DNA from: a virus
IMG/VR virus record: IMGVR_UViG_3300048785_000093
Location: 1 to 44,480 of that record
Length of the DNA: 44,480 bases
Strand: one strand, 5' to 3'
The translations under genes and the position numbers were made by a program. Shown in pieces: positions 1 to 44,480 of this stretch. How positions within the stretch are numbered: position 1 is the first letter of the stretch; every line of letters starts with the position of its first letter. The notes under the pieces were generated by a model. The model did not search any database. It saw only the letters and a list, made by a program, of their open reading frames with translations, and was not told the origin of the DNA.

Positions 1-127
1 CAATCCCGGATGGATGACTCCCGCCGAAGCCATCAAAGCAATCGCGGCTGGACATCGAAACCGCCTGATGCGCGACTGGCTCGAACCGAGCAGCGAAGTC
101 GGGAATGATGAGCGCCTATATCTGCTG
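1..127. repeat. Terminal direct repeat, identical to 44354..44480 (circular-closure overlap)
   Basis: Base-by-base comparison of the first and last 127 nt shows 127/127 identity. Confidence 0.97.
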
Positions 128-397
128 GCGGCAGCGTCAATCGGATGTGAAGGCGGGGATGCCCCTGAATTTGAGCAGATGGATTTGCTCATGGGAAACT
201 GCTCAAAAGGACAATGCACATTCTTGAAAGATGGGCGGTGTGAAATCCACGCGACTGACTATAAGCCAAAACAGTGCCGCGAAAGTCTAGGCTGCGAACA
301 TTCAGGGCCGGATAATTATGAGATGGCACGCCTTTGGAATACTGACGAAGGACGAAACGCGCTCGCTGCATGGTCTAACATAAAAGCTGAGCGATGA
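1..397 (+). CDS. 3' part of the YkgJ/UPF0153-like Cys-rich protein
   Basis: The C-terminal motif CTFLKDGRCEIHATDYKPKQCRE matches the YkgJ pattern C.FL..g.C.IY..RP..C. This piece is the continuation of 44256..44480. Confidence 0.7.
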   Translation, partial: NPGWMTPAEAIKAIAAGHRNRLMRDWLEPSSEVGNDERLYLLAAASIGCEGGDAPEFEQMDLLMGNCSKGQCTFLKDGRCEIHATDYKPKQCRESLGCEHSGPDNYEMARLWNTDEGRNALAAWSNIKAER

Positions 398-1098
398 GCG
401 CCACTGAAACCATACCCACTGCAAATGACGCACGCGGCGCTCATTCGCTCCAGCGTCTTGTTGGGCGTCATTCGTGGGCGCTCCTGATAAATGCCGACTG
501 CCGAGACGTGCGCGAACAACTCCAGGCGGATGCAATCGTGAGTGACCCGCCGTATGGAATGGACTGGGACGGGCGAATCACTCGCGGCCCAAACGGGACA
601 GGCAAGCAAGGCGCAACTCGCAGCTTCGGTGACAGAATCATGCACGACGCCGAGGACTTCGACCCGACGCCGTGGCTCGAATATGAGCGCGTGGTGCTGT
701 GGGGATGGCTGCACTACGCGCAACGGCTGCCGAAGGGCAGCGCGCTCGTCTGGCTCAAGAGATACGATGACGGCTTCGGGAGCTTCCTGTCTGACGCGGA
801 CATTGCCTGGATGAAGGGCGGTCACGGAATCTACTGCAAGCGCGACGTGAGCCTGCAAGGTGAATCGAGTCAGAAGCTACACCCGACGCAAAAGCCTGTG
901 CCTCTCATGGCGTGGTGTATCGAGATGGCGAAAGTGCCGGAAGGCGGCACGGTCTGCGATCCCTACATGGGCAGCGGAACAACTGGTGTGGCGTGTGTGC
1001 GCCTGCATCGGAACTTCATCGGCGTCGAGAAGGACAAGCGGCACTTCGACAACGCCTGCGACCGAATCCGCCGCGAACTAGAGGGCGCGTTGCTATGA
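394..1098 (+). CDS. DNA methyltransferase, beta-class (motif IV before motif I), probably N6-adenine
   Basis: IVSDPPYG occurs near the N-terminus and CDPYMGSGTTGVACVRLHRNFIGVEKD near the C-terminus. ATGA overlap with the upstream gene. Confidence 0.85.
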   Translation: MSATETIPTANDARGAHSLQRLVGRHSWALLINADCRDVREQLQADAIVSDPPYGMDWDGRITRGPNGTGKQGATRSFGDRIMHDAEDFDPTPWLEYERVVLWGWLHYAQRLPKGSALVWLKRYDDGFGSFLSDADIAWMKGGHGIYCKRDVSLQGESSQKLHPTQKPVPLMAWCIEMAKVPEGGTVCDPYMGSGTTGVACVRLHRNFIGVEKDKRHFDNACDRIRRELEGALL

Positions 1099-1219
1099 CG
1101 CCCAACGCTCGTGCTGACCTACCCCGCATTGACGATGTGAACCGCGAAAGCGGACGTGAGGGGAACAATAGGGGTTAGGTCCGGCACGTTGTTAGACGGC
1201 GAAATAACGATATACAAAT

Positions 1220-1465
1220 ATGAAAACACCAGAACAGATAGCGGAACAAAACGGATGGGATGGATACGCCTCAATCGTGGATCAACGCGACATCGCCGAC
1301 ATCCAGAAGGAGGCATGGAACGAAGCACTGGAAACCGCTGCCAGAAAGGTCAAGGCACTGTCACACGGACTGGACTGTTCTTGTGACGGCTGCGTGGCTC
1401 GAAAGAATGACGTGACGACGATTTTTGAACAGCGCATCGCCGAGCCGTCTAACATTCGGAGCTGA
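1220..1465 (+). CDS. Hypothetical protein (81 aa)
   Basis: ORF with plausible composition. No motif recognised. Confidence 0.5.
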   Translation: MKTPEQIAEQNGWDGYASIVDQRDIADIQKEAWNEALETAARKVKALSHGLDCSCDGCVARKNDVTTIFEQRIAEPSNIRS

Positions 1466-1468
1466 GCC

Positions 1469-2119
1469 ATGCGCGACCCAAAATCATCCAACCGCGAAGC
1501 GGAACTGACCGCGCCACCGCGCATTGGCTCCGGCGACTTGTTAGAGCGTCGGGCCAAAAGACTCGCGTATAAAAGACGGTGGAACTCAGAACATCCTGGA
1601 CACTGGCGCAACTGGCCATCAAGCAAAAATCCAAAGCTGAAAAAGCAATGGCGCTCGAAATGGAAAAAGACGCATCCCGAAATGGTGCGTGCCGACAATC
1701 TGAAAAGACACCGCAACCGAGTCCGCGATGTCACAGTGACGTATATCCGAAATCACTGGACGAACAAATGGGGACTCAAAAACGTGCCGACAGCCCTGCT
1801 GGAAACTGCCGCCATCGTCATCAAAATCCAGCGTGAACTAAAACAACAAAACTATGGCAACACCGAAAAACATCGAAGAACTGCGAACCGACCTGCTGGA
1901 CGTGTATCAGTGGGTGAAAGCCGATCCGCGCCGCGCCGGACAATGCAAGGAAATGACCAATGCCGCCGGCAAGATCATCGGCACGCTCAAGCTGGAACTC
2001 GAATACTCCATGCTGCGGAAGGAATCACCAAACATCGCCTTCCTAAACTACTCAAACCGAAACAAGGCGTGACCCCGCGCTCTAACAAAGCGGATATGCA
2101 ACATCAGAAATCGGTTTGA
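1469..2119 (+). CDS. Highly basic Lys/Arg/Trp-rich protein. Only about the first 128 codons look coding.
   Basis: The N-terminal part has repeated W/K/R-NPE-like units and ends ...IQRELKQQNYG. Beyond nt ~1854 the translation becomes Arg/Gly-rich junk, and the +1 frame looks coding instead. Confidence 0.4.
   Translation: MRDPKSSNREAELTAPPRIGSGDLLERRAKRLAYKRRWNSEHPGHWRNWPSSKNPKLKKQWRSKWKKTHPEMVRADNLKRHRNRVRDVTVTYIRNHWTNKWGLKNVPTALLETAAIVIKIQRELKQQNYGNTEKHRRTANRPAGRVSVGESRSAPRRTMQGNDQCRRQDHRHAQAGTRILHAAEGITKHRLPKLLKPKQGVTPRSNKADMQHQKSV
1854..2072 (+). CDS. Hypothetical helical protein (72 aa), candidate small terminase component
   Basis: G/C third positions are frequent in this frame and the sequence is plausible (MATPKNIEELRTDLLDVYQWVKADPRRAG...). 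It lies upstream of the large terminase. Confidence 0.5.
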   Translation: MATPKNIEELRTDLLDVYQWVKADPRRAGQCKEMTNAAGKIIGTLKLELEYSMLRKESPNIAFLNYSNRNKA

Positions 2120-2123
2120 ACCC

Positions 2124-2405
2124 ATGTCTAACTTTCGTTCAACACGTTACGCAAGGCTCAAGCAGGCCCGGCGCCGGGAAGGAATAGCGGCTTATTATCG
2201 CCACAAAGCCGATGCGGCGCGGATACCGGAAAACGAGAATGTGCTTCGGACACGGGTTTCCGCTGATGTCGTGGTTACGATCAAATTCAAAGGCCAGCCG
2301 CAGATGCAGTTCAGCACATACCGGACGCCTTGGGGCGGCTGGACTATTAGCCCGACGCTGGCCGGGCAGAAAGTTCAACAGATGATGCTCCACGCCACGA
2401 CCTGA
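2124..2405 (+). CDS. Hypothetical protein (93 aa)
   Basis: ORF immediately upstream of the large terminase. No motif recognised. Confidence 0.45.
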   Translation: MSNFRSTRYARLKQARRREGIAAYYRHKADAARIPENENVLRTRVSADVVVTIKFKGQPQMQFSTYRTPWGGWTISPTLAGQKVQQMMLHATT

Positions 2406-2424
2406 AAATCATGGTTATCCCTTT

Positions 2425-4476
2425 ATGACAACCGTTGAAAAACCAAAGACAAGCCACGGGCCGCCGCAGGGTGAGGCTGAACTGGCGGCGCTGTTTGAGC
2501 GCCTTGGGGTGACGACGCATCCCATGCTGCGTCTGCCCACGGTGGCGGAGGCGCGCGCGCTGGTGATGAGTCCGAACGGAAGCGAGGCGCTATATGGCCT
2601 GTTGGAGAAGCGCGAGAGACGGATTCTGCTGGCGGAAAACGACCCATTGAGCTGGGGCTGGGAATTTGAACCGTGGGAGGATGCGGACGCGATTTTGACG
2701 GGCCCGGGAAAAGCGCCGGGGGAACCCACGCCGCATATTCTGGCACTCTTTGGGGAGAATCGCTGCACCAAAACCTGGTATGCGGTCAAACGGGCACTGC
2801 AGGTGGCCAAGTGGTATCCGAAAAGCCTGGTGGTGATTTTGAGCGAGAAGGACGAGACAAGCATTTCACAGATCCAGAGCAAAATTGTGTGGGAAGTGTA
2901 TTTCCAGCGCGAATACCAGGCGATGAACGGCAAGCGGTCGCCGGCGAGCACGCTGGCGATCAATTACGGCCAGAAGAACGGATTTACTGACGGTAAAATC
3001 GTGCTGGAGAACGGGAGCGAAATTTATTTTTTGAGTTACGTGGCCGAGCCGGCGACCTACGAGGGCTGGGAATTCGGCGCGAAACAGGACATTTATGAAA
3101 AGACAAGCGCGGAACGCCGGGCGCTGGGACTGTTTGTGCCGCCGAATGTGGGGGCGGTGGCGGACGAAAGCATGCCGCTGGCCTGGTTCAAGATGCTTGA
3201 GCGGCGCGTGCGCTGGCGCGGGGCGAAACTAATCTGGAGTTTCACGCCGATCAAAGGGATCACGCCGGCGATGAAGCAAGTGACGGGGGCGGGCACGCGG
3301 ACGCTGCGGAGCAAACCAAGCCCGCTGCTGCCGGGCAGGAACGTGGGAGATTGTCCGATTGGGCACATGCCTTATATCCGCAAATGCAGTTATCCGGGCG
3401 CAATGGCGATCCATTTCTTTGGCGGGTTCAATCCGATGGGACCGGCGCCGGGCCGGACATACCACGACGCGGTGGCGGAGAGTTGTGCCGGCAAAACCAC
3501 GGAATATATCGAGCGGATCGGCTACGGGTTCGCACGCGACAGCATCGCGCGGGCGTTTCCGAATTTTGGGCCGCTGAACATTGTGGCGCGGGGCGCGATC
3601 CCGGCGAAAGGCACGAATTACTTTTTCTTTGACCCGCATGGGACTCGGAATTTTCCGATGGTATGGGTGCGGGCGGTGCCGACGCGGCCGACAAGCTGGT
3701 ATTTTTACCGGGAATGGCCGGACCTGGCAACCTACGGGGAATGGGCGGTGCCGACCGAACGCGAGGTGAACGACCAGCAGCGGAAAGGCTGGGACGGCGA
3801 TCCGGGCCCGGCGCAGACGGGGCTGGGATGGGGCGTGGAAAGGTATAAGCAGGAAATCCTCAAACAAGAATTGATTGAATTGCCTAAAACTTTTAATCCC
3901 AGCACGGGACATACTTTCCCGAACATAACACCAGAGGATGATTTTGAACTGATGATTGCTCCCGTTGTTGACCAATATCACCAACGCCGCTTGCGGGAAG
4001 CGTGGAGAGCCGGAGAGCCCATGCACGAATTGCACGAGGAGATTGCGGCGCGGTTTGGGGACCCGCGCGGGATCCACAATGAGCACGTGAGCGAGAAGGG
4101 CGGGACTACGCTTTACGATTTATTCGAGACGGAGCAGGTGGACCCGAGGACGGGCGCGGTGATGGCGCCGGCGATGGAGTTGTGGGACGCGCCGACATCC
4201 CGGCGCACGAACAGCGAGGAGGCGGATGAGGGGATAACGCTGTTAAACGGGCTGCTGGGCAGTCCGCTGGACGCGATGCCGGGGCTGCATCAGCCGCGGG
4301 TGTTTGTGTGCGAAGAATGCCGGCAGTTGATCTGGATGTTTGAGAATTACACGGGACGGAGCGGCGGGACCGGGGCCGCGAAGGATTTTGCCGATCTGGC
4401 GAAATACGCATGCCTGGCAGAATTGGAAGCGATTGATCCGGAACGGAAGACGGGCAGACCGGGCAGGGGATTTTAA
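2425..4476 (+). CDS. terL: Terminase large subunit
   Basis: Walker A-like LFGENRCTKT (compare GgNRsGKT of terminases) and Walker B-like VGAVADE. Nuclease-type acidic motifs FFFDPHG, RFGDPRG and KDFADLAKYA. The position ahead of the portal gene fits. Confidence 0.75.
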   Translation: MTTVEKPKTSHGPPQGEAELAALFERLGVTTHPMLRLPTVAEARALVMSPNGSEALYGLLEKRERRILLAENDPLSWGWEFEPWEDADAILTGPGKAPGEPTPHILALFGENRCTKTWYAVKRALQVAKWYPKSLVVILSEKDETSISQIQSKIVWEVYFQREYQAMNGKRSPASTLAINYGQKNGFTDGKIVLENGSEIYFLSYVAEPATYEGWEFGAKQDIYEKTSAERRALGLFVPPNVGAVADESMPLAWFKMLERRVRWRGAKLIWSFTPIKGITPAMKQVTGAGTRTLRSKPSPLLPGRNVGDCPIGHMPYIRKCSYPGAMAIHFFGGFNPMGPAPGRTYHDAVAESCAGKTTEYIERIGYGFARDSIARAFPNFGPLNIVARGAIPAKGTNYFFFDPHGTRNFPMVWVRAVPTRPTSWYFYREWPDLATYGEWAVPTEREVNDQQRKGWDGDPGPAQTGLGWGVERYKQEILKQELIELPKTFNPSTGHTFPNITPEDDFELMIAPVVDQYHQRRLREAWRAGEPMHELHEEIAARFGDPRGIHNEHVSEKGGTTLYDLFETEQVDPRTGAVMAPAMELWDAPTSRRTNSEEADEGITLLNGLLGSPLDAMPGLHQPRVFVCEECRQLIWMFENYTGRSGGTGAAKDFADLAKYACLAELEAIDPERKTGRPGRGF

Positions 4477-4494
4477 TAAAAACTGAAAGGATTT

Positions 4495-4875
4495 ATGAAG
4501 CGCGATGAATTCCAGAAATTGCCGCACTTGCTGACGCTGGCGCAGGTGGTGGCGTGCGGCTATTCGCCGGCGACGGTGGGGAAATACGCAGCCGCGGGGA
4601 TCCTGCGGGCGGTGCTTCCCAAAGGGACGACCCAAAGGCGATACCAGAAGTTGCAAGTGGCGCAGTTGCTCGGCTGGGAGGACGCGATTGACCGGAAAAG
4701 CTGGTGGCGCGAGAAACCACTGCTGCCGCCATGCGCGGTGAGCCAGTGGACAGGCTACGCGCCCAAGACGGTGGTGGAGATTGCGGAGGCTGGAGGCCTG
4801 ACAACCGTGCTGCCGGGCGGAGTGGGTGAACGGAAGTTCAGGAAGGAAGAAATCGAGGAGTGGCTGGGTTTATGA
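4495..4875 (+). CDS. Tandem excisionase-type (HTH_17-like) DNA-binding protein
   Basis: Two internal repeats: LLTLAQVVACGYSPATVGKYAAAGIL...RRYQKLQVAQLLG and AVSQWTGYAPKTVVEIAEAGGL...RKFRKEEIEEWLG. Confidence 0.55.
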   Translation: MKRDEFQKLPHLLTLAQVVACGYSPATVGKYAAAGILRAVLPKGTTQRRYQKLQVAQLLGWEDAIDRKSWWREKPLLPPCAVSQWTGYAPKTVVEIAEAGGLTTVLPGGVGERKFRKEEIEEWLGL

Positions 4876-5069
4876 TGAGCAGACAACAGAACCGGCGGCA
4901 CAGGATTGGCGGGGCGCTGGCCAGCCAGTTGCACCCAGTGCGGACACTGGCGGCGGTGGGACAGATCCTGGGCATGAAAAGCCAGCACGTTGAGCAGATC
5001 CAAAATATGGCGCTGTGGAAGTTGAGCATGGCCTTCAAGAAAGAAACGCAGGAGCTAAAGCAGGGTTGA
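4872..5069 (+). CDS. Stand-alone sigma-70 region 4.2-like HTH protein (65 aa)
   Basis: TLAAVGQILGMKSQHVEQIQNMALWKL aligns with RpoD [27 protein letters not shown]. ATG at 4872 overlaps the upstream stop. The ORF track starts it at GTG 4860. Confidence 0.6.
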   Translation: MMSRQQNRRHRIGGALASQLHPVRTLAAVGQILGMKSQHVEQIQNMALWKLSMAFKKETQELKQG

Positions 5070-5097
5070 AGGCGGCAAAGACGGGTTGAAATAAGGG
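5057..5097 (+). promoter_or_regulatory. Copy A of a duplicated 41-nt element with two GGGTTGAA boxes 20 nt apart
   Basis: AAAGCAGGGTTGAAGGCGGCAAAGACGGGTTGAAATAAGGG. It matches copy B at 35 of 41 positions, overlaps the stop codon of the upstream ORF and precedes the portal gene. Confidence 0.6.
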
Positions 5098-5141
5098 TGA
5101 AAGCCGAAGGCCAGAGGCCAAAGTGGTAAGAATGAGGCCAC

Positions 5142-7370
5142 ATGCCTGACAACGCGGACAAACTGGTGAGCAATCCGGATCCTTGCGTGGACTTGCTGAT
5201 GGAGGAATACAAGATGGCAAGCCCGCTGGGGGAAGGATTGTTTGACGCGAACTTTTGCGAGAACGTGCGGCGCAATCTCTGGCCGGGACAATCTCCGGAC
5301 GGCCGGAAATGGGATGAGTGGCAGGCGGATGGCGAACCGGCCGAGCCCTGGGATGGATGCAGCGATACACGGGTGCCGGCGGTGGACGGGGCGATCAATG
5401 CCGGCGTGGCGCTGGGCATGGCGGCGTTCCGGCGCGCGGAACTGACGGTGGCGACGGTGAACCCGGATGCGACGCCAATGGAAGGCCCGCTCTCGGCCTT
5501 TGGCCATTGGATGCTACGAAAGCGGTTCCGGCGCGAGCTCGAGCTGGAGGCGGAATTGAGCCTGCAATACATAGGCGAATACGGCTACTGCTGCGCCTAT
5601 GTGGGCTGGGAACGCGAATTGAACAAACGGCGCAAGATGGTGACGCTGGAGGAGTTGGCGCCGCTGGCGCAGCAAAACCCGGAATTTCAAAACCTGGTCC
5701 CGATGATCCTGGAAAGCCCGGACCTCGATGACGTGAGCGCACAGGCGATCCAGCAGATTTACCGGCTTTATGTGACGCAGGAAATGGCCGGAAAGGGATT
5801 TTTTGAGGATGAACTGGACGACGATAAACTGCTGACTCTGAAACTTTCCACGGCCAAGAGCTACGTTCGGGAGTTGCGCGAAGAGGGCAAGGTGGAAGTG
5901 CCCATGCCCTACGTGAGCAAGAATCAGCCACTCGTTTACATGGCGCGGCCGTATCACGAATTTTTGTGCTCGCGCGGCACGACGGAGATCCAGAGCGCGC
6001 GCTGCCTGTTTTTGCGCCGGACGTTCACCGAGGCTGAACTGGACGCGAAATTGCAGGACGGGTGGGACCCTAAATTTGTGGAGGAAGCCAAGAAGACGAA
6101 GGGGTCGCTTTCGATGTGGGGTAATCCGAGCGGACAGCCGACGATAGCGCCGACGAACATGAGCCCGGCCAAAGTGGTGGGCGGAGTGCGCTGGTATAAG
6201 CTGACACAAAGCCAATACGAACGCATTGAAATCGTTTATGCCTTCCGGCGCAACACGGACGAGAACGGCGTGACGGAAATTTACCAGACGATTTTAAGCC
6301 CGCACATCACGCATGATCCCAATGGCAAAAAGGATTTTTGCGCGAAGCACGAACTGGTGGACTACGCGCACGGGCGGTATCCGTTTGTGGCGCTCAAGCG
6401 GGAGAACCTGGGGCGGGGCCTGACGGAGACGCGGAGCGTGAGCGAGATTGGCGGGACATGGCAGGCGGAGGAGAAGACGCAGCGCGACATGCTGTTCAAC
6501 CGGGCGCAACTGGACACGCTGCCGCCGATCAGCGTTCCGAAGCTGGGCGGAACGGATTACAAGCTGGGCCCGGGCGCGCAGGTGCCTACGAAACGCGGGG
6601 ATGAATACAAGAAGCTGTTTGAACTGGGCCAGCCGCCAACACTGGCGCTGGAGATCATCAAGCTGCTGGCGGTGGAGCGCGCGGATTATTTCGGGCTGTT
6701 CCATCCGGAAGTGCCGCAGCCGGTGACGACGAGCAAACAGGAAAAGTCCTCGGGCGATTACTTCACATTCTGGTCGGAAATCCTTTTGCAGATGACGGCG
6801 TTATACCTGCAATACAATCCGCAGGAAGCGGCGCGGGTGACGGGCACTCCGGAGATTGCGGCGATTGACCCATTTGACTTGATGCAGAGCATCCAGTTTG
6901 GAATGGCGTTCGACATCATGGAACTGGACCACGATTACCTGATGAAGAAGCTGGAGACGATCGCGGAAAAGATACTGCCACTGGACGTGACGGGGACGAT
7001 AGACCGGAGCGCGCTGATTGCGCTGGCGGTGCGGATGATAGACAGCCGGCTGGCGGACAAGATTTTGATGGACCGCGGCGCGGCGAGCCAGAAGGTGTTT
7101 GACGACGTGATGGCGCAAACGATCAAGATGGCCAACGGGAACGAGGCGCAATACGTGGACAACGACCCCACGGCGCCGATGAAGATGCAATTTTTGCAGC
7201 AGATCGTGGCAAACAATCCGAAGTATCAGCAGCTCATGCAACAGGACGGCCGGTTTGTTCAACTCATGGAGAATTACAGCAAGAGCCTGCAAATGAGCAT
7301 TGACCAGCAACAGAACAAACAGGTCGGGCGGATCGGGGTGAAACCGATGACGGGAGTGCCGCAACAATGA
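5142..7370 (+). CDS. Portal protein (probable)
   Basis: 742-aa ORF in the canonical position after the large terminase and before scaffold and capsid. No specific motif verified. Confidence 0.6.
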   Translation: MPDNADKLVSNPDPCVDLLMEEYKMASPLGEGLFDANFCENVRRNLWPGQSPDGRKWDEWQADGEPAEPWDGCSDTRVPAVDGAINAGVALGMAAFRRAELTVATVNPDATPMEGPLSAFGHWMLRKRFRRELELEAELSLQYIGEYGYCCAYVGWERELNKRRKMVTLEELAPLAQQNPEFQNLVPMILESPDLDDVSAQAIQQIYRLYVTQEMAGKGFFEDELDDDKLLTLKLSTAKSYVRELREEGKVEVPMPYVSKNQPLVYMARPYHEFLCSRGTTEIQSARCLFLRRTFTEAELDAKLQDGWDPKFVEEAKKTKGSLSMWGNPSGQPTIAPTNMSPAKVVGGVRWYKLTQSQYERIEIVYAFRRNTDENGVTEIYQTILSPHITHDPNGKKDFCAKHELVDYAHGRYPFVALKRENLGRGLTETRSVSEIGGTWQAEEKTQRDMLFNRAQLDTLPPISVPKLGGTDYKLGPGAQVPTKRGDEYKKLFELGQPPTLALEIIKLLAVERADYFGLFHPEVPQPVTTSKQEKSSGDYFTFWSEILLQMTALYLQYNPQEAARVTGTPEIAAIDPFDLMQSIQFGMAFDIMELDHDYLMKKLETIAEKILPLDVTGTIDRSALIALAVRMIDSRLADKILMDRGAASQKVFDDVMAQTIKMANGNEAQYVDNDPTAPMKMQFLQQIVANNPKYQQLMQQDGRFVQLMENYSKSLQMSIDQQQNKQVGRIGVKPMTGVPQQ

Positions 7371-7702
7371 ATTTGAAATTCTGGCATCGGCAACAATCGA
7401 GCGGGGCGGAGTATGTGCGCCGGCTGGTGCCGATGGACGCGGCGGACAAGCGACAGGCGGAGCTGGAGCGCGACCTGGCGCTGGCGGGCATACGCGAAGA
7501 CCATCCGGTCTGGCAGGCGGTGCTGTTGCTGGTGGACGAGTGCGCGCAAGGCGCGCTTGAAGGCGCGCTGGCGCCGAATCTCACCAACGAACAGCGGCAG
7601 TTTGGCGCGGGCGCGGCGGCCAACGCGGAATACGTGGCCACCCTACTGCGGGACGCGCGGCTGCTGGCGGCGCAGAGGGCGGCCAAGGTAAAGCAGGGTT
7701 GA
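7367..7702 (+). CDS. Hypothetical protein (111 aa)
   Basis: ATGA-coupled to the portal gene. Ends ...KVKQG, the same last three residues as the 4872 ORF, because of the shared DNA element. Confidence 0.5.
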   Translation: MNLKFWHRQQSSGAEYVRRLVPMDAADKRQAELERDLALAGIREDHPVWQAVLLLVDECAQGALEGALAPNLTNEQRQFGAGAAANAEYVATLLRDARLLAAQRAAKVKQG

Positions 7703-7730
7703 AGACGTCAAAGGCGGGTTGAAACGCGGG
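7690..7730 (+). promoter_or_regulatory. Copy B of the duplicated 41-nt GGGTTGAA-box element
   Basis: AAAGCAGGGTTGAAGACGTCAAAGGCGGGTTGAAACGCGGG. It precedes the scaffold/capsid genes. Confidence 0.6.
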
Positions 7731-7829
7731 CGGAGACTTACCAAATAACTTCCAAGGCCGTTAAGTAGTTACATCGGGCGAACGTGTCGGCCCGAGTTAA
7801 CAACTTCGACACGGGATTCCGCAGAACAC

Positions 7830-9176
7830 ATGCACAGCATGGTCACTGAAACGACAACCATAAATGCGGGCAACGCAGGGAAGCCCGGAGAGGCGGCACC
7901 AGCCGTCCAGAAATCTGCACAGGCGCCGGCAGCGGCCGCAACGACTGCCATTGACCCGAAGAATTTAACGCCGGAAGGCATGACGCGACTGTTAAGCACG
8001 GATCTCGTCGAAGCCGAACCGGCATCCGCCCCAAAGGCGGCAGCCAGACCACCGGGCGAAGAAGTGCAGCCGGGTGCGAAGGCTGGTGACGATGAACCAA
8101 AAGAGCCGGAATGGACGCCGGACCAGAAAGCGTGGTTTGAACTGCGCGACAAGGCGGCAAACGCGGACGAAATATCCGCAGCCGACGGACAGGCACCGGA
8201 ATTCAGTGATGAACAAAGGGCTTGGCTGGAAGCGAACGAAACAGGCCAGAGTCCAGAGTCCAGAGCCGGCAGTCTGCCGGAGCATCTGGAGGCTGAACTT
8301 GAACAGTGGGAGAAGGCGGGCGGCACGCTGCCGCCGGCGCTTCAAAAGCTGGTGGAGAAACGCATCCACAAGATCACGGACGAGCGGGACGGGCACAAAC
8401 AACGGGCGGACGCGGCGGAAGCCGAGGTTACCCGGCTGACGGGCGAACTGGAGCAGGGCGCACGGCCGCCGGCCACGGGGCCGGGAGGGATGGATGAGAA
8501 ATCACTGGGTAAAACGGAAAACGACGCCAAGCAGTTCAGGGCGGACGCGAAGGCCTTCATTGACGGCTACGCGGACGAGGCGGCAACGGACCGCATCCAG
8601 AAATGGATGACGGCACGCGGGGTGGACGAGAAGGGACTGCGCCGGACACTGAACGACGTGGGCGAGTGGCTGCAGGAAACGCTGCCGTCGCTCAAACAGA
8701 ACGTGAAGGCGTTCCGCCAGCAGGAAACGGCCAATGAACCCGTGGTGAAAGCCTGGTTCCCAACGCTGGACAGCAAGGACAGCGAAGAGGGCAAGTTTGC
8801 GGCGGAAGTGATGCGGTTTGTGCCGGAATTGAAAAGCCGGAGTCCGGCCCATCGTTTTGCGGCCGGGGTATATGCCCTGGGCAACGTGGTCTGGAGCCAT
8901 TACCTGAAGGCCAACGGCGGCGACGCAAGCAAGGCGAACGTGGACATCATAAAGGCCACGCGGGAATTGCTGGCCAGGCACGTGCCCATCACGAACGGGC
9001 AGGCGGCATTTGCGGGGCGGAAAGCGCCACCGCGATTGCCAGTGCGGTCCGGAAGCCCGGGCCGGAGCCCGAGTGCGACGCGGAAGGACGCGCAAGCCGA
9101 GGAGGCAAGCCAATCCATACGGGAAAATCCAAGCGCGGAGAACGTAACGGCGGCGTTGAAAGCGGCCTTGGTCTGA
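7830..9176 (+). CDS. Scaffolding-like protein (acidic, Ala/Glu-rich, predicted coiled coil)
   Basis: Low-complexity acidic and helical composition. Located directly upstream of the major capsid gene. Confidence 0.5.
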   Translation: MHSMVTETTTINAGNAGKPGEAAPAVQKSAQAPAAAATTAIDPKNLTPEGMTRLLSTDLVEAEPASAPKAAARPPGEEVQPGAKAGDDEPKEPEWTPDQKAWFELRDKAANADEISAADGQAPEFSDEQRAWLEANETGQSPESRAGSLPEHLEAELEQWEKAGGTLPPALQKLVEKRIHKITDERDGHKQRADAAEAEVTRLTGELEQGARPPATGPGGMDEKSLGKTENDAKQFRADAKAFIDGYADEAATDRIQKWMTARGVDEKGLRRTLNDVGEWLQETLPSLKQNVKAFRQQETANEPVVKAWFPTLDSKDSEEGKFAAEVMRFVPELKSRSPAHRFAAGVYALGNVVWSHYLKANGGDASKANVDIIKATRELLARHVPITNGQAAFAGRKAPPRLPVRSGSPGRSPSATRKDAQAEEASQSIRENPSAENVTAALKAALV

Positions 9177-9200
9177 GTCACGAAAAGTTTGGAAATTGCA

Positions 9201-9236
9201 CTTCGTTTAACCAAAAGCTGAAAAGCTGAAACGAAG
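9201..9236 (+). promoter_or_regulatory. Hairpin in the capsid-gene leader (8-bp stem CTTCGTTT/AAACGAAG; the 20-nt loop carries a tandem AAAAGCTG)
   Basis: Inverted repeat read directly from the sequence. It ends 10 nt before the ATG at 9247. Confidence 0.45.
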
Positions 9237-9246
9237 AAAGAAAATT

Positions 9247-10263
9247 ATGTTACTGGAGAAAAATGTAGTTGGCAAGAAGACGGATTGGGCGAATTACATC
9301 ACCCTGTCCGACGAACACGAAACGCCGCTGCTGAAGCGGCTGCCGAAGGGCGAACGGCCGGTGAATGTGGTGAAGCATTACCAGGCGGACACCTACGAAA
9401 CGCCCACGCCGAGCGCGTGGCCGGAAGGCAAGGCCTGGGACACCTTCACCAGCGCGGGTGCGCAGCGCAAGGAGCTGCAGGCCCGGGTGCAATACCTGGT
9501 GCAGACGGCGGCGGTGGGCAAGCTGGCGCAGGACGTGACGGACACGGCGGGCGTGAACGACGAACTGGCCCGCGAGATCACCAAGAAAATGACGGTGCTG
9601 GCGCGGCAGATTGAATGCCATGCGGCCAGCGACCAGCCGAGTTACGCGGACGACGGCCAGACGGGCAACATGTTCCGGGGAATCGGGAAATGGCTGCAAA
9701 CCACGGCGCAGTCCGACGCGGACAGCGACGTGCCGGCCAGCATCCGGCCAGCCAGCGACCAGATCTTCACCGGAGCGACCACCACACTCTACGAAAACAC
9801 CCTGAAGACGGTTTGTCAGAGCATGTGGACGGCGACGGGCCGGATGAACCGGAACCTGGTGTTGTTCGGCGGGGCATCGCTGATCAACCAGATTGCGGAA
9901 AACTTCCAATGGTTCAAGCCGAGCGACGCGGCCACGCAGGCATCGGCGCGCATCGCTTATCGGGAAGAGGGCAATGCGACCCTGGGCAGCCGGATCAGCA
10001 CCTACGAAAGCTCGTGGGGCACGATTGAACTGCAGCCGACGAAATGGAACATCGCGGTGGGATTCAGCGGCGGCTCGGCCACCTACGGTCCCTGGCGCGG
10101 TTATCTGTTGCATCCGGAAATGTGGATGTGGCACTGGAACCAGAAGCCGACGGTTTACCAGCCGGAATACAAGGGCGGCGCATATACCTGCGCCATCGAG
10201 GCGATCATCATGCTGCTCTGCAAAAATCCGATTGGCGAGGCGGCCTTCAAATCGGCCAGCTAA
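9247..10263 (+). CDS. Major capsid protein (SU10/DUF5309-like pattern)
   Basis: The N-terminal DWANYITLSDEHETPLLKRLPKGERPVNVVKHYQADTYE matches the d.i..isp.dTPl.s.l.k......h.W pattern of that family. Size (338 aa) and position fit. Confidence 0.7.
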   Translation: MLLEKNVVGKKTDWANYITLSDEHETPLLKRLPKGERPVNVVKHYQADTYETPTPSAWPEGKAWDTFTSAGAQRKELQARVQYLVQTAAVGKLAQDVTDTAGVNDELAREITKKMTVLARQIECHAASDQPSYADDGQTGNMFRGIGKWLQTTAQSDADSDVPASIRPASDQIFTGATTTLYENTLKTVCQSMWTATGRMNRNLVLFGGASLINQIAENFQWFKPSDAATQASARIAYREEGNATLGSRISTYESSWGTIELQPTKWNIAVGFSGGSATYGPWRGYLLHPEMWMWHWNQKPTVYQPEYKGGAYTCAIEAIIMLLCKNPIGEAAFKSAS

Positions 10264-10302
10264 ACAACAACGAAAACAACACAAATTTAACCAAACAAAA
10301 TT

Positions 10303-10812
10303 ATGAGTAGCAACATTGGAACATTGATCCCGCTGGCGGCGGAGTCGAACGTGGCGGGCTTCACGCACATTCTGCGCCTGACCTACAAGGACGTTTTGCA
10401 ACTGACGAGCGCGACACTGCAAGCGGTGGTGCCGAACAACGCGCTGGCATCGGCGACCGCCGTGCTGCCGGCCGGCATGCACGTCTCGAAGGTGGTGCCT
10501 TACGTGGCGGTGGCGTTCACCGCGAGCGCAGGCACCCTCACAACGCTCACGTTCATTCTGGGCGACGATGGCAGCACCAACCGTTACGTGGCGGCCATGG
10601 ACGCCATGACCAAGGCGTGGGGCATTGCCTACACCGGCAAGTTCGTTTACGTGGCGGCCAACACGATTGACATCATCTTCACGCTGAACACGAATTCAAC
10701 GGCGGTGATATCGAGCGTGGCGACCCTGAGCGCGGGGCAGATTGACTTCTACCTGCAACTTCAGGACTGCAGCAAGCTGGTGAACACGGTTGAACCGGAC
10801 GCAACGGCGTAA
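10303..10812 (+). CDS. Virion protein following the capsid gene (possible decoration protein)
   Basis: 169-aa Ala/Thr/Val-rich ORF, called by position only. Confidence 0.45.
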   Translation: MSSNIGTLIPLAAESNVAGFTHILRLTYKDVLQLTSATLQAVVPNNALASATAVLPAGMHVSKVVPYVAVAFTASAGTLTTLTFILGDDGSTNRYVAAMDAMTKAWGIAYTGKFVYVAANTIDIIFTLNTNSTAVISSVATLSAGQIDFYLQLQDCSKLVNTVEPDATA

Positions 10813-10828
10813 TGGCCGCGGCGGCAAC

Positions 10829-10858
10829 TTTCCCGCGTTAAGGAGTTGGCGCGGGAAA
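10829..10858 (+). promoter_or_regulatory. 9-bp hairpin TTTCCCGCG/CGCGGGAAA with AAGGAG in its 12-nt loop
   Basis: Inverted repeat read directly. It lies between the stop at 10812 and the ATG at 10860. Confidence 0.45.
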
Positions 10859-10859
10859 C

Positions 10860-11294
10860 ATGGGAATGGAGGCCGGCGTGAGTTTTCAAAGTTTCTCACG
10901 CCGGCCATTCAAACGCACGGAAATGGAAATTGATTTATCGAGATTGCCGGCGGCGGTGCAGAAGGCGATGGACCGGATTTTCCGGCAGGACGCCGACTTG
11001 AAGGTTTTGAAGGCGGTCGAACGGCAGACGCGCCTGGCCCGGGAGGCGCGCCGGAGGCCGCATCGGTGGCAGGACGACCTGGGGCCTCAACGGCTCATGC
11101 TGGATCCGTTGGTTGACGCCTATTGGACGGCGCAATACGGCCACAACTGGCTGGAGAATCAGAGCCTGGTCCGGTTTTTGATGCGGCGCAATCCGGAAAT
11201 TGTTGGCCAGAACGAAAGCCGTAAAATCCAGGTGGGATACGGAGGCCGCGGGAAAATCAAGTGGGACCGGGGCACGATGGAATTTGCAAGATGA
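10860..11294 (+). CDS. Hypothetical structural-module protein (start uncertain; alternative ATG at 10924)
   Basis: ORF in the structural operon. No motif recognised. Confidence 0.45.
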   Translation: MGMEAGVSFQSFSRRPFKRTEMEIDLSRLPAAVQKAMDRIFRQDADLKVLKAVERQTRLAREARRRPHRWQDDLGPQRLMLDPLVDAYWTAQYGHNWLENQSLVRFLMRRNPEIVGQNESRKIQVGYGGRGKIKWDRGTMEFAR

Positions 11295-12352
11295 GAACGG
11301 TTGATTACAGCGAAGTGTTGTTTGGCAGCGCGGCCCTGGCCGGGTTTGGTAAGACGGACCTGGGCGGCCCGGAATTTGCGCTGTTCCGCACGTTCCACGA
11401 CCGGCGCCTGCAGGTGGCCTGGGAGATACATCGCTGGCCGGAAATCTGCCTGGTGGAGCAGCGGCAATACCGGGCCAACTGGGATGGCGCAGCAACCTAT
11501 GCCGCGGCGATCGCGCCGGTGGCGGGCACCTACCCGGACAACTCGGCCAACGAGGTGTTTGACGTGCCCACCGCGCAGTATTTTCAGAGTTTGCAGGCCG
11601 GCAACATAAACAACAAGCCGACGATTGGCGGCGTCGAGAATTCCGCCTGGTGGGCCGCCTGCAAGACACAATACGCGGCCAATGACTGGCTGCCGGGCAC
11701 CGATTACAACCTGGCCGATCAGGTGCGGGACACGGCCACGAACCTGTTTTATCAGTGCATAGCGCCGCACACGAGCGGCGCGGCATTTGACGGCGCGAAT
11801 TGGGGACTGCTGACGCCGTTTAACAAGGTGATTGTCTATGAGCAAACGGGCTTGACCCCGATTGGAGAATACTTTGCGACATTTGACAAGGACCCGCGAG
11901 TGACGACGCAGTTGAGACGGTTTCCGTTCTGGCTCTCGGACGCCGGGGCGCAATTTGCGGTGACTGCGCCGGCGCAACTCTGGATCTATTACCGGACGCG
12001 GCGCCCGACGCTGCTGGGCGACGCCTGGGACAGCAGGGCCCTTTATGCCGCGGGCGACCAGGTTTATTTTGCGGCCGTGAGCGGCGGAAGCGGGAATTTT
12101 TATAGGGCGCTTTCAGCGGTTACGAACGGTCAAAGCCCTGCGACTACTCCCACACGGTGGCAGGCGGTGCAGATACCCTATTTTCTGCGCGGCTACCTGG
12201 TGGAAGGCGGCTACGCGGACTGGCTCACGAGTGACGGCCAGGCGGACAAGGCGGCGGCGATGGAAGCCGGGGCTGGCAGCTACCTCGAGCTGGAAGCGGA
12301 CAAGGTGCAGCGGCAACAACAACAAGTGGCGAGATTTTTGATGAGCGCCTGA
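11291..12352 (+). CDS. Structural protein with three CBM5/12-like (chitin-binding type 3-like) repeats
   Basis: ATG at 11291 forms an ATGA overlap. Repeats include W..GTDYNLADQVRD....FYQCIAPHTSG......NW and W.....YAAGDQVYF.......FYRALS...NGQSP......W. Confidence 0.5.
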   Translation: MRTVDYSEVLFGSAALAGFGKTDLGGPEFALFRTFHDRRLQVAWEIHRWPEICLVEQRQYRANWDGAATYAAAIAPVAGTYPDNSANEVFDVPTAQYFQSLQAGNINNKPTIGGVENSAWWAACKTQYAANDWLPGTDYNLADQVRDTATNLFYQCIAPHTSGAAFDGANWGLLTPFNKVIVYEQTGLTPIGEYFATFDKDPRVTTQLRRFPFWLSDAGAQFAVTAPAQLWIYYRTRRPTLLGDAWDSRALYAAGDQVYFAAVSGGSGNFYRALSAVTNGQSPATTPTRWQAVQIPYFLRGYLVEGGYADWLTSDGQADKAAAMEAGAGSYLELEADKVQRQQQQVARFLMSA

Positions 12353-12375
12353 CGGCGCAAAACAAAAGGCAAAAT

Positions 12376-12747
12376 ATGAATGTGAAAATAATGGGCGCAG
12401 ACGCGGCGCCGAACAACATCAGCGGCGGACATTACGTGTCGGTCCTGCAGGCGACGGCCAAGCGGAGCCGGCTTTACAAGGTGAGTTACACCAACTTGAG
12501 CGGGGCCCCAATCTACCTGTGGGTGTTTGACGTGGCCATCGGCACGATTGCGAGCGTGGGGGCGATCATGAGCCGGGAATGCCCGGCCGGACTCTCGGAC
12601 ACGTGGGATTTTTACGACGGAGGCAAGCTGTTTCAAAACGGGATTTTCTTTGCCGTGAGCACCACGGCGCCAGCGGTCCCGACGAGCGCGCCGGCGGATG
12701 CCGGCAGCGACGCGGCGATGATCTCTGCTGATGTGAGGACCGGCTGA
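12376..12747 (+). CDS. Hypothetical structural protein (123 aa)
   Basis: ORF in the structural operon. Confidence 0.45.
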   Translation: MNVKIMGADAAPNNISGGHYVSVLQATAKRSRLYKVSYTNLSGAPIYLWVFDVAIGTIASVGAIMSRECPAGLSDTWDFYDGGKLFQNGIFFAVSTTAPAVPTSAPADAGSDAAMISADVRTG

Positions 12748-12755
12748 ACAAAATT

Positions 12756-14267
12756 ATGAAAACATTTATTGCGGTTTCAGCGGCGGTTTTGGCGGCGTGG
12801 ACGGCCTGGGCGCAGCCGAGCCCGGGTGGTGCCGGCACCGGCGGCCCGACGAACGGATTGACACTGGCGCAGACGGTTGACGTGGTTAAAAACGTGATGC
12901 TGACAAATTCCGCGCCTGTTCCAAATGCAACCACAGCGGTTACGGCGGGCAGCGCGCCAAATGGGGCGAGTTTGAATGTGGTGGCGAATGTGGTGACCAA
13001 TCACGGTTCTGCGACACTCACCACGATTCTTGCCAACAATTCGGTATTCTCACTCCAGGACAGCAACGGCGCATCTCGGTTTGGCTGGTCGGGTGGCCAG
13101 ACCTTGATTGATGACACTAACGGAGTTCGCATAAGAATCACCGGTGCGGGAGACACTAAATTATACGACTCGCTGGGAAACATCGAACTCACTATTGACA
13201 CGAATGGGGTTTCCGGCAACGGCGGCGGGTTTACGAACATTCAAAATGCTGCCAGCGCGACAAGAGCAAATTTGCAGTCATCTGCGGCAACGGCGGTTTT
13301 GGGAATAGACGGGACCGGACAATTTACAGCGACGGCTCTCAGTGCGTTTATGTTGGGCGCGCCAAATTTGGTCACTACCAACACCTTTACGGGTGCAAAC
13401 ACCTTTACCAACACCGCGAACAGTTTTACCGGCACCTTCACCGGCAACGCCAGCGGGTTGACTGGAGTGAACACAAATCTGATAGTGAACAACTACCAAT
13501 ATCCTGTGAGCATGGGAACTACCAACTGGTATGATGCCACGCATTATTATCTTACGAACTCCACAACAGGACTTTATGATTATCAGAACGTTACGACTGA
13601 TGTTTTAATCCGCACCAATACCCAGACTCATGCCTTTGATACCAGTGGTGTGGGAACCATATCATTGAGCGGGAGTATGCAGGCTGCATCTTTCTTCGGA
13701 AACGGCGGCGGGTTGACGTTCTCCAATGCTCCGTCAGGAACCATTGTCAGCAATCTCGGCGTGTCGGCTTCCGGCCAGACGGTTCTGGGGGTTCCGGCAA
13801 TCGGCGTCGGTGGCAGTTATAGCAATTTGGTCGTGACCGGCAGTTCATTTTCAGGCGACGGAGGCGGGATAACGAATCTTAATTTTACTGGCAGCACTAA
13901 CCTTGTAGGGACCGGGGGGGCATACACATTGACAGGTTCAATGGCAACGATTGATAGCACGGTCAACTTGACACTTGCAGCCGGAAATTATCTGGTCGGA
14001 GCGTCGGCCGTATACAGTTCTGCTTCAGCGTATGCCGCTGACATTGTTCAGATTCAACTGTATAATAGCACTGATAGCGCGTTAATAGGAAACTGCACTT
14101 ATTCAGGCCAAACGGGAACCACTCTTGGTTATCTTACAATGAATATACCAATAACATTTATTCATTTAAGCGCGACCAAAACGATTCTTTTACAAGGATA
14201 TAACATTGCAGCAAATCGAGGAACGCTTGCGGCGGGTGTTTCGGTAACGGTTCTCAAACTTCCATGA
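12756..14267 (+). CDS. Tail fibre protein with a signal-peptide-like N-terminus
   Basis: Repeated G(N/D)GGG(F/L/I)TN(I/L) and GNASGLTGVN motifs typical of tail fibres, with Thr/Asn/Gly-rich composition. The N-terminus is MKTFIAVSAAVLAAWTAWAQP. G+C is low at the 3' end. Confidence 0.7.
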   Translation: MKTFIAVSAAVLAAWTAWAQPSPGGAGTGGPTNGLTLAQTVDVVKNVMLTNSAPVPNATTAVTAGSAPNGASLNVVANVVTNHGSATLTTILANNSVFSLQDSNGASRFGWSGGQTLIDDTNGVRIRITGAGDTKLYDSLGNIELTIDTNGVSGNGGGFTNIQNAASATRANLQSSAATAVLGIDGTGQFTATALSAFMLGAPNLVTTNTFTGANTFTNTANSFTGTFTGNASGLTGVNTNLIVNNYQYPVSMGTTNWYDATHYYLTNSTTGLYDYQNVTTDVLIRTNTQTHAFDTSGVGTISLSGSMQAASFFGNGGGLTFSNAPSGTIVSNLGVSASGQTVLGVPAIGVGGSYSNLVVTGSSFSGDGGGITNLNFTGSTNLVGTGGAYTLTGSMATIDSTVNLTLAAGNYLVGASAVYSSASAYAADIVQIQLYNSTDSALIGNCTYSGQTGTTLGYLTMNIPITFIHLSATKTILLQGYNIAANRGTLAAGVSVTVLKLP

Positions 14268-15757
14268 TTCGTTTTCTTACAACCTGCTTTGTTGCTTTAA
14301 GCTGCCTTTCTGGTTTTACTGCCAATGGCATTTATGTGGCAGAAACCGCTCAAGGTTCCAACACTGGTGCTGATGCCGCCAACGCACACTCGCTTGATTG
14401 GGCCAATACAGTCTATGGCTGGCCGGGCGGCGACACAATTCATTTGGTCGGAACGTTGACCAGCGGCCTTGTGGTTGGGGGAAACTTCACTACCATCTAT
14501 TTTGAACCCAATGCCAAGTTCAGCGCCCCATACTGGCCGCAGCAATGGTGGGGCGGCGGGGCAATCACCATCCAAGGTCATTATGTCATCACGATTGACG
14601 GTGGTTCAAATGGCGTCATCGAATGCACTGACAACGGATCAACCAATACTTATCATGTGAACTCCTGCGGTGTGGGAGCGGGTAGCAGCGCCTACCTGAC
14701 TGTCAAAAATCTGACAATCGGCCCGTTATACAACCGAACCACGAATGCCGACCTGAGCACCACTTGTTACGGGATTCAAGACGTGAATACCGTTAATTCA
14801 GGTCCTATCTCCGGCATTATGGTGTCGAATTGCGTAATCCATGATTGCGCAAACGGGATCAACACAGACTTCAATGCGGGCTGCTCGAATTACACTTTTA
14901 TTGCCAACACAATTTCAAACGTAAACTGGGGTGGTAATTGCGCAGACCGCGACAGCAACGCCACGATTCAGAACGTGCTGGTGGCATCAAATCACATCTG
15001 GGCATTTTCCGCCTATGACGAGACAAACACGCCCGCCATAGCTTACCACCACAACGGATTTTACTGTTGGACGCAGCAGGGCGGTCACATGACCGGCGTG
15101 ACCTACATCGGCAACACCATCGGCCCCGGATTTGGACGCAATGCCAGTAGCGGCATGTGGATTGATAGCGGTCAAGTTGGCGGGATACTAGGGGCGCTCA
15201 TAGCCAACAACCTTGTCCTGTGCGCCACGGGTGATGCTCCGGGCAATGCGATGTTGGAAATAACCCGTGACGGTCAGATTTTGAACAACACCTTTTTTGG
15301 CGGCGGGGCGGGATACGCAATGACGTGCGGGTTCTACACCGGGAACGCAGTCATCATGGGAAACATCGTGGTGAACACATGCGCGTTTGTGGACAACTAT
15401 GGGTTTGACTCCCTGATTTTGGACAGCAACTTGGTTTACAATCTGACTCCGGGCGGGAATTACAGCTTAAACACTGGCGGTTCAGGCCACTTCTATTCAC
15501 TGGCCGAGATGCAGGGCATGGGCTATGAACTCCACACGCTCAATGTCAATCCCTTGCTGAACAGCGACGGCACTTTGCAAGCGGGCAGTCCGGCCATCGG
15601 TGCAGGGCCGAACTTTTCCAGCATTTTCACAACTGATAAGACTGGCAATCCACGACCGGCAACAGGCGCGTGGACAATCGGGGCGCTTGAGTATTCAACG
15701 GGCGCGCCGGCAACAACAAGTCCGGGCGGTATGCCGTGGGCTTTACGGAGACGTTAA
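14264..15757 (+). CDS. Right-handed parallel beta-helix protein (tailspike / polysaccharide depolymerase-like) with a signal-peptide-like N-terminus
   Basis: Periodic beta-helix rungs (VSNCVIHDCANGIN, ANTISNVNWGG, ASNHIW, GNTIGPG, NNLVL, NNTFFGGG, GNIVVN). The N-terminus is MIRFLTTCFVALSCLSGFTA. Confidence 0.65.
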   Translation: MIRFLTTCFVALSCLSGFTANGIYVAETAQGSNTGADAANAHSLDWANTVYGWPGGDTIHLVGTLTSGLVVGGNFTTIYFEPNAKFSAPYWPQQWWGGGAITIQGHYVITIDGGSNGVIECTDNGSTNTYHVNSCGVGAGSSAYLTVKNLTIGPLYNRTTNADLSTTCYGIQDVNTVNSGPISGIMVSNCVIHDCANGINTDFNAGCSNYTFIANTISNVNWGGNCADRDSNATIQNVLVASNHIWAFSAYDETNTPAIAYHHNGFYCWTQQGGHMTGVTYIGNTIGPGFGRNASSGMWIDSGQVGGILGALIANNLVLCATGDAPGNAMLEITRDGQILNNTFFGGGAGYAMTCGFYTGNAVIMGNIVVNTCAFVDNYGFDSLILDSNLVYNLTPGGNYSLNTGGSGHFYSLAEMQGMGYELHTLNVNPLLNSDGTLQAGSPAIGAGPNFSSIFTTDKTGNPRPATGAWTIGALEYSTGAPATTSPGGMPWALRRR

Positions 15758-15770
15758 AAATTAGGGAGAA

Positions 15771-16106
15771 ATGGAAACAATGCACTTACATCTTATCAAC
15801 GCCGCGCCAAAGTATCTGGTGCTGGGAGCCATATGTGCCGCTGTAGCAGTGGAGCAACTGGCAACCACTTACACCCAGACCTTTATAACGGTAATGGGAG
15901 AAATTGCCATTGCGTGCATCAGCGGCTATTGCCTCATCAAAGTTGCTCAGCTCAAGCAACACATCAACAGCCGCATGGACGACCTGTTGAAGCTCACCAA
16001 AGACGCCGCAAAAGCGGAGGGCGTGATTGAGGGCAAGCGGGAGGAACGTGAAGATGTGGCGGCGGTTGCAAAAGGGATTGCTGCACATGATCAACCTGGA
16101 AAGTAA
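15771..16106 (+). CDS. Two-TM membrane protein with a charged C-terminal tail (holin candidate)
   Basis: Hydrophobic segments LVLGAICAAVAV and IAIACISGYCLI, followed by a Lys/Glu-rich tail. Confidence 0.5.
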   Translation: METMHLHLINAAPKYLVLGAICAAVAVEQLATTYTQTFITVMGEIAIACISGYCLIKVAQLKQHINSRMDDLLKLTKDAAKAEGVIEGKREEREDVAAVAKGIAAHDQPGK

Positions 16107-16418
16107 ATGATGAACAGCCATTGGAAAACGAATCTGGGCGGCGCGGTGAGCGTGACAGGCACAACGCTGATAGGCGTGGGGGTGCTGGGCAACCTGACGG
16201 CTGGGCCGCATTCGGCACTGCTCTGGTATATCGCGCTGGTGGGTTTCATCCTGTCGGCCATCGGCAAGGGACTGACGGCGATATTCGCGGCGGACGCAAC
16301 GAAGGTTGACAACATCGCGGCATCCGTTGACCGGATGAACCAGCAGGGGACGTCCTATTTTGCCGCGCCCGCGGGCGACAAGCAACCAGCGCCGGGAGAC
16401 GGCGGGAAGCAACCATGA
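16107..16418 (+). CDS. Two-TM membrane protein (holin/antiholin candidate)
   Basis: WKTNLGGAVSVTGTTLIGVG ... LWYIALVGFILSAIGKGLTAIFAADA. Confidence 0.5.
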   Translation: MMNSHWKTNLGGAVSVTGTTLIGVGVLGNLTAGPHSALLWYIALVGFILSAIGKGLTAIFAADATKVDNIAASVDRMNQQGTSYFAAPAGDKQPAPGDGGKQP

Positions 16419-16421
16419 AAT

Positions 16422-16589
16422 ATGAGTGATAAAACCATTACAATCATCAGCATCGTGCTGCCATGTCTTGTAGTCGTGGCAGGTATCGGCCTGTGGTTTT
16501 TGGAACAGGCTGCGCAAGAGGTGGAGATGTGGGACAGGGATGACCACTGGGGGCGTAAAGATGACCACGAACAAAAAGAAAAGCTATGA
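16422..16589 (+). CDS. 55-aa single-TM protein (below the ORF-track cutoff)
   Basis: Hand translation: MSDKTITIISIVLPCLVVVAGIGLWFLEQAAQEVEMWDRDDHWGRKDDHEQKEKL. Confidence 0.45.
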   Translation: MSDKTITIISIVLPCLVVVAGIGLWFLEQAAQEVEMWDRDDHWGRKDDHEQKEKL

Positions 16590-16723
16590 TGAATGAAGAC
16601 GAAGAAAAGATAAGTCGTGTGGTTAACAGTTGTCCAGGCATACGGGACGCCCTTATTATCCTGTGTATCCTGGTCTTGGCGGCATTGTTTATTGCAAGAG
16701 TGATAGTGGGCTTGAATAAATGA
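16586..16723 (+). CDS. 45-aa single-TM protein (below the ORF-track cutoff)
   Basis: Hand translation: MMNEDEEKISRVVNSCPGIRDALIILCILVLAALFIARVIVGLNK. ATGA overlap with the previous ORF. Confidence 0.4.
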   Translation: MMNEDEEKISRVVNSCPGIRDALIILCILVLAALFIARVIVGLNK

Positions 16724-16746
16724 AACCGCTTATAGTTATAGATGGA

Positions 16747-16765
16747 GACAGGCGCGACGCCTGTC
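16747..16765 (+). terminator. Hairpin GACAGGCG-cga-CGCCTGTC (8-bp stem), no U-tract
   Basis: Inverted repeat read directly. It lies upstream of gene 16776..17144. Confidence 0.35.
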
Positions 16766-16775
16766 CTACGACGGT

Positions 16776-17144
16776 ATGAACACTTTAATTACATTTGAAA
16801 CTGGATGGCAGCGGTTCAGGTCCCGTTACCTGCCAGCAACCAAACAAGATCTGAAAGAAATGGAGAATCGTATCAACATGAAAATTCAAGACGCCATTGA
16901 CATCCTGACCACATTAAGCACCGCCAGCGATGGACTGAGTGTGAAGGTGGACAAACTCGTCATCGACACAAACGCGCTGATTGCGGAACTTGGCAATCCC
17001 ACCGCCCTTACCCCTGAGCAGCAGGCTGCTGTTGCGAAAGCGCAGGCTTCCGCGACCGCCGCCGCCGCCGAGGGTGACAAGGTGGACGCTGCCATTGCCG
17101 CCGCCGACGCCGTGCTGCCGACGCCTGCCCCCGCGGGTGCATAG
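16776..17144 (+). CDS. Hypothetical Ala-rich helical protein (122 aa)
   Basis: ORF bracketed by two strong hairpins. Confidence 0.45.
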   Translation: MNTLITFETGWQRFRSRYLPATKQDLKEMENRINMKIQDAIDILTTLSTASDGLSVKVDKLVIDTNALIAELGNPTALTPEQQAAVAKAQASATAAAAEGDKVDAAIAAADAVLPTPAPAGA

Positions 17145-17155
17145 TAAAAACAAAT

Positions 17156-17183
17156 GGTGTGGACGCCTTACGGCGTCCACACC
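17156..17183 (+). terminator. Strong hairpin GGTGTGGACGCC-ttac-GGCGTCCACACC (12-bp stem)
   Basis: Perfect inverted repeat 12 nt after the stop at 17144. No clear U-tract follows. Confidence 0.5.
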
Positions 17184-17210
17184 AATCAACAAACAAATGA
17201 AAGGAAACAT

Positions 17211-17840
17211 ATGTCATTGTTAACAATTCTCTACTGGGTAATTCTGGTCCTATCGCTGATAGGCTGGTTTGCTCCACCGACGTGGCCGCACGGGATTTAC
17301 ATCAGGGGCGGATCGGCGGTGGCCTTATTTATCATCATCGGACTGCGCGTGTTTCGCACGGCGGTTCAGGTGGTGGCCATTGGCTTTATCCTGGGGGGAA
17401 TGGTCACATTAACCGGCTGCATGTCGGCCACAAACCGCAACATCGTGGCGGTCAAATCCACGGTGCTGGGGTTTGACGTGTCGTCGGATCCGCAATCGCA
17501 GATTCCGCACGTGCGCCTGGGGCTGGTGCGGAACTTTTACCAGGTGATTCCGGTGGCCATTGCCACCAGCAACAACGCGGCGAGCGTGCAGACGCCGAAT
17601 TACGCCACGAGTATGGCGGCGGACATGGGGCTGACGAGCCAGCAGGGGGCAGAGGAGTTTGCCACGGGCAACGCGGCGGATTTGCAGACGAAGGCCAACA
17701 CGACGGCGCAAATCGGCGCGGCCAAATTGCGCGGGACGGCGCTGGTGCTGACGCCCAGCACGATTGCGGCGAATGTGCCGGCGGTGCTGCCGCTGGTTAC
17801 GAACGCTGTGCCCGTGATCACGGGCACGAACGCGCCTTGA
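17211..17840 (+). CDS. Membrane protein with an internal lipobox (LTGC); spanin-like candidate
   Basis: ATG at 17211 follows AAAGGAAACAT. The track start at 17154 lies inside the terminator hairpin. Hydrophobic segments are followed by MVTLTGCMSATN. Confidence 0.5.
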   Translation: MSLLTILYWVILVLSLIGWFAPPTWPHGIYIRGGSAVALFIIIGLRVFRTAVQVVAIGFILGGMVTLTGCMSATNRNIVAVKSTVLGFDVSSDPQSQIPHVRLGLVRNFYQVIPVAIATSNNAASVQTPNYATSMAADMGLTSQQGAEEFATGNAADLQTKANTTAQIGAAKLRGTALVLTPSTIAANVPAVLPLVTNAVPVITGTNAP

Positions 17841-17843
17841 ATT

Positions 17844-18320
17844 ATGGAACTCGTGAAAGTGGCGATCTGGACGCAGCACCCCGGCGACGTGCTGGGCGAC
17901 GCGATTGATTTCGTCACGCATGGTTGCGCCCAACACGCCGGGTTTATCCGCGGCAATGGGCGCATCCATGAGCTTTACCCGCCCCAAGTGCGCGACCGGG
18001 ACATTGCGGACGGCGAACGGCCGTTCCTTAAAACATTCGACCCCGAGGGGCTGACGGATGGTTTGAGCGCGAAACTGGAGCGGCACTTTGATGCGGTGCT
18101 GGAATGGACCGCCAAAGGCGACGGCATCAGCTATTCAGTTGAGGATTTGTTCCGGATCTGGCTGAACATTCCCAAGCCGCCGGACGGCCAGATGGTGTGC
18201 AGCCAGTATGTTTTCCACATGCTGCGGATGATAGGTCTGCCGCCACTGGTCCGCTGTGATGAGGATTTTATCAGCCCGCGCGACTTGTGGATCAGCCCGA
18301 GACTGGAGGACCGCACATGA
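17844..18320 (+). CDS. Permuted papain-like (YiiX/C92, NlpC/P60-related) amidase; endolysin candidate
   Basis: His precedes Cys (CAQHAGFIRGNGRIHELY ... MVCSQYVFHML ... ISPRDLW), as in permuted NlpC/P60 enzymes. Located in the lysis module. Confidence 0.55.
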   Translation: MELVKVAIWTQHPGDVLGDAIDFVTHGCAQHAGFIRGNGRIHELYPPQVRDRDIADGERPFLKTFDPEGLTDGLSAKLERHFDAVLEWTAKGDGISYSVEDLFRIWLNIPKPPDGQMVCSQYVFHMLRMIGLPPLVRCDEDFISPRDLWISPRLEDRT

Positions 18321-18400
18321 TCAGCGCCATGTTGATAGTGCTTTTGTTCTCGGCGTTGGTGCTTTGCCTGGCGCTAACATTTCACATTTTGCGAAAATGA
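18317..18400 (+). CDS. 27-aa hydrophobic micro-ORF, ATGA-coupled on both sides
   Basis: Hand translation: MISAMLIVLLFSALVLCLALTFHILRK. Its start overlaps the stop of 17844..18320 and its stop overlaps the ATG at 18397. Confidence 0.4.
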   Translation: MISAMLIVLLFSALVLCLALTFHILRK

Positions 18401-19236
18401 GACTATTTACAATGCCGGACGGGCAGAAGCTGAACCCGGATGAAGTGACCGGGGTGGCGGCTGCCAAGCGGGTGGTGACGGTGCAACGCACCAGCGACGC
18501 CGGCGGCGCGGCATACACCTTTACCGCGGCCACGCCGGCCGTGGCGCGGGCGGTGGCAAAGCAGATACAGGACATCGCCGCCGGTTGGTGCAATAGCACG
18601 GACGTAAAGGCTTTCAGCGTGGCCGGAGCGGTGGGCACGGCCACGTGGAGCAGCGTCCTGCCCGCCACACTGCCGCTGGGAACGGCCTTTACCGTAAGGC
18701 TGAAGGGGACGGGTTTTATGGCGCTGCGCCGATCGCTCACGCATCTGGGCTTTGGCTTGAGCAACCCGCCCACCTATACCTACGGGCCGGGCCAGTGGCA
18801 GGCCGATTCCGACGGTCAAATTTCCATATTCAGTGTGACATTGCCGGCCGGCGCAACGCCCGGGACCTACAAGGTTTATTATTCCACCAACGGCGGCAGC
18901 ACGTGGACGGACACGGGATTGACGGTGACTGTCAACGCCGGAACAGTGTGGACGAGCATCACGCCTTCAAACTTGACCGGAAATGTGAACAACCCCGAAT
19001 TCACGATTGCCGGCTCCGGATTTTCAGGTTCTGGAATAAACGCAATCAAACTCTCGCAGGGGATTCTTTCCGGGGAATGGTTGACAACGATGACAACGAT
19101 GGCAGTAGCGACGGACACAAGCATTGTGCTTAACGCCGATATTTTCTATATGTTTCCCTCCACCTACCAACTTTATTATTCCTGCAACTCCGGAATGACC
19201 TGGACAAACACGGGCTTGAGCGTGACGGCAACATGA
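18397..19236 (+). CDS. Structural protein with two Ig-like (IPT/TIG-like) repeats
   Basis: Duplicated segments end YKVYYSTNGGSTWTDTGLTVTV and YQLYYSCNSGMTWTNTGLSVTA. The upstream part of track ORF 18256 overlaps the amidase gene and looks non-coding. Confidence 0.5.
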   Translation: MRLFTMPDGQKLNPDEVTGVAAAKRVVTVQRTSDAGGAAYTFTAATPAVARAVAKQIQDIAAGWCNSTDVKAFSVAGAVGTATWSSVLPATLPLGTAFTVRLKGTGFMALRRSLTHLGFGLSNPPTYTYGPGQWQADSDGQISIFSVTLPAGATPGTYKVYYSTNGGSTWTDTGLTVTVNAGTVWTSITPSNLTGNVNNPEFTIAGSGFSGSGINAIKLSQGILSGEWLTTMTTMAVATDTSIVLNADIFYMFPSTYQLYYSCNSGMTWTNTGLSVTAT

Positions 19237-21938
19237 GCACATACCGGACATCATCGCAGATGGATGAACCGCAGGAGCGGGCGCACGAGGCGTATTGGGC
19301 CAACGCGATGCTCAAGAGCGGCATTTTGTGGAACGGAGTGAACAACCGCATGCCGATGGACAAGCTGCCGCCGGGCCTCATTAACGACGGCCAGAACACC
19401 CGGATGCGGAATGGCGACATCGAGCCGCGGCTGGGCGTGGTGAAACCGGGCTGGCTCAACCATGTATCGCCGGGTGTGGACAATAATATCCGGCCGGCGG
19501 GAACAACCTTGAACGGCGCGGGCATCTTCCGCGACCCGAATTCCACGGAATGGACGCTGGTGGCGGCGGACGCGAGGGTTTATGCGTGCCGGCCCAACAA
19601 CGCGCGCCAGGCATTGGCATTGCCGGAGGGCGTTGAATTGCTCGGACCCTGTTATTTCGCCCAGGCATTTGACCGCATGTTCATCTTTCGAGGCCGTTAT
19701 CTGGCACCGCTGGTGATGGAGAACATTGACGCCGGGTTCATTGACCTGATCCCGCACTGGAAAAGCGCCGCGCTCTATAACACGGACATTCTGGCGGTGG
19801 AACAACCCGCGGATGAGATCGCCTATGGGCCGTTTCTGACGATCTCCAGCCTCACAAGCGTGGCGGACGTTGCCACGGTGGTGACGAACCTCGAACACGG
19901 CTACGTGACGGGAGCGGACATCACCATCACCGGCGCGAACCAGGCGAGCTACAATGGGCGGTTCAACATCACCGTTCTGGACCCGCACACGTTTACGTAT
20001 CAATTTACAGGCAACGCCACGCCGACCGCTACGGGGACGGCGATCAAATGCAGCAACATGGGCAACTATTGGAAGGCGGCCGGCAGCCGGGTGACGCTGA
20101 CCACGCTCACGCGCGGGGGCTCTGGAAACAGCACGGCCACGGCCACCAAGACGAACCATGGCTTTACCAGCGGCCAATACGTGACGATTTCCGGCGCGGA
20201 CCAGGCGGCCTACAACGGCACGTTTCCAATTTTTGTAACGAATACCGGCGTGTTCACCTACGACATGGGGGCGGATCCGGGCGCGGACGCCACGGGCAGC
20301 GCCATTTACGCGCAGACCAGCATCGTGTTTGCCGGCCAAAGCCCGGACAGCAATCCGGAGGCCTGGCAACAGCTTTACGACGTGCTGCCCAATGCCGACG
20401 ACGCGCTCTTCGTGAATAACATGCTGCTGGTGCCCACGGCCTACACGCCGGGCGCGGCGGGCTACGATAGCACGAGCAGCTATGCCAAGAAGGACTACAT
20501 CGTGGCCACGAATTACCTGGACTACATCCATTTCCAGTTTGTGGACGAGTTCCGGATCAACCAGGGCGACGATTCGGAGATTGAATGTCTGGCCAAATAC
20601 GACAACAACACGGTGATCGTGTGCAAAGGCCGTTGCTGGGGCATCTTGAGCGGGTTGAGCCAGGACCTCTCGCAACTGACGTTCGATTTGCGCGGCGGCT
20701 ATTACGGGGCGTGCGCGCCGCGCAGCGCGATTGCCGCCGGCAAGAATGTGTATTTCCCAGTCACGCAACGCGGGGTCGTCAGCCTTAACCAGACGGTGCA
20801 GGGCCTGATCCAGAGCGTGGACGTGGCATTGAGCAACGACGTGGACAAGTGGATACGGCGGATCGCCTGGCTGCTGGCGGACCTGATACGGCTGGCGTGG
20901 TGGAACGATTGCCTTTACGTGGCAGCGCCGCTGGACGGGGGCACGCTGGGCCCGCTGAAAGGCGTGAACAACGCGCTGCTGGTCTATGATTTCCGCACCC
21001 AGCAATGGGCGGGCATGGACACCGGCGGGGCGATCTGCCCCAAGGAATTTTTCACGGCGCAATATTGCGGGCGGGAACGGCTTTTCTTTATCGGGTTCGA
21101 CGGCTGGGTGAATATGGTGGAGGAAGCCACCAGCGGCGACCAGGTGGAGGACAGCAGTGGCGCGAACGGCTTGAGCTTCGCGGACATCGAGATGCGGGCG
21201 GTGATTGGCGGGGACGTCTTCGGCCAGGTGAACATGAAACGGTTTCCCATGGCCGAGCTGGCGCTGGCAAGCTGGAACGCCAAATTCTCCATAACGGCCA
21301 GCACAGGCACGGGCACGAGCGGGATGAAGCAGCAAAAGGCGGTGGCGGCGGACATGGAATTTGACCGGCTGAAATATCTCAAACCATTTGACCGGGTGCC
21401 CTACAGCGGCGACAACGCGAACGGCGATTTTAACGAGCCTGACCGGGGCGATTACAGCGTGGCGCTGGGCGGGACACAGACACTGCCATTTGAGATAAGA
21501 AACGGGGTGCTGGTTCCACTGCCAAACAGCAAGGTGCTGAAGATGTGGGACACCGGCAAAACCGCGTGGCAATTCCTGAGGATCGTCAATGACGCGCCCC
21601 AGATTACGGACCGGAACCTGCCAAACGGAGACGTGGTGACGCCACCAGACCCAGCGGTTTTGATCATGTGGGATGACGGCAAAAGCGCGTGGCAATATTT
21701 CCAGATCGTAAACGGCATATACCAGATTACGGACTACTACGGGCTGCTGACTCCACCGCCGCAGCCAGCGGTTGTTATTCCGCCGCTGCCGCAGTTCCCG
21801 TTTGCAAGCAACAACGGTCAAATCGTTCCTGTTTTCGACGGAAACGGAACTTTGATCGGGGTGAAATTGTGGGATGCCGGCTTAAATAAATTCGTCACAT
21901 GGACGAGCGTAAATGGCCAACTCCAAAACGACGCATGA
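19233..21938 (+). CDS. Large virion/tail structural protein (901 aa) with internal repeats
   Basis: Two ~65-aa repeats (HGYVTGADITITGANQASYNGRFNITV / HGFTSGQYVTISGADQAAYNGTFPIFV) and three C-terminal (L/I)xMWDxGKxAWQ...IVN...QITD repeats. Confidence 0.6.
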   Translation: MSTYRTSSQMDEPQERAHEAYWANAMLKSGILWNGVNNRMPMDKLPPGLINDGQNTRMRNGDIEPRLGVVKPGWLNHVSPGVDNNIRPAGTTLNGAGIFRDPNSTEWTLVAADARVYACRPNNARQALALPEGVELLGPCYFAQAFDRMFIFRGRYLAPLVMENIDAGFIDLIPHWKSAALYNTDILAVEQPADEIAYGPFLTISSLTSVADVATVVTNLEHGYVTGADITITGANQASYNGRFNITVLDPHTFTYQFTGNATPTATGTAIKCSNMGNYWKAAGSRVTLTTLTRGGSGNSTATATKTNHGFTSGQYVTISGADQAAYNGTFPIFVTNTGVFTYDMGADPGADATGSAIYAQTSIVFAGQSPDSNPEAWQQLYDVLPNADDALFVNNMLLVPTAYTPGAAGYDSTSSYAKKDYIVATNYLDYIHFQFVDEFRINQGDDSEIECLAKYDNNTVIVCKGRCWGILSGLSQDLSQLTFDLRGGYYGACAPRSAIAAGKNVYFPVTQRGVVSLNQTVQGLIQSVDVALSNDVDKWIRRIAWLLADLIRLAWWNDCLYVAAPLDGGTLGPLKGVNNALLVYDFRTQQWAGMDTGGAICPKEFFTAQYCGRERLFFIGFDGWVNMVEEATSGDQVEDSSGANGLSFADIEMRAVIGGDVFGQVNMKRFPMAELALASWNAKFSITASTGTGTSGMKQQKAVAADMEFDRLKYLKPFDRVPYSGDNANGDFNEPDRGDYSVALGGTQTLPFEIRNGVLVPLPNSKVLKMWDTGKTAWQFLRIVNDAPQITDRNLPNGDVVTPPDPAVLIMWDDGKSAWQYFQIVNGIYQITDYYGLLTPPPQPAVVIPPLPQFPFASNNGQIVPVFDGNGTLIGVKLWDAGLNKFVTWTSVNGQLQNDA

Positions 21939-22156
21939 AAAATCTGTGGACCATTCCGATGCTGCTTTGGCTGACATTTTCGGCGGCGGCCAACGCGCTT
22001 GGTCAGACGCGCCATGACCACTCTCTTGACCATCCTCTGCCTCGCCTTCCGGGCTGGATGCCCTACAGGCAGGAAGCCCTACAGGCAGGAAGCCCTACGG
22101 GCCGGAAGCCGTCCTGCTCGCGCCGTGGGCGGTGGGGAAAACAATTTGAATTATGA
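21935..22156 (+). CDS. Possible 73-aa exported protein containing a 16-bp tandem repeat
   Basis: ATGA overlap with the upstream gene. The N-terminus is MKNLWTIPMLLWLTFSAAANA. The remainder is low complexity and partly repeat-encoded. Confidence 0.35.
   Translation: MKNLWTIPMLLWLTFSAAANALGQTRHDHSLDHPLPRLPGWMPYRQEALQAGSPTGRKPSCSRRGRWGKQFEL
22060..22107 (+). repeat. Three tandem copies of the 16-bp unit GCCCTACAGGCAGGAA (third copy has 2 mismatches)
   Basis: Read directly. The unit length is not a multiple of 3. Confidence 0.9.
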
Positions 22157-24072
22157 AAACTAAACTATCGGTCCTGTTTTTGACAATGCTGCTGGCACTC
22201 GCAGGAACAATGAACCTGCGCGCGGTGAGCAATGCGAGTGGCGTAATGAATGACATTTCCACGCTGTTTATCGTTGCGCCGACGAATGCGTGGGAGATCT
22301 GGGAGGGCGACCCGGCGGTTGTCCAGTTCTGGGTGGACATGATGACCTTGCACGGAAACGGCACGAACTGGGTGAACCTCAACTATACCAACCTTGTTGT
22401 CACCAACGGGACAACTGTTCCAGTGGGTTATCCATCAGACAGGATCGTTGTTGGAGACGCCAACGACGATTGGATTTCCCTATTTTCACCGAACGACAAT
22501 GCCTACATTGGAATTTTAATGGGGCCGAACAACGCCCCGCGCAGCGAGGGCCTTTATTACAAGAGTGGAATACTTGGTATTTATCACCAGTCGCACACAT
22601 TTGGGTCTTTCGACCAGAACGGAATCTTTAATCTGTTCTACGGAATAAATTTTCCGGCTGGTGGAGAAAACCTGCTGGGCCCGTCAAGTTATCCTGTAGG
22701 CTACACAAAGAGCGCACAGATTCCATTTGTTGGCGGGTCTGCGTCCAGCATGGATGACCTGCCGCCGTCTGCCCTGGCGGTTGCAAACAACATGCCGGTG
22801 CCGGTCTTCAAGTTTGCGGCGAATCTTAACGACAACTTTTCACTGACGAATTTCAACCAGCGCGAGATTACCAACATCATTCCACAGCTTGCTTTTCTTG
22901 AAGGCTTTTTGGAAGCGAACGGGACACCCTCGGTTTGCACCATTGACAGTCATTGGACTCATCCCAATCGGGATACAAACGGTTTTATAACGTGGGACAC
23001 CAATGCCTTTCCCAAAGGAATTCCGTGGCTGGCCGCATTCCTGCATACCAACCACTGGAACCTGGAACTGGACCTTTACTACATGCCCGGTTTCTTGAAT
23101 GCAACCAATATCCAGATTGTGACTGATAGCGCGTTCTATCAGGAGATGACTCCAATGACCGTCCAAAAAGACATCGGCCTGATCCATAGCTGGGGAGTAG
23201 ATGGCATTCGCGCCGAGGACAACGTTCTTGATTCTGGCTATCAGCAGCAACTCATGTTGCAAGTCTCCGCAGCCTGCGTCTCTCCAAAAGGACTTGTATT
23301 TAACGACCCCATAAATCAGACCTATCCCAGGCCGATGTATTCCGGCGCTCTTATTCAAAACCCGCCAAATCCAAACTGGTCATCCTGGCTTAATGAAGTT
23401 GGGAACGACGGCTTTGAATATCCTCCGCCTGCGGCAGCCACCACGTGGTTCCTTATAGACATGTGGAATGCGCGGGTGGACTGGACTAATTACGTTCCCG
23501 GAACATCAAGGGGACACTATTTCGACATTGGCCAGTTCAGTTCCTCCGTAGTTAACTACGGACTTCCGGATGCGCGAATAATACTTTCTTCATCCGCCAT
23601 GTTTTACAGCGTGTTGGGATTTGCGGGAAGCACCAACTATCCTTTTATAAGCCTTTCAATTACAAACAGTATGTTGTCCAACACAAACTGGCTTGCAATC
23701 CGAAATGACCCGCTGTTTGCCCACACAGTAAAAATTTACGACGGCGGAATTCTTTCGACTTCTGTATGGGCACGGCCACTTGCTTCCGCCGGCGCGGCGG
23801 TGTGGATGGTGAATGAGACAGGGGTGCCAGTAACACAGTCCATTCAGTTCTCCCAACTGGGAGCGTTACCAACAGCTACTTACGACGTTATTGACTGCTG
23901 GTCAAATGCTGTTGACCTTGGAAATTTTACCGGCGGATTTACCAACACAATTCCTGCATATGACTGTGGGTTATACCAGTTCAAGCCAGTGGCAACCGAC
24001 GTTTCAACAACAGGCGTTAAAGTTTATGCGCACCTGACCAACGGCGTGGCAACGTGGACGAGTTCACCCTGA
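22153..24072 (+). CDS. GH27/clan GH-D alpha-galactosidase-like protein with an N-terminal signal peptide
   Basis: CTIDSHWTHPNRDTNGFITWDTNAFPKGIPWLAAFLHTNHW parallels the GH27 segment IDDCW...RD..G.L..D...FP.GI..LA.Y.H. SWGVDGIRAEDN parallels WGVDLLKFDGC. The N-terminus is MKTKLSVLFLTMLLALAGTMNLRAVSNA. Confidence 0.65.
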   Translation: MKTKLSVLFLTMLLALAGTMNLRAVSNASGVMNDISTLFIVAPTNAWEIWEGDPAVVQFWVDMMTLHGNGTNWVNLNYTNLVVTNGTTVPVGYPSDRIVVGDANDDWISLFSPNDNAYIGILMGPNNAPRSEGLYYKSGILGIYHQSHTFGSFDQNGIFNLFYGINFPAGGENLLGPSSYPVGYTKSAQIPFVGGSASSMDDLPPSALAVANNMPVPVFKFAANLNDNFSLTNFNQREITNIIPQLAFLEGFLEANGTPSVCTIDSHWTHPNRDTNGFITWDTNAFPKGIPWLAAFLHTNHWNLELDLYYMPGFLNATNIQIVTDSAFYQEMTPMTVQKDIGLIHSWGVDGIRAEDNVLDSGYQQQLMLQVSAACVSPKGLVFNDPINQTYPRPMYSGALIQNPPNPNWSSWLNEVGNDGFEYPPPAAATTWFLIDMWNARVDWTNYVPGTSRGHYFDIGQFSSSVVNYGLPDARIILSSSAMFYSVLGFAGSTNYPFISLSITNSMLSNTNWLAIRNDPLFAHTVKIYDGGILSTSVWARPLASAGAAVWMVNETGVPVTQSIQFSQLGALPTATYDVIDCWSNAVDLGNFTGGFTNTIPAYDCGLYQFKPVATDVSTTGVKVYAHLTNGVATWTSSP

Positions 24073-24076
24073 CCAC

Positions 24077-24277
24077 ATGAACGGATTTTATCTCAACAAC
24101 GGCAAGGGCGGCCTGAATCTCGGCCAATACCAGGAGTTTTTCCTGCGGCCCAGCCTCAAGACGCTGCAGGGCCGCTACCCGGTGCTGACGTTTGTGAACA
24201 CGCGCGGGCGGCTGGTGATCAAGGCCGTGCTGCCCGTGAGCGAGGCCGGCCCTCGCAGAATGGGCATCCAAATTTGA
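24077..24277 (+). CDS. Hypothetical protein (66 aa)
   Basis: ORF between the GH27-like gene and a tail-fibre gene. Confidence 0.4.
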   Translation: MNGFYLNNGKGGLNLGQYQEFFLRPSLKTLQGRYPVLTFVNTRGRLVIKAVLPVSEAGPRRMGIQI

Positions 24278-24286
24278 AATGATTTT

Positions 24287-25225
24287 ATGCTGACAATCAC
24301 TTATACACCCGGCTACGTGTGGACGGTGGGCGAGATCGTGACCGAGGACAAGCTGAACCTCGCGAGCAATCCCATCATCAGCCTCGCCGGCAGCACGAGC
24401 GCGGCCAGCATCGGCGGCGGCAGCATCACCACGGCCATGCTGGAGACTGGCATCTTGAGCGCGGACAGCGCCGGACTGGCCCTGATGGCCGACGGCTATC
24501 TCACGCTGGCCAAGATCGCCAGCGGCATTTTCACCGCCAACGTCCTAGGACGCGCGCCGTTTGCGGCCGGGTGGCTGAATCTGGCGCTGGTGGGCACGGG
24601 CATCTTCCTGGCCACGCCGGCCGGGCGCGCGCCGTTTGCGCCGGGCGTGATCAAGGCTTCCTTGAGCCAGCCGGACGCATGGTTTTACGGCACCGGCGGA
24701 GGCAGCGGCACGCATTACCTCGTTACCTTGTCGCCCCTGTTGAGCGCCTACGTGAACGACAGCAACGTGCAGGTCTATAACAATTACTGGGACGGCCTGG
24801 TGATAGCGTTCAAAGCGCCGGCGACGAGCCTGGCGGCAGCGGACCTAAACGCCGGCCTGGGCGTAAACGCCATTTACCGGCTGGATGGGACGGTCATCCA
24901 GGCGGGCGATATCGTGGCCAATACCATCGTCGAACTCCGGTTTAACAGCAGCCTGGGCAGCGGCGGAGCATGGCAGCAGATGGCCTCCATCCCGGCAGCG
25001 CCGCAGAATTACCGGGCCGGCATCGCCACCACCAGCACCTCAACCACGGGCACGGTGACCTTCTCCACCGCCATGCCGGATGCGCTCTATCTGGTCTTGC
25101 TGTCTTCACATGACAATACGACTGGCGGCGGCGGCCTCTATCTGCTCACCCGGAGCACGAGCGGATTTACCTACCACGCGACGCACGGCGGGACGGTTGG
25201 ATGGATGGCACTCTATACGCACTAA
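24287..25225 (+). CDS. Tail fibre protein
   Basis: N-terminal repeats of the type ITTAMLETGILSADSAGLALMADGYLTLAKIASGIFTANVLG, typical of phage fibre shafts. Confidence 0.6.
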   Translation: MLTITYTPGYVWTVGEIVTEDKLNLASNPIISLAGSTSAASIGGGSITTAMLETGILSADSAGLALMADGYLTLAKIASGIFTANVLGRAPFAAGWLNLALVGTGIFLATPAGRAPFAPGVIKASLSQPDAWFYGTGGGSGTHYLVTLSPLLSAYVNDSNVQVYNNYWDGLVIAFKAPATSLAAADLNAGLGVNAIYRLDGTVIQAGDIVANTIVELRFNSSLGSGGAWQQMASIPAAPQNYRAGIATTSTSTTGTVTFSTAMPDALYLVLLSSHDNTTGGGGLYLLTRSTSGFTYHATHGGTVGWMALYTH

Positions 25226-25226
25226 A

Positions 25227-25739
25227 ATGGAAAACATTCAGACAAATCAACTGGCGCCAATGGCCGTGCAGACGACCGAACGTGAACCCGTGGCTGACTG
25301 GATGGAGTTCTGCCACCATCCGGCATGCGGCGACCTGTTCGCGGCGTGGCCGGACAATATCCTGCGCATCTATCTGCTGTGGCATACACATTGCCGCACA
25401 CTAATTGTGGTGCACGACGAGGCCAGCCGCGTGCTGGGGCTGGCCACGGGGTGGCAATGCCGGGAACGGGACTTGGGAGAACATTGGTTTTGCACGGACC
25501 CCGCGGGCGATTGTTTTTACTTTGACAAGCTGCTGGCCGCGAACCCGCGCGCACTGGCGGCGTTGATCCATGCTTTTACAATACGGTTTCCCCAGTGGCC
25601 GTGGCTGAGGCTATTTGCCCATCGCTACGGTGTGCTGCGGGAAATGAACCGGCGGGAAATCAACATGCTGTATCGCCTGGCCCAGCGCAGGTCCACAAGA
25701 GAGGACTTATGCGAGACCAGGAATTTGATTGGAACTTGA
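25227..25739 (+). CDS. Hypothetical Cys/His/Trp-rich protein (170 aa)
   Basis: ATG at 25227 follows the upstream TAA directly. The part of track ORF 25080 upstream of it overlaps the fibre gene. Confidence 0.5.
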   Translation: MENIQTNQLAPMAVQTTEREPVADWMEFCHHPACGDLFAAWPDNILRIYLLWHTHCRTLIVVHDEASRVLGLATGWQCRERDLGEHWFCTDPAGDCFYFDKLLAANPRALAALIHAFTIRFPQWPWLRLFAHRYGVLREMNRREINMLYRLAQRRSTREDLCETRNLIGT

Positions 25740-26650
25740 GCCGGGTGCTAGCGCACTCGGTGATGCTTGAACATCCCGAAGGCGGTCTGCGCAACAGCGG
25801 GCCATCGGGCGTGAACGTGCCCAACGCCAGCACGATAGGCCAGGCGAACCTGGCCGATCAATCCGCCGCCATGCAGCAAATCCCCAGTTGGATGTCCCAA
25901 CTGGAACCTCAATTCAGCGGCCTTGAGCTGGGCAACATCAACAGCATGCTCTACGGCACGCCGGCCAGCGGCTCCGTGGCGGCGCAGCCGGGCTTGATTG
26001 CGGCTTACCAGAACCTGCAGCCGACGATCAACCAGATGACCACGCAACAGCGCCAGGCCGGCATAACGGACGTGGCCAATCTCGCGCCGGCAGCCATGGC
26101 AGCCACGCGCGCGGGCAACCCGGGCGGAGCGGGACTGGTGGACACCGCGACGGCCCAGGCGCAGCAGCGGCTCAATTTGCAGGGCGCACTGGACCCGTTC
26201 ACCAAGACCATGCTGAACCAGGACATCCGCGGGGCGCAGAGTGCGCGCGGGTTTGGCACGGGCACGAACGACGCCGCAGCGGAGGCTTATTATCAGGACG
26301 CCACGCGCAATTCGCGGTATCAGCAGTCGCTGGGCAATGCCAGCGGCGCGGCGAGCATGAGCCAGGGCTTTTACGGCGACCCGTTCTCGCGCATCCTGGG
26401 CATGCCCACGAGCGGCGTGCCGACGGCGTCGGGCATAATCGGCGGCGCTACGAGCACCGGCCAGCTTGGACTGGGCAATGCCTACAGCCTGTTCAACCCG
26501 AATACGGGTCCGGCACTGAGTCTGGCGCAGCAGCAGTCGAATTTATGGTGGCAAAAGAGCCAGGCCGACTCGGCAAATTCCCAAGCTTACACCAAGATGG
26601 CTGTTTCTGGGGTAGGCTCACTGCTGGGCGGCATGGCTGGTGGAATGTAA
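25709..26650 (+). CDS. Gln/Gly/Ala-rich internal-virion-like protein (start uncertain)
   Basis: Low-complexity composition with a Gly-zipper C-terminus VSGVGSLLGGMAGGM. First gene of the three-gene block that ends in the giant ORF. Confidence 0.5.
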   Translation: MRDQEFDWNLSRVLAHSVMLEHPEGGLRNSGPSGVNVPNASTIGQANLADQSAAMQQIPSWMSQLEPQFSGLELGNINSMLYGTPASGSVAAQPGLIAAYQNLQPTINQMTTQQRQAGITDVANLAPAAMAATRAGNPGGAGLVDTATAQAQQRLNLQGALDPFTKTMLNQDIRGAQSARGFGTGTNDAAAEAYYQDATRNSRYQQSLGNASGAASMSQGFYGDPFSRILGMPTSGVPTASGIIGGATSTGQLGLGNAYSLFNPNTGPALSLAQQQSNLWWQKSQADSANSQAYTKMAVSGVGSLLGGMAGGM

Positions 26651-26664
26651 CAACGAGGTGATTT

Positions 26665-27783
26665 ATGGCTGATGACATGACAGAAGCTGGAGCAATAGGC
26701 GGAGCGGGGCTGGGGAAATTCATTGGCGGATTTATCCAACGCGCCAAACAGGCGAAGACCCTACGAGCTGCCATTGATGATTACGCGCCGCGGTTTGCCG
26801 CTGGAGACAATGACCCGGCAACAGGCCAGCCGGTAACACCGGATCAGGTGGAAAAACTGACGCCGGAAGGACAGTCTAGAGTAGCATGGTCGCATACGGC
26901 CGGGTTGCCAGATTTGGAAGGCTACTGGCAGGGCGAAACCCAGAAGAGGGCCGCGCAAAAGACGCAGGCGGACATTGCCGAGCAACAGGGCCGGGCGAAG
27001 TATTACAGCGACTTTGGGGACATGCGCAAACAGCAGGAACAGACCTCGAAGGACGACGAGGCCGACCGGGAAAACATTTCCAACATGCTGGGCGACTTCA
27101 GCAAGACACACCTTATGCCGGGCGAAACGCCGGACGTGGACCCGGACACGGGCGAACCGGCCACGGACAAGAAACCGTTCAATCCGATGGAGCTGCTGAT
27201 GGGCGCCATGCAGGCCGGCGTGAAGCCGCGCAATCTGCAGTTCATCAGCCAGAGCCTCAAGGACGTGTCGGGGTATGGGACGGACACGGAGGACAAGCCA
27301 AACCTTACCCAGGTGCCATCGGGACCGCCGGGCAGCCAGGGTTACCACACCATCCCGGTATTGACCCGTGGCAAAGGCTGGACGCAGGTGGACCCTGCTT
27401 ATGGCGCGGCGGCACGCGGGGGAGAGACGGCGGAATTGCAGACTCAACGCGAGGCGGCGCGGACCAAACTTGCTCCAAAGGATTTATTGAAGTCCTATCA
27501 GGACGAATTGACGGCGCTGAACAACCCGATGAACTGGTCTGGCACCACGCCGGAAGACAGGGCGGGGCACAGGGCGGAATTGACCGGGAAGATCGAACAG
27601 TTGCGCGGGAACGCGACAGGCGCGCCGGCAGCGGCGGCCACGGCGGCAAAGGGCTCATCGGCTTTAAGCAGCGTGCCGGCGGAGAAGCGGACGGCCGTTG
27701 GCGCATTGCAGCAGCAACTGGTTGCGGGCAAGATCACGAAACAGCAATTCAAGGATGAACTGGGCAAACTGGGCATTCAATGA
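26665..27783 (+). CDS. Internal-virion-like protein (372 aa)
   Basis: N-terminal Gly-rich segment. ATGA-coupled to the giant ORF. Confidence 0.5.
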   Translation: MADDMTEAGAIGGAGLGKFIGGFIQRAKQAKTLRAAIDDYAPRFAAGDNDPATGQPVTPDQVEKLTPEGQSRVAWSHTAGLPDLEGYWQGETQKRAAQKTQADIAEQQGRAKYYSDFGDMRKQQEQTSKDDEADRENISNMLGDFSKTHLMPGETPDVDPDTGEPATDKKPFNPMELLMGAMQAGVKPRNLQFISQSLKDVSGYGTDTEDKPNLTQVPSGPPGSQGYHTIPVLTRGKGWTQVDPAYGAAARGGETAELQTQREAARTKLAPKDLLKSYQDELTALNNPMNWSGTTPEDRAGHRAELTGKIEQLRGNATGAPAAAATAAKGSSALSSVPAEKRTAVGALQQQLVAGKITKQQFKDELGKLGIQ

Positions 27784-30700
27784 GCCTGGCCGATGAACTG
27801 ACCGAGGAAGCCGCGCCACCGTCTTTGGCAGACGATTTGGCGAATGAAGCGCCGCAGCCAATCGGCGACCAACTCGCGCGCGAGGCGCTGGTGCAGCAGA
27901 AGCAAAAGCTGGCGGCCCTGCCGGAAACCGGAAAATGGCGCGAGCTGTTTCCGGCCATGTTCGATCTATCGGACGAGCAGAAGCAAAACGCCGAGACAAC
28001 TCATGGCGCATTTCAGAAGCTGCGCGAATCAGGACTGACACCCACACAGATTGCCCAAAACGCGCAGGCCGTCCACGACAAGTGGGATGCGATCATTTCA
28101 ATGGCTTCGGAGTCCAGGCCGGACAATGTGCCCAAGTTCATTGCGCAGCGGGACGCGGAATTGCGCCAGGCCGGCGTGGAACCGATGAACCTGGACAGCG
28201 CATTTACCCTGCCCAAGATGGACGAGAAGGACGTGCGCGAACTTTTCCCACACGCGCCCGGCCGGGCCGTAAATGCCATCCAAGCCGGCCAGAACACAGC
28301 GGCGGCGCTGGGCGAGGGCTTTGCATCGCCGGAAGGGGTGCTGATGTTTCCAGCCGGGGTGGGGCCACAGGTCGGGCGCGCTTTTCTGGCTCAAATGGCG
28401 GCGAGTTTGCCGGTGGATTTGAGCCAGGCGGCGGGCCATTACTCCGCAGGCGACCCGGAAAGCGGGGACAGCAAACTGATACAAGCGGGCGTGACAGCGG
28501 GCATGCTGGGCATACCCATTGTGGCTGGCAGACGCGCGGGGATACAACCGAAAGGAGCACAAAATGCCGAAGCAATACGAAGCGATACGGGACAGTTACC
28601 TGAAACGGGGCAAATCCCTGAAGGAGGCCAAGAAGCTGGCGGCCATGACGTGGAACAAGGACCACCCGAACAACCCGAACCCGTGGAGTCGGGAGGACGC
28701 GCAGGCGCGGGTGAAGAAGGCGCTGTCGAGCCGCCGACGGTAGCCGATCTGGAGCAGGAAGCGCTCGGCCCCAAACTACCCGATGTTCCACCGGTCGGCC
28801 CGACGCAACAACAACAGAAAGACCCAGACCAGCCGATATTTGACCCGAACGAATTTGGCAGGCTGGTGGCTGAACTCAAGAGCGTCGCCGCACACGATGA
28901 GGCGGTGCTGAATGCGCCGGTGTTGCCGGGGCCGCGCCAGGCGGAGGAAGTTTCGGATGAAGAAATCCAGAAAGCCAAAGCGGAGCCCGAAGCCATGCGG
29001 CAGGCGGAGATTGAACGGGTGCGGGCCAGCGCCGAGGCGCGCGGCGCGCAGGGGACAGCCGGCCCTGCCCGCTGGACGCCGCCAGTGGCCGAGCCGGTAG
29101 AGCCAGTGCCCGCAGCCGAGGGTGGTTACAGGTTTGCGGATGCGGTCAAAGACGCGGGCGGATTGAGCGCGCCGCCGCTGGACGATGCCCTGGCGGAGAT
29201 CCGGAATGGCAAGAGCGCAGCCAGGGTGGTGGCGGAGTGGAGCCACGGCGCCACCGGCCACGACGAACTGGCCGGGATACTCGAGGAGATTGCCGGCGCG
29301 CGGGACAACAAGGAAGCCGTGCTTTACCGTAACTTGCGCGCAGCTTACAAGAAAGCCTTTGCCTGGAACGAGCCCGCCGGCCAGGGCGCGCCGGATGAGA
29401 CGTTGGCGGGCCTGGGAGACATTCAGCGGGCAGGCATGATGCCGGACCATATGCCGGAGACCGAGGAGGAACTTTACCGGCAGCAGTGGGAACATCACAC
29501 AGCCGGGCCGCCCGTTGATGCGGAGGCCACACAGGGGGCACAGGATGCGGCGGATTTTGAAGTCTTTAATAAGAGCCTGACAGTCCATAGTCCAGAGTCC
29601 ACAGTCCCGGAAATTTGGAGCGGCGATCAGAAGCTGGGCGAGGTGCGGACGGGTGCGAGCGGCGCGAAACATTTTGTGCCGGGGCCGGAGGCGGAACGGT
29701 TGCCGCCGGAATATCAACTGGCCGTGATGAGCAAGGCCGGGATTGACATTGAACACGGGATGGCCGTGCCTGCCGGTGGCGAGGCGTTGCCGGGATTGGG
29801 CACCAGCCAGCCGGAACTGGACCCCACCATGCTGCGCAAGCTCACCAAGATGGCGAGCATTCTCGTGGAGCAGGGCAAGACGAGTTTCCCCGATTTCGCC
29901 AGGACGATGAGCCAGGCGCTTGACGGGAAGTTAAACCAGTATTATCATGCGGCATACGAACAAGTGCGGTTTTACACCGAGGCGTGGCACTTGCGGGACC
30001 GGCTTACGCCTCAAGAGGAGACCGAGACTTATGACAACAATGGCAACCGAACCGATCGAGCAGGCGCCGCTGGAGGCGGACCGGAGCTTTCTGGAACAGT
30101 GGGAGGAGCGGGCCGTGGCCGACGACCAGGCCTTCGCGTGGTTGACTTCCGAGATTTACCAGCGCCCAGACCGATTGTCCGCAGTGGCGAATATACGGGG
30201 CCGGGCGGCGCGGGCCTCGATGAGGTCCAGCGCTTCGCCGTCAATGCCGCCCTCACCGCCTTCGACGACGGCAAGAAAGCCTATCTCCTCGGGGACGGCA
30301 CAGGCGTCGGCAAAACCGGCACGGAACTCGCCATTGCCAACGCCTACGCGCAAAAGACCAAGCTCCCCAGCCTGATTGTCACACAGAGCATTCCCATAAT
30401 CGAAAACCGTTTCAAACAGGACGCCGTAAAGCTGGGCGTGCCCATGCAAAACACGACGTTCATCACCTACAGCGATCTGTCCACCGGCAAGGTGCCCGCC
30501 GGGAAGTTTGGCGTGGTGATCTATGACGAGGCTCACAATCTCAAGAACGCCGGCAGCGCGCGGGAGACGTATAGCCGCGACGTGCAGGCGGAACGCAAGG
30601 TCTTTGCCACCGCCACGCCCATGGATGGGCCCACGCACGCCAGTTATTTTTTGAGCGAGCTTACCGGCAAGACGCGGGAACAAATCGCATCGCAACTCGG

Positions 30701-33700
30701 CTTCCATTACGAACAGCGGATGGTGAACGGGAAGAGCCGCACGATGGCCGTGCTGGACAAAGACACGAGCTGGGGCACGGTGGTGGACCATATCAAGAAG
30801 CTGCGCAATCTGGCGGTGCAGGCCGGCCAGTTGATCCGGCGCGAATATCCTTTTTACGGCCGGGCGCAACTGCGCGAGGCGCCAGCCTATTCCAAGGCGC
30901 AGCGGGATGAACAGGAGACGATCATCGCCCATTGGGACAAGCTGATCAACGCCGCGCGACCGGGCAGCAATTACCGGCGCAATCTGGCAGGCCAGAAGAC
31001 GCTCGAGCTTTCGCGCTGGGCGGAGATCCAGAAGCTGCCGCACATCCGCGATGCCATGCTGCAGGATTACAAGGACGGCAAGCACGTAATTGTGTATGCG
31101 GAGAATTACAATCCGAGCATGGTAAAAGGCCTGGGCAAAAGCATTCCCGGTTTTCTCACCGAGTTGGGCAAGGAACTTGACGCCAGGAAAATCCCTTACG
31201 CCAAAGTGTTCGAGGACGATCCGTATGCCAAGGCGAAGGCGGCGGCGGCGTTCCAGGGCGGGCGGGTGAAGGTGTTGCTGGCCACGCCGCGCAGCGGTGG
31301 CGCCGGGCTGGACATGGACGACCAGATCGGTAATGCGCCGCGCCAGGCGCACGCGGCCACGCTCAACTTTAGCGCCGACGTGTTCGATCAGATGCTGGGC
31401 CGCGTCTCGAGGCGCAACACGGCCAGTCCGGCGGATTTTCATGTGTGGATGAACCGGGACAGCTTTGCCGATGGCCGAAGGATGCAGGTGGCGGACCGCA
31501 AATTGCGCGTGCTGCGCAACATCCAAGCGGGCGAAGACCTGGACACCAGCGAGTTTGAAGGGGAAGGGGAGCATGGGATGCCGGATTTCAACGGGGCATT
31601 TGCGTTTGAACCGGCGGAAAGCAGCGCGGAACAGGCGGCGAGGATGGTGGGCGAAGAAGTCCAGAGTCATCAGTCCGCAGTCCGCAGTCAAATGCAGGCG
31701 CGCGCGCAGGAGCGACTCACAGGCAGCACGGGCGATCTGGGACAAGGGGATTTTGTGGGCGGCGGGGATTTGTTCGCGCCAACAACGCGCGCTTCAGTTG
31801 AGCGGCCGATGTTCATTCCGCTCAAAAGCGAGTTCTTCGAGGCCTTCAAGTCGGGCGACAAACGTGAAGAATATCGGAAATATGGGCCCGGCTGGAATGA
31901 GAAAACCGCCCCGGTGGGGCGCAAGGTTGTTCTGTCGAAGGGTTATTCTGGCGAGAGGCTGACGGGCACGATTACCGGATTCAGAAAGGAAACGAATCCT
32001 CAGAGTCTTCCCGGCTGGAATAAGGTGTATGGATCAGAAGCCGGGACGGCGGCCGTCATTGAGATTGCGGTGGATCGAAACGAGTCTGAACATGGCCAGC
32101 CAGCCTTGCAGCGTGGCGGCGTGCCGGGGTTGCCGGTGGAAATGGACCAGACCAAGGCAGGCAAAGCCACCATCGGCCAGATCAATGCGGCGCTCGAAGC
32201 TGTCTCGCGCGCGGCGGGCGGCAATACGCCCATCCGGTCGGGCCGCGTGACCGGCCGCACGGCCATCGGACCGAATCGCGCCATTTACAAGGACCGTCAG
32301 GAAGTTGTCCGCGTGCGCAGTGTGGATGATATTCCCGCCGCCACGCATGAGATTGCCCATGACCTCGCCAAACAGGTGTTTGGGCGCGTGGCAGCCGGAG
32401 GCGATCAGGGTGGCTCTCCCGCGGCCATGCGCGAGCTGGAAGACCTGGGCAAGGCCCTTTACGGCGATGTGAAGCCCCTTGCGGGTTACGGTGGCGAAGG
32501 CTGGGCGGAATATCTCCGGCACTGGCTATCCACCGATGAGGCGCCAACAGTCGCGCCGCACATGACCAAGTGGTTTAATGAGCAGTTTTTGCCGTTACAC
32601 CCGGAGATTGCCGAGGCGCTGACGAAGGCGCGCGAGCTTATCACCACAAGCCGGCTGCAAGGGGCCGCAGCGCGCGCCCAGGCGCAACTGGCGAGGTCGC
32701 CGGGCGCTTTGCGGCAGATTGCCCAGGCATTGGGCCAGTTTGTAAGTTACAAGGCGCAGATTGAATCGTTCGCGCCCCTCGAGCGGCTGGTGAAGGCGGC
32801 GGAAGCCAGGGCGGGCAAGTTGCCGCCATCGGAGAATCCTTTCCTGCTGGCGTCATGGAAACGCGGCAGCGCCGGCGCCACAGTGGAGCGAATGGCCACC
32901 GAGCACATGCTGGATATTTGGGGCAATCCCGTCGGGCCATCGCTGCGCGAGGCGTTTGCGCCGGTGCAGGGCCAGCGCAGCGAGACGTTGCTGCTGGCCT
33001 TTGCCAAGGCGGCACAGGCGCGGTGGGAACAAACGCGCATGGTGACGGACCCAAGGAGCGGCCAGCGCTCTTTTTTACCGGACCCCAAGAATCCCGGCAT
33101 CAGTCTGGCGGATGCACAGCATATCATCAAGACCATGAGCACGCCGCAGCGCGAGATCGCGGTGCAGAAATGGCGTGAGTGGCACAATGGCCTGCTGGAT
33201 TACCTGGTGCAGGCGGATCCGGGCATGAAACCGCTCGCTGACAAATGGAAATCGGCACAGTTTTACATGCCGCTGGCGCGCATGATTGATCCGGCCCGAG
33301 CCAAGGCCGCAGCGGCGCTGGCCAATAGCAATCCTTTCTTCCGCATGCGCGGCAGCGGATTGCCCGTCAAGGATCTGCTGGACCAGACCATGCTGAATGC
33401 CGCGCGGCTGGTGAACCGGGCCAATCGCGCGCTCGTCACCAACAGCATCGTAAAATTGTCCAATCTCGAAGGGATGGGCCATTTGGTCGAGGCCATCCCG
33501 CGCGGGCGTGTGCGCAATCTGGTGTCGCTTGATCAGGTGCGGGCGCAGCTCGAGGACTTGGGCATTGACACAAGCGAAATGCCGAAGGATCGGATGCTGG
33601 AGTATTGGACGCCGGCGGACATGCCCAAAGGCAGCGCGCCGATCATCGCGGTGGGCAGTCCCGGCCAGCGGCGCTGGTTTCAGGTGGACCCGGAGCTTTA

Positions 33701-35333
33701 CCAGACTTTGGACGGGCTGCAAACTTACTCGCTCAAGCAGGCGTTGCCGGGTTTGCCCTATGCCGGCAAGCTGTTGGATCTCGTCCTGGGCGCGCCTACG
33801 CGCATGTTCCGGCTGGGCACAACGGCCATACGGCCCGGATTCCAGTTCATCACGCAACCCGCGCGGTCGCTGGCACTGATGCTGATGCAGGGGGATAATC
33901 CGGCGCGGTCGGCGCTCAATTATCCGGCGGCGCTGGCGGGCGTGCTCAAGGAAGGGTTCGGTGGCAAGGCTGAGCCATATTCGGCAGCGTTCAAGGATCT
34001 CGGCGCGCACATGGGCCAGCCGCTCGGCCTGGACATCGGCTATACCAAACGCATGAGCGATGAACTATTTCATGGGCGCGTGATCCGAACCGTGCAACAT
34101 CCCATTGACCATTTGCGCCAGTTGTTGAGCATACCCGAAGGCGCGCCGCGCGTGGCGGAGTTGAAAGCCATTGCGGACAAGATCGGCTGGACACCAGGCC
34201 GGCCCATGCTGCCGGATCAGGCAGTGCAGATGGCACTGGCGGCCAAGCGGGTGACAGTGGACTTTTCCGCCGCGGGCGACATGAGCCGGGTGCTGAACCA
34301 GGCGATCCCGTTTTACAATATCACACTGCAACACACGCGGGCGTATGCGCGGGCGTTCATGGAACATCCTGCGCGATCAGCCCTGCTGGCTGGCATGGTG
34401 TTCGCCGCGCCGACGCTGCTGAACTGGTGGCGCAACAAGGACAAGGAATGGTATCAGGCCATGCCGTGGAAGGAACGCTACCTTTACACCTGGCTCGACG
34501 ACGGCAAGAACCTGTGGAAGATCGCGCGGCCATTCGAATGGGGCATGACGGCGATGGCGCTGCCGGAAGCGATGGCAGACTCGTGGTATCGGCGCGATCC
34601 CGAGGCGGTGAAACACGCTTTGGGAGCAATATTCACGGACCTGGATCCGGTGGATTATCCGGTGTTGCTCAAGCTGGCCAAGGAACAATGGCAGAACCGT
34701 ATTGCCTACTTTGACCGGCCAATCGTGCCGCCGTCCGAAGTGGGATTGCCGGCGAACCAGCAGCGCGGGCCCTACACCTCGAGGCTGGCCATCGGCATCA
34801 ACAAGGTTTTCCCCGATGCGAGTCCCCGGCGCGTGGATGCTTTCCTGCGCGGCTATTTCGGCGGCGCGGGCACGGAGGCAATGCAACTCATCGGCTTGGG
34901 ACCACCGCGATCCGGCCGCGGCTGGGAACCGACGGATCTGCCCGTGGCGGGCACGCTGTTCAGGGCAGGCGGCCAGTTCAACGCCAACAACCAGTTTGTG
35001 GCGGACTTTTACGACCGTTACAACCTGATGCAATCGCAGTTCGAGGCGTGGCAAGTGCAGGCCAGCCGGGCCAAGATCACCGGGCAGCCGCCCACGATGC
35101 AGCCGCCAGACTGGGGCATGCAGATGAAGCGGACCATTGCGACGGGCACCACCAAGGAACCGGGCGCAGCACCGGCCTTGAAGGCACTGATGGCGCTGGC
35201 CGGCGCCACGCGGGACAACGATCAGCGCAGTGCGCTCTACCGCGAGGCCGGAGAGACAGCCAAGCGCGCGGTGGAAGCGTTTGATCGTGTGGACAAAGTA
35301 GCGGCACCAAACGGCGCAGCAGGCGGCAAATGA
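27780..35333 (+). CDS. Giant polyvalent protein (2,517 aa): SF2 SNF2/strawberry-notch-like helicase, ASCH-like domain, HExxH zincin, and large unassigned N- and C-terminal regions
   Basis: Helicase motifs GDGTGVGKTG (nt ~30291), VVIYDEAHNLKN (DEAH at 30525..30536), FATATP, LLATPRSGGAGLDMDD and QMLGRVSRRN (~31389). ASCH-like FIPLKSEFFEAFKSGDKREEYR...GRKVVLSKGY (~31806..32075). HEIAH at 32346..32360 followed by EGWAEY. Confidence 0.8.
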   Translation: MSLADELTEEAAPPSLADDLANEAPQPIGDQLAREALVQQKQKLAALPETGKWRELFPAMFDLSDEQKQNAETTHGAFQKLRESGLTPTQIAQNAQAVHDKWDAIISMASESRPDNVPKFIAQRDAELRQAGVEPMNLDSAFTLPKMDEKDVRELFPHAPGRAVNAIQAGQNTAAALGEGFASPEGVLMFPAGVGPQVGRAFLAQMAASLPVDLSQAAGHYSAGDPESGDSKLIQAGVTAGMLGIPIVAGRRAGIQPKGAQNAEAIRSDTGQLPETGQIPEGGQEAGGHDVEQGPPEQPEPVESGGRAGAGEEGAVEPPTVADLEQEALGPKLPDVPPVGPTQQQQKDPDQPIFDPNEFGRLVAELKSVAAHDEAVLNAPVLPGPRQAEEVSDEEIQKAKAEPEAMRQAEIERVRASAEARGAQGTAGPARWTPPVAEPVEPVPAAEGGYRFADAVKDAGGLSAPPLDDALAEIRNGKSAARVVAEWSHGATGHDELAGILEEIAGARDNKEAVLYRNLRAAYKKAFAWNEPAGQGAPDETLAGLGDIQRAGMMPDHMPETEEELYRQQWEHHTAGPPVDAEATQGAQDAADFEVFNKSLTVHSPESTVPEIWSGDQKLGEVRTGASGAKHFVPGPEAERLPPEYQLAVMSKAGIDIEHGMAVPAGGEALPGLGTSQPELDPTMLRKLTKMASILVEQGKTSFPDFARTMSQALDGKLNQYYHAAYEQVRFYTEAWHLRDRLTPQEETETYDNNGNRTDRAGAAGGGPELSGTVGGAGRGRRPGLRVVDFRDLPAPRPIVRSGEYTGPGGAGLDEVQRFAVNAALTAFDDGKKAYLLGDGTGVGKTGTELAIANAYAQKTKLPSLIVTQSIPIIENRFKQDAVKLGVPMQNTTFITYSDLSTGKVPAGKFGVVIYDEAHNLKNAGSARETYSRDVQAERKVFATATPMDGPTHASYFLSELTGKTREQIASQLGFHYEQRMVNGKSRTMAVLDKDTSWGTVVDHIKKLRNLAVQAGQLIRREYPFYGRAQLREAPAYSKAQRDEQETIIAHWDKLINAARPGSNYRRNLAGQKTLELSRWAEIQKLPHIRDAMLQDYKDGKHVIVYAENYNPSMVKGLGKSIPGFLTELGKELDARKIPYAKVFEDDPYAKAKAAAAFQGGRVKVLLATPRSGGAGLDMDDQIGNAPRQAHAATLNFSADVFDQMLGRVSRRNTASPADFHVWMNRDSFADGRRMQVADRKLRVLRNIQAGEDLDTSEFEGEGEHGMPDFNGAFAFEPAESSAEQAARMVGEEVQSHQSAVRSQMQARAQERLTGSTGDLGQGDFVGGGDLFAPTTRASVERPMFIPLKSEFFEAFKSGDKREEYRKYGPGWNEKTAPVGRKVVLSKGYSGERLTGTITGFRKETNPQSLPGWNKVYGSEAGTAAVIEIAVDRNESEHGQPALQRGGVPGLPVEMDQTKAGKATIGQINAALEAVSRAAGGNTPIRSGRVTGRTAIGPNRAIYKDRQEVVRVRSVDDIPAATHEIAHDLAKQVFGRVAAGGDQGGSPAAMRELEDLGKALYGDVKPLAGYGGEGWAEYLRHWLSTDEAPTVAPHMTKWFNEQFLPLHPEIAEALTKARELITTSRLQGAAARAQAQLARSPGALRQIAQALGQFVSYKAQIESFAPLERLVKAAEARAGKLPPSENPFLLASWKRGSAGATVERMATEHMLDIWGNPVGPSLREAFAPVQGQRSETLLLAFAKAAQARWEQTRMVTDPRSGQRSFLPDPKNPGISLADAQHIIKTMSTPQREIAVQKWREWHNGLLDYLVQADPGMKPLADKWKSAQFYMPLARMIDPARAKAAAALANSNPFFRMRGSGLPVKDLLDQTMLNAARLVNRANRALVTNSIVKLSNLEGMGHLVEAIPRGRVRNLVSLDQVRAQLEDLGIDTSEMPKDRMLEYWTPADMPKGSAPIIAVGSPGQRRWFQVDPELYQTLDGLQTYSLKQALPGLPYAGKLLDLVLGAPTRMFRLGTTAIRPGFQFITQPARSLALMLMQGDNPARSALNYPAALAGVLKEGFGGKAEPYSAAFKDLGAHMGQPLGLDIGYTKRMSDELFHGRVIRTVQHPIDHLRQLLSIPEGAPRVAELKAIADKIGWTPGRPMLPDQAVQMALAAKRVTVDFSAAGDMSRVLNQAIPFYNITLQHTRAYARAFMEHPARSALLAGMVFAAPTLLNWWRNKDKEWYQAMPWKERYLYTWLDDGKNLWKIARPFEWGMTAMALPEAMADSWYRRDPEAVKHALGAIFTDLDPVDYPVLLKLAKEQWQNRIAYFDRPIVPPSEVGLPANQQRGPYTSRLAIGINKVFPDASPRRVDAFLRGYFGGAGTEAMQLIGLGPPRSGRGWEPTDLPVAGTLFRAGGQFNANNQFVADFYDRYNLMQSQFEAWQVQASRAKITGQPPTMQPPDWGMQMKRTIATGTTKEPGAAPALKALMALAGATRDNDQRSALYREAGETAKRAVEAFDRVDKVAAPNGAAGGK
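28564..28743 (+). CDS. 59-aa basic helical protein overprinted in the +1 frame of the giant ORF
   Basis: AAGGAG at 28552..28557 lies 6 nt before the ATG. 51 of 59 codons end in G/C, against 27 of 60 in the main frame over the same span. Sequence: MPKQYEAIRDSYLKRGKSLKEAKKLAAMTWNKDHPNNPNPWSREDAQARVKKALSSRRR. Confidence 0.6.
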   Translation: MPKQYEAIRDSYLKRGKSLKEAKKLAAMTWNKDHPNNPNPWSREDAQARVKKALSSRRR

Positions 35334-35358
35334 GCGTTGTAAACCGTTGGCCATCAAA

Positions 35359-35424
35359 CTGGATAATCAATCATCCAGTTTTCTCTTAATCATCTGGTCG
35401 CCGGTTCGATCCCGGCCCGAGGCA
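35359..35424 (+). other. attP core region: 3' half of a tRNA (anticodon loop to discriminator, register suggests Lys-CTT) plus flanking CCAG/CTGG inverted repeats
   Basis: CTCTTAA-TCATC-TGGTC-GCCGG-TTCGATC-CCGGC-CCGAGGC-A (35383..35424) has exact tRNA 3'-half geometry. No complementary 5' acceptor or D arm lies upstream, and it is followed by CTA rather than CCA. The integrase stop codon is 240 nt away. Confidence 0.65.
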
Positions 35425-35510
35425 CTACCGCTTTTGCTGTCTTTTGCGCGTTTTGACCGCTGCCCACATAGGTTTGATTCAACTGCCTACCCACAAGTGT
35501 CCTGTCGTTT

Positions 35511-35539
35511 AGCGGAACGTAGCGGAACGTAGCAGAACC
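35511..35539 (+). repeat. Three tandem ~10-bp repeats AGCGGAACGT / AGCGGAACGT / AGCAGAACC (candidate arm-type sites)
   Basis: Read directly between the attP core and int. Confidence 0.6.
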
Positions 35540-35545
35540 ATCAAC

Positions 35546-35576
35546 TGGCATCAAAAGTGGCATCAGGGTGGTATCA
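35546..35576 (+). repeat. Three phased direct repeats TGG(C/T)ATCA spaced 12 and 11 nt apart (candidate arm-type or accessory-factor sites)
   Basis: TGGCATCA at 35546 and 35558, TGGTATCA at 35569. A related TGGCCATCA lies at ~35348 on the other side of the core. Confidence 0.55.
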
Positions 35577-35663
35577 AAGATCTCTTCTGGTATAATGGCT
35601 CGAACGGATTTTAGCCAACCTTTCGGCTGCAGTCAGTCTCGCGTTTGTTGGTTTTTTTATTTT

Positions 35664-36860
35664 TCATAGTTGCTGTTGAACGATGGTGAGAACGGGCACC
35701 TGGTCGAGCACGGCCCAGTGCGCGGCGATGTCGTCGAGGTTCGCGGGCTTGAATTTGCAGACAAAGTGACTGTAGTGAGCTTCCGTAACCTTCACGCTGC
35801 TGTGGCGCAACCAGGTTTGGGCATCGTAAATCCCATATTTCATTGCGACCTGGCTGCCGGCATAGGCGCGCAAGGCGTGGTTTGTCTTTTGTGTCTGCCA
35901 GCCGAGGCCGCGCAGGAAGTCCGACACGCCCCGCGGAAGACCGTCGGCGCGATAACTGGCGCTGCCGAGGATAATAAAGTCCCCCGTAAGCCAGCCGCGC
36001 GCTATGGCCTTCGTCCGCATGATGGTGTAAAACGGATCCAACGCGCGGACTTGGACGAGCCCGGTCTTGTTTTTTACGTGCGCCTCGCCATCGAGCACAG
36101 GATAACCCTGCCGGGCGGTCCACCAACTCCACTTTGCTTGGGCCACTTCGCCAATGCGCAGTCCAAAGGCCAACTCATGGCCGATGGCAAGGAAGAGGTT
36201 GCGGTCGTCGAGCACTTCCCACGCAGCCAGCGTGCGCTGGATGATCTCGTCAGAGGGCGGATTGTATTCAATTCGTGGCAGGTCGGCGAAGGGTTTAACC
36301 GCAAGAAACTTGTCGAGGCTGCCAGGCAATTTCAACCGGCAGTCTTCCGTAAAATACTCCCGCATGTCATCGCTAAATACGCTGCGCGCCTGCCGCAACA
36401 CGGAATTTGACGTGCGCAAAACCCGTGTGTGATTCGCGTCAATCTGCTTGCCATTGGCGAAGGCTGCCTTTTGAAGCTTCCACGCACGCAAGAGATCATA
36501 AGTCATGGCACCAACGTCCAGAGCTTTTCCCATGTCCGCCATAATCTTGCCCAGGCAATTGATATTGCCGCGCCGTGTTTTTGGAGCGGGCCGCCTCCCT
36601 GGATAGCGCAGGTATGCCGCTTCGACCTCTGCCCAGGACGAATAGCCAACGTTTCGCATCCTGGTGCCATCCAACCGCTCGAACTGGCCGGCAATGATGG
36701 CTTCGGTGATTTCCTTGTGGAGCAGCCGCGCGCGCTGCTGCGCAATACTGGCATCATTTGTTTGGAGGCAACGGGGATAGACCACGCCCCGGAAGGCGAA
36801 TTTGAAATACCAAGGCGCGTCCCGGGTCTCGGAACGTTTGTGCAGGGCGAAAGTTTTCAT
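35664..36860 (-). CDS. int: Tyrosine recombinase / phage integrase
   Basis: Catalytic signature GLRIGE ... NHALRAYAGS ... WLRHSSVKVTEAHY (R, HxxR, H, Y). Adjacent to the tRNA-fragment attP. Confidence 0.9.
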   Translation of the reverse strand: MKTFALHKRSETRDAPWYFKFAFRGVVYPRCLQTNDASIAQQRARLLHKEITEAIIAGQFERLDGTRMRNVGYSSWAEVEAAYLRYPGRRPAPKTRRGNINCLGKIMADMGKALDVGAMTYDLLRAWKLQKAAFANGKQIDANHTRVLRTSNSVLRQARSVFSDDMREYFTEDCRLKLPGSLDKFLAVKPFADLPRIEYNPPSDEIIQRTLAAWEVLDDRNLFLAIGHELAFGLRIGEVAQAKWSWWTARQGYPVLDGEAHVKNKTGLVQVRALDPFYTIMRTKAIARGWLTGDFIILGSASYRADGLPRGVSDFLRGLGWQTQKTNHALRAYAGSQVAMKYGIYDAQTWLRHSSVKVTEAHYSHFVCKFKPANLDDIAAHWAVLDQVPVLTIVQQQL

Positions 36861-36869
36861 AGACGCGAA

Positions 36870-37157
36870 TTATAACGGAGCGTTGGTTTCGATGGATGAA
36901 GCGGGAATGAAATTCGAAATTGGTGCCCAGTCGGCGACGCCATTTTTCGTGACATAACGCAGAAACCATGCGCGCCCGGTGGCAGTGTCAAGTTTTACGG
37001 CCGTTTCCAAAATCTGCGGATGATTCAGGTCGGGCCCTATTATCTCCAGCCGCACGGGTATGATGGTATAACGCCCGATTTGAGGGGATGGTGAATCGCC
37101 AGCGGCAACGGTTAGAATTAACAGCAAAGCTAATGCCAAAATAGTGGGTTTTTTCAC
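36870..37157 (-). CDS. Small exported protein (signal peptide), lysogeny-module moron / superinfection-exclusion candidate
   Basis: The N-terminus is MKKPTILALALLLILTVAAGDSP. Overlap-coupled to the RHH gene and 9 nt upstream of int. Confidence 0.55.
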   Translation of the reverse strand: MKKPTILALALLLILTVAAGDSPSPQIGRYTIIPVRLEIIGPDLNHPQILETAVKLDTATGRAWFLRYVTKNGVADWAPISNFIPASSIETNAPL

Positions 37158-37393
37158 GGTTTCCTTTTATTGCGGTAACTGACAGGTTCGTTGAGTTCTG
37201 GCCGTTCCGTTGGCCTGATGACGGATGATGCCACATCGGGCACGCTGACATTTCCCGGTTTCCGCTCAAAGTATTCCCTCAAAGCCTCGCGAACGATTAC
37301 AGAAAGCGCTTCGCCGCGGCGTTCGGCCTCCGCGTCAAGTTGTCGGCGCAGTTCCGCTGTAAGACGCAAGTAAATCGTCTCTTCTTTCGTCAT
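37154..37393 (-). CDS. Ribbon-helix-helix (CopG/Arc-like) DNA-binding protein; repressor candidate
   Basis: IYLRLTAELRRQLDAEAERRGEALSVIVREALREYF fits the RHH beta-alpha-alpha pattern. First gene of the minus-strand lysogeny operon. Confidence 0.7.
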   Translation of the reverse strand: MTKEETIYLRLTAELRRQLDAEAERRGEALSVIVREALREYFERKPGNVSVPDVASSVIRPTERPELNEPVSYRNKRKP

Positions 37394-37399
37394 GTTCCT

Positions 37400-37428
37400 A
37401 TTGTCCTACAAACGGCGGCCATTGTCAA
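37400..37428 (-). promoter_or_regulatory. Leftward sigma-70-like promoter TTGACA-N17-GACAAT, ending 6 nt before the ATG (leaderless transcript predicted)
   Basis: The reverse complement of 37423..37428 is TTGACA and of 37400..37405 is GACAAT. The gene's ATG is the complement of 37391..37393. Confidence 0.5.
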
Positions 37429-37449
37429 TTAAATAATTCAAAATTGTTC

Positions 37450-37478
37450 TTGACGGATTGTTGCGATTGTATGATAAT
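37450..37478 (+). promoter_or_regulatory. Rightward sigma-70-like promoter TTGACG-N17-GATAAT, ending 7 nt before the ATG at 37486 (leaderless transcript predicted)
   Basis: TTGACG at 37450..37455 and GATAAT at 37473..37478. Five ATTGT repeats occur across 37400..37470. Confidence 0.55.
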
Positions 37479-37485
37479 TCGCAAT

Positions 37486-37662
37486 ATGGTTCATGAAACA
37501 AAGCTTGCGTTTAGGTTGCCGAAGTCGCTGAAACGCCGCATAAACAAAGAAGCAAAGCAGCGCTTCATTTCGGAAGCGGATGTTGCTCGCGAAGCCATAA
37601 TCGCTTTCTTCAGCGATCCTAAATCTTCTGCCAACGGCAACAGAAAGGGGGTGGCGGCGTGA
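37486..37662 (+). CDS. Ribbon-helix-helix DNA-binding protein (Cro-like counterpart)
   Basis: KLAFRLPKSLKRRINKEAKQRFISEADVAREAIIAFF fits the RHH pattern. The track's TTG start at 37444 would include the promoter. Confidence 0.65.
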   Translation: MVHETKLAFRLPKSLKRRINKEAKQRFISEADVAREAIIAFFSDPKSSANGNRKGVAA

Positions 37663-38156
37663 ATCTGGGAGACACCATTTTCATGGCGCCGGCCGAGGTC
37701 GGCTTGCGACCTGCACCGGTCCGGCGCTGCAAATGGTGCATTGAGCGCGTCGGCGCGCCTCGTTTTTTTGTGCAAGGCCACTGGTCTTTGGCTTGGATAG
37801 GCACACCCAAAGGCAATATCACAGACGGCATTTGCCCGGAATGTTTGGCTCATCAGAAAGCTTCGATTTTGCGGGATAGATCAGTGGTAGATCGCCTGCC
37901 TCATAAACAGGTTGTCGCTGGTTCGATTCCAGCTCCCGCTACCAATTTGCCGCGGCGCAAGGCTGCGGCAGCAGCGCGGGTGCTTGCCGGGAGCTTCTAT
38001 ACGTTTCTCTTGGGGTTCCTCAACAAACCAAGAAACACCTTGACACCTATGACTGGCAGCTTCATCCCATCGCCCGCGCGTTTTTTGTCAATCAGCAATT
38101 CGATCTGGCGCGAAACCCTGCAACCAAAACGCCGCCGGATCCGCTGGATTGTTTGA
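37659..38156 (+). CDS. Zinc-ribbon protein. Only the first ~70 codons look coding, and the frame has no stop before running through the tRNA gene.
   Basis: GTGA overlap with the upstream gene. CKWC...(31 aa)...GICPEC zinc ribbon. Translation downstream of nt 37870 looks non-coding. Confidence 0.4.
   Translation: MNLGDTIFMAPAEVGLRPAPVRRCKWCIERVGAPRFFVQGHWSLAWIGTPKGNITDGICPECLAHQKASILRDRSVVDRLPHKQVVAGSIPAPATNLPRRKAAAAARVLAGSFYTFLLGFLNKPRNTLTPMTGSFIPSPARFLSISNSIWRETLQPKRRRIRWIV
37870..37944 (+). tRNA. tRNA with anticodon CAT (Met, fMet or Ile2 type), CCA encoded
   Basis: Hand-folded cloverleaf. Acceptor stem GCGGGA/TCCCGC plus a T1:T72 mismatch. D stem GATC/GATC with an AGTGGTA loop. Anticodon loop CTCATAA (CAT at 37902..37904). 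T arm GCTGG-TTCGATT-CCAGC. Discriminator A followed by CCA. Confidence 0.85.
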
Positions 38157-38168
38157 CTCTCTCAAATT

Positions 38169-38369
38169 ATGGCTACTTACAGTGAAAATCTGGCCGGCTT
38201 GACCAATGACGCGCTTAAGCACGGTGTGCCCGCAGCCGAGATCGTGTTCTACCTCGAGCTGATGGGCCACGAACTCAAGAATAGCATCCTGGCCAATGCG
38301 GCCGAGCAGGCGACCAAGCCAAAGATTATCATACCACCGCCAGAGTTGATCGACGGAGGCGCGCGTTAA
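38169..38369 (+). CDS. Hypothetical protein (66 aa)
   Basis: ORF in the early operon. Confidence 0.45.
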   Translation: MATYSENLAGLTNDALKHGVPAAEIVFYLELMGHELKNSILANAAEQATKPKIIIPPPELIDGGAR

Positions 38370-38626
38370 TGAAAGCCGTGGAAATTTTCTACACGGTCCA
38401 ATCTGTCGCGCTGCTCTTGGGCCTATGTGAGAAGACGGTGATCGTCAAGCTCAAGGCACGCGAGTTCGGCGCGGAAGTAGTAAATCTCGGCAGCATGCAG
38501 CGGCCAGATTACCGAATACCAGCGAGCGGAGTGAATGGTTATTTGACGGCGCGGCGTGTTTTTTTGGACATGGGTATTCCCGCACGATCAGTAGGTGAAT
38601 TGAGACGCAATGCAGCCACCGTTTGA
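38369..38626 (+). CDS. Excisionase-type HTH (HTH_17-like) DNA-binding protein
   Basis: YTVQSVALLLGLCEKTVIVKLKAREF...YRIPASGVNGYL fits the excisionase/MerR-type wHTH pattern. Confidence 0.55.
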   Translation: MKAVEIFYTVQSVALLLGLCEKTVIVKLKAREFGAEVVNLGSMQRPDYRIPASGVNGYLTARRVFLDMGIPARSVGELRRNAATV

Positions 38627-38629
38627 GTT

Positions 38630-39328
38630 ATGCCACGCATTTCACGCAAAACAGTCTTGGCCGAGTTGCAGGACCCTGCGGCGCCTTTTTTGTTTGATGA
38701 GTCAAATCTGCCGGTCAAACCAATGTGGGTGGAAGCAATCCGCGCAAAGGAAATCACAGGCGCACGCCTGCTCGATGACTTGAATAAGGTGCAGCGCATG
38801 GTAGATCTGTTGTGTTTGGGCAATGGCGTGAAAAAAGTCGCCCGGTTCTTGCACGTCTCGCCTCATTCAGTCCGGGCCGCGCGCGCTGTCCTCGTTGAGC
38901 AGGGAAAACTAGCCCCATTCCGAGCAAGGTTCGTGCAGCGGGCAGAGGAATTAGTCGAGGATGGTATCGAGAAGATCCATGAATCCATCGAAAACGGGAA
39001 GCTACACCCCAACTTTATGAGTTCGGCGGTGGGAACTATTTACGACAAAAGGGCGCTCGCGCTGGGTGAGCCGACGACGATCAGCGTCGGCGCAAGCGTG
39101 AAACTGCAGCCCGCGGCACTCGCGGTGAAGGTGCTCAACGACTGGGCAGCAGCGTTGCCGGCTGATTTAGAATCAATCGGGAAACCCTCAAATGATTTTG
39201 AAATTGAAGCCTCCAATACTATTGATGCTTCATTTGATGCTAATGGGATCGGGCCACGAGAACGCCAGGCGGAGGATGGGGGGGGGGGGGATGCCGCCGG
39301 CGGCGCTGGCGAAAATACCGATGGGTGA
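38630..39328 (+). CDS. HTH DNA-binding protein (232 aa) with a G13 tract near its 3' end
   Basis: HTH segment GNGVKKVARFLHVSPHSVRAARAVL. Confidence 0.55.
   Translation: MPRISRKTVLAELQDPAAPFLFDESNLPVKPMWVEAIRAKEITGARLLDDLNKVQRMVDLLCLGNGVKKVARFLHVSPHSVRAARAVLVEQGKLAPFRARFVQRAEELVEDGIEKIHESIENGKLHPNFMSSAVGTIYDKRALALGEPTTISVGASVKLQPAALAVKVLNDWAAALPADLESIGKPSNDFEIEASNTIDASFDANGIGPRERQAEDGGGGDAAGGAGENTDG
39278..39290 (+). repeat. Homopolymeric G13 tract
   Basis: Counted directly. It encodes the GGGG of ...EDGGGGDAAGG. Confidence 0.95.
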
Positions 39329-39361
39329 CGCGCAGGAGAATTTTGAAACCAAAAGGATTCC

Positions 39362-39706
39362 ATGATCTCGAAACTCAAAACGTCGGCTGCAAAAATTTTC
39401 CATTCCTTAAAGAGCGAACCGGGACCGGCACCGGTCCCGGGCAATGCGGCCGGCCGAAAAAACTCGCCGCCCCAAGGCGCAGCCGGGCTTATGGATCTGG
39501 TGGTGTGGAGTGTGCCGCCGGTGAACACGCGATTGCTGATATGCCACGCTCCCGGCGTCGACGGAAGCAATCCGATGAACCTGGTGAGCGTGACAGTGCG
39601 GGACAATTCCAGGTTCATGAAAAAAATGGCGCTCCGGGCCCGGCCCGTGAGCCAACAAAAATTTGACCTGGAAGGGCCACTGCCGCGCTGGAGGGGGCGC
39701 TGGTAA
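39362..39706 (+). CDS. Hypothetical protein (114 aa)
   Basis: More G/C at third positions and a more plausible sequence than the overlapping ORF 39325..39666. Confidence 0.45.
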   Translation: MISKLKTSAAKIFHSLKSEPGPAPVPGNAAGRKNSPPQGAAGLMDLVVWSVPPVNTRLLICHAPGVDGSNPMNLVSVTVRDNSRFMKKMALRARPVSQQKFDLEGPLPRWRGRW

Positions 39707-39707
39707 C

Positions 39708-40508
39708 ATGAGCGAACTTCTCCAGGGGAATGTGACGGTGAATAAACGTCTGCGCCGGCATCCGGTATGGCTGCGGGAACCGTTCAGCTACGGCCAGGCG
39801 TGGGTGGACCTGCTGTTGCTGGCCAATGACGCGCCACGGACGGCCACGGTGCATGGGGAGAGCTTTGTGATGGAGCGTGGGCAGCTTTGCTGGAGCCAAC
39901 GCGCGCTGGAACGGGAGTGGAACCGAAGCGGGGAGTGGGTAAAACGATTCCTAACCTTCTGCCAGGATGAGGCCATGCTAAAAATGGACGCTACGCCACG
40001 ACGAACGATCATTTCTATCCTGAATTATGACGCATACAACACGCTTTCCACGGTTACAGAACCGGAAACAGATACGGACGCAGGAACGGTTACAGAACCG
40101 GGACGGAATCTGGAAACTGGAAGGGGAAAGGGGAATCTGGAAAGGGGAACGCGCGCGGGGGACTTCTCAGAAGCTCCTGAAGAGGCCGAAATTTTGGAAT
40201 TCGCGGGCAGTTGGACGGGCGATACCGCGCGGGCAATTCCGGCAGGCGCGATGACCGAGGCCTGGGCACTGGAATGGATGAGCTGGCAGAAGACCTGGCT
40301 GGCTGACTGGCGCCGAAGGATGGTTCAGAGGTTTGTGAGCGAGTGGATTACGTGCCGGCCGCTGGCGAGGTTGATTTTGGAAAAAAATGGCGCGCCGGCG
40401 CCGGGGCTTTTGAAGCGGGAACGCGGGGAAATTTTGCAGGAATTGGAACTGGCGAAAAAAAACGGCGCGGCGACCGGACAACTTGAAAAGGAACTGACAA
40501 ACTCATGA
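39708..40508 (+). CDS. Replication initiator / replisome-organiser-like winged-helix protein
   Basis: FSYGQAWVDLLLLANDAPRTATVHGESFVMERGQLCWSQRALEREWNRSGEWVKRFLTFCQDEAML resembles DnaD/phage replication wHTH N-domains. Coupled to the DnaB gene. Confidence 0.55.
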   Translation: MSELLQGNVTVNKRLRRHPVWLREPFSYGQAWVDLLLLANDAPRTATVHGESFVMERGQLCWSQRALEREWNRSGEWVKRFLTFCQDEAMLKMDATPRRTIISILNYDAYNTLSTVTEPETDTDAGTVTEPGRNLETGRGKGNLERGTRAGDFSEAPEEAEILEFAGSWTGDTARAIPAGAMTEAWALEWMSWQKTWLADWRRRMVQRFVSEWITCRPLARLILEKNGAPAPGLLKRERGEILQELELAKKNGAATGQLEKELTNS

Positions 40509-41923
40509 ATGATTTCGTGGACAGACTCCCACCACATGACATCCCGGCGGAGCAGGGCGTCTTGTCCTGCTGCCTTGGCGGTTACATAAAAGCAATTGAA
40601 AGGGCGGATGAGTGTATTGCGGAATGTCAATCCGTCTTTGAAGAGGATGAGGTTTTTTACGACCTTCGGCACCAGGAAATCTGGCAGGCGATGCTTTATC
40701 TGAAGGAGAAGGCCGGCGAGTTCGACGTGATCACATTGCAGGCAGAATTGAACGCGCGCGGCAAGCTGGAGCAGGTAGGGGGGGCTCATTATCTATTTGA
40801 AATTCAAGAGGTGGCAGTTGCGCCGTCGTTTCTATCTCAATATCTGAACCTGGTTTGGGAACGTTACATGGCGCGGGTGAAGATTGCGAATGACACGGAG
40901 ATAAACAGCCGGATCATGGATAGCAACGGAGAGCTTACAGAATCCGGCATTGCGGTTATAAACGACCGGCATGAGCGATGGAAGAAGCTGCTGGAGCGCG
41001 GGGCGATAAGCCCTAAAAACCTGTGCGCTCCGGGGGATTTTGGGGACGCGTATTACAACGTATGGTTCAACCGCACGCGGGAGGATTACGGCTGGGAACT
41101 GCCATTCAAATTTCCGATGCGGATAAGGCCGAGCGAAATGACGCTGTTCACGGGGGACAACGGGAGCGGCAAGAGTTCGATGCTGGGCCAGATTTCCATA
41201 GTGATCGGGAAACAGCTTGAGAAGGGCCAGAAGGTGGTGATAGCGAGCATGGAAGTTCCTCCGGAAATTACGCTGTGGATCATGTCGCGGCAACTGTTAG
41301 GCGTGGGGAAACTGGAGAAGACAGCGGAGAACGAAAAGCGGATTGCCGACGCGCTGGCGTGGCTGAACGAGCGGATTTTGCTTTACAATTTTCTGGGGAT
41401 AACCGACTGGCGCGAGTTGCTGAACACGTTCACCTATGCCCGGGAACATTGCGGCGGGGCGGTGTTCATTGTGGACAGCGTAATGAGGATAGGGATACCG
41501 GACGACGATTACGCATTGCAGGGGCTCGTGGCGGCGCAGTTCTCGGATTTTGCGGTGAAGAAGGGGGCGCACGTGTTCCTGGTGGTGCATGAGAACAAGG
41601 GGGAAGGCCGGCAGAAGGACCGGGTGCGCGGGAGCAAGCAGTGGACCGACAACGCGGCGAACGTGTGCGCGATAAAGCGGAACGAGCTGAAGGGGGAGAA
41701 GATCGAGGAATGGAAACAGGAACTTGCCGCCGGCGAGCTGACGGAGAAAGAATTCGGCGACAAGATGGAGGGCGTGCGGAAGACGTGGGACAGCAAGTTT
41801 ATTTTAAGCAAACAACGCTGGCCGGGGAGCCAGCAGAACGCGAGCCGGTGGCTCTACTTCGACCGGGCCAGCCTGCAATTTCACGAATATCCCAACGAGG
41901 CGAACTTCAACTTTATTTTATGA
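40505..41923 (+). CDS. dnaB: DnaB-family replicative helicase
   Basis: N-terminal domain PPHDIPAEQGVLSCCL...FYDLRHQEIWQAM...VGGAHYLFEI. Walker A FTGDNGSGKSS and Walker B VFIVDSV. Confidence 0.85.
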   Translation: MNDFVDRLPPHDIPAEQGVLSCCLGGYIKAIERADECIAECQSVFEEDEVFYDLRHQEIWQAMLYLKEKAGEFDVITLQAELNARGKLEQVGGAHYLFEIQEVAVAPSFLSQYLNLVWERYMARVKIANDTEINSRIMDSNGELTESGIAVINDRHERWKKLLERGAISPKNLCAPGDFGDAYYNVWFNRTREDYGWELPFKFPMRIRPSEMTLFTGDNGSGKSSMLGQISIVIGKQLEKGQKVVIASMEVPPEITLWIMSRQLLGVGKLEKTAENEKRIADALAWLNERILLYNFLGITDWRELLNTFTYAREHCGGAVFIVDSVMRIGIPDDDYALQGLVAAQFSDFAVKKGAHVFLVVHENKGEGRQKDRVRGSKQWTDNAANVCAIKRNELKGEKIEEWKQELAAGELTEKEFGDKMEGVRKTWDSKFILSKQRWPGSQQNASRWLYFDRASLQFHEYPNEANFNFIL

Positions 41924-42495
41924 GCAAACAAAAATTTCCGTGCGCGGAAGCGCGGGGAGTGGCTTTGATGCTGCTGACAGACCTAATGCCGTATTGCGAG
42001 CCGGACAGGCTCACGATTGCCGGAAGCGTGCGGAGGATGAAGGCGGAAGTGGGCGACGTGGAGATTCTTTTTGTGCCGCGCGTGGGGACGGTGACGGGTG
42101 AAGGGGAAATGTTCGGAACGCCGAGCAATCTGGCGGAATCGGAAATAAACCGGCTGGTTAAAACGGGCATCCTGGCGCAGCGCCGGAATGCACTCGGCAA
42201 TACGACCTGGGGCTCACTGATCAAACTGGCGGTTCACTCAAAGAGCGGCATCCCGGTGGATTTGTTCACGGCGACGAAGGAGAACTGGTGGAATTACTTG
42301 GTGTGCCGGACCGGGCCGGCGGAAAGCAACATGGCGATTGCGAAGGCGGCGCGTGCGCGCGGGTTGAAATGGGAACCATATTCAAGCGGCTTTGTGGTGG
42401 GCGCAAACGACGGTCTGGACCGCCTGCTGGTGGAGAGCGAGGCGGATGTGTTTGAATTTGTGGGATTGAAATATCAAGAACCGGAAAAACGATAG
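41920..42495 (+). CDS. Minimal family-X DNA polymerase (Pol beta-like palm plus thumb only, 191 aa)
   Basis: IAGSVRRMKAEVGDVEILFVP parallels GSFRRG...GDMDVLL. PVDLFTAT...YLVCRTGPAESNMAIAKAARARGLKW parallels IDIRL...YFTGS..FN..MR..A. The C-terminal SEADVFEFVGLKYQEPEKR parallels SEKDIFDYIQWKYREPKDR. ATGA overlap with dnaB. Confidence 0.85.
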   Translation: MSKQKFPCAEARGVALMLLTDLMPYCEPDRLTIAGSVRRMKAEVGDVEILFVPRVGTVTGEGEMFGTPSNLAESEINRLVKTGILAQRRNALGNTTWGSLIKLAVHSKSGIPVDLFTATKENWWNYLVCRTGPAESNMAIAKAARARGLKWEPYSSGFVVGANDGLDRLLVESEADVFEFVGLKYQEPEKR

Positions 42496-42508
42496 AGAAA
42501 GGAACATT

Positions 42509-42709
42509 ATGGAACTGAATGAAGCGAAACAGATGGCCTACCAAAGCAGCCACCAAGCGGCCGTGGCCACGGAAGCGATGATGAAGTGGGGCGGCACGAT
42601 CACGGACCAGGACGTGGGGGAGCTGGTGGCGATGAGCCGGAAATTGAGTTCGGCGGCCCTGGCGATCAAGGCACAAATGGCGGGTGTGAAGGACCCGAAA
42701 CGCGGATGA
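42509..42709 (+). CDS. Hypothetical protein (66 aa)
   Basis: ORF preceded by GAAAGGAACATT. Confidence 0.45.
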   Translation: MELNEAKQMAYQSSHQAAVATEAMMKWGGTITDQDVGELVAMSRKLSSAALAIKAQMAGVKDPKRG

Positions 42710-43008
42710 GCACAGCCCTAAAAACCCAACGGCGTTTACCGCGTGATCTCCAGCGCGGTGACAGAGTGCGAATGAGCAACGATTTAACCAACCAGCATTC
42801 GAGCGCAGGAACACCTCGCGTCGGTCTTCATGCGCTTATTCGGCGGCTTGAAATGATTTGGTGCCGCCACATTACCAGACGGTGCAATGAGTGGATACTT
42901 ATCAACAGGAACCCTCAAACGGGATATTGCCGGGCAAAAGATTGGAAGTTCTGTCCACGATGCGGAGCCAAACGCCCAAAACAAACGCCGCCGAACGTGC
43001 GGAGCTAA
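42706..43008 (+). CDS. Zinc-ribbon protein (100 aa)
   Basis: ATGA overlap with the upstream gene. Cysteine pattern WCRHITRRC ... YCRAKDWKFCPRCG. Confidence 0.45.
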   Translation: MSTALKTQRRLPRDLQRGDRVRMSNDLTNQHSSAGTPRVGLHALIRRLEMIWCRHITRRCNEWILINRNPQTGYCRAKDWKFCPRCGAKRPKQTPPNVRS

Positions 43009-43028
43009 GACGCGCCTCAATTATATTT

Positions 43029-43766
43029 ATGCAAACAAAATCGAAATCAACACCCAATCGCAGGAATACTCGGCGTCGTCTTCAGCGACTTGTCGGGGCG
43101 TATCCAGAAGGAACCGCACTAATGAGAATGCGCAAAGGGAAAGAATTATTTGACTGGGCGGTGGCCGCCGCAGCCGATGACAACGAAGAAACATTGAAGG
43201 CACATGCTGGGCGTTGGATGCCCTTTGCCGAACTCATGGCCGTCGCCTTCAATCGCCCTACGAAAAAGCTGAGACATCGGCGACCTGCGATGTCCAGCAA
43301 CCTGAAACCTTTTATGAACAAAAATAAAGCGTCAACGCCGATTGTCTCCAGCGTCGTGTTGGGCGGCATGGACGAATCACAACTCATCAATCTCTCGGTC
43401 GGACTGACGCGCAACTTCGGCACGACACTGATGCGCCCGGATGAACTTGGCGGTGATATCTTCATCCTCGAAACCGAGGGCGGCACACGCATGGGCGTCG
43501 CTGCCGGCTGCACGGTGCAAGACGTGTGGAATATCGCGGAGGCTGCTTTCATGGCTGGTGGTGTTCCAAAGAGTGTCGGTGGTGTGAGAAACGTAATGCC
43601 GCCCTACGACCGAACTGAGACACCGCCGCCGAACCACAAAAAATATGGACTCCATAACCTGTATAAAATGCGGACTGCCACCAGCATTCCCGCAACTCGT
43701 CAAAGCACCGTGGACGTGTATCTCGTGCAAACCTTCCGAACAACCGCCCGCGTCCGCAACTGGTGA
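43029..43766 (+). CDS. Hypothetical protein (start and true 3' end uncertain)
   Basis: ORF whose last ~120 nt overlap the next gene, where its translation looks non-coding. Confidence 0.4.
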
Positions 43767-44259
43767 GGCCAAGGCGGTTGTCTCCAGTGACCTTGTTGGG
43801 CCGCATGGTCCGAAGCACTACTGGGTAACACCACCAGAGATGATGCGGACGCTCAATGACGAATTCCGGTTCGATTACGATCCATGTCCCCATCCACGCC
43901 CCGAAGGATATGACGGGCTGACAGCCGAATGGGGACAACGCAACTGGGTCAATCCTCCGTTCACTGGCGGAGTCTCGCAGTGGGTCAAGAAAGCCCTGGC
44001 CGAACGCGCCAACGGGAAAATGAGCGTGCTGATTCTGCCGATATACCAAGTGCGCTGCATCGCAACATTAGGAGAGGCCGGGGCGGAGGTCCGATACGCC
44101 GGAGCACCTGTATGGCTCGCCCTCGAAGATGGCTCTCCAAACCCTGTCCCGCCGTCGAGTAGGCAACCGTGCCTGCTCCTGATATTGTGGCCCAACGAAT
44201 CAAGCTCACCCACAGCCGGTGGCGGCAGTGGTGGAGCGCAACCAAAAGGAACAAAATGA
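43645..44259 (+). CDS. Phage Dam-like N6-adenine DNA methyltransferase with an N-terminal zinc ribbon
   Basis: CIKCG...CISC, then [24 protein letters not shown]...GLTAEW...[18 protein letters not shown] (NPPF motif IV, phage Dam family layout). Confidence 0.7.
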
Positions 44260-44480
44260 GTGAGATATTGAACGTGGAAGGAGCACCGGTTGTTGCGGTG
44301 CAGCGCGGTGTTAGACCATGCTCGTGTGGGCAATGTGTCTCTTTGTGTGAACGCAATCCCGGATGGATGACTCCCGCCGAAGCCATCAAAGCAATCGCGG
44401 CTGGACATCGAAACCGCCTGATGCGCGACTGGCTCGAACCGAGCAGCGAAGTCGGGAATGATGAGCGCCTATATCTGCTG
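44256..44480 (+). CDS. 5' part of the junction-spanning YkgJ/UPF0153-like CxxCxxCC zinc/Fe-S protein. The true gene is 44256..44353 joined to 1..397, 164 aa.
   Basis: ATG at 44256 overlaps the upstream stop (ATGA). It reads [43 protein letters not shown] in frame with ORF 14..397 through the repeat. Confidence 0.7.
44354..44480. repeat. Terminal direct repeat, identical to 1..127
   Basis: Same comparison as for 1..127. Confidence 0.97.

Follow-up and report, generated by a model that had tools for sequence, protein, structure and literature searches.

Is the 65-aa protein encoded between the terminase and portal genes of this virus truly a piece of a sigma factor and, if so, what would such a piece do on its own? 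The question was raised by an earlier note on this DNA, which described a free-standing look-alike of sigma-70 region 4.2 at this place. We use "the window" for the whole stretch of 44,480 nt that was analysed. The features around the gene are as follows.

2425 to 4476, plus strand: large terminase homolog, 683 aa, recognised by synteny and by homologs in relatives, with no Pfam or PHROG match
4495 to 4875, plus strand: 126-aa gene with two HTH_17/BldC/excisionase-like domains (Pfam HTH_17, E=1.9e-6, in two stretches; NCBIfam HTH_BldC, E=1.4e-8)
4857 to 4860, plus strand: candidate ribosome-binding site GGAG, 11 nt before the ATG, read from the sequence
4872 to 5069 (stop codon included), plus strand: gene for a stand-alone sigma-70 region-4.2-like helix-turn-helix (HTH) protein, an ORF of 65 aa (P0001)
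5142 to 7370, plus strand: portal-like gene, which served to find relatives

The ORF is as the earlier note had drawn it, at 4872..5069 on the plus strand, and the peptide quoted there, TLAAVGQILGMKSQHVEQIQNMALWKL, occupies residues 25-51 (nt 4944-5024) of the full product, MMSRQQNRRHRIGGALASQLHPVRTLAAVGQILGMKSQHVEQIQNMALWKLSMAFKKETQELKQG. This product has a pI of 11.5, a net charge of +7 and an Arg-rich N-terminal arm. Its start and the upstream stop share nucleotides in the sequence ATGA, the ATG lying at 4872-4874 and the TGA of the 126-aa gene at 4873-4875, an arrangement that points to coupled translation of the two genes.

The GC3 of the gene is 0.76, similar to that of the adjoining genes. 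Public gene callers report the identical 65-aa product on 7 other metagenome contigs from several samples (5 of them among the matches listed), and the contigs with this product that were compared are 99.9-100% identical to the window at the DNA level. Across the gene itself there is zero sequence variation among these phage copies from other samples, so that dN/dS is not computable. With six homologs of conserved length, a GC3 like that of coding sequence and identical copies from several metagenomes, we regard the ORF as a real gene. The same three observations speak against a functionless chance ORF, an explanation that we hold, together with a KH-like RNA-binding motif (see below), to be barely credible.

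One of the otherwise identical copies, L005, has approximately 425 extra bases (its positions 501-926) upstream of the 216-aa gene, at a place corresponding to about 1449-1453 of the window. This is an indel polymorphism.

The residue-for-residue alignment to the -35-recognition HTH of E. coli RpoD, on which the earlier note was built, holds up as 10 identities in 27 ungapped positions (RpoD 572-598), and it is backed by profile matches at the level of the family. Its BLOSUM62 score of 40 was matched by none of 100,000 shuffles, although this figure is indicative only, since the alignment had been chosen beforehand. For the 65-aa protein alone, the sole Pfam match at E<=10 is Sigma70_r4 (PF04545), with E=0.0021 and 17.9 bits, below the gathering cut-off of 24.1 bits. 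The match covers profile positions 21-48 of 50 and leaves positions 1-20, the region 4.1 part, unmatched. A full Sigma70_r4 domain with the region 4.1 helix was thus not found, the N-terminal helix being left unaligned by both HMMER and hhalign. NCBIfam matches are limited to the C-termini of sigma-32, FliA/WhiG and RpoS (E=0.003-0.06). PHROGs gave no match for the protein itself, tblastn against 50,697 phage records gave nothing meaningful, and a word-index protein search returned the protein alone; its rerun with the family alignment added no members.

With phmmer against the PDB, the top match of the single sequence was to the KH domains of IGF2BP1 (E=0.009), where "VGQILGMKSQHV" is set against the GxxG loop, and sigma region 4 chains followed at E of about 0.5. 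This is what the KH-like reading draws on. The match, however, is gone when the family profile is used, the motif is GMKS and not GxxG, and the AlphaFold2 (AF2) model described below is all-helical, with no beta strands. Family profile and all-alpha model effectively refute a KH-domain identity.

An HMMER scan of 1.84 billion representatives returned six relatives of the protein. Five of them are free-standing, with 64-80 aa and 34-45% identity to the 65-aa query. P0003, the remaining one, has 334 aa with ankyrin repeats and two canonical copies of region 4, and it was left out of the family profile, whose six members are therefore the query and the five free-standing relatives. The family is rare and scattered over phages and integrative elements. 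Its members lie in small-gene clusters with no neighbours in common; one is found after an integrase, near a gene for a Cro/CI-type HTH_3 repressor, and none adjoins a homolog of the packaging genes of this phage.

The two region 4 copies of P0003 are near-identical, and the ALWKL motif is found in this protein too. The fusion to ankyrin repeats is unusual.

At the family level the picture is much clearer. Sigma70_r4 is matched by 4 of the 6 members in Pfam (best E=2.2e-7), and a precomputed PF04545 match, marked weak, exists for the member P0002. The family profile retrieves sigma-A/RpoD region 4 chains from the PDB at E=1.7e-6 to 1e-3, and every NCBIfam match of the family is a sigma factor. 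In PHROGs, "RNA polymerase sigma factor" leads (two members, best E=0.0003), with the others weak and limited to single members. With hhalign, for which the comparison sequences, GerE and RpoE included, were entered by hand, the family aligned to E. coli sigma-70 region 4 with a probability of 90.9% (E=1.1e-6), against 22% over 18 columns for region 4 of RpoE (ECF) and 4.8% for GerE. GerE is also absent from the Pfam matches of the 65-aa protein at E<=10, and the ECF-type Sigma70_r4_2 has no Pfam match with either the protein or the family.

The earlier note had proposed a profile search against Sigma70_r4/r4_2 and LuxR/GerE, and had seen placement in an unrelated HTH family as the result that would speak against it. 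Neither Pfam, NCBIfam, the PDB profile nor hhalign gave such a placement; sigma region 4 was favoured, with GerE and ECF far behind. Judged from the sequences, the likeness to region 4.2 is homology and not chance, with support that is weak from the single sequence and solid from the family. The region 4.2 HTH of the sigma-70 family is therefore recognisable here. Region 2 (core binding, -10 recognition) was not found in these 65 aa, where the sigma alignment is limited to residues ~20-53, and the earlier note was right that regions 2 and 3 are both missing.

The protein was modelled by AF2 with the family alignment, which gave a three-helix HTH with a pLDDT of 91.7 and a pTM of 0.72, the helices spanning residues 4-19, 26-33 and 37-64. 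The last of the three is unusually long. Its parts are placed on the DNA as follows.

4881 to 4928, plus strand: N-terminal basic helix, residues 4-19 (RQQNRRHRIG...), from AF2
4941 to 5024, plus strand: region-4.2-like HTH, residues 24-51, from Pfam, PDB profile, hhalign, AF2 and invariant columns
4980 to 5063, plus strand: recognition helix, residues 37-64, from AF2 with the family alignment

The HTH comprises the helix at 26-33, the turn and the start of the recognition helix. A helix before the HTH is a trait shared with sigma region 4, but no similarity of helix 4-19 to region 4.1 was detectable, the sigma alignment beginning at residue ~20, and the helix that follows 4.2 in sigma factors has no counterpart in the 65-aa protein. 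The recognition helix is predicted by AF2 to be about 12 residues longer than its sigma equivalent. The top Foldseek matches in the PDB are sigma region 4 on -35 DNA (3n97, 1ku7) and homeodomain-DNA complexes, with E of about 1 and none significant; scores of this kind are usual for a 65-residue domain. A single-sequence AF2 model, a two-helix hairpin for which Foldseek pointed to RNAP beta-prime coiled coils, was dropped for the alignment-based one.

The residues kept and lost relative to sigma-70 are informative on function. The HTH follows the pattern of the homologous element in RpoD/SigA, RpoS, RpoH, FliA and SigK, (R)TL-x-E-V/I-G...V-x-Q-I-E-x-x-A-L-x-K-L, and keeps the E. coli scaffold of T572-L573, V576-G577, Q589-I590, A594-L595 and K597-L598. 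Within the family, (R)TL..(V/I), A-L-W-K-(I/L) and the Q42 column (Gln in 5 of 6) are conserved, and A47 and K50 of the ALWK motif are invariant in all six members. Unlike in sigma 4.2, R584, E585, R586, R588 and K593 are replaced in the 65-aa protein by S, Q, H, E and M, and these positions vary between family members. In sigma-70 the first four contact bases, and R584, R586, R588 and K593 are among the side chains that touch the -35 element. At the position of R596, an activator-contact residue of sigma-70, there is a Trp in 4 of 6 members (W49 in this protein). All six members are basic, as is the N-terminal arm of each one. A conserved scaffold with variable recognition positions would be expected of DNA binders with diverged targets. 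With six members, the family allows a thin conservation analysis.

The same pattern can also be read without DNA binding. The protein could be a mimic or decoy of sigma region 4 that would occupy a partner of the host domain and so divert or block host transcription; candidate partners are the beta flap-tip helix, an anti-sigma, an activator and a Wbl-type factor. True homology to region 4.2, the loss of the -35-contacting arginines and the fact that A-L-W-K-I/L, in the C-terminal half of the recognition helix, is the best-conserved stretch all agree with this. The sigma-70 counterpart of that stretch adjoins surfaces used by activators and by AsiA. Known phage proteins target the interface of sigma region 4 and the beta flap, namely T4 AsiA, gp33, P23-45 gp39 and Xp10 P7 (PMC2988020, PMC3950348, PMC3985653). 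T4 gp33 is a late co-activator that binds the beta flap, and gp33, AsiA and P23-45 gp39 are all small (PMC2988020, PMC3950348). These three provide a conceptual model by analogy, both for a decoy and for the split sigma considered later; they are not homologs of region 4.2, and no similarity to the 65-aa protein was detected.

Against a decoy, the sigma alignment stops short of both region 4.1 and the C-terminal helix. Much of the pocket that binds the flap is supplied by the helix that opens region 4.1 and by the one that follows 4.2 (mutant classes R541 and L607 of E. coli). The high positive charge and the basic arm, moreover, fit nucleic-acid binding better, and the gene is dispensable in the 21 relatives described below. 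We consider a decoy unlikely. Its more specific form, a phage mimic of host sigma region 4 that competes through the A-L-W-K face for the flap tip or a docking factor, is quite unlikely. If it were true, host RNA polymerase would be re-programmed late in infection or from the prophage, and the protein would stand for a new class of transcription hijackers that derive from sigma factors and travel as single-gene mobile modules. To our knowledge, decoys derived from sigma factors have not been established as a class among the proteins with which phages take over their hosts.

We then turn to the place of the gene in the phage lineage. Searches based on the portal and the terminase found 21 related loci, with portal or terminase identities from 29% to 78%. 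A homolog of the 65-aa protein was found in none of them (hmmsearch, family HMM). In the closest relatives, L016 and L017 (portal 78%), a spacer of 88 nt separates the upstream gene from the portal gene. Elsewhere the slot holds an 80-aa ORFan (L001), 0.64 kb (L019) or 1 kb with two ORFs (L020), all unrelated. Absence from the 21 loci, the short spacer of L016/L017 and the variability of the slot indicate that the gene corresponds to a recent, lineage-specific insertion of approximately 177 nt, roughly 4876-5052. The earlier note had called the placement inside the morphogenesis operon unusual; a designed feature of that operon is not supported, as the slot is variable and the gene is missing from all 21 related loci. 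By this comparison the gene appears to be accessory and dispensable in the lineage.

The upstream 126-aa gene behaves differently from its neighbour. It has homologs in L001, L016-L020 and L026-L030, and this tandem HTH_17 (HTH_17x2) gene is retained between the large terminase and the portal in the majority of relatives with a portal identity of about 50% or more. A single-domain version is found in L002 and L025 (4828..5025 in L025).

In L016 (2713-3737), and also in L017, about 1 kb with three small ORFs lies where the window has the 683-aa terminase homolog. The L016/L017 contig is absent from the terminase matches, and the terminase gene has seemingly been relocated or replaced.

A search of genome contigs with the portal alignment returned a single MAG fragment of 2.3 kb with the label Actinomycetota, and the host could not be assigned from it.

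The location in the packaging module, with coupling to a conserved DNA-binding gene, brings in a packaging accessory, a DNA-recognition subunit resembling a small terminase. Many small terminases have an N-terminal HTH. A small terminase, however, would be conserved with TerL and portal and would have an oligomerisation domain. The gene is absent from the 21 relatives that have a homologous terminase, portal or both, its homologs are not found beside homologs of this phage's packaging genes, and the 65 aa hold no oligomerisation or TerL-binding domain and have no PHROG terminase match. A role in packaging is for these reasons highly improbable.

The gene also touches a duplicated element, with the following copies.

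5053 to 5091, plus strand: copy A, upstream of the portal gene, orthologous to L016 4117-4158
7686 to 7724, plus strand: copy B, upstream of the 448-aa gene, orthologous to L016 6899-6940

The element noticed in the earlier note is real. The two copies, 39 nt long and 90% identical where none is expected by chance, are the only ones within the window, and each contains two GGGTTGAA boxes 20 nt apart. The 65-aa gene ends within copy A, which provides its final five codons and stop; copy B plays the same part for the 111-aa gene (7367..7702), whose stop it overlaps. Units of AAAG..GGG recur within the element approximately every 10 nt. RNA folding of both copies revealed no structure (z-scores -0.9 and +0.3), and a scan of 4400-9400 for sigma-70 promoters and terminators found nothing above shuffles. 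It could serve as an array of binding sites or as a site of late regulation.

The earlier note had linked the gene to this element. On that view the 65-aa protein would be the dedicated regulator of the element, binding the boxes at 5057-5091 and 7690-7724 with their 20-nt spacing and thereby controlling expression of the portal and scaffold genes. There are exactly two copies, one of which starts within the last codons of the gene; the 20-nt spacing would put both boxes on the same face of the helix; and RNA structure leaves the element unexplained. L016, though, lacks the gene and yet has both copies of the element in the corresponding positions, one preceding the portal gene and the other lying between the 111-aa and 448-aa genes. 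There the element is 42 nt long, with copies 93% identical, and all four copies from the window and L016 align mutually. It follows that the element is older than the insertion and does not need the 65-aa gene to work, and the connection that the earlier note drew between its TTGAA boxes and the gene breaks down. The conserved tandem HTH_17 (BldC/Xis-like) protein of 126 aa is the more parsimonious candidate binder; it could be a binder of the packaging site or of the repeat element. We find it very unlikely that the 65-aa protein is devoted to this element, both as a regulator of the portal and scaffold genes and as the binder of these particular boxes.

As no region 2 or 3 is present in the 65 aa and no partner is found in the window, the protein is, by its domain content, not a sigma factor. 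It might still supply the region 4 function for a separate region 2 protein, as half of a split sigma or as a late co-activator. T4 gp33 with gp55 and B. subtilis SigO-RsoA are the models for such an arrangement. An architecture with region 4.2 only would be plausible for such a half, and expression with the late genes would suit it. The other window ORFs scanned with Pfam and PHROG (the 2517-aa ORF with Pfam only), however, gave no Sigma70_r2 or r3 match and no strong match of sigma or RNAP type; they include a DNA methylase, a DnaB-type helicase, a primase/helicase, an integrase, RHH and HTH_17 proteins and virion proteins. The homologs have no conserved neighbour, and the relatives run the same late genes without the 65-aa gene. 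A split sigma is scarcely probable. Both this and the decoy are less likely than a small DNA-binding regulator.

Our preferred reading, to which we give about an even chance, is a horizontally acquired, accessory HTH protein that stands alone, recognises specific DNA sequences and regulates transcription, its gene being co-expressed with the late genes. The HTH fold, the strong positive charge, the conserved scaffold with variable recognition positions and the regulatory-type contexts of the homologs all point to a DNA-binding regulator. The protein would derive from the region 4.2 HTH of a sigma-70-family factor of groups 1-3. After horizontal acquisition, its gene would have been inserted exactly at the stop codon of the HTH_17x2 gene, before the portal gene, and this position would bring co-expression with the packaging and head genes. 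The recognition helix, S37-L51, would bind dsDNA sequence-specifically with the aid of the basic N-terminal arm, and the DNA target is probably other than the -35 hexamer. The protein would act as a small transcription regulator, like stand-alone HTH proteins of the GerE, Cro or homeodomain type, and not as a sigma factor. On the other side, the replacement of most -35-contacting side chains means that DNA binding is not simply transferable from sigma, and the exposed, conserved W49 could form a protein-protein surface instead of taking part in DNA binding.

The closest functional analogy to such a regulator is with GerE and the stand-alone LuxR-type regulators, which have about 70 aa and a region-4-like HTH only. 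The profile probability of 4.8% argues against membership of the 65-aa protein in that family. In the literature, a search for phage proteins that consist of region 4 alone and have been characterised gave annotation-level precedents only. P. acnes phage PAD20/PAS50 gp24 is a small phage protein annotated only as sigma-70 region 4 or putative sigma factor (PMC3094311), and BFVD contains small phage proteins with a weak Sigma70_r4 match, for example the 74-aa protein of Enterococcus phage EfV12-phi1. All of these are short, with a weak Sigma70_r4 match as the sole recognisable feature; no sequence relationship to the 65-aa protein is detectable and the genomic positions differ. Small phage proteins annotated as "sigma-70 region 4" are thus already known, and this protein joins them.

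If the protein is a simple HTH regulator, its gene is one more accessory gene of a poorly known temperate phage lineage, and the case also shows that region 4.2 of a sigma factor can be taken up and persist as a mobile module of 65 aa. The significance would be larger if RNA polymerase, or a partner of sigma region 4, were the target of the module. As the gene is dispensable, the link to the repeat fails and nothing points to a mechanism other than the usual one of an HTH protein, we regard the significance as modest. The duplicated element, with a position conserved across relatives and a candidate tandem BldC/Xis-like partner, is maybe the more tractable regulatory question.

Other genes of the window give some idea of the phage itself. 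A PHROG integrase match (E=4e-14) was found among the scanned ORFs, most likely for the 398-aa ORF at 35664..36860 on the minus strand, whose Pfam integrase match is weak (E=0.08). A CopG-type RHH gene (37154..37393, minus strand) adjoins this integrase-like ORF. From its gene content the phage is probably temperate, and it looks dependent on the host RNAP. The 2517-aa ORF (27780..35333) has ResIII/SNF2-type helicase and LPD38 domains and can be described as a "large polyvalent protein", a kind known from phages and conjugative elements.

Lastly, the structural genes have A/G-rich leaders without obvious Shine-Dalgarno sites. These leaders often contain phage-specific short tandem repeats, such as two copies of AAAAGCTGA, three of CGCAGAGAA or three of GATGGCA. 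Leaders with such repeats are found at 9177-9246 and 10264-10302 of the window, at 3819-3853 of L001 and at 4162-4190 of L016.

Follow-up and report, generated by a model that had tools for sequence, protein, structure and literature searches.

What is a protein of 2,517 amino acids doing at the end of the late genes of a phage, and does it leave the cell inside the particle? The window that we analysed is the whole 44,480-nucleotide stretch of a virus record. ORF calling places in it, at 27780..35333 on the + strand, a complete polyvalent-protein gene that runs as a single frame of 2,517 codons from ATG to TGA, in agreement with the uninterrupted 7.5-kb ORF of the initial annotation. Because an exact copy of the protein is called on 4 independently assembled contigs (from a JGI metagenome and two Logan SRA assemblies) and the frame is still open in homologues at 55-77% identity, the ORF is neither a chimera nor a frameshift artefact. 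Its G+C content (0.61-0.635) is that of the flanking late genes. The product is a giant multi-domain phage polyvalent protein that joins an SNF2-type motor, an ASCH domain, a zinc protease and an LPD38 domain. The SF2 helicase, ASCH-like and HExxH zincin domains had been proposed from the letters; profile and structure searches bear out every one, and all of the quoted motifs lie where they had been placed.

The gene closes the + strand late block, where translational coupling joins it to the end of the structural genes; an attP-like site and an integrase lie directly after it. DnaD-like and DnaB-like replication genes lie far away, at 39663-41923. Upstream, 19233..21938 matches PHROGs labelled 'virion structural protein', and 24287..25225 matches Gp53-like_C at E=7.5e-4, under the Pfam cut-off; only such weak matches speak for the suggestion that tail-fibre genes precede the locus. 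Two smaller genes, whose products are candidate co-ejected proteins, stand closest. One (26665..27783, +), placed in this role by position only, encodes 372 residues with an N-terminal Gly-zipper (AGAIGGAGLGKFIGGFI); database searches with it gave no match. The other (25763..26650, +; L005 gene call) encodes a 295-aa Gly/Gln/Ala/Ser-rich protein with VSGVGSLLGGMAGGM at its C-terminus and 29% identity to a syntenic gene in sister phage L003. The ATGA coupling claimed for both holds for 26665..27783 and fails for the gene ending at 26650, 14 nt before the next ATG. Likewise, the description of both as Gly/Gln-rich fits the first upstream protein (G 13%, Q 10%, A 15%) and the second less so (G 11%, Q 8%). 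Since database searches find no recognisable homologues of these two proteins or of most of the phage, 'ejection operon' is a name given by position only, which counts against the reading that we favor below.

N-terminal regions, motor and ASCH cassette

The first conserved domain (aa 48-264; 27921..28571, +) shares 54-55% identity with the N-terminal parts of P0002 and P0006, and its last part is a hydrophobic, Gly-zipper-like stretch (IQAGVTAGMLGIPIVAG). It is N-terminal in every phmmer match (P0002, P0006 and, more weakly, P0047). A composition scan marks the next segment as a Pro/Glu/Gly/Gln-rich, low-complexity linker (aa 265-429; 28572..29066, +), with a fraction of disorder-promoting residues of 0.66-0.68 over aa 251-350. 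Conserved blocks then lead up to the helicase (aa ~430-800; 29067..30179, +); they are common to P0001, P0002, P0031 and P0035 only, among which variable insertions separate them. Pfam, PHROG and PDB searches with aa 48-264 gave no match, aa ~430-800 has no Pfam match at E<=10, and the methylase motif [DNS]PP[YFWH] is absent from the pre-helicase blocks. The earlier statement that the N-terminal ~800 residues are without assignment stands.

An SNF2-like SF2 ATPase/translocase occupies aa ~805-1250 (30192..31529, +). The full set of SF2 helicase motifs that had been read from the sequence is confirmed: motif I (GDGTGVGKTG, aa 838, 30291-30320), motif II (DEAHNLKN, aa 916, 30525-30548), motif III (TATP, aa 944), motif V (LLATPRSGGAGLDMDD, aa 1166) and motif VI (QMLGRVSRRN, aa 1204). 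Across the family, the Walker A Gly does not vary, nor do D-E-x-H (motif II), A-T-P (motif III) and Q...G-R..R (motif VI). Pfam ResIII scores above its cut-off in this region (36.5 bits vs 22.5) and SNF2-rel_dom below (23.0 bits vs 24.9), and the region also matches PHROG_62 and PHROG_16 'DNA helicase'. Searched against the PDB, the family profile (A4) matches SsoRad54 best (E=6.6e-12), followed by Fft3, LlaGI/LlaBIII, Rad54, ISWI, CHD1L, SNF2 and RapA.

The ASCH (PUA-like beta-barrel) cassette, proposed at about 31806..32075 (+) and corroborated there by homologues, an AlphaFold (AF2) model and Foldseek, covers aa 1343-1432. This is the exact extent common to free-standing proteins of 93-102 aa with 49-67% identity, and it contains an invariant G1359-x-K1361-x-x-E1364-x-R1366. 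The model has a pLDDT of 87.6, and its best 25 Foldseek matches in the PDB are all ASCH proteins (3iuw at E=2.4e-4; others include PH0355, ZmASCH, YqfB and TRIP4). The close homologue P0001 is without the cassette.

A conserved C-terminal module

A zincin metallopeptidase domain follows (aa ~1455-1640; 32142..32699, +). HEIAH lies at aa 1523 (32346-32360; H1523-E-x-x-H1527) and EGWAEY at aa 1573 (32496-32513), its Glu (E1573) 46 residues past the second His, where a spacing of about 50 had been estimated. The H, E, H and E1573/G1574 do not vary among 32 family members and stay in column across homologues at 23-35% identity, and the model places a helix and three strands ahead of the HExxH helix and the Glu helix. 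Profile A3 matches only M34 zincins in the PDB (PPEP-1/Zmp1 at E=0.006, lethal factor at 0.016-0.5), and one family member matches Pfam ATLF at 6e-4. We conclude that the domain is a lethal-factor-like, M34-like zincin, verified by its invariant HExxH...E; the best E value, 0.006, is only marginally significant as sequence evidence. The Pfam MPTase-PolyVal model does not match the protein, which counts against our main reading.

The ~900 residues beyond the zincin, which the initial annotation could not assign, belong to an LPD38 module. LPD38 itself (PF18857; aa 2222-2389; 34443..34946, +) is matched at E=2.7e-24 (86.7 bits vs a cut-off of 27) and is present in 32/32 aligned family members. 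Before it, a mostly helical middle (aa 1641-2221; 32700..34442, +) aligns end to end in a 5,434-member family and is modelled confidently by AF2. After it comes a C-terminal tail of long modelled helices (aa 2390-2517; 34947..35330, +), in which the closest homologues are conserved up to ~aa 2500. Together with the zincin, these segments form one conserved module of ~1,070 aa: 5,434 cluster representatives match aa 1431-2517, and in all 150 of the best listed among them the match is at the C-terminal end. The proteins that bear it range from about 1,000 to 7,000 aa, and P0037, P0071 and P0176 consist of the module without any cargo.

The model of the C-terminal 1,087 aa is confident (pTM 0.73) and shows a compact body of many helices. 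Its structure matches in BFVD are phage polyvalent proteins, with cargos that include methylase, RelA/SpoT and lytic transglycosylase domains. Close relatives exchange cargo cassettes: P0001 is without ASCH, and sister phage protein P0002 keeps the N-terminus, helicase and ASCH and differs at the C-terminus. Several results weigh against our main reading. P0002 has no detectable LPD38, so this lineage does not strictly require the C-terminal part; the C-terminal model has no fold match in the PDB (best E=0.29), solved ejection and core proteins included; and no strongly hydrophobic transmembrane segment turned up in the 2,517-aa protein.

Proposed virion association and rival explanations

Homologues provide the link to the particle. 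JC1 gp69 was detected by mass spectrometry in CsCl-purified virions with 51 unique peptides (PMC9144972). Stx phage phi24B gp47 is abundant in virions by mass spectrometry, the cryo-EM map shows none of it, and it has been proposed to be an ejection protein that forms a conduit (10.64898/2026.04.10.717836). Coliphage PTXU04_00025 is critical for infection (10.1101/2023.09.18.558157), and our match to PTXU04 lies inside this gene. Pelagiphage HTVC204P gp40 follows tail tubular A/B and an 'internal virion protein', in a T7-gp16-like slot. Homology of the C-terminal module to these four proteins supports virion delivery of the 2,517-aa protein as a prediction from sequence.

The analysis establishes the ORF itself, the identities of the four domains, the modular architecture of the family, a place in the late operon, and that homologues are virion-associated or essential. 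We favor, at a probability of about 0.7, a polyvalent protein that becomes part of the virion and is ejected into the host along with the DNA. Zincin, helical region and LPD38 (the C-terminal ~1,070 residues) would be a conserved 'chassis' that may mediate incorporation into the particle, ejection or both, serving as the largest internal or ejection protein and working with the two small Gly-rich products of the genes just upstream. Ahead of it, ~1,430 N-terminal residues would be exchangeable cargo: two N-terminal domains, an SNF2-type dsDNA translocase and an ASCH barrel that may bind or process nucleic acid. After entry, the most likely targets of the cargo would be the phage genome as it comes in or nucleoprotein complexes of the host. 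It might plausibly strip off, or outrun, restriction proteins and other defence proteins that target DNA, a DarB-like task carried out with no methylase. Self-cleavage of the polyprotein is the most likely activity of the zincin and would release or activate its modules.

Part of this evidence would also suit a structural ejectosome component whose C-terminal module builds or extends a trans-envelope conduit while the SNF2 motor pulls the genome into the cytoplasm, serving DNA internalisation and not anti-defence. Module-only homologues exist, one in the T7-gp16-like slot; infection depends critically on the PTXU04 homologue even in a laboratory host; dsDNA translocation is what SNF2-like ATPases do, and the type ISP enzymes LlaGI and LlaBIII are among the best matches; three consecutive late proteins carry Gly-zipper-like stretches; and a conduit is what has been proposed for phi24B gp47. 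However, a helicase is missing from most family members, which have other cargos, and this excludes the motor as a general entry part; fold similarity to known ejection proteins and transmembrane helices were not found. We regard this explanation as unlikely, though the strongest of the rivals.

It is less probable still that the protein stays in the cytoplasm as a late helicase and peptidase polyprotein for replication, recombination, DNA packaging or intracellular counter-defence. A helicase and an ASCH domain are generic nucleic-acid enzymes, nothing in the sequence itself proves packaging, and the neighboring genes cannot be annotated; yet LPD38 proteins are contained in the virions of two different phages, and translational coupling ties the gene to the last part of the structural block, with the replication genes far off. 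The least credible alternative, a merely very long tape-measure or other tail structural protein, draws on this being the genome's only very long ORF, located tail-proximally within the late region. Against it, the C-terminal body is compact and forms no extended coiled coil, the middle of the protein is taken up by enzymatic domains, podoviruses, phages that lack a tape measure, have homologues, and no tape-measure PHROG or Pfam match was found.

Comparison with described giant phage proteins

The protein belongs to a class already described, that of the polyvalent (Iyer, Burroughs, Anand, de Souza & Aravind 2017, PMC5512222) or 'DarB-like' phage proteins. As in the polyvalent proteins of that study with a C-terminal LPD38 region, a giant polypeptide joins unrelated enzymatic domains, combining LPD38 with an SNF2-clade ATPase and a zincin MPTase hub, and its gene accompanies the virion genes of a portal/terminase phage. 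There, a unit of LPD36 and an adenine methylase 'nearly always' accompanies the helicase, whereas ours is not preceded by one; the word ASCH is absent from that paper's main text, and our two N-terminal regions match no described LPD. P1 DarB is likewise a capsid-packaged giant with an SNF2-clade helicase, which shields incoming DNA (PMC5512222). However, it is defined by a methylase-helicase dyad, the domain lists consulted show no LPD38 module in it, and P1 is a myovirus. Pfam and motif searches found no methylase in the 2,517-aa protein, so the initial comparison with DarB was overstated for want of DarB's defining enzyme.

Similar in setting are the Burkholderia phage proteins Bcep22 gp75 / JC1 gp69 ('DarB-like'; 4,515 aa; PMC9144972), which are encoded by the last large virion-module gene of a temperate-type podovirus and pair an SNF2-type helicase with a C-terminal LPD38. 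JC1 gp69, almost double the length, differs in also carrying LPD3, an adenine methylase and a lytic transglycosylase, and is too distant for a tblastn match at E<=1e-5. PTXU04_00025 (2,197 aa; 24% identity over aa 1949-2397; BFVD fold match at E=1.4e-26) and, by description, phi24B gp47 (2,811 aa) share the LPD38 C-terminal module but have other N-terminal cargo, with no helicase or ASCH reported; LPD5, LPD1 and a metallopeptidase are described for gp47. The virion RNA polymerase of N4 (gp50) is another packaged giant with enzymatic cargo, here an RNA polymerase, ahead of a C-terminal region of 1,400 aa that includes an MPTase and is needed for encapsidation (PMC5512222), an analogy that speaks for our main reading. 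hhalign gives the two C-termini a probability below 2%, with no homology detected past the HExxH helix, which again counts against that reading. The T7 gp14/gp15/gp16 core (ejectosome) shares with this locus three consecutive late genes of rising size near the tail genes, its gp16-like slot being the one held by HTVC204P gp40; unlike T7 core proteins, ours has no lytic transglycosylase domain, and no sequence or fold similarity to them was found.

Particular to the 2,517-aa protein are the lack of the DarB methylase, the ~800 N-terminal residues without assignment and the ASCH cassette. The novelty first claimed for it was otherwise too strong, as giant LPD38/'DarB-like' proteins that end the virion modules of 38-61-kb phage genomes had been described before, in phages that are short-tailed where morphology is given (JC1, HTVC204P). 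The same end-of-module position is found in CF418P1, Pondi, PTXU04 and JC1.

An intact gene for a giant protein

The giant protein is encoded by a single open reading frame of 2,517 codons (27780..35333, + strand), as the initial annotation had claimed, and every motif quoted there lies at its reported position. We rejected an assembly artifact or chimera because four contigs, built in a JGI metagenome and in two independent Logan assemblies, encode the exact same protein. Additionally, a comparably long open frame is kept in relatives at 55-77% identity, and the G+C content of the gene (0.61-0.635) is that of the flanking late genes. The proposed ATGA coupling to the two preceding genes holds only for 26665..27783; the gene ahead of that one stops 14 nt short of the next start. 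A clear Gly/Gln richness is seen in the first upstream protein and less so in the second, and the label 'tail-fiber' for genes further upstream is based on sub-threshold matches.

Megablast found no match to the gene in 50,697 phage records, NCBIfam matched neither the protein nor five of its neighbors, and a scan of the genome contig collection with the protein recovered no relative. A scan of viral contigs recovered only relatives at 24-27% identity (L008-L018), and the upstream genes are common to none of these contigs. BLASTP, both locally and in the comparison tool, omits a 58%-identity alignment of ~890 residues between aa 380-1267 and P0002, a homologue from a sister phage, that tblastn and phmmer find. 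As such an omission could distort the mapping of domains, domain sharing is based here on HMMER and tblastn.

ATPase, ASCH and zincin domains

An SF2 ATPase lies at aa ~805-1250, where ResIII scores above its Pfam cut-off, SNF2-rel_dom falls just below (23.0 versus 24.9) and a family profile matches SNF2-family structures, in agreement with the helicase originally proposed. Motifs I, II (DExH), III, V and VI follow in order at aa 838, 916, 944, 1166 and 1204, as in the SWI2/SNF2 clade of SF2, and across the aligned family no core residue of motifs I, II, III or VI varies. When an eight-member family profile was searched against the PDB, SsoRad54 came first (E=6.6e-12), followed by Fft3, Rad54, ISWI, CHD1L, SNF2 and RapA, and the same profile matched the type ISP translocases LlaGI and LlaBIII. 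Ranks 1-28 are all SNF2-family ATPases or LlaGI/LlaBIII (E=6.6e-12 to 1.2e-5), ahead of the first flaviviral NS3 helicase at rank 29, as expected for a match specific to the SNF2 clade. We rejected a Strawberry-notch-like ATPase, for which AAA_34 and Helicase_C_4 had been suggested, as both profiles stay below threshold (21.6 versus 27 and 14.7 versus 30.5).

Polyvalent helicases belong to the SNF2 clade and, as in P1 DarB, 'nearly always' come with a fused adenine methylase (PMC5512222). The giant protein differs from DarB in having no methylase. Pfam, PHROG and NCBIfam gave no methylase match in aa 1-800, the [DNS]PP[YFWH] motif is absent from the entire protein, and the DarB-type dyad, in which LPD36 and an EcoKI/TaqI-like N6-adenine methylase immediately precede the helicase, is missing. 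The window does encode a free-standing N6/N4 DNA methyltransferase at 394-1098 (phrog_67, E=8e-42). A methylase is thus present in the phage but, unlike that of DarB, is not fused to the SNF2 ATPase. Such an ATPase can exist without the DarB methylase. As in the initial annotation, the N-terminus carries no assignment, and a homologue search with aa 1-800 yielded no significant hit among 8,000 candidates. This region contains a conserved domain at aa 48-264, without family assignment and N-terminal in all of the few proteins that share it (homologues P0002, P0006 and P0047), a Pro/Glu/Gly-rich linker at aa 265-429, and conserved blocks at aa ~430-800 that occur only in P0001, P0002, P0031 and P0035.

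An ASCH domain occupies aa 1343-1432. The earlier ASCH claim does not hold by the Pfam ASCH sequence model, which gave no match at E<=10 (DUF3850 matches one homologue at E=0.15), and in searches of PDB sequences phmmer found nothing and the family profile only a spurious G-alpha match. Because sequence models alone missed the domain, a fold search was required, and this bore the claim out: for the AF2 model (pLDDT 87.6), Foldseek places an ASCH protein at every one of ranks 1-25 in the PDB (E=2.4e-4 to 0.2, TM up to 0.66). The motif GxKxxExR, reportedly the ASCH signature of Iyer, Burroughs and Aravind in 2006, is represented by G1359, K1361, E1364 and R1366, which are invariant in seven sequences. 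Free-standing homologues of ~100 aa match the segment at 49-67% identity. Because P0001, which is 77% identical to the giant protein, lacks ASCH, we consider the domain a cassette; polyvalent-protein cassettes can include ASCH.

The HExxH zincin spans aa ~1455-1640. Although Pfam MPTase-PolyVal does not match the giant protein, the zincin call stood by its invariant residues and M34 profile matches. H1523, E1524, H1527 and E1573 do not vary among 32 aligned members and keep their columns down to 23% identity. A focused profile matched only M34 zincins in the PDB (PPEP-1/Zmp1 at E=0.006, anthrax lethal factor at 0.016-0.5), and the M34 alignment extends through the third zinc ligand, consistent with a gluzincin layout. 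The AF2 model presents a helix, three strands, the HExxH helix and the Glu helix in that order, with strands at residues 55-57, 71-74 and 79-82 of the C-terminal module (aa 1431-2517) and helices at 88-104 and 139-154. This is the order of polyvalent MPTases according to Iyer et al. (PMC5512222), in whose account the zincin MPTase is a hub domain related to lethal factor. Against N4 vRNAP aa 2130-2448, hhalign aligned 13 residues around HExxH with a probability of 1.5%, a non-significant result.

The C-terminal unit and its proposed role

Whereas the N-terminus stays unassigned, the C-terminal part, also left open at first, is a mostly helical region (aa 1641-2517) with LPD38 inside it at aa 2222-2389. 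LPD38 (Pfam PF18857) matches at E=2.7e-24, with 86.7 bits against a gathering threshold of 27, over profile positions 1-188 of 189. With aa 1431-2517 as the query, an exhaustive HMMER search retrieved 5,434 cluster representatives, 1,323 of them at E<=1e-30. Among the best 150 of the 5,434, nearly all match most of the ~1,000-aa module, with few partial matches or fragments, and it always lies at the C-terminal end of proteins of about 1,000 to 7,000 aa. Some proteins consist essentially of the module alone. From this placement, the whole-module alignments and the module-only proteins, we conclude that zincin and LPD38 form one unit; the fusion partner in front of it is the variable part. Pfam's 189-aa LPD38 is a mere part of this ~1,070-aa unit, which starts at the zincin. 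AF2 models the unit confidently (pLDDT 81, pTM 0.73). Foldseek of the whole model against the PDB returned noise, mostly transporters and mitochondrial RNA polymerase (best E=0.29, TM 0.10), and in BFVD the unit matches dozens of phage 'large polyvalent' proteins, with cargos including methylase, RelA/SpoT and lytic transglycosylase. Its confident predicted structure and lack of a solved counterpart make it a good target for structure determination.

Polyvalent proteins were defined by Iyer et al. 2017 (PMC5512222), in whose list LPD38 occurs in the phage type only. The giant protein combines several unrelated domains in 2,517 aa, as the class does, and we conclude that it is a phage-type polyvalent protein by its LPD38, SNF2-clade ATPase, ASCH fold and zincin. 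It has no DarB-type dyad, is neither Strawberry notch nor a Pfam MPTase-PolyVal match, and shows no known ejection fold. Its end-of-virion-module position is common to homologues in Achromobacter phage CF418P1, coliphages Pondi and PTXU04, and Burkholderia phage JC1. In pelagiphage HTVC204P, the homologue gp40 (1,253 aa) comes after tail tubular A/B and an 'internal virion protein', where T7 has gp16. The likeness to T7 gp16 is one of position only; phmmer gave no match to T7 gp16-like or known ejection proteins, and the PDB no fold match.

Published data exist for several LPD38 homologues. JC1 gp69 (4,515 aa) was found in purified virions (PMC9144972), and phi24B gp47 (2,811 aa) is abundant in virions, missing from the cryo-EM map and a proposed ejection protein (10.64898/2026.04.10.717836). 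Knock-down of PTXU04_00025 indicated that it is critical for infection (10.1101/2023.09.18.558157). In N4 vRNAP, the C-terminal, MPTase-containing 1,400 aa are required for encapsidation (PMC5512222); hhalign of this whole segment with the giant protein was not significant. Current understanding is unchanged; that homologues are carried in virions and matter for infection was known before. What remains of interest is the large C-terminal unit, for its fold and role, and an SNF2-ASCH cargo that lacks a methylase.

Taking the domain identities, modularity, position and homologue properties as established, we favor, with a probability of about 0.7, a protein housed inside the capsid that exits the virion together with the DNA. 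Its zincin-LPD38 unit at the C-terminus would be a conserved vehicle for packaging and ejection, and the N-terminal 1,430 aa would be its cargo. The putative target is the incoming genome or DNA-bound host defense proteins, on which the SNF2 translocase and ASCH barrel would act. Cleavage would follow from the zincin, which probably self-processes the polyprotein. Both this cleavage and the packaging are things we infer, and delivery into the recipient cell with the DNA is suggested by homology, the virion mass spectrometry behind that argument coming from homologues only.

A protein that itself acts as an entry motor or conduit seems unlikely, since most family members have no helicase at all. 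We regard a cytoplasmic enzyme that is never packaged as highly improbable, and a tape measure, which we rejected on the C-terminal module model (pTM 0.73), as scarcely credible. A bolder proposal is that zincin-LPD38 is a universal packaging-and-ejection vehicle, with a fold new to solved structures, that in this phage delivers a methylase-free SNF2 motor coupled to an ASCH reader, the motor reeling the genome in at the entry portal or sweeping DNA-bound defense proteins off. This is a long shot; if true, a portal-acting SNF2-ASCH motor would give a short-tailed phage a mechanistically new means of securing the entry of its genome. The ejected vehicle and cargo that we favor would work in the manner of the giant 'DarB-like' virion proteins from podoviruses of the Bcep22 and 933W types, with the cassettes combined differently. 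Because combinatorial variation defines the polyvalent class, the giant protein is not a new kind; it is one more case, dissected in detail, within a very large class of giant phage proteins.

The surrounding phage genome

An exact 127-bp direct repeat lies at 1-127 and 44354-44480 of the window, and contig L005 spans the junction. The terminal repeat therefore indicates a circular assembly with a true genome length of 44,353 bp. The giant gene is the last of the + strand late block, contiguous on the same strand with the major head protein (9247-10263) and virion-structural/tail-fiber-like genes, the late virion context expected of a polyvalent protein. Downstream are a tRNA-3'-half-like sequence, three tandem 10-mers and a tyrosine integrase on the opposite strand (35664-36860, - strand). 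The tRNA-like fragment ggtcgccggttcgatcccggcccgaggca (35396-35424) resembles a T-arm plus acceptor 3' half; ARAGORN calls no gene there, and an exact search of the genome contig collection gave no match. Its location between the stop of the giant gene and the integrase makes it a probable attP core. The 10-mers beside this attP-like site (tagcggaacg, tagcggaacg and tagcagaacc, 35510-35539) are possibly integrase arm-type or regulator binding sites. Promoter and terminator counts over 18000-37900 were at or below shuffle expectation and are uninformative on operon structure.

The sister phage (L003/L004) has the same layout at its giant-gene end. Its P0002 (2,438 aa; L003 6361-14984, JGI 3300046505) has the N-terminus, helicase and ASCH in common with the giant protein but differs at the C-terminus, which has an HELGH motif and no detectable LPD38. 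L003 carries an extra 434-aa ORF between the P0002 gene and the integrase.

Gly-zipper-like hydrophobic stretches occur in three consecutive late proteins of the window: VSGVGSLLGGMAGGM at the C-terminus of the 25763-26650 product, AGAIGGAGLGKFIGGFI at the N-terminus of the 26665-27783 product and IQAGVTAGMLGIPIVAG at aa 234-250 of the giant protein (28479-28529). These may be membrane-active segments of an ejection apparatus.

Among 30 other ORFs searched with PHROG and Pfam, the only identifications were the major head protein, integrase, DnaB-like, DnaD-like, DNA methylase and melibiase-like proteins and weak tail-fiber/virion matches. Most ORFs of this phage have no PHROG, Pfam or NCBIfam match, the presumed terminase and portal (2425-4476 and 5142-7370) among them, and the lineage is very poorly charted. 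Among the tail genes, 22153-24072 encodes a 639-aa protein with a signal-peptide-like N-terminus and similarity to alpha-galactosidase (Melibiase_C / Melibiase_2), in a low-G+C island (0.51 versus ~0.60). This could be a tail enzyme that breaks down a receptor, or else a moron acquired recently. Two ORFs of ~500 aa at 12756-15757, neither with a PHROG match and that at 12756-14267 without a Pfam match, lie in a second low-G+C stretch (~0.50). Additionally, ARAGORN and Rfam (62 bits) place a tRNA-Met with anticodon CAT at 37870-37944.

Follow-up and report, generated by a model that had tools for sequence, protein, structure and literature searches.

The morons of Hendrix and colleagues are small genes that are expressed independently and have been inserted between the genes of phages. 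In bacteriophage λ, the whole of Rz1 lies within Rz, in the +1 frame, and both products are thought to be needed (PMC5295617). Overprinting is also known from small phages and viruses, as with E in D and B in A of phiX174 (PMC8227390, PMC7017920), and programmed frameshifts have been described in phage structural genes such as λ G/GT and T7 10A/10B (PMC5009743). In out-of-frame gene remodelling, composite genes acquire parts from the alternative frame of another gene (Watson, Lopez and Bapteste 2021, PMC8788219). A further relevant group is that of the polyvalent proteins (Iyer, Burroughs, Anand, de Souza and Aravind 2017, PMC5512222), which are treated in that work as single-frame domain arrays and for which LPD38 is a hallmark domain of the phage type. 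Frameshifts, overlaps and genes embedded in another frame go unmentioned there, according to a term search of the same paper.

The DNA considered here, referred to as the window, is the whole 44,480-nucleotide stretch of virus record IMGVR_UViG_3300048785_000093. Within it, a giant open reading frame (ORF) of 7.5 kb contains two small genes, small1 and small2. The features concerned are the following.

27780..35333, + strand: giant ORF encoding a phage-type polyvalent protein of 2517 aa; host of both nested genes
27780..28562, + strand: N-terminal domain of the giant protein (aa 1-261), ending in a Gly/Ala-rich hydrophobic stretch
28552..28557, + strand: Shine-Dalgarno sequence AAGGAG of nested gene 1, with a 6-nt spacer to the ATG
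28563..28742, + strand: putative dual-coding segment as read in the giant frame (aa 262-321), a G/Q/E/P-rich linker
28564..28743, + strand: nested gene 1 (small1), 59 aa, in the +1 frame of the giant ORF; pI 10.6
30015..30020, + strand: Shine-Dalgarno-like GAGGAG of nested gene 2, 10 nt from the ATG and conserved in the relatives L050, L051 and L052
30031..30375, + strand: nested gene 2 (small2), in the +1 frame of the giant ORF, supported by homology and an anomaly in third-position G/C content (GC3)
30216..30626, + strand: ResIII/SNF2-type helicase motifs of the giant protein in the main frame (Pfam, aa 813-949)
34443..34946, + strand: LPD38 domain of the giant protein (Pfam, aa 2222-2389, E=2.7e-24)

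The 180-nt stretch that holds small1 is very probably dual-coding, with an old small gene and its own signals lying inside a drifting linker of the giant ORF, although no expression evidence supports this reading. Like Rz1, small1 is short, carries its own start signals and lies entirely within a larger phage gene, in the +1 frame of that gene. Rz1, however, is a lipoprotein specific to its partner Rz, with which it forms one complex, whereas small1 is portable, is free-standing in about two thirds of cases and lies in a host segment that appears to be under no amino-acid constraint. An Rz1-type embedded spanin was considered and rejected: the lipobox test is not met, as the 59-aa product (pI 10.6) has zero cysteines and no hydrophobic leader or signal sequence. 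With classical overprinting the locus shares two proteins in different frames of one DNA stretch and the mutual constraint on codon choice. There, however, the embedded frame is young and arose de novo, while small1 is older and widespread and it is the spanning frame that is derived and of low complexity. As in out-of-frame remodelling, a segment of the giant ORF comes from the alternative frame of another gene, and such parts are short and disordered; here the donor gene is intact and apparently functional in place, so that the segment would be dual-coding and not merely recycled, and the nesting recurs in many lineages in one fixed frame. Two frames in one late structural gene region are also seen in λ G/GT and T7 10A/10B, but small1 has no slippery site and does have its own initiation signals and stand-alone homologues. 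Finally, small1 resembles the morons in being portable, in carrying its own expression signal and in being present or absent between close relatives (the window and L051), with the difference that morons lie between genes and small1 lies inside a coding sequence without interrupting it.

The giant ORF starts at an ATG that shares bases with the stop codon of the upstream ORF (ATGA). Its 2517-aa product meets the test for a very large multidomain protein with polyvalent-associated domains, its C-terminal part matches DarB-like proteins and virion proteins of podophages, and an SU10-type major capsid gene is located at 9247-10260 of the window. Relatives in L050 and L052 are 58-66% identical to the giant protein over long stretches. 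Toward the N-terminus, aa 48-264 match aa 61-277 of a 2455-aa ORF in L051 at 55% identity; in L051 the N-terminal domain passes in frame into an ordinary linker without nested gene 1 and then into the giant protein. The part of the giant ORF downstream of nested gene 1 has no start of its own, and an assembly contig from ENA (L046) is 100% identical, with zero gaps, to 28330-28788 of the window. As judged from sequence comparison, the giant ORF is one uninterrupted gene that encodes a phage polyvalent protein. With aa 1-800 of the giant protein as query, a homologue search returned no match, as did blastn of 27780-29300 against phage records.

Nested gene 1 runs from the ATG at 28564-28566 to the TAG at 28741-28743 and is translated in the +1 frame as MPKQYEAIRDSYLKRGKSLKEAKKLAAMTWNKDHPNNPNPWSREDAQARVKKALSSRRR (59 aa). 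Both frames are open across the whole overlap, and the embedded ORF has its own initiation signals; the membership tests on these two points are met. The AAGGAG at 28552-28557 and the six nucleotides between it and the ATG lie where a preliminary description of this DNA had placed them, and its hand counts of codons ending in G or C were exact (51 of 59 in the embedded frame, 27 of 60 in the main frame). Its view of the main frame as low-complexity filler is likewise borne out by the G/Q/E/P-rich composition, with a hydrophobic fraction of 0.12 over the small1 span versus 0.27 in the remainder of the giant protein. For reference, GC3 averages 0.74 in the main frame and is usually about 0.7 in the +1 frame. 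A scan of the whole 7.5-kb ORF found GC3 anomalies only at the small1 region and at about 30060, and both regions contain +1-frame genes supported by homology. Main-frame GC3 had been described as high again immediately after the embedded stop; it does recover, but gradually, from 0.57 at 28740 through 0.65 at 28800 to 0.75 at 28920. The AlphaFold2 model of small1 (pLDDT 76.6) has helices at residues 3-14, 19-33 and 43-57, a predicted fold of a helical hairpin followed by a basic tail.

Homologues of small1 number 25, with lengths of 42-86 aa, and the family comprises at least 388 clusters at E<=1e-3. The closest homologues of the window copy are 77-86% identical to it over the aligned part. 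Family membership was defined by a length of about 45-70 aa, an N-terminal position of the domain and the invariant residues of alignment A1 (M1, P2, K3, Y5, I8, G16, K17, S18, K20, A22, A26 and A27), every one of which is present in the window copy, which meets this test. Almost all family members are 45-100 aa long with the domain beginning at residue 1. A census of 92 distinct copies found 56 to be free-standing, with gene contexts given by loci L001-L006, and 31 to be nested, all 31 of them in the +1 frame of a large ORF. The host ORFs of nested copies reach about 4200 aa where they are whole within the contig, host GC ranges from 0.32 to 0.66, and the domains found in them are LPD38, InPase, ART-PolyVal, ddrB-ParB, methylase and zeta-toxin. 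Several of these hosts are proven polyvalent proteins, and with the helicase they carry the domains that characterize that group. In protein P0078 the small1 domain is fused in frame to InPase, in-frame fusions with other long proteins also exist, and some free copies lie directly 3' of ORFs of 1402 and 1880 aa. The P0078 fusion and the free copies adjoining giant ORFs are taken to point to a functional link between small1 and polyvalent proteins. Among cultured phage records the family is absent except for a weak N-terminal match in Thermus phage phiYS40; in a tblastn search of 50,697 phage records, the window peptide had no match and a family member gave only a phiYS40-type match at E=0.03.

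The start signals and the pattern of substitution were compared across the nested copies. In the 30 copies checked, the family start position is occupied by ATG (27) or GTG (3), and a core GGAG or GAGG is found at -16 to -4 in 20 of 30, against a background of 7.7% at equivalent positions within the same giant ORFs (p=7e-16). The start regions of 10 loci are unstructured, with no sign of an RNA fold that could conceal or uncover the internal start. Among 17 nested homologues, amino-acid identity averages 0.51 when the small frame is read, and 0.32 for the giant and the third frame alike. The 316 nucleotide differences between closely related nested copies translate into 96 amino-acid changes for the small frame, 204 for the giant and 193 for the third; the small frame thus changes half as often as the other two, and the giant-frame count matches that of the non-coding third frame. 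The test of selection on both frames is met. The frame-specific conservation in relatives for which the preliminary description had asked is present, with the small frame conserved and the giant frame behaving like the third, and its inference that selection acts mainly on the embedded frame is sustained. From these patterns, the small-frame protein sequence in nested copies can be inferred with confidence to be under purifying selection, and the giant frame over small1 to be selected only for the absence of stops and otherwise to be free of sequence constraint.

The way in which the giant frame would remain open is through avoidance of T-ending codons in small1, a firm inference from codon usage. 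At third positions of the small frame, T accounts for 3.2% in nested copies versus 18.4% in free copies (2 of 58 in the window copy). T-ending codons are avoided because a T at that position creates stops in the giant frame, and their avoidance is part of the reason that GC3 of the embedded frame is so high. The free copies have 1-13 stops in the frame equivalent to the giant one, with zero in two GC-rich copies. Under synonymous randomisation, individual loci have a probability of 0.000 to 0.15 of an open giant frame, and the log10 values sum to -35.6. In the window by itself, the probability of an open giant frame over the small1 peptide is 0.058, which is only marginally improbable, and the statistical weight therefore rests on the cross-locus comparison. 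Since the metagenome loci are not phylogenetically independent, combined p-values overstate the evidence. The fixed +1 relation is not explained by obligatory stops in the alternative frame, as that frame is feasible, in the sense that synonymous codon choice can leave it open, in 21 of 29 copies.

Small2 behaves like small1 and is unrelated to it. Its conserved acidic core spans aa 13-58 (LEADRSFLEQWEE...EIYQRPDRLSAVANIRGR), and its tail extends across the start of the helicase domain. Free-standing homologues are found in P0176 (70 aa) and P0177 (75 aa), which are 62-63% identical, and the gene is nested in the same frame in ORFs of 2303-2709 aa in L050-L052. The site of small2 is the sole other GC3 anomaly in the giant ORF. 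A promoter scan found one promoter-like site 5' of nested gene 2 and zero 5' of nested gene 1. When alternative-frame peptides of 18 giant ORFs were compared all against all in search of more nested genes, only the small1 family was recovered, along with one extra weak match of 25 aa that lacks a start codon.

Several other explanations could be offered for the small1 region. A captured small gene might now serve only as a spacer that is not translated on its own, its intactness reflecting recent capture. Expression data are absent, segments remodelled out of frame are typically short and disordered (PMC8788219), and nested copies elsewhere have decayed in two cases, through a stop at codon 15 in L042 and loss of the start in L007, which means that nested small1 copies can be dispensable. 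However, nested copies at about 50% identity keep the start in 30 of 30 cases, the Shine-Dalgarno sequence in 20 of 30 and the full-length ORF, and substitutions spare the small frame and not the giant frame, where a spacer predicts the opposite or no pattern; the relic explanation is accordingly judged improbable. The preliminary description had also raised a +1 frameshift exit. In programmed form, such a shift would occur near 28560 and end at the 28743 stop to give an N-terminal isoform of about 320 aa with the small1 sequence, AAGGAG acting as a prfB-like stimulator. An internal Shine-Dalgarno-like sequence does precede the frame junction, the frame relation is +1 in every nested copy, and database protein P0129 reads the giant frame and then the small frame; its upstream part resembles wrong-frame sequence, however, and an indel in the contig is therefore the simpler reading. 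A slippery heptamer or shift-prone site is absent in the window and not conserved across 17 nested loci, and no stimulatory RNA structure was found in the start regions of 10 loci, which are not more structured than shuffled sequence (folding z-scores -1.3 to +1.75; window +0.97). The conserved unit begins exactly at the ATG or GTG with invariant M1, P2 and K3, so that each homologue starts at its own Met-1, and two thirds of the family are free-standing with nothing 5' to shift from. A frameshift exit is thus very hard to sustain.

A shift in the other direction has been given scarcely any credence. Here a -1 frameshift from the small1 ATG into the giant frame would fuse the small domain to the downstream giant protein, as in P0078; the giant frame is indeed -1 relative to the small gene in every nested copy, and natural in-frame fusions of the small domain with InPase and other long proteins exist. 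An X XXY YYZ slippery site is not conserved in the small frame, however, and the tail motifs (NPNPW, HPGHPM and PVTR) and stop positions are common to nested and free copies. It is just as difficult to credit an artefact, in which the giant ORF would be two or three genes joined by an indel or a lost stop, or the +1 ORF would have arisen by chance from GC-rich composition. GC-rich DNA does often leave the +1 frame open, the probability for the window alone is weak in this respect, and the comparable region of L001 is split into separate genes by the gene caller. Against this, the ENA contig is identical and gapless over the region, and 30 further distinct copies share this architecture, some of them on contigs of GC 0.32-0.40, in which chance would not be expected to leave long frames open. 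The small ORF also has hundreds of homologues. The earlier suggestion of two genes that had lost their separating stop is not borne out either, in view of L051, where the N-terminal domain runs on in frame although the small gene is absent, and of the active maintenance of a stop-free giant frame in nested copies. What the free-standing homologues, conserved start codon and Shine-Dalgarno sequence favor is the remaining proposal of the preliminary description, one gene nested inside another where the latter encodes a disordered linker.

Under this dual-coding explanation, the linker between the N-terminal domain and the remainder of the giant protein would be free to drift in sequence, and small1 would sit within it as an older, portable small gene preserved whole, with its own Shine-Dalgarno sequence, start and stop. 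Both products may be made from one late mRNA on which ribosomes initiate independently at the internal site, an inference for which there are no expression data. The nesting may have originated when the giant ORF began to read through the small gene out of frame or, alternatively, when a small-gene cassette recombined into the linker, and it has presumably been gained or lost repeatedly. The same logic would apply to small2 at 30031..30375.

The function of small1 is a matter of inference. Searches of Pfam, NCBIfam and PHROGs with small1 returned nothing usable; the only match of the PHROGs type was to phrog_32268, a family of unknown function that the N-terminus matches. Foldseek found nothing below E=0.1 in PDB and BFVD, its one informative match being ORF168 of Thermus phage phiYS40 (A0MNI6, 361 aa), with which the N-terminal hairpin is held in common, and a sequence-profile search of PDB gave chance matches only. 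Literature searches, by peptide string and by genes nested or embedded within virion or polyvalent proteins, brought up no earlier account. It is a weakly supported suggestion that the small basic helical protein works with the giant protein, itself probably carried in the virion; packaging is untested. No less speculative is its possible role as a packaging or ejection partner, or as a nucleic-acid-binding factor that is co-delivered. The role of the nested gene is nevertheless open to experiment without touching the host, since two substitutions abolish small1 and are silent in the giant frame: T28565C changes the small1 ATG to ACG (giant AAT to AAC, Asn unchanged) and C28578A changes Tyr5 of small1 to a stop (giant CGA to AGA, Arg unchanged).

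Roughly a third of the small1 family members sampled is invisible to standard annotation, the nested copies being missed because they lie inside a longer ORF. That the same giant gene conceals a second, unrelated small gene indicates that standard annotation misses a class of phage genes. Taken together as a detection rule, a local drop in host-frame GC3, depletion of T at +1-frame third positions and an ATG preceded by an internal Shine-Dalgarno sequence picked out both nested genes of the 7.5-kb ORF and nothing else. The usual story of overprinting is reversed here, with an old embedded gene and a new, seemingly unconstrained spanning frame, which suggests how giant multidomain phage proteins may enlarge, through fusion across the genes that lie between their parts. 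A wider generalization remains tentative and falls short of being probable: linkers of giant phage polyvalent proteins may quite generally accommodate portable small genes that are translated independently, giant ORFs may be built, at least in part, by out-of-frame read-through of intervening small genes, and the nested products may be needed partners. If this is true, the nested products might serve in capsid loading or release, with nesting locking the pair together against recombination, and phages would hold a hidden coding capacity that gene callers discard by design.

The 2517-aa polyvalent protein gene at window 27780-35333 (+) contains in its +1 frame a nested gene, small1, whose product is a basic peptide of 59 aa. 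The nested-gene finding is real, with the caveat that there are no expression or functional data. The signals read from the sequence match the coordinates of the preliminary description:

28552-28557, + strand, Shine-Dalgarno sequence AAGGAG of small1
28564, + strand, start codon ATG of small1
28741-28743, + strand, stop codon TAG of small1

The hand counts of codons ending in G or C were also exact, with 51 of 59 for the embedded frame and 27 of 60 for the main frame. Main-frame GC3 averages 0.74, and 40-codon windows moved along the entire giant ORF show its collapse together with a rise in +1-frame GC3 only at 28560-28680 and ~30060. Main-frame GC3 does recover after the embedded stop, but gradually rather than immediately as had been described. 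A tandem 10-nt repeat, GAAGCAATAC/GAAGCGATAC (window 28569-28588, +), runs across small1 codons 3-9; as its length is 10 = 9+1 nt, E-A-I-R is read in the small frame (...YEAIR...) as well as in the giant frame (...AEAIR...).

Against 5.8 billion proteins, small1 returned 25 homologues, all of them small (42-86 aa) and strongly conserved in their first 33 residues. The small1 profile reached 388 clusters at E<=1e-3 among 1.84 billion cluster representatives, nearly all of them 45-100 aa long, the domain beginning at residue 1. Where genes have been called on the contig, homologues are free-standing and their surroundings vary. The +1 ORF therefore represents a real protein family with free-standing members, which rules out a chance product of composition.

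Homologous loci were collected from IMG/VR, JGI metagenomes and GTDB genomes, plus Logan and ENA contigs, and copies were classified as free or nested by stop-to-stop scanning. The 92 distinct copies comprise 56 that are free-standing, 31 nested in a large ORF and 5 that are ambiguous. Every nested copy (31/31) occupies the +1 frame of its host, the largest host ORFs being ~4200 aa where the contig holds the ORF whole, and the GC content of the host contigs ranges from 0.32 to 0.66. Obligatory stops in the other frame do not explain this constancy, since synonymous codons could keep that frame open in 21 of 29 copies. By domain content, several of the hosts are polyvalent proteins beyond doubt: LPD38 occurs in the host proteins of loci L013, L021 and L034, InPase with ART-PolyVal in those of L034 and L037, and ddrB-ParB, N6 methylase and zeta toxin in that of L037. 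Host proteins are mosaic, in that the flanks of the small gene are unrelated and the overlap segment is often the sole part in common.

Across the conserved core of 17 nested copies, mean pairwise amino acid identity is 0.51 in the small frame, 0.32 in the giant frame and 0.32 in the unused third frame, with nucleotide differences concentrated at third positions of the small frame. The 316 nucleotide differences within ten close nested pairs change 96 amino acids in the small frame, 204 in the giant frame and 193 in the third. Since the last two values are close, the giant-frame amino acid sequence over the overlap evolves like non-coding sequence, bearing out the earlier proposal that selection acts mainly on the embedded frame. 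The giant frame over the overlap is kept open. Given the small-protein sequence and locus codon usage, each locus has a probability of 0.000-0.15 of a giant frame without stops; the log10 values sum to -35.6 over 17 loci, which overstates the evidence because the loci are not independent. A giant-frame stop requires a small-frame codon ending in T, and T occupies 3.2% of small-frame third positions in nested versus 18.4% in free copies. The equivalent giant frame of free copies holds 1-13 stops, except in two GC-rich copies with 0. The 86% GC3 of small1 is partly due to avoidance of T-ending codons, which would allow such stops. In the giant frame, overlap segments are rich in G, Q, E, A and P, and their hydrophobic content is half that of the remaining protein. 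Selection acts on both frames, differently on each.

Two other readings of the locus had been offered. A +1 frameshift exit from the giant frame would yield a product resembling P0129, a called database protein of 298 aa in which giant-frame sequence (…AETIRGNQGQL) passes into small-frame sequence (GKSPKAAKRLAAMTWNKQHPDNPNPW…); the switch in P0129 is most likely an indel in its contig. No conserved slippery heptamer was found in either direction, and the family Met-1 codon is a start codon in 30 of 30 nested copies examined (ATG 27, GTG 3). GGAG or GAGG lies at -16 to -4 in 20 of 30, compared with a background of 7.7% at matching positions of these ORFs (p=7e-16). Start-region structure at nested loci was not above that of shuffled sequence (window z=+0.97). 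From these sequence signals, and without expression data, small1 is judged to be initiated independently and not by recoding.

The remaining reading, two genes whose separating stop was lost, is not supported, given L051, a viral contig with a relative of the giant gene. Residues 61-277 of its protein are homologous to residues 48-264 of the window giant protein (55% identical), and this N-terminal domain runs in frame through an ordinary A/P/E/K-rich linker into a 2455-aa protein. The linker lacks the small gene and has many stops in both other frames. The N-terminal domain is therefore part of the giant protein, and small1 is a presence/absence cassette in the linker. The part downstream of small1 lacks its own start signal, and ENA assembly contig L046 is identical to the window over 28330-28788 with zero gaps. 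Comparative evidence thus indicates that the giant ORF is genuinely a single gene. The first reading, a gene within a gene in a disordered linker, was the right one, given the family, its own start signals and small-frame selection.

The ATG of the giant ORF overlaps the TGA of a preceding 372-aa ORF (26665-27783) as ATGA (window 27780-27783), suggesting translational coupling. Gly/Ala-rich hydrophobic stretches (e.g. LIQAGVTAGMLGIPIVAG), which may be membrane-active segments, end the N-terminal domain (window 28290-28560, +, aa ~170-260); in L013, L026 and L035 comparable stretches lie upstream of the nested gene, and L051 has them at the same position. The giant protein carries LPD38 at aa 2222-2389 (E=2.7e-24) and a ResIII/SNF2-type helicase at aa 813-949. 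Its C-terminal third is matched by podophage proteins, of which some carry DarB-like or virion-protein annotations, and an SU10-type major capsid protein lies at window 9247-10260, so the window is a divergent tailed-phage genome. Most window proteins lack a PHROG match. A 639-aa ORF (22153-24072, +) matches alpha-galactosidase (melibiase) C-terminal domains and may be a tail-associated glycosidase.

The second GC3 anomaly contains another +1-frame ORF, small2 (30031-30375, +):

30015-30020, + strand, Shine-Dalgarno-like motif GAGGAG of small2
30031, + strand, start codon ATG of small2

Free-standing homologues of the small2 core (LEADRSFLEQWEE...EIYQRPDRLSAVANIRGR) measure 70 and 75 aa, and the core is nested in the same frame in 2303-2709-aa ORFs of three viral contigs (L050-L052), which are related to the window's giant gene. 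In the window, its tail overruns the start of the helicase domain to the first available stop, at 30375. Within the giant ORF, ~80 nt upstream of the small2 ATG, a sigma-70-like promoter match (TTGACG, 17-nt spacer, TATCAT; 10/12) at 29920-29948 (+) is predicted and may give small2 a separate transcript.

Nested and free copies of the small1 family are interleaved by similarity. The window small1 has its best free match in L005 (41/51) and its best nested match in L008 (40/51); L090 scores 38/44 with its best free match versus 29/42 with its best nested one. Either the state has changed repeatedly or cassettes recombine. Two nested copies have decayed: one, within a 1005-aa ORF (L042 10001-10147), is interrupted by a stop at codon 15 with homology continuing beyond it, and another (L007 501-761) has lost the MPKQ start on an 830-nt contig where the other frame is open to the contig end.

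The small1 product has a pI of 10.6 and a predicted helical hairpin formed by residues 3-14 and 19-33, with a basic tail after it; no informative match was found in Pfam, NCBIfam, PDB or Foldseek. Functional leads are associations only. Members are nested in polyvalent proteins, directly follow 1402-aa and 1880-aa ORFs in L003 and L010, and in P0078 are fused in frame to a polyvalent-specific InPase domain. The sole cultured-phage relative found is the N-terminus of ORF168 of Thermus phage phiYS40, a hypothetical protein of 361 aa (L132 4001-5086; DQ997624.1 150256-151341), whose first ~35 residues match the hairpin and whose remainder is acidic with a high content of K and E. The giant protein is probably carried in the virion. 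That small1 is its partner is only weakly inferred, without functional data.

No earlier description of the arrangement was found in the polyvalent-protein paper or the searched literature. The nearest system in form is the Rz/Rz1 pair, with Rz1 lying inside Rz in the +1 frame (PMC5295617), and the nearest in evolutionary logic is out-of-frame remodelling (PMC8788219). Unlike in either, the embedded gene is ancient and portable, the spanning frame encodes a linker without constraint, 31 distinct copies share one fixed frame, and one host holds two unrelated nested genes. With these differences, small1 falls among the nested out-of-frame genes of phages, an already known kind.

Follow-up and report, generated by a model that had tools for sequence, protein, structure and literature searches.

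A two-subdomain family X DNA polymerase core in temperate bacteriophages, with a predicted role in gap filling

A family X polymerase core encoded by a phage

A 191-amino-acid protein encoded by a temperate bacteriophage is confirmed, by sequence and by predicted structure, as a family X DNA polymerase core, here called mini Pol X. Reasoning by analogy with characterized enzymes, we consider it probable that this is a catalytically competent stand-alone Pol X, built of a palm and a C-terminal subdomain, which would serve as a templated, distributive and error-prone accessory gap filler in a phage that depends on the host replisome. The window analyzed (the whole of IMG/VR record IMGVR_UViG_3300048785_000093; 44,480 nucleotides) represents a complete phage genome of 44 kb. 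Within it the gene occupies 41920..42495 on the plus strand, reading from an ATG at 41920 to a TAG stop at 42493-42495, and both the coordinates and the 191-residue product given in the original prediction agree with the sequence.

The Pfam profile DNA_pol_B_thumb (PF14791) matches residues 127-191 with 31.6 bits against a gathering cut-off of 25 (1.5e-7), the alignment spanning positions 2-62 of the 63 in the profile; the “thumb” of Pfam is the C-terminal nucleotide-selection subdomain, which the ASFV and Pol beta literature calls “fingers.” Of the other two profiles suggested for this search at the outset, DNA_pol_B_palm (PF14792) fell below its cut-off of 25 with 20.3 bits (6.8e-4), and the Pfam search gave no match to NTP_transf_2. 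The NCBIfam PolX model (PRK08609) scored 17.6 bits against a cut-off of 426, over profile positions 151-314 only. A family profile built from 35 relatives recovered Pol lambda at 5e-9, ASFV Pol X at 3e-7 and Pol beta at 3.5e-7. In the Pol lambda alignment (numbering offset 240) residues D46, E48 and D114 correspond to D427, D429 and D490, G35-S36 to the Pol lambda G-S, C129 and R130 to Y505 and F506, and N137 to N513, and the C-terminal motif SE..VF...GL.Y.EP..R matches as well; every motif quoted earlier as evidence of collinearity with Pol beta-type enzymes is present and aligns to Pol lambda in the manner claimed.

Over its full length (residues 1-191), the AF2 model, of pLDDT 95.9, can be superposed on Pol lambda (Z 17.5), on the palm-thumb fragment of Pol beta (Z 17.1) and on Thermus PolX (Z 17.1), and the superposition on ASFV Pol X that the original prediction had proposed gave Z 16.2 over 164 of 176 residues. 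Altogether, five different Pol X enzymes were matched with Z 16.2-17.5 and rmsd 2.1-3.0 over 157-172 residues, and Foldseek returned E-values of about 1e-12 against both Pol lambda and Pol beta. Structure matches of Z ~17 confirm the identity of the palm despite its sub-threshold Pfam score. The palm extends from residue 1 to about residue 120, and what follows, from about 121 to 191, is the C-terminal nucleotide-selection subdomain. In the structural alignment, model residue 1 falls at Pol beta residue 143-144 and residue 3 at the first residues of ASFV Pol X; mini Pol X begins at the palm and therefore has neither an 8-kDa nor a helix-hairpin-helix subdomain. Longer, fused relatives were not found at E <= 1e-10. 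The description of the protein as a minimal Pol X of palm and thumb only is thus upheld by its full-length superposition and by the two-subdomain layout that it has in common with ASFV Pol X.

The best nucleotidyltransferase outside Pol X reached Z 8.3 on the palm alone, which is also the score and extent of the match to MenT1; since nucleotidyltransferases of the MNT or CCA-adding type lie at Z <=8.3, on the palm only, the protein is placed with Pol X rather than with these. The resemblance of the palm to MenT1 could be taken as a sign that the protein, as a member of the Pol beta nucleotidyltransferase superfamily, is an effector of defence or counter-defence (MenT-, AbiEii- or CD-NTase-like), or else that it is a catalytically dead DNA-binding protein, and the gene does lie at a module boundary that is variable in temperate phages, a location where accessory genes tend to gather. 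However, the protein has the C-terminal subdomain specific to PolX, in conserved form, the PADLOC defence-system models gave no match, and near-invariant catalytic and triphosphate-binding residues argue for a live enzyme; we regard this reading as very improbable.

Active site and substrate selection

The acidic triad of mini Pol X reads D46-x-E48...D114, the triphosphate motif G35-S36-x-R38-R39, and the pocket motif W123-W124-N-Y-L-V-C129-R130-T-G...N137. The three acids would make up the two-metal site, with the triphosphate held by G35-S36 and R38-R39. N137 is the equivalent of Pol beta N279, the minor-groove reader of the incoming nucleotide, and F116 stands at the position of Pol beta R258; C129 occupies the “steric gate” position of Tyr271, and R130 that of Phe272.

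Conservation was counted in 270 proteins, each a cluster representative. Retention is nearly complete for S36, R39 and D46 (268 of 270 each), E48 (267) and D114 (269), as it is for F116 (268), R130 and N137 (266 each); besides the triad, the residues fixed in the family are F116, R130, T131, G132 and N137. Two other collections supplied 130 DNA loci, in which 126 of the 128 copies covering the D-E-D triad have all three acids, and every copy that covers position 48 has E48. The glutamate at the second catalytic acid, which the original prediction had pointed out in this one sequence, is therefore not a one-off and has proved to be a constant of the family. An all-acidic triad is counted as canonical in bacterial PolX groups (PMC12926913; PMC9226535), and cellular PolX seldom has Glu as its second metal ligand (PMC9226535).

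A C-terminal tail is absent, almost all members ending 0-1 residue past the Pol X C-terminus, and even a loose Q-L-x-L-F pattern for clamp binding was present in just three of the 270 proteins. In Pol beta and Pol lambda the templating base is checked by K280 and R283 (Pol beta numbering); the equivalents of both are unconserved in the mini Pol X family. Because it lacks a lyase, a proofreading domain and a clamp-binding tail, and because the K280 and R283 positions are unconserved, we would expect synthesis by the enzyme to be distributive and error-prone in the manner of ASFV Pol X.

The combination of a small Cys at the Tyr271 position with an invariant Arg at the Phe272 position may allow looser selection of the sugar or the base. 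Together with the Glu metal ligand, these changes leave room for a substrate other than an ordinary dNTP facing a DNA template, and a doubtful alternative is that the protein is a nucleotidyltransferase which uses ribonucleotides or modified nucleotides, adds template-independent tails to DNA or RNA, or primes at a DnaB fork, the D-x-E site and Cys-Arg pair being adaptations to that end. The family-wide changes fall exactly at the metal ligand (E48) and the sugar/base gate (C129, R130), and the phage has a helicase and a loader and no recognisable Prim-Pol. In Pol mu a small steric-gate residue accompanies ribonucleotide use, and by analogy the same might hold here. Against this, N137, the equivalent of Pol beta N279, is near-universal in the family, and most carrier phages lack DnaB, such that priming tied to DnaB would not be general.

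Template-independent synthesis is further disfavoured by the form of the active site. The hallmarks of TdT and Pol mu are a long loop1 before the third acid and a critical His before the catalytic acids (PMC12828229). Both are missing in mini Pol X: in the AF2 model, a turn of only five residues links strands 101-106 and 112-117 at the loop1 position, and the residue preceding the catalytic acids is G45, a position that is Gly in 225 of the 270 proteins and whose six commonest residues do not include His. For these two reasons we favour templated over template-independent synthesis, and the template-independent nucleotidyltransferase entertained in the original prediction loses ground accordingly.

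Comparison with known Pol X enzymes

ASFV Pol X is reportedly treated as a singular “smallest” DNA polymerase; its two-subdomain design is now seen to recur in hundreds of bacteriophage protein sequence clusters. The phage family carries a signature of its own, consisting of D-x-E, a Phe two residues past the third acid, and Cys-Arg at the nucleotide gate. With the 8-kDa and helix-hairpin-helix subdomains both missing, the family also provides a natural experiment on the minimal requirements of a Pol X for binding to gapped DNA, and its very small polymerases may find use as tools.

ASFV Pol X (O174L, 174 aa; PDB 5HR9 and related) has been proven to fill gaps, in a distributive and error-prone manner (PMC5330486). 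Mini Pol X resembles it in having a palm and a C-terminal subdomain and no 8-kDa or helix-hairpin-helix subdomain, in its similar size, in the lack of a proofreading domain, and in the Phe two residues past the third acid (F116 here, F102 in ASFV). The two differ in the triad, which is D49-x-D51...D100 in the ASFV enzyme, and at the nucleotide gate, where C129 and R130 stand in place of His115-Phe116; in ASFV Pol X these residues contribute to a His115-Arg127 platform and a Phe102/Phe116 stack (PMC5330486). The ASFV enzyme also has a pocket for the 5'-phosphate, formed by R125, T166, R168 and L174. Unlike ASFV Pol X, mini Pol X has a 16-residue hairpin (residues 55-70) with a conserved [DE][LM]F, and it belongs to a temperate bacteriophage without base-excision-repair partners, whereas ASFV has genes of its own for an AP endonuclease and a ligase. 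The label “ASFV-like” therefore holds for architecture but not for specific kinship, given that the family profile scores Pol lambda ahead of ASFV Pol X, and the reduction in domains was, judging from the sequences, probably independent of that in ASFV.

The best matches in both sequence and structure are the cores of Pol lambda and Pol beta (PDB 7M0E, 3LQC and 4RPX; Z 17.1-17.5). Common to all are the GS-x-RR motif, the acidic triad, the TG, the Asn (N513 in Pol lambda, N279 in Pol beta) and the C-terminal motif, as well as a short loop1, as templated synthesis would predict. Mini Pol X has no BRCT, 8-kDa lyase or helix-hairpin-helix subdomain, and differs from these enzymes at individual sites: Pol lambda D429 (Pol beta D192) is replaced by Glu, Y505 and F506 (Y271 and F272) by Cys and Arg, and R517 (R283) by an unconserved residue, Ala or Cys, in the family.

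Thermus PolX has the same core fold (Z 17.1), and in the part that aligns 28% of the residues are identical. Among the bacterial groups, PolX1 has 8-kDa, helix-hairpin-helix and PHP domains, none of which is found in mini Pol X; PolX2 has an extra C-terminal helical domain which mini Pol X lacks; and the PolX-like group is without the polymerase core that mini Pol X possesses. The family was missed by PHROGs, which holds no family for the protein, and by the recent census of bacterial polymerases; this 2026 survey dropped matches shorter than 200 residues and therefore could not have reported it (PMC12926913).

Distribution and gene neighbourhood

The family comprises at least 347 clusters at 50% identity and is found mostly in phages and prophages of Verrucomicrobiota, the label borne by 34 of the 49 carrier genomes; the search for relatives gave 8,756 hits in total. 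Isolate phage genomes yielded only two distant matches, both ~25% identical, one of them a 252-aa protein of the D-x-D type in Escherichia phage EP_H11; on this basis the family is essentially metagenomic. We found no published description of a phage mini Pol X family in the literature.

In temperate phages the gene lies in the early module for replication and recombination, with neighbours that include DnaB, integrase, DNA methylases, RecT, ParB and RusA. A conserved neighbour was not detected: when 889 flanking ORFs were clustered by blastp, no cluster extended beyond 13 loci, and a Pfam tally at 130 related loci, covering the 97 immediate neighbours of appreciable size, gave DnaB six times, integrase six times and C5 methylase four times, with the rest scattered. 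We also surveyed 46 related phage records, 21 of them >=90% complete. None of the 46 encodes PolA or PolB; candidate partners were an ATP-dependent ligase in one, RecT in seven and DnaB_C in six, and no phage-encoded repair partner travels consistently with the gene in these records. A DnaB-coupled operon was rejected as a family trait on these DnaB counts (6/97 neighbours and 6/46 records).

The concentration in Verrucomicrobiota raises the question of whether mini Pol X substitutes for Pol I, carrying out short-patch filling of lagging-strand fragments or recombination patches in hosts whose Pol I polymerase domain has been lost. In the Verrucomicrobiota sample, more than half of the genomes have no match to this domain (PF00476 was matched in only 182 of 401 genomes), and the carrier phages bring no PolA or PolB of their own. 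Many Verrucomicrobia have been described as lacking Pol I and keeping the FEN-like nuclease alone (PMC12926913). However, PolA is present in 14 of the 34 Verrucomicrobiota carriers (41%) against 45% in the phylum sample, which is no enrichment for PolA-less hosts; the gene occurs in just two of the 401 sampled genomes, one being the carrier on which the sample was centred; it is also present in phyla that possess Pol I; and, the genomes being metagenome-assembled, failure to match says little about true absence. We consider this substitution unlikely. A more specific version, in which a phage-borne Pol I replacement in Verrucomicrobiota has a D-x-E site and Cys-Arg gate that fit the host nucleotide pool, possibly ribonucleotides, strikes us as quite unlikely.

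The replication module and a proposed role

An integrase of 398 aa (35664..36860, minus strand; phrog_1, 4.1e-14) marks the phage as temperate. The first recognisable member of its replication module encodes a DnaD-like helicase loader or initiator of 281 aa (39663..40508, plus strand; phrog_2514, 9.9e-14), followed at 40505..41923 on the same strand by a divergent DnaB-like replicative helicase of 472 aa, with a DnaB N-terminal domain and a RecA-type ATPase. The ATPase part matches AAA_25 and not DnaB_C (PF03796), which is without a match in the phage's own record. The original prediction that the phage has its own DnaB and initiator, and no recognisable replicative polymerase, agrees with these assignments and with the complete genome, where PolA, PolB, DnaE, Prim-Pol and ATP-dependent ligase are all without a recognisable gene.

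As the most likely role we infer, from the likeness to characterized Pol X enzymes, that of a templated, distributive gap-filling accessory polymerase. The phage DNA would be copied by the host replisome, loaded by way of the phage DnaD-like loader and DnaB-like helicase, and mini Pol X would act as an accessory enzyme of the early module, filling gaps that arise from replication, recombination or damage to the phage DNA. At short gaps or recessed ends of the double-stranded phage DNA it would add a few nucleotides per turn onto a 3'-OH, copying the template, and the nicks left after filling would pass to the host ligase. This raises the question of why temperate phages rely on the host for replication and yet keep a polymerase predicted to fill gaps.

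The mini Pol X gene adjoins the helicase gene directly: its start codon overlaps the TGA stop of the DnaB-like gene as ATGA at 41920..41923 on the plus strand, as read directly from the sequence. The coupling to DnaB put forward in the original prediction does not extend to a family rule, given the scarcity of DnaB among the immediate neighbours, but in this phage the overlap suggests translational coupling of Pol X to the DnaB-like gene.

A minimal family X polymerase

The gene runs on the + strand from the ATG at 41920 to the stop codon at 42493-42495 and encodes 191 residues, its start codon overlapping the TGA of the upstream gene (472 aa) as ATGA. A start near M1 is in keeping with many of the relatives, which begin within a few residues of this position and conserve K3, A11 and A15; the public gene call, which starts at M17 and gives a protein of 175 aa, is probably too short. 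A start at the GTG at 41641 would place the beginning of the frame within the upstream gene, and this longer form finds no backing among the relatives.

Assignment to family X by sequence comes from the Pfam DNA_pol_B_thumb profile at residues 127-191 (1.5e-7; 31.6 bits, cut-off 25) and from DNA_pol_B_palm at residues 9-100 (6.8e-4; 20.3 bits, under the cut-off of 25). Searched as a single sequence against solved structures, the protein matches Thermus PolX, Pol lambda, Pol beta and ASFV Pol X weakly (E 8e-4 to 0.2); a profile built from 35 relatives matches Pol lambda (5e-9), Pol beta (3.5e-7) and ASFV Pol X (3e-7) over the full length.

An AlphaFold2 model calculated from a 35-sequence alignment (mean pLDDT 95.9, pTM 0.90) was compared exhaustively with 48,161 representative chains. 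Ten Pol X entries rank at the top, among them Pol lambda (Z 17.5, rmsd 2.3, 167 residues aligned), the palm-thumb fragment of Pol beta (Z 17.1), Thermus PolX (Z 17.1), Leishmania Pol beta (Z 16.7), ASFV Pol X (Z 16.2; 164 of 176 residues aligned, model residues 3-191) and TdT (Z 16.1), and Foldseek is concordant with this ranking (E ~1e-12). They are followed by non-polymerase nucleotidyltransferases (MenT1, TUTases, ANT(2'')), for which the palm alone is aligned and Z does not exceed 8.3. The original prediction of a minimal Pol X of the ASFV type is thus upheld, the predicted structure superposing on Pol X enzymes with Z of 16.1-17.5 versus at most 8.3, and an enzyme of the MNT or CCA-adding type is ruled out. 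In the structural alignment residue 1 of the model coincides with Pol beta residue 143-144, so that the protein starts where the palm starts and has neither the 8-kDa nor the helix-hairpin-helix subdomain.

Family size and sequence conservation

A word-indexed search returned 549 relatives of 105-335 residues. The best 120 of these are 173-278 residues long, nearly all of them 183-221, and share 48-60% identity with the window protein, its own entry excepted; where they are named, the names are automatic labels such as "DNA polymerase/3'-5' exonuclease PolX". In the exhaustive profile search, covering 1.84 billion cluster representatives, relaxing the threshold from E <= 1e-30 to E <= 1e-10 and E <= 1e-3 raised the number of clusters found from 347 to 3,482 and 8,756.

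Conservation across 270 family proteins is very high: D114 is kept in 269, S36, R39, D46, F116 and T131 in 268 each, E48 and G132 in 267, R130 and N137 in 266, and C129 in 239. The exceptions at E48 are two Asp and one Gln. A second, independently obtained sample of 130 loci comes from IMG/VR and GTDB genomes; of its 128 copies that cover the triad, 126 have D-E-D and all have E48. The Glu in place of the second catalytic Asp, already recognized in the original prediction, is therefore real and family-wide and, being near-invariant in the first sample and invariant in the second, a fixed signature rather than a lesion. Triads without the charge are associated with loss of polymerase activity (PMC9226535). 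In the mini Pol X family all requirements for the two-metal reaction and for triphosphate binding are present and under strong selection.

The fused-form search returned no fused forms of the mini Pol X at E <= 1e-10. Among the family proteins from the exhaustive profile search, P0127 carries a SWIM-like CxC...CxH zinc finger and P0269 an excisionase/MerR-like helix-turn-helix, each fused N-terminally, and P0065, P0137 and P0267 have other N-terminal extensions of 65-95 residues, which may be wrong start calls. In P0141 and P0186 a low-complexity insert of ~240-250 residues with CxC...CxxC flanks separates the third catalytic strand (DLF) from WWNYLVCRTG, and P0157 has a Cys-rich, zinc-ribbon-like insert ahead of the PIDLF strand. 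One chromosomal copy in a Verrucomicrobiae genome (L123, G087:C6:402611-403042) covers profile positions 3-143 only, has an in-frame TGA and is probably a decaying prophage copy.

Mechanistic implications of the active site

In the single-sequence alignment, where Pol lambda numbering equals the chain index + 240, D46, E48 and D114 correspond to Pol lambda D427, D429 and D490, F116 to I492, C129 and R130 to Y505 and F506, T131-G132 to T507-G508, N137 to N513 and A141 to R517. For E48, F116, C129, R130, N137 and A141 the established Pol beta equivalents are D192, R258, Y271, F272, N279 and R283, respectively.

N137 is retained; it is the counterpart of Pol beta N279, which reads the incoming nucleotide's minor groove. 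The templating base is checked in Pol beta by K280 and R283; the equivalents of these two residues are variable or small in the 270-protein alignment, from which we predict low fidelity of the kind seen in ASFV Pol X. That enzyme is distributive and error-prone, and shares with the mini Pol X family a Phe at the position of Pol beta R258 (ASFV F102; its F116 lies at the position of Pol beta F272; PMC5330486). The two differ at the gate, where ASFV His115-Phe116 (Pol beta Tyr271-Phe272) are replaced by Cys-Arg in the mini Pol X family, and the small gate residue may relax discrimination against ribonucleotides. When Pol beta closes, a switch formed by R258, D192 and F272 frees D192 to bind metal. 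The mini Pol X family differs at each of these three positions, which have changed jointly to F116, E48 and R130, and we infer a re-wired version of this switch.

A template-independent nucleotidyltransferase had also been considered. The marks of template-independent Pol X enzymes are a long loop1 and, ahead of the catalytic acids, a His (PMC12828229). The mini Pol X shows neither: at the loop1 site the model has a turn of 5 residues (107-111), and G45 precedes the catalytic acids. This option is therefore disfavoured.

An otherwise variable hairpin (residues 55-70) carries at its tip the motif [DE]-[LM]-F, which is E-M-F in the window (residues 63-65; 42106-42114), with D/E in 196, L/M in 236 and F in 228 of the 270 proteins. 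No clamp-binding tail was found on the mini Pol X. The hairpin motif lacks the conserved Gln of a canonical clamp-binding motif; a role as structural anchor or docking site is possible.

Genomic context

The window, an IMG/VR virus record rated 100% complete by CheckV, carries an exact direct repeat of 127 nt at its ends (1-127 and 44354-44480). Assembly from k-mers would be expected to leave an overlap of this length, and what the "direct terminal repeat" call most likely reflects is a genome of 44,353 bp that is circular or circularly permuted. The virus is a temperate phage, with an integrase, a SU10-type capsid protein and a giant polyvalent protein.

The mini Pol X gene lies in a module ordered as an unknown 232-aa gene, a DnaD-like loader, the helicase gene, mini Pol X, small unknown genes and DNA methylases. 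The helicase (40505-41923) is a divergent DnaB-like enzyme. The N-terminal domain of DnaB is clearly recognizable in it (65 bits); AAA_25 and a PHROG "primase/helicase" family match the ATPase half, and a six-frame search found no match to DnaB_C (PF03796). Profile searches of the entire genome in six frames found no PolA, PolB, DnaE, Prim-Pol or ATP-dependent ligase, and Pfam scans of the large ORFs found no polymerase domains, bearing out the suggestion that the phage has no recognizable replicative polymerase.

The proposed coupling to DnaB holds for the window, where the two genes overlap, but not as a family trait. The neighbourhood is not conserved across relatives: blastp clustering grouped flanking ORFs from at most 13 loci, and the 97 sizeable immediate neighbours include DnaB (6), integrase (6), C5 methylase (4), terminase (3), RecT (2) and ParB (2), with single occurrences of RusA, Thy1, dNMP kinase and others. 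Across 46 related phage records, 21 of them at least 90% complete, we found DnaB_C in 6, RecT in 7, an ATP-dependent ligase in 1 and no PolA or PolB (for PolA, 45 records, the window's genome being checked separately). The helicases closest to that of the window (56-59% identity; loci L002, L003 and L050) are separated from mini Pol X by a gene of 639-758 aa, so the adjacency is not kept even among near relatives; in L002 and L003 this gene falls in a cluster that Terminase_6N matches weakly. The ATGA coupling is peculiar to the window phage and a few others. Mini Pol X is thus a stand-alone accessory gene in the early replication/recombination region of temperate phages; these carriers depend on the host replisome.

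Carriers and biological role

The nearest ESM Atlas clusters are 69-100% viral, and 34 of the 49 bacterial genomes carrying a copy are labelled Verrucomicrobiota. The biological role is the least secure part of our account. No similarity of mini Pol X to defence systems was found. A phage-borne gap filler could compensate for missing Pol I in Verrucomicrobia hosts; Pol I is missing from many Verrucomicrobia (PMC12926913), and in agreement with this the PolA domain (PF00476, family A polymerase) is present in only 182 of 401 sampled Verrucomicrobiota species genomes. Of the 34 Verrucomicrobiota genomes that carry the gene, however, 14 have PolA (41%), no different from the 45% background, and this comparison speaks neither for nor against compensation. 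The mini Pol X gene itself occurs in 2 of the 401 genomes, one being the carrier genome on which the sample was centred, and is thus too rare for cross-tabulation with PolA.

Full-text literature searches found no published account of a minimal Pol X in bacteriophages, although automatic Pol X names are already attached to these proteins in databases. A review of phage polymerases has ASFV as its sole entry under viral family X (PMC8775771), and a 2026 census of bacterial polymerases, which dropped hits of < 200 residues, describes PolX1, PolX2 and PolX-like as the only groups (PMC12926913). Isolate phage genomes yielded two relatives only, both distant. One of them is encoded by the 111-kb coliphage Escherichia phage EP_H11: a Pol X-like "hypothetical protein" of 252 aa (OP688485.1 37287-38045; L132:3647-4405), without GenBank annotation, which shares 26% identity with the window protein and has a conventional D-x-D, His-Ser at the gate and an N-terminal extension of ~115 residues.
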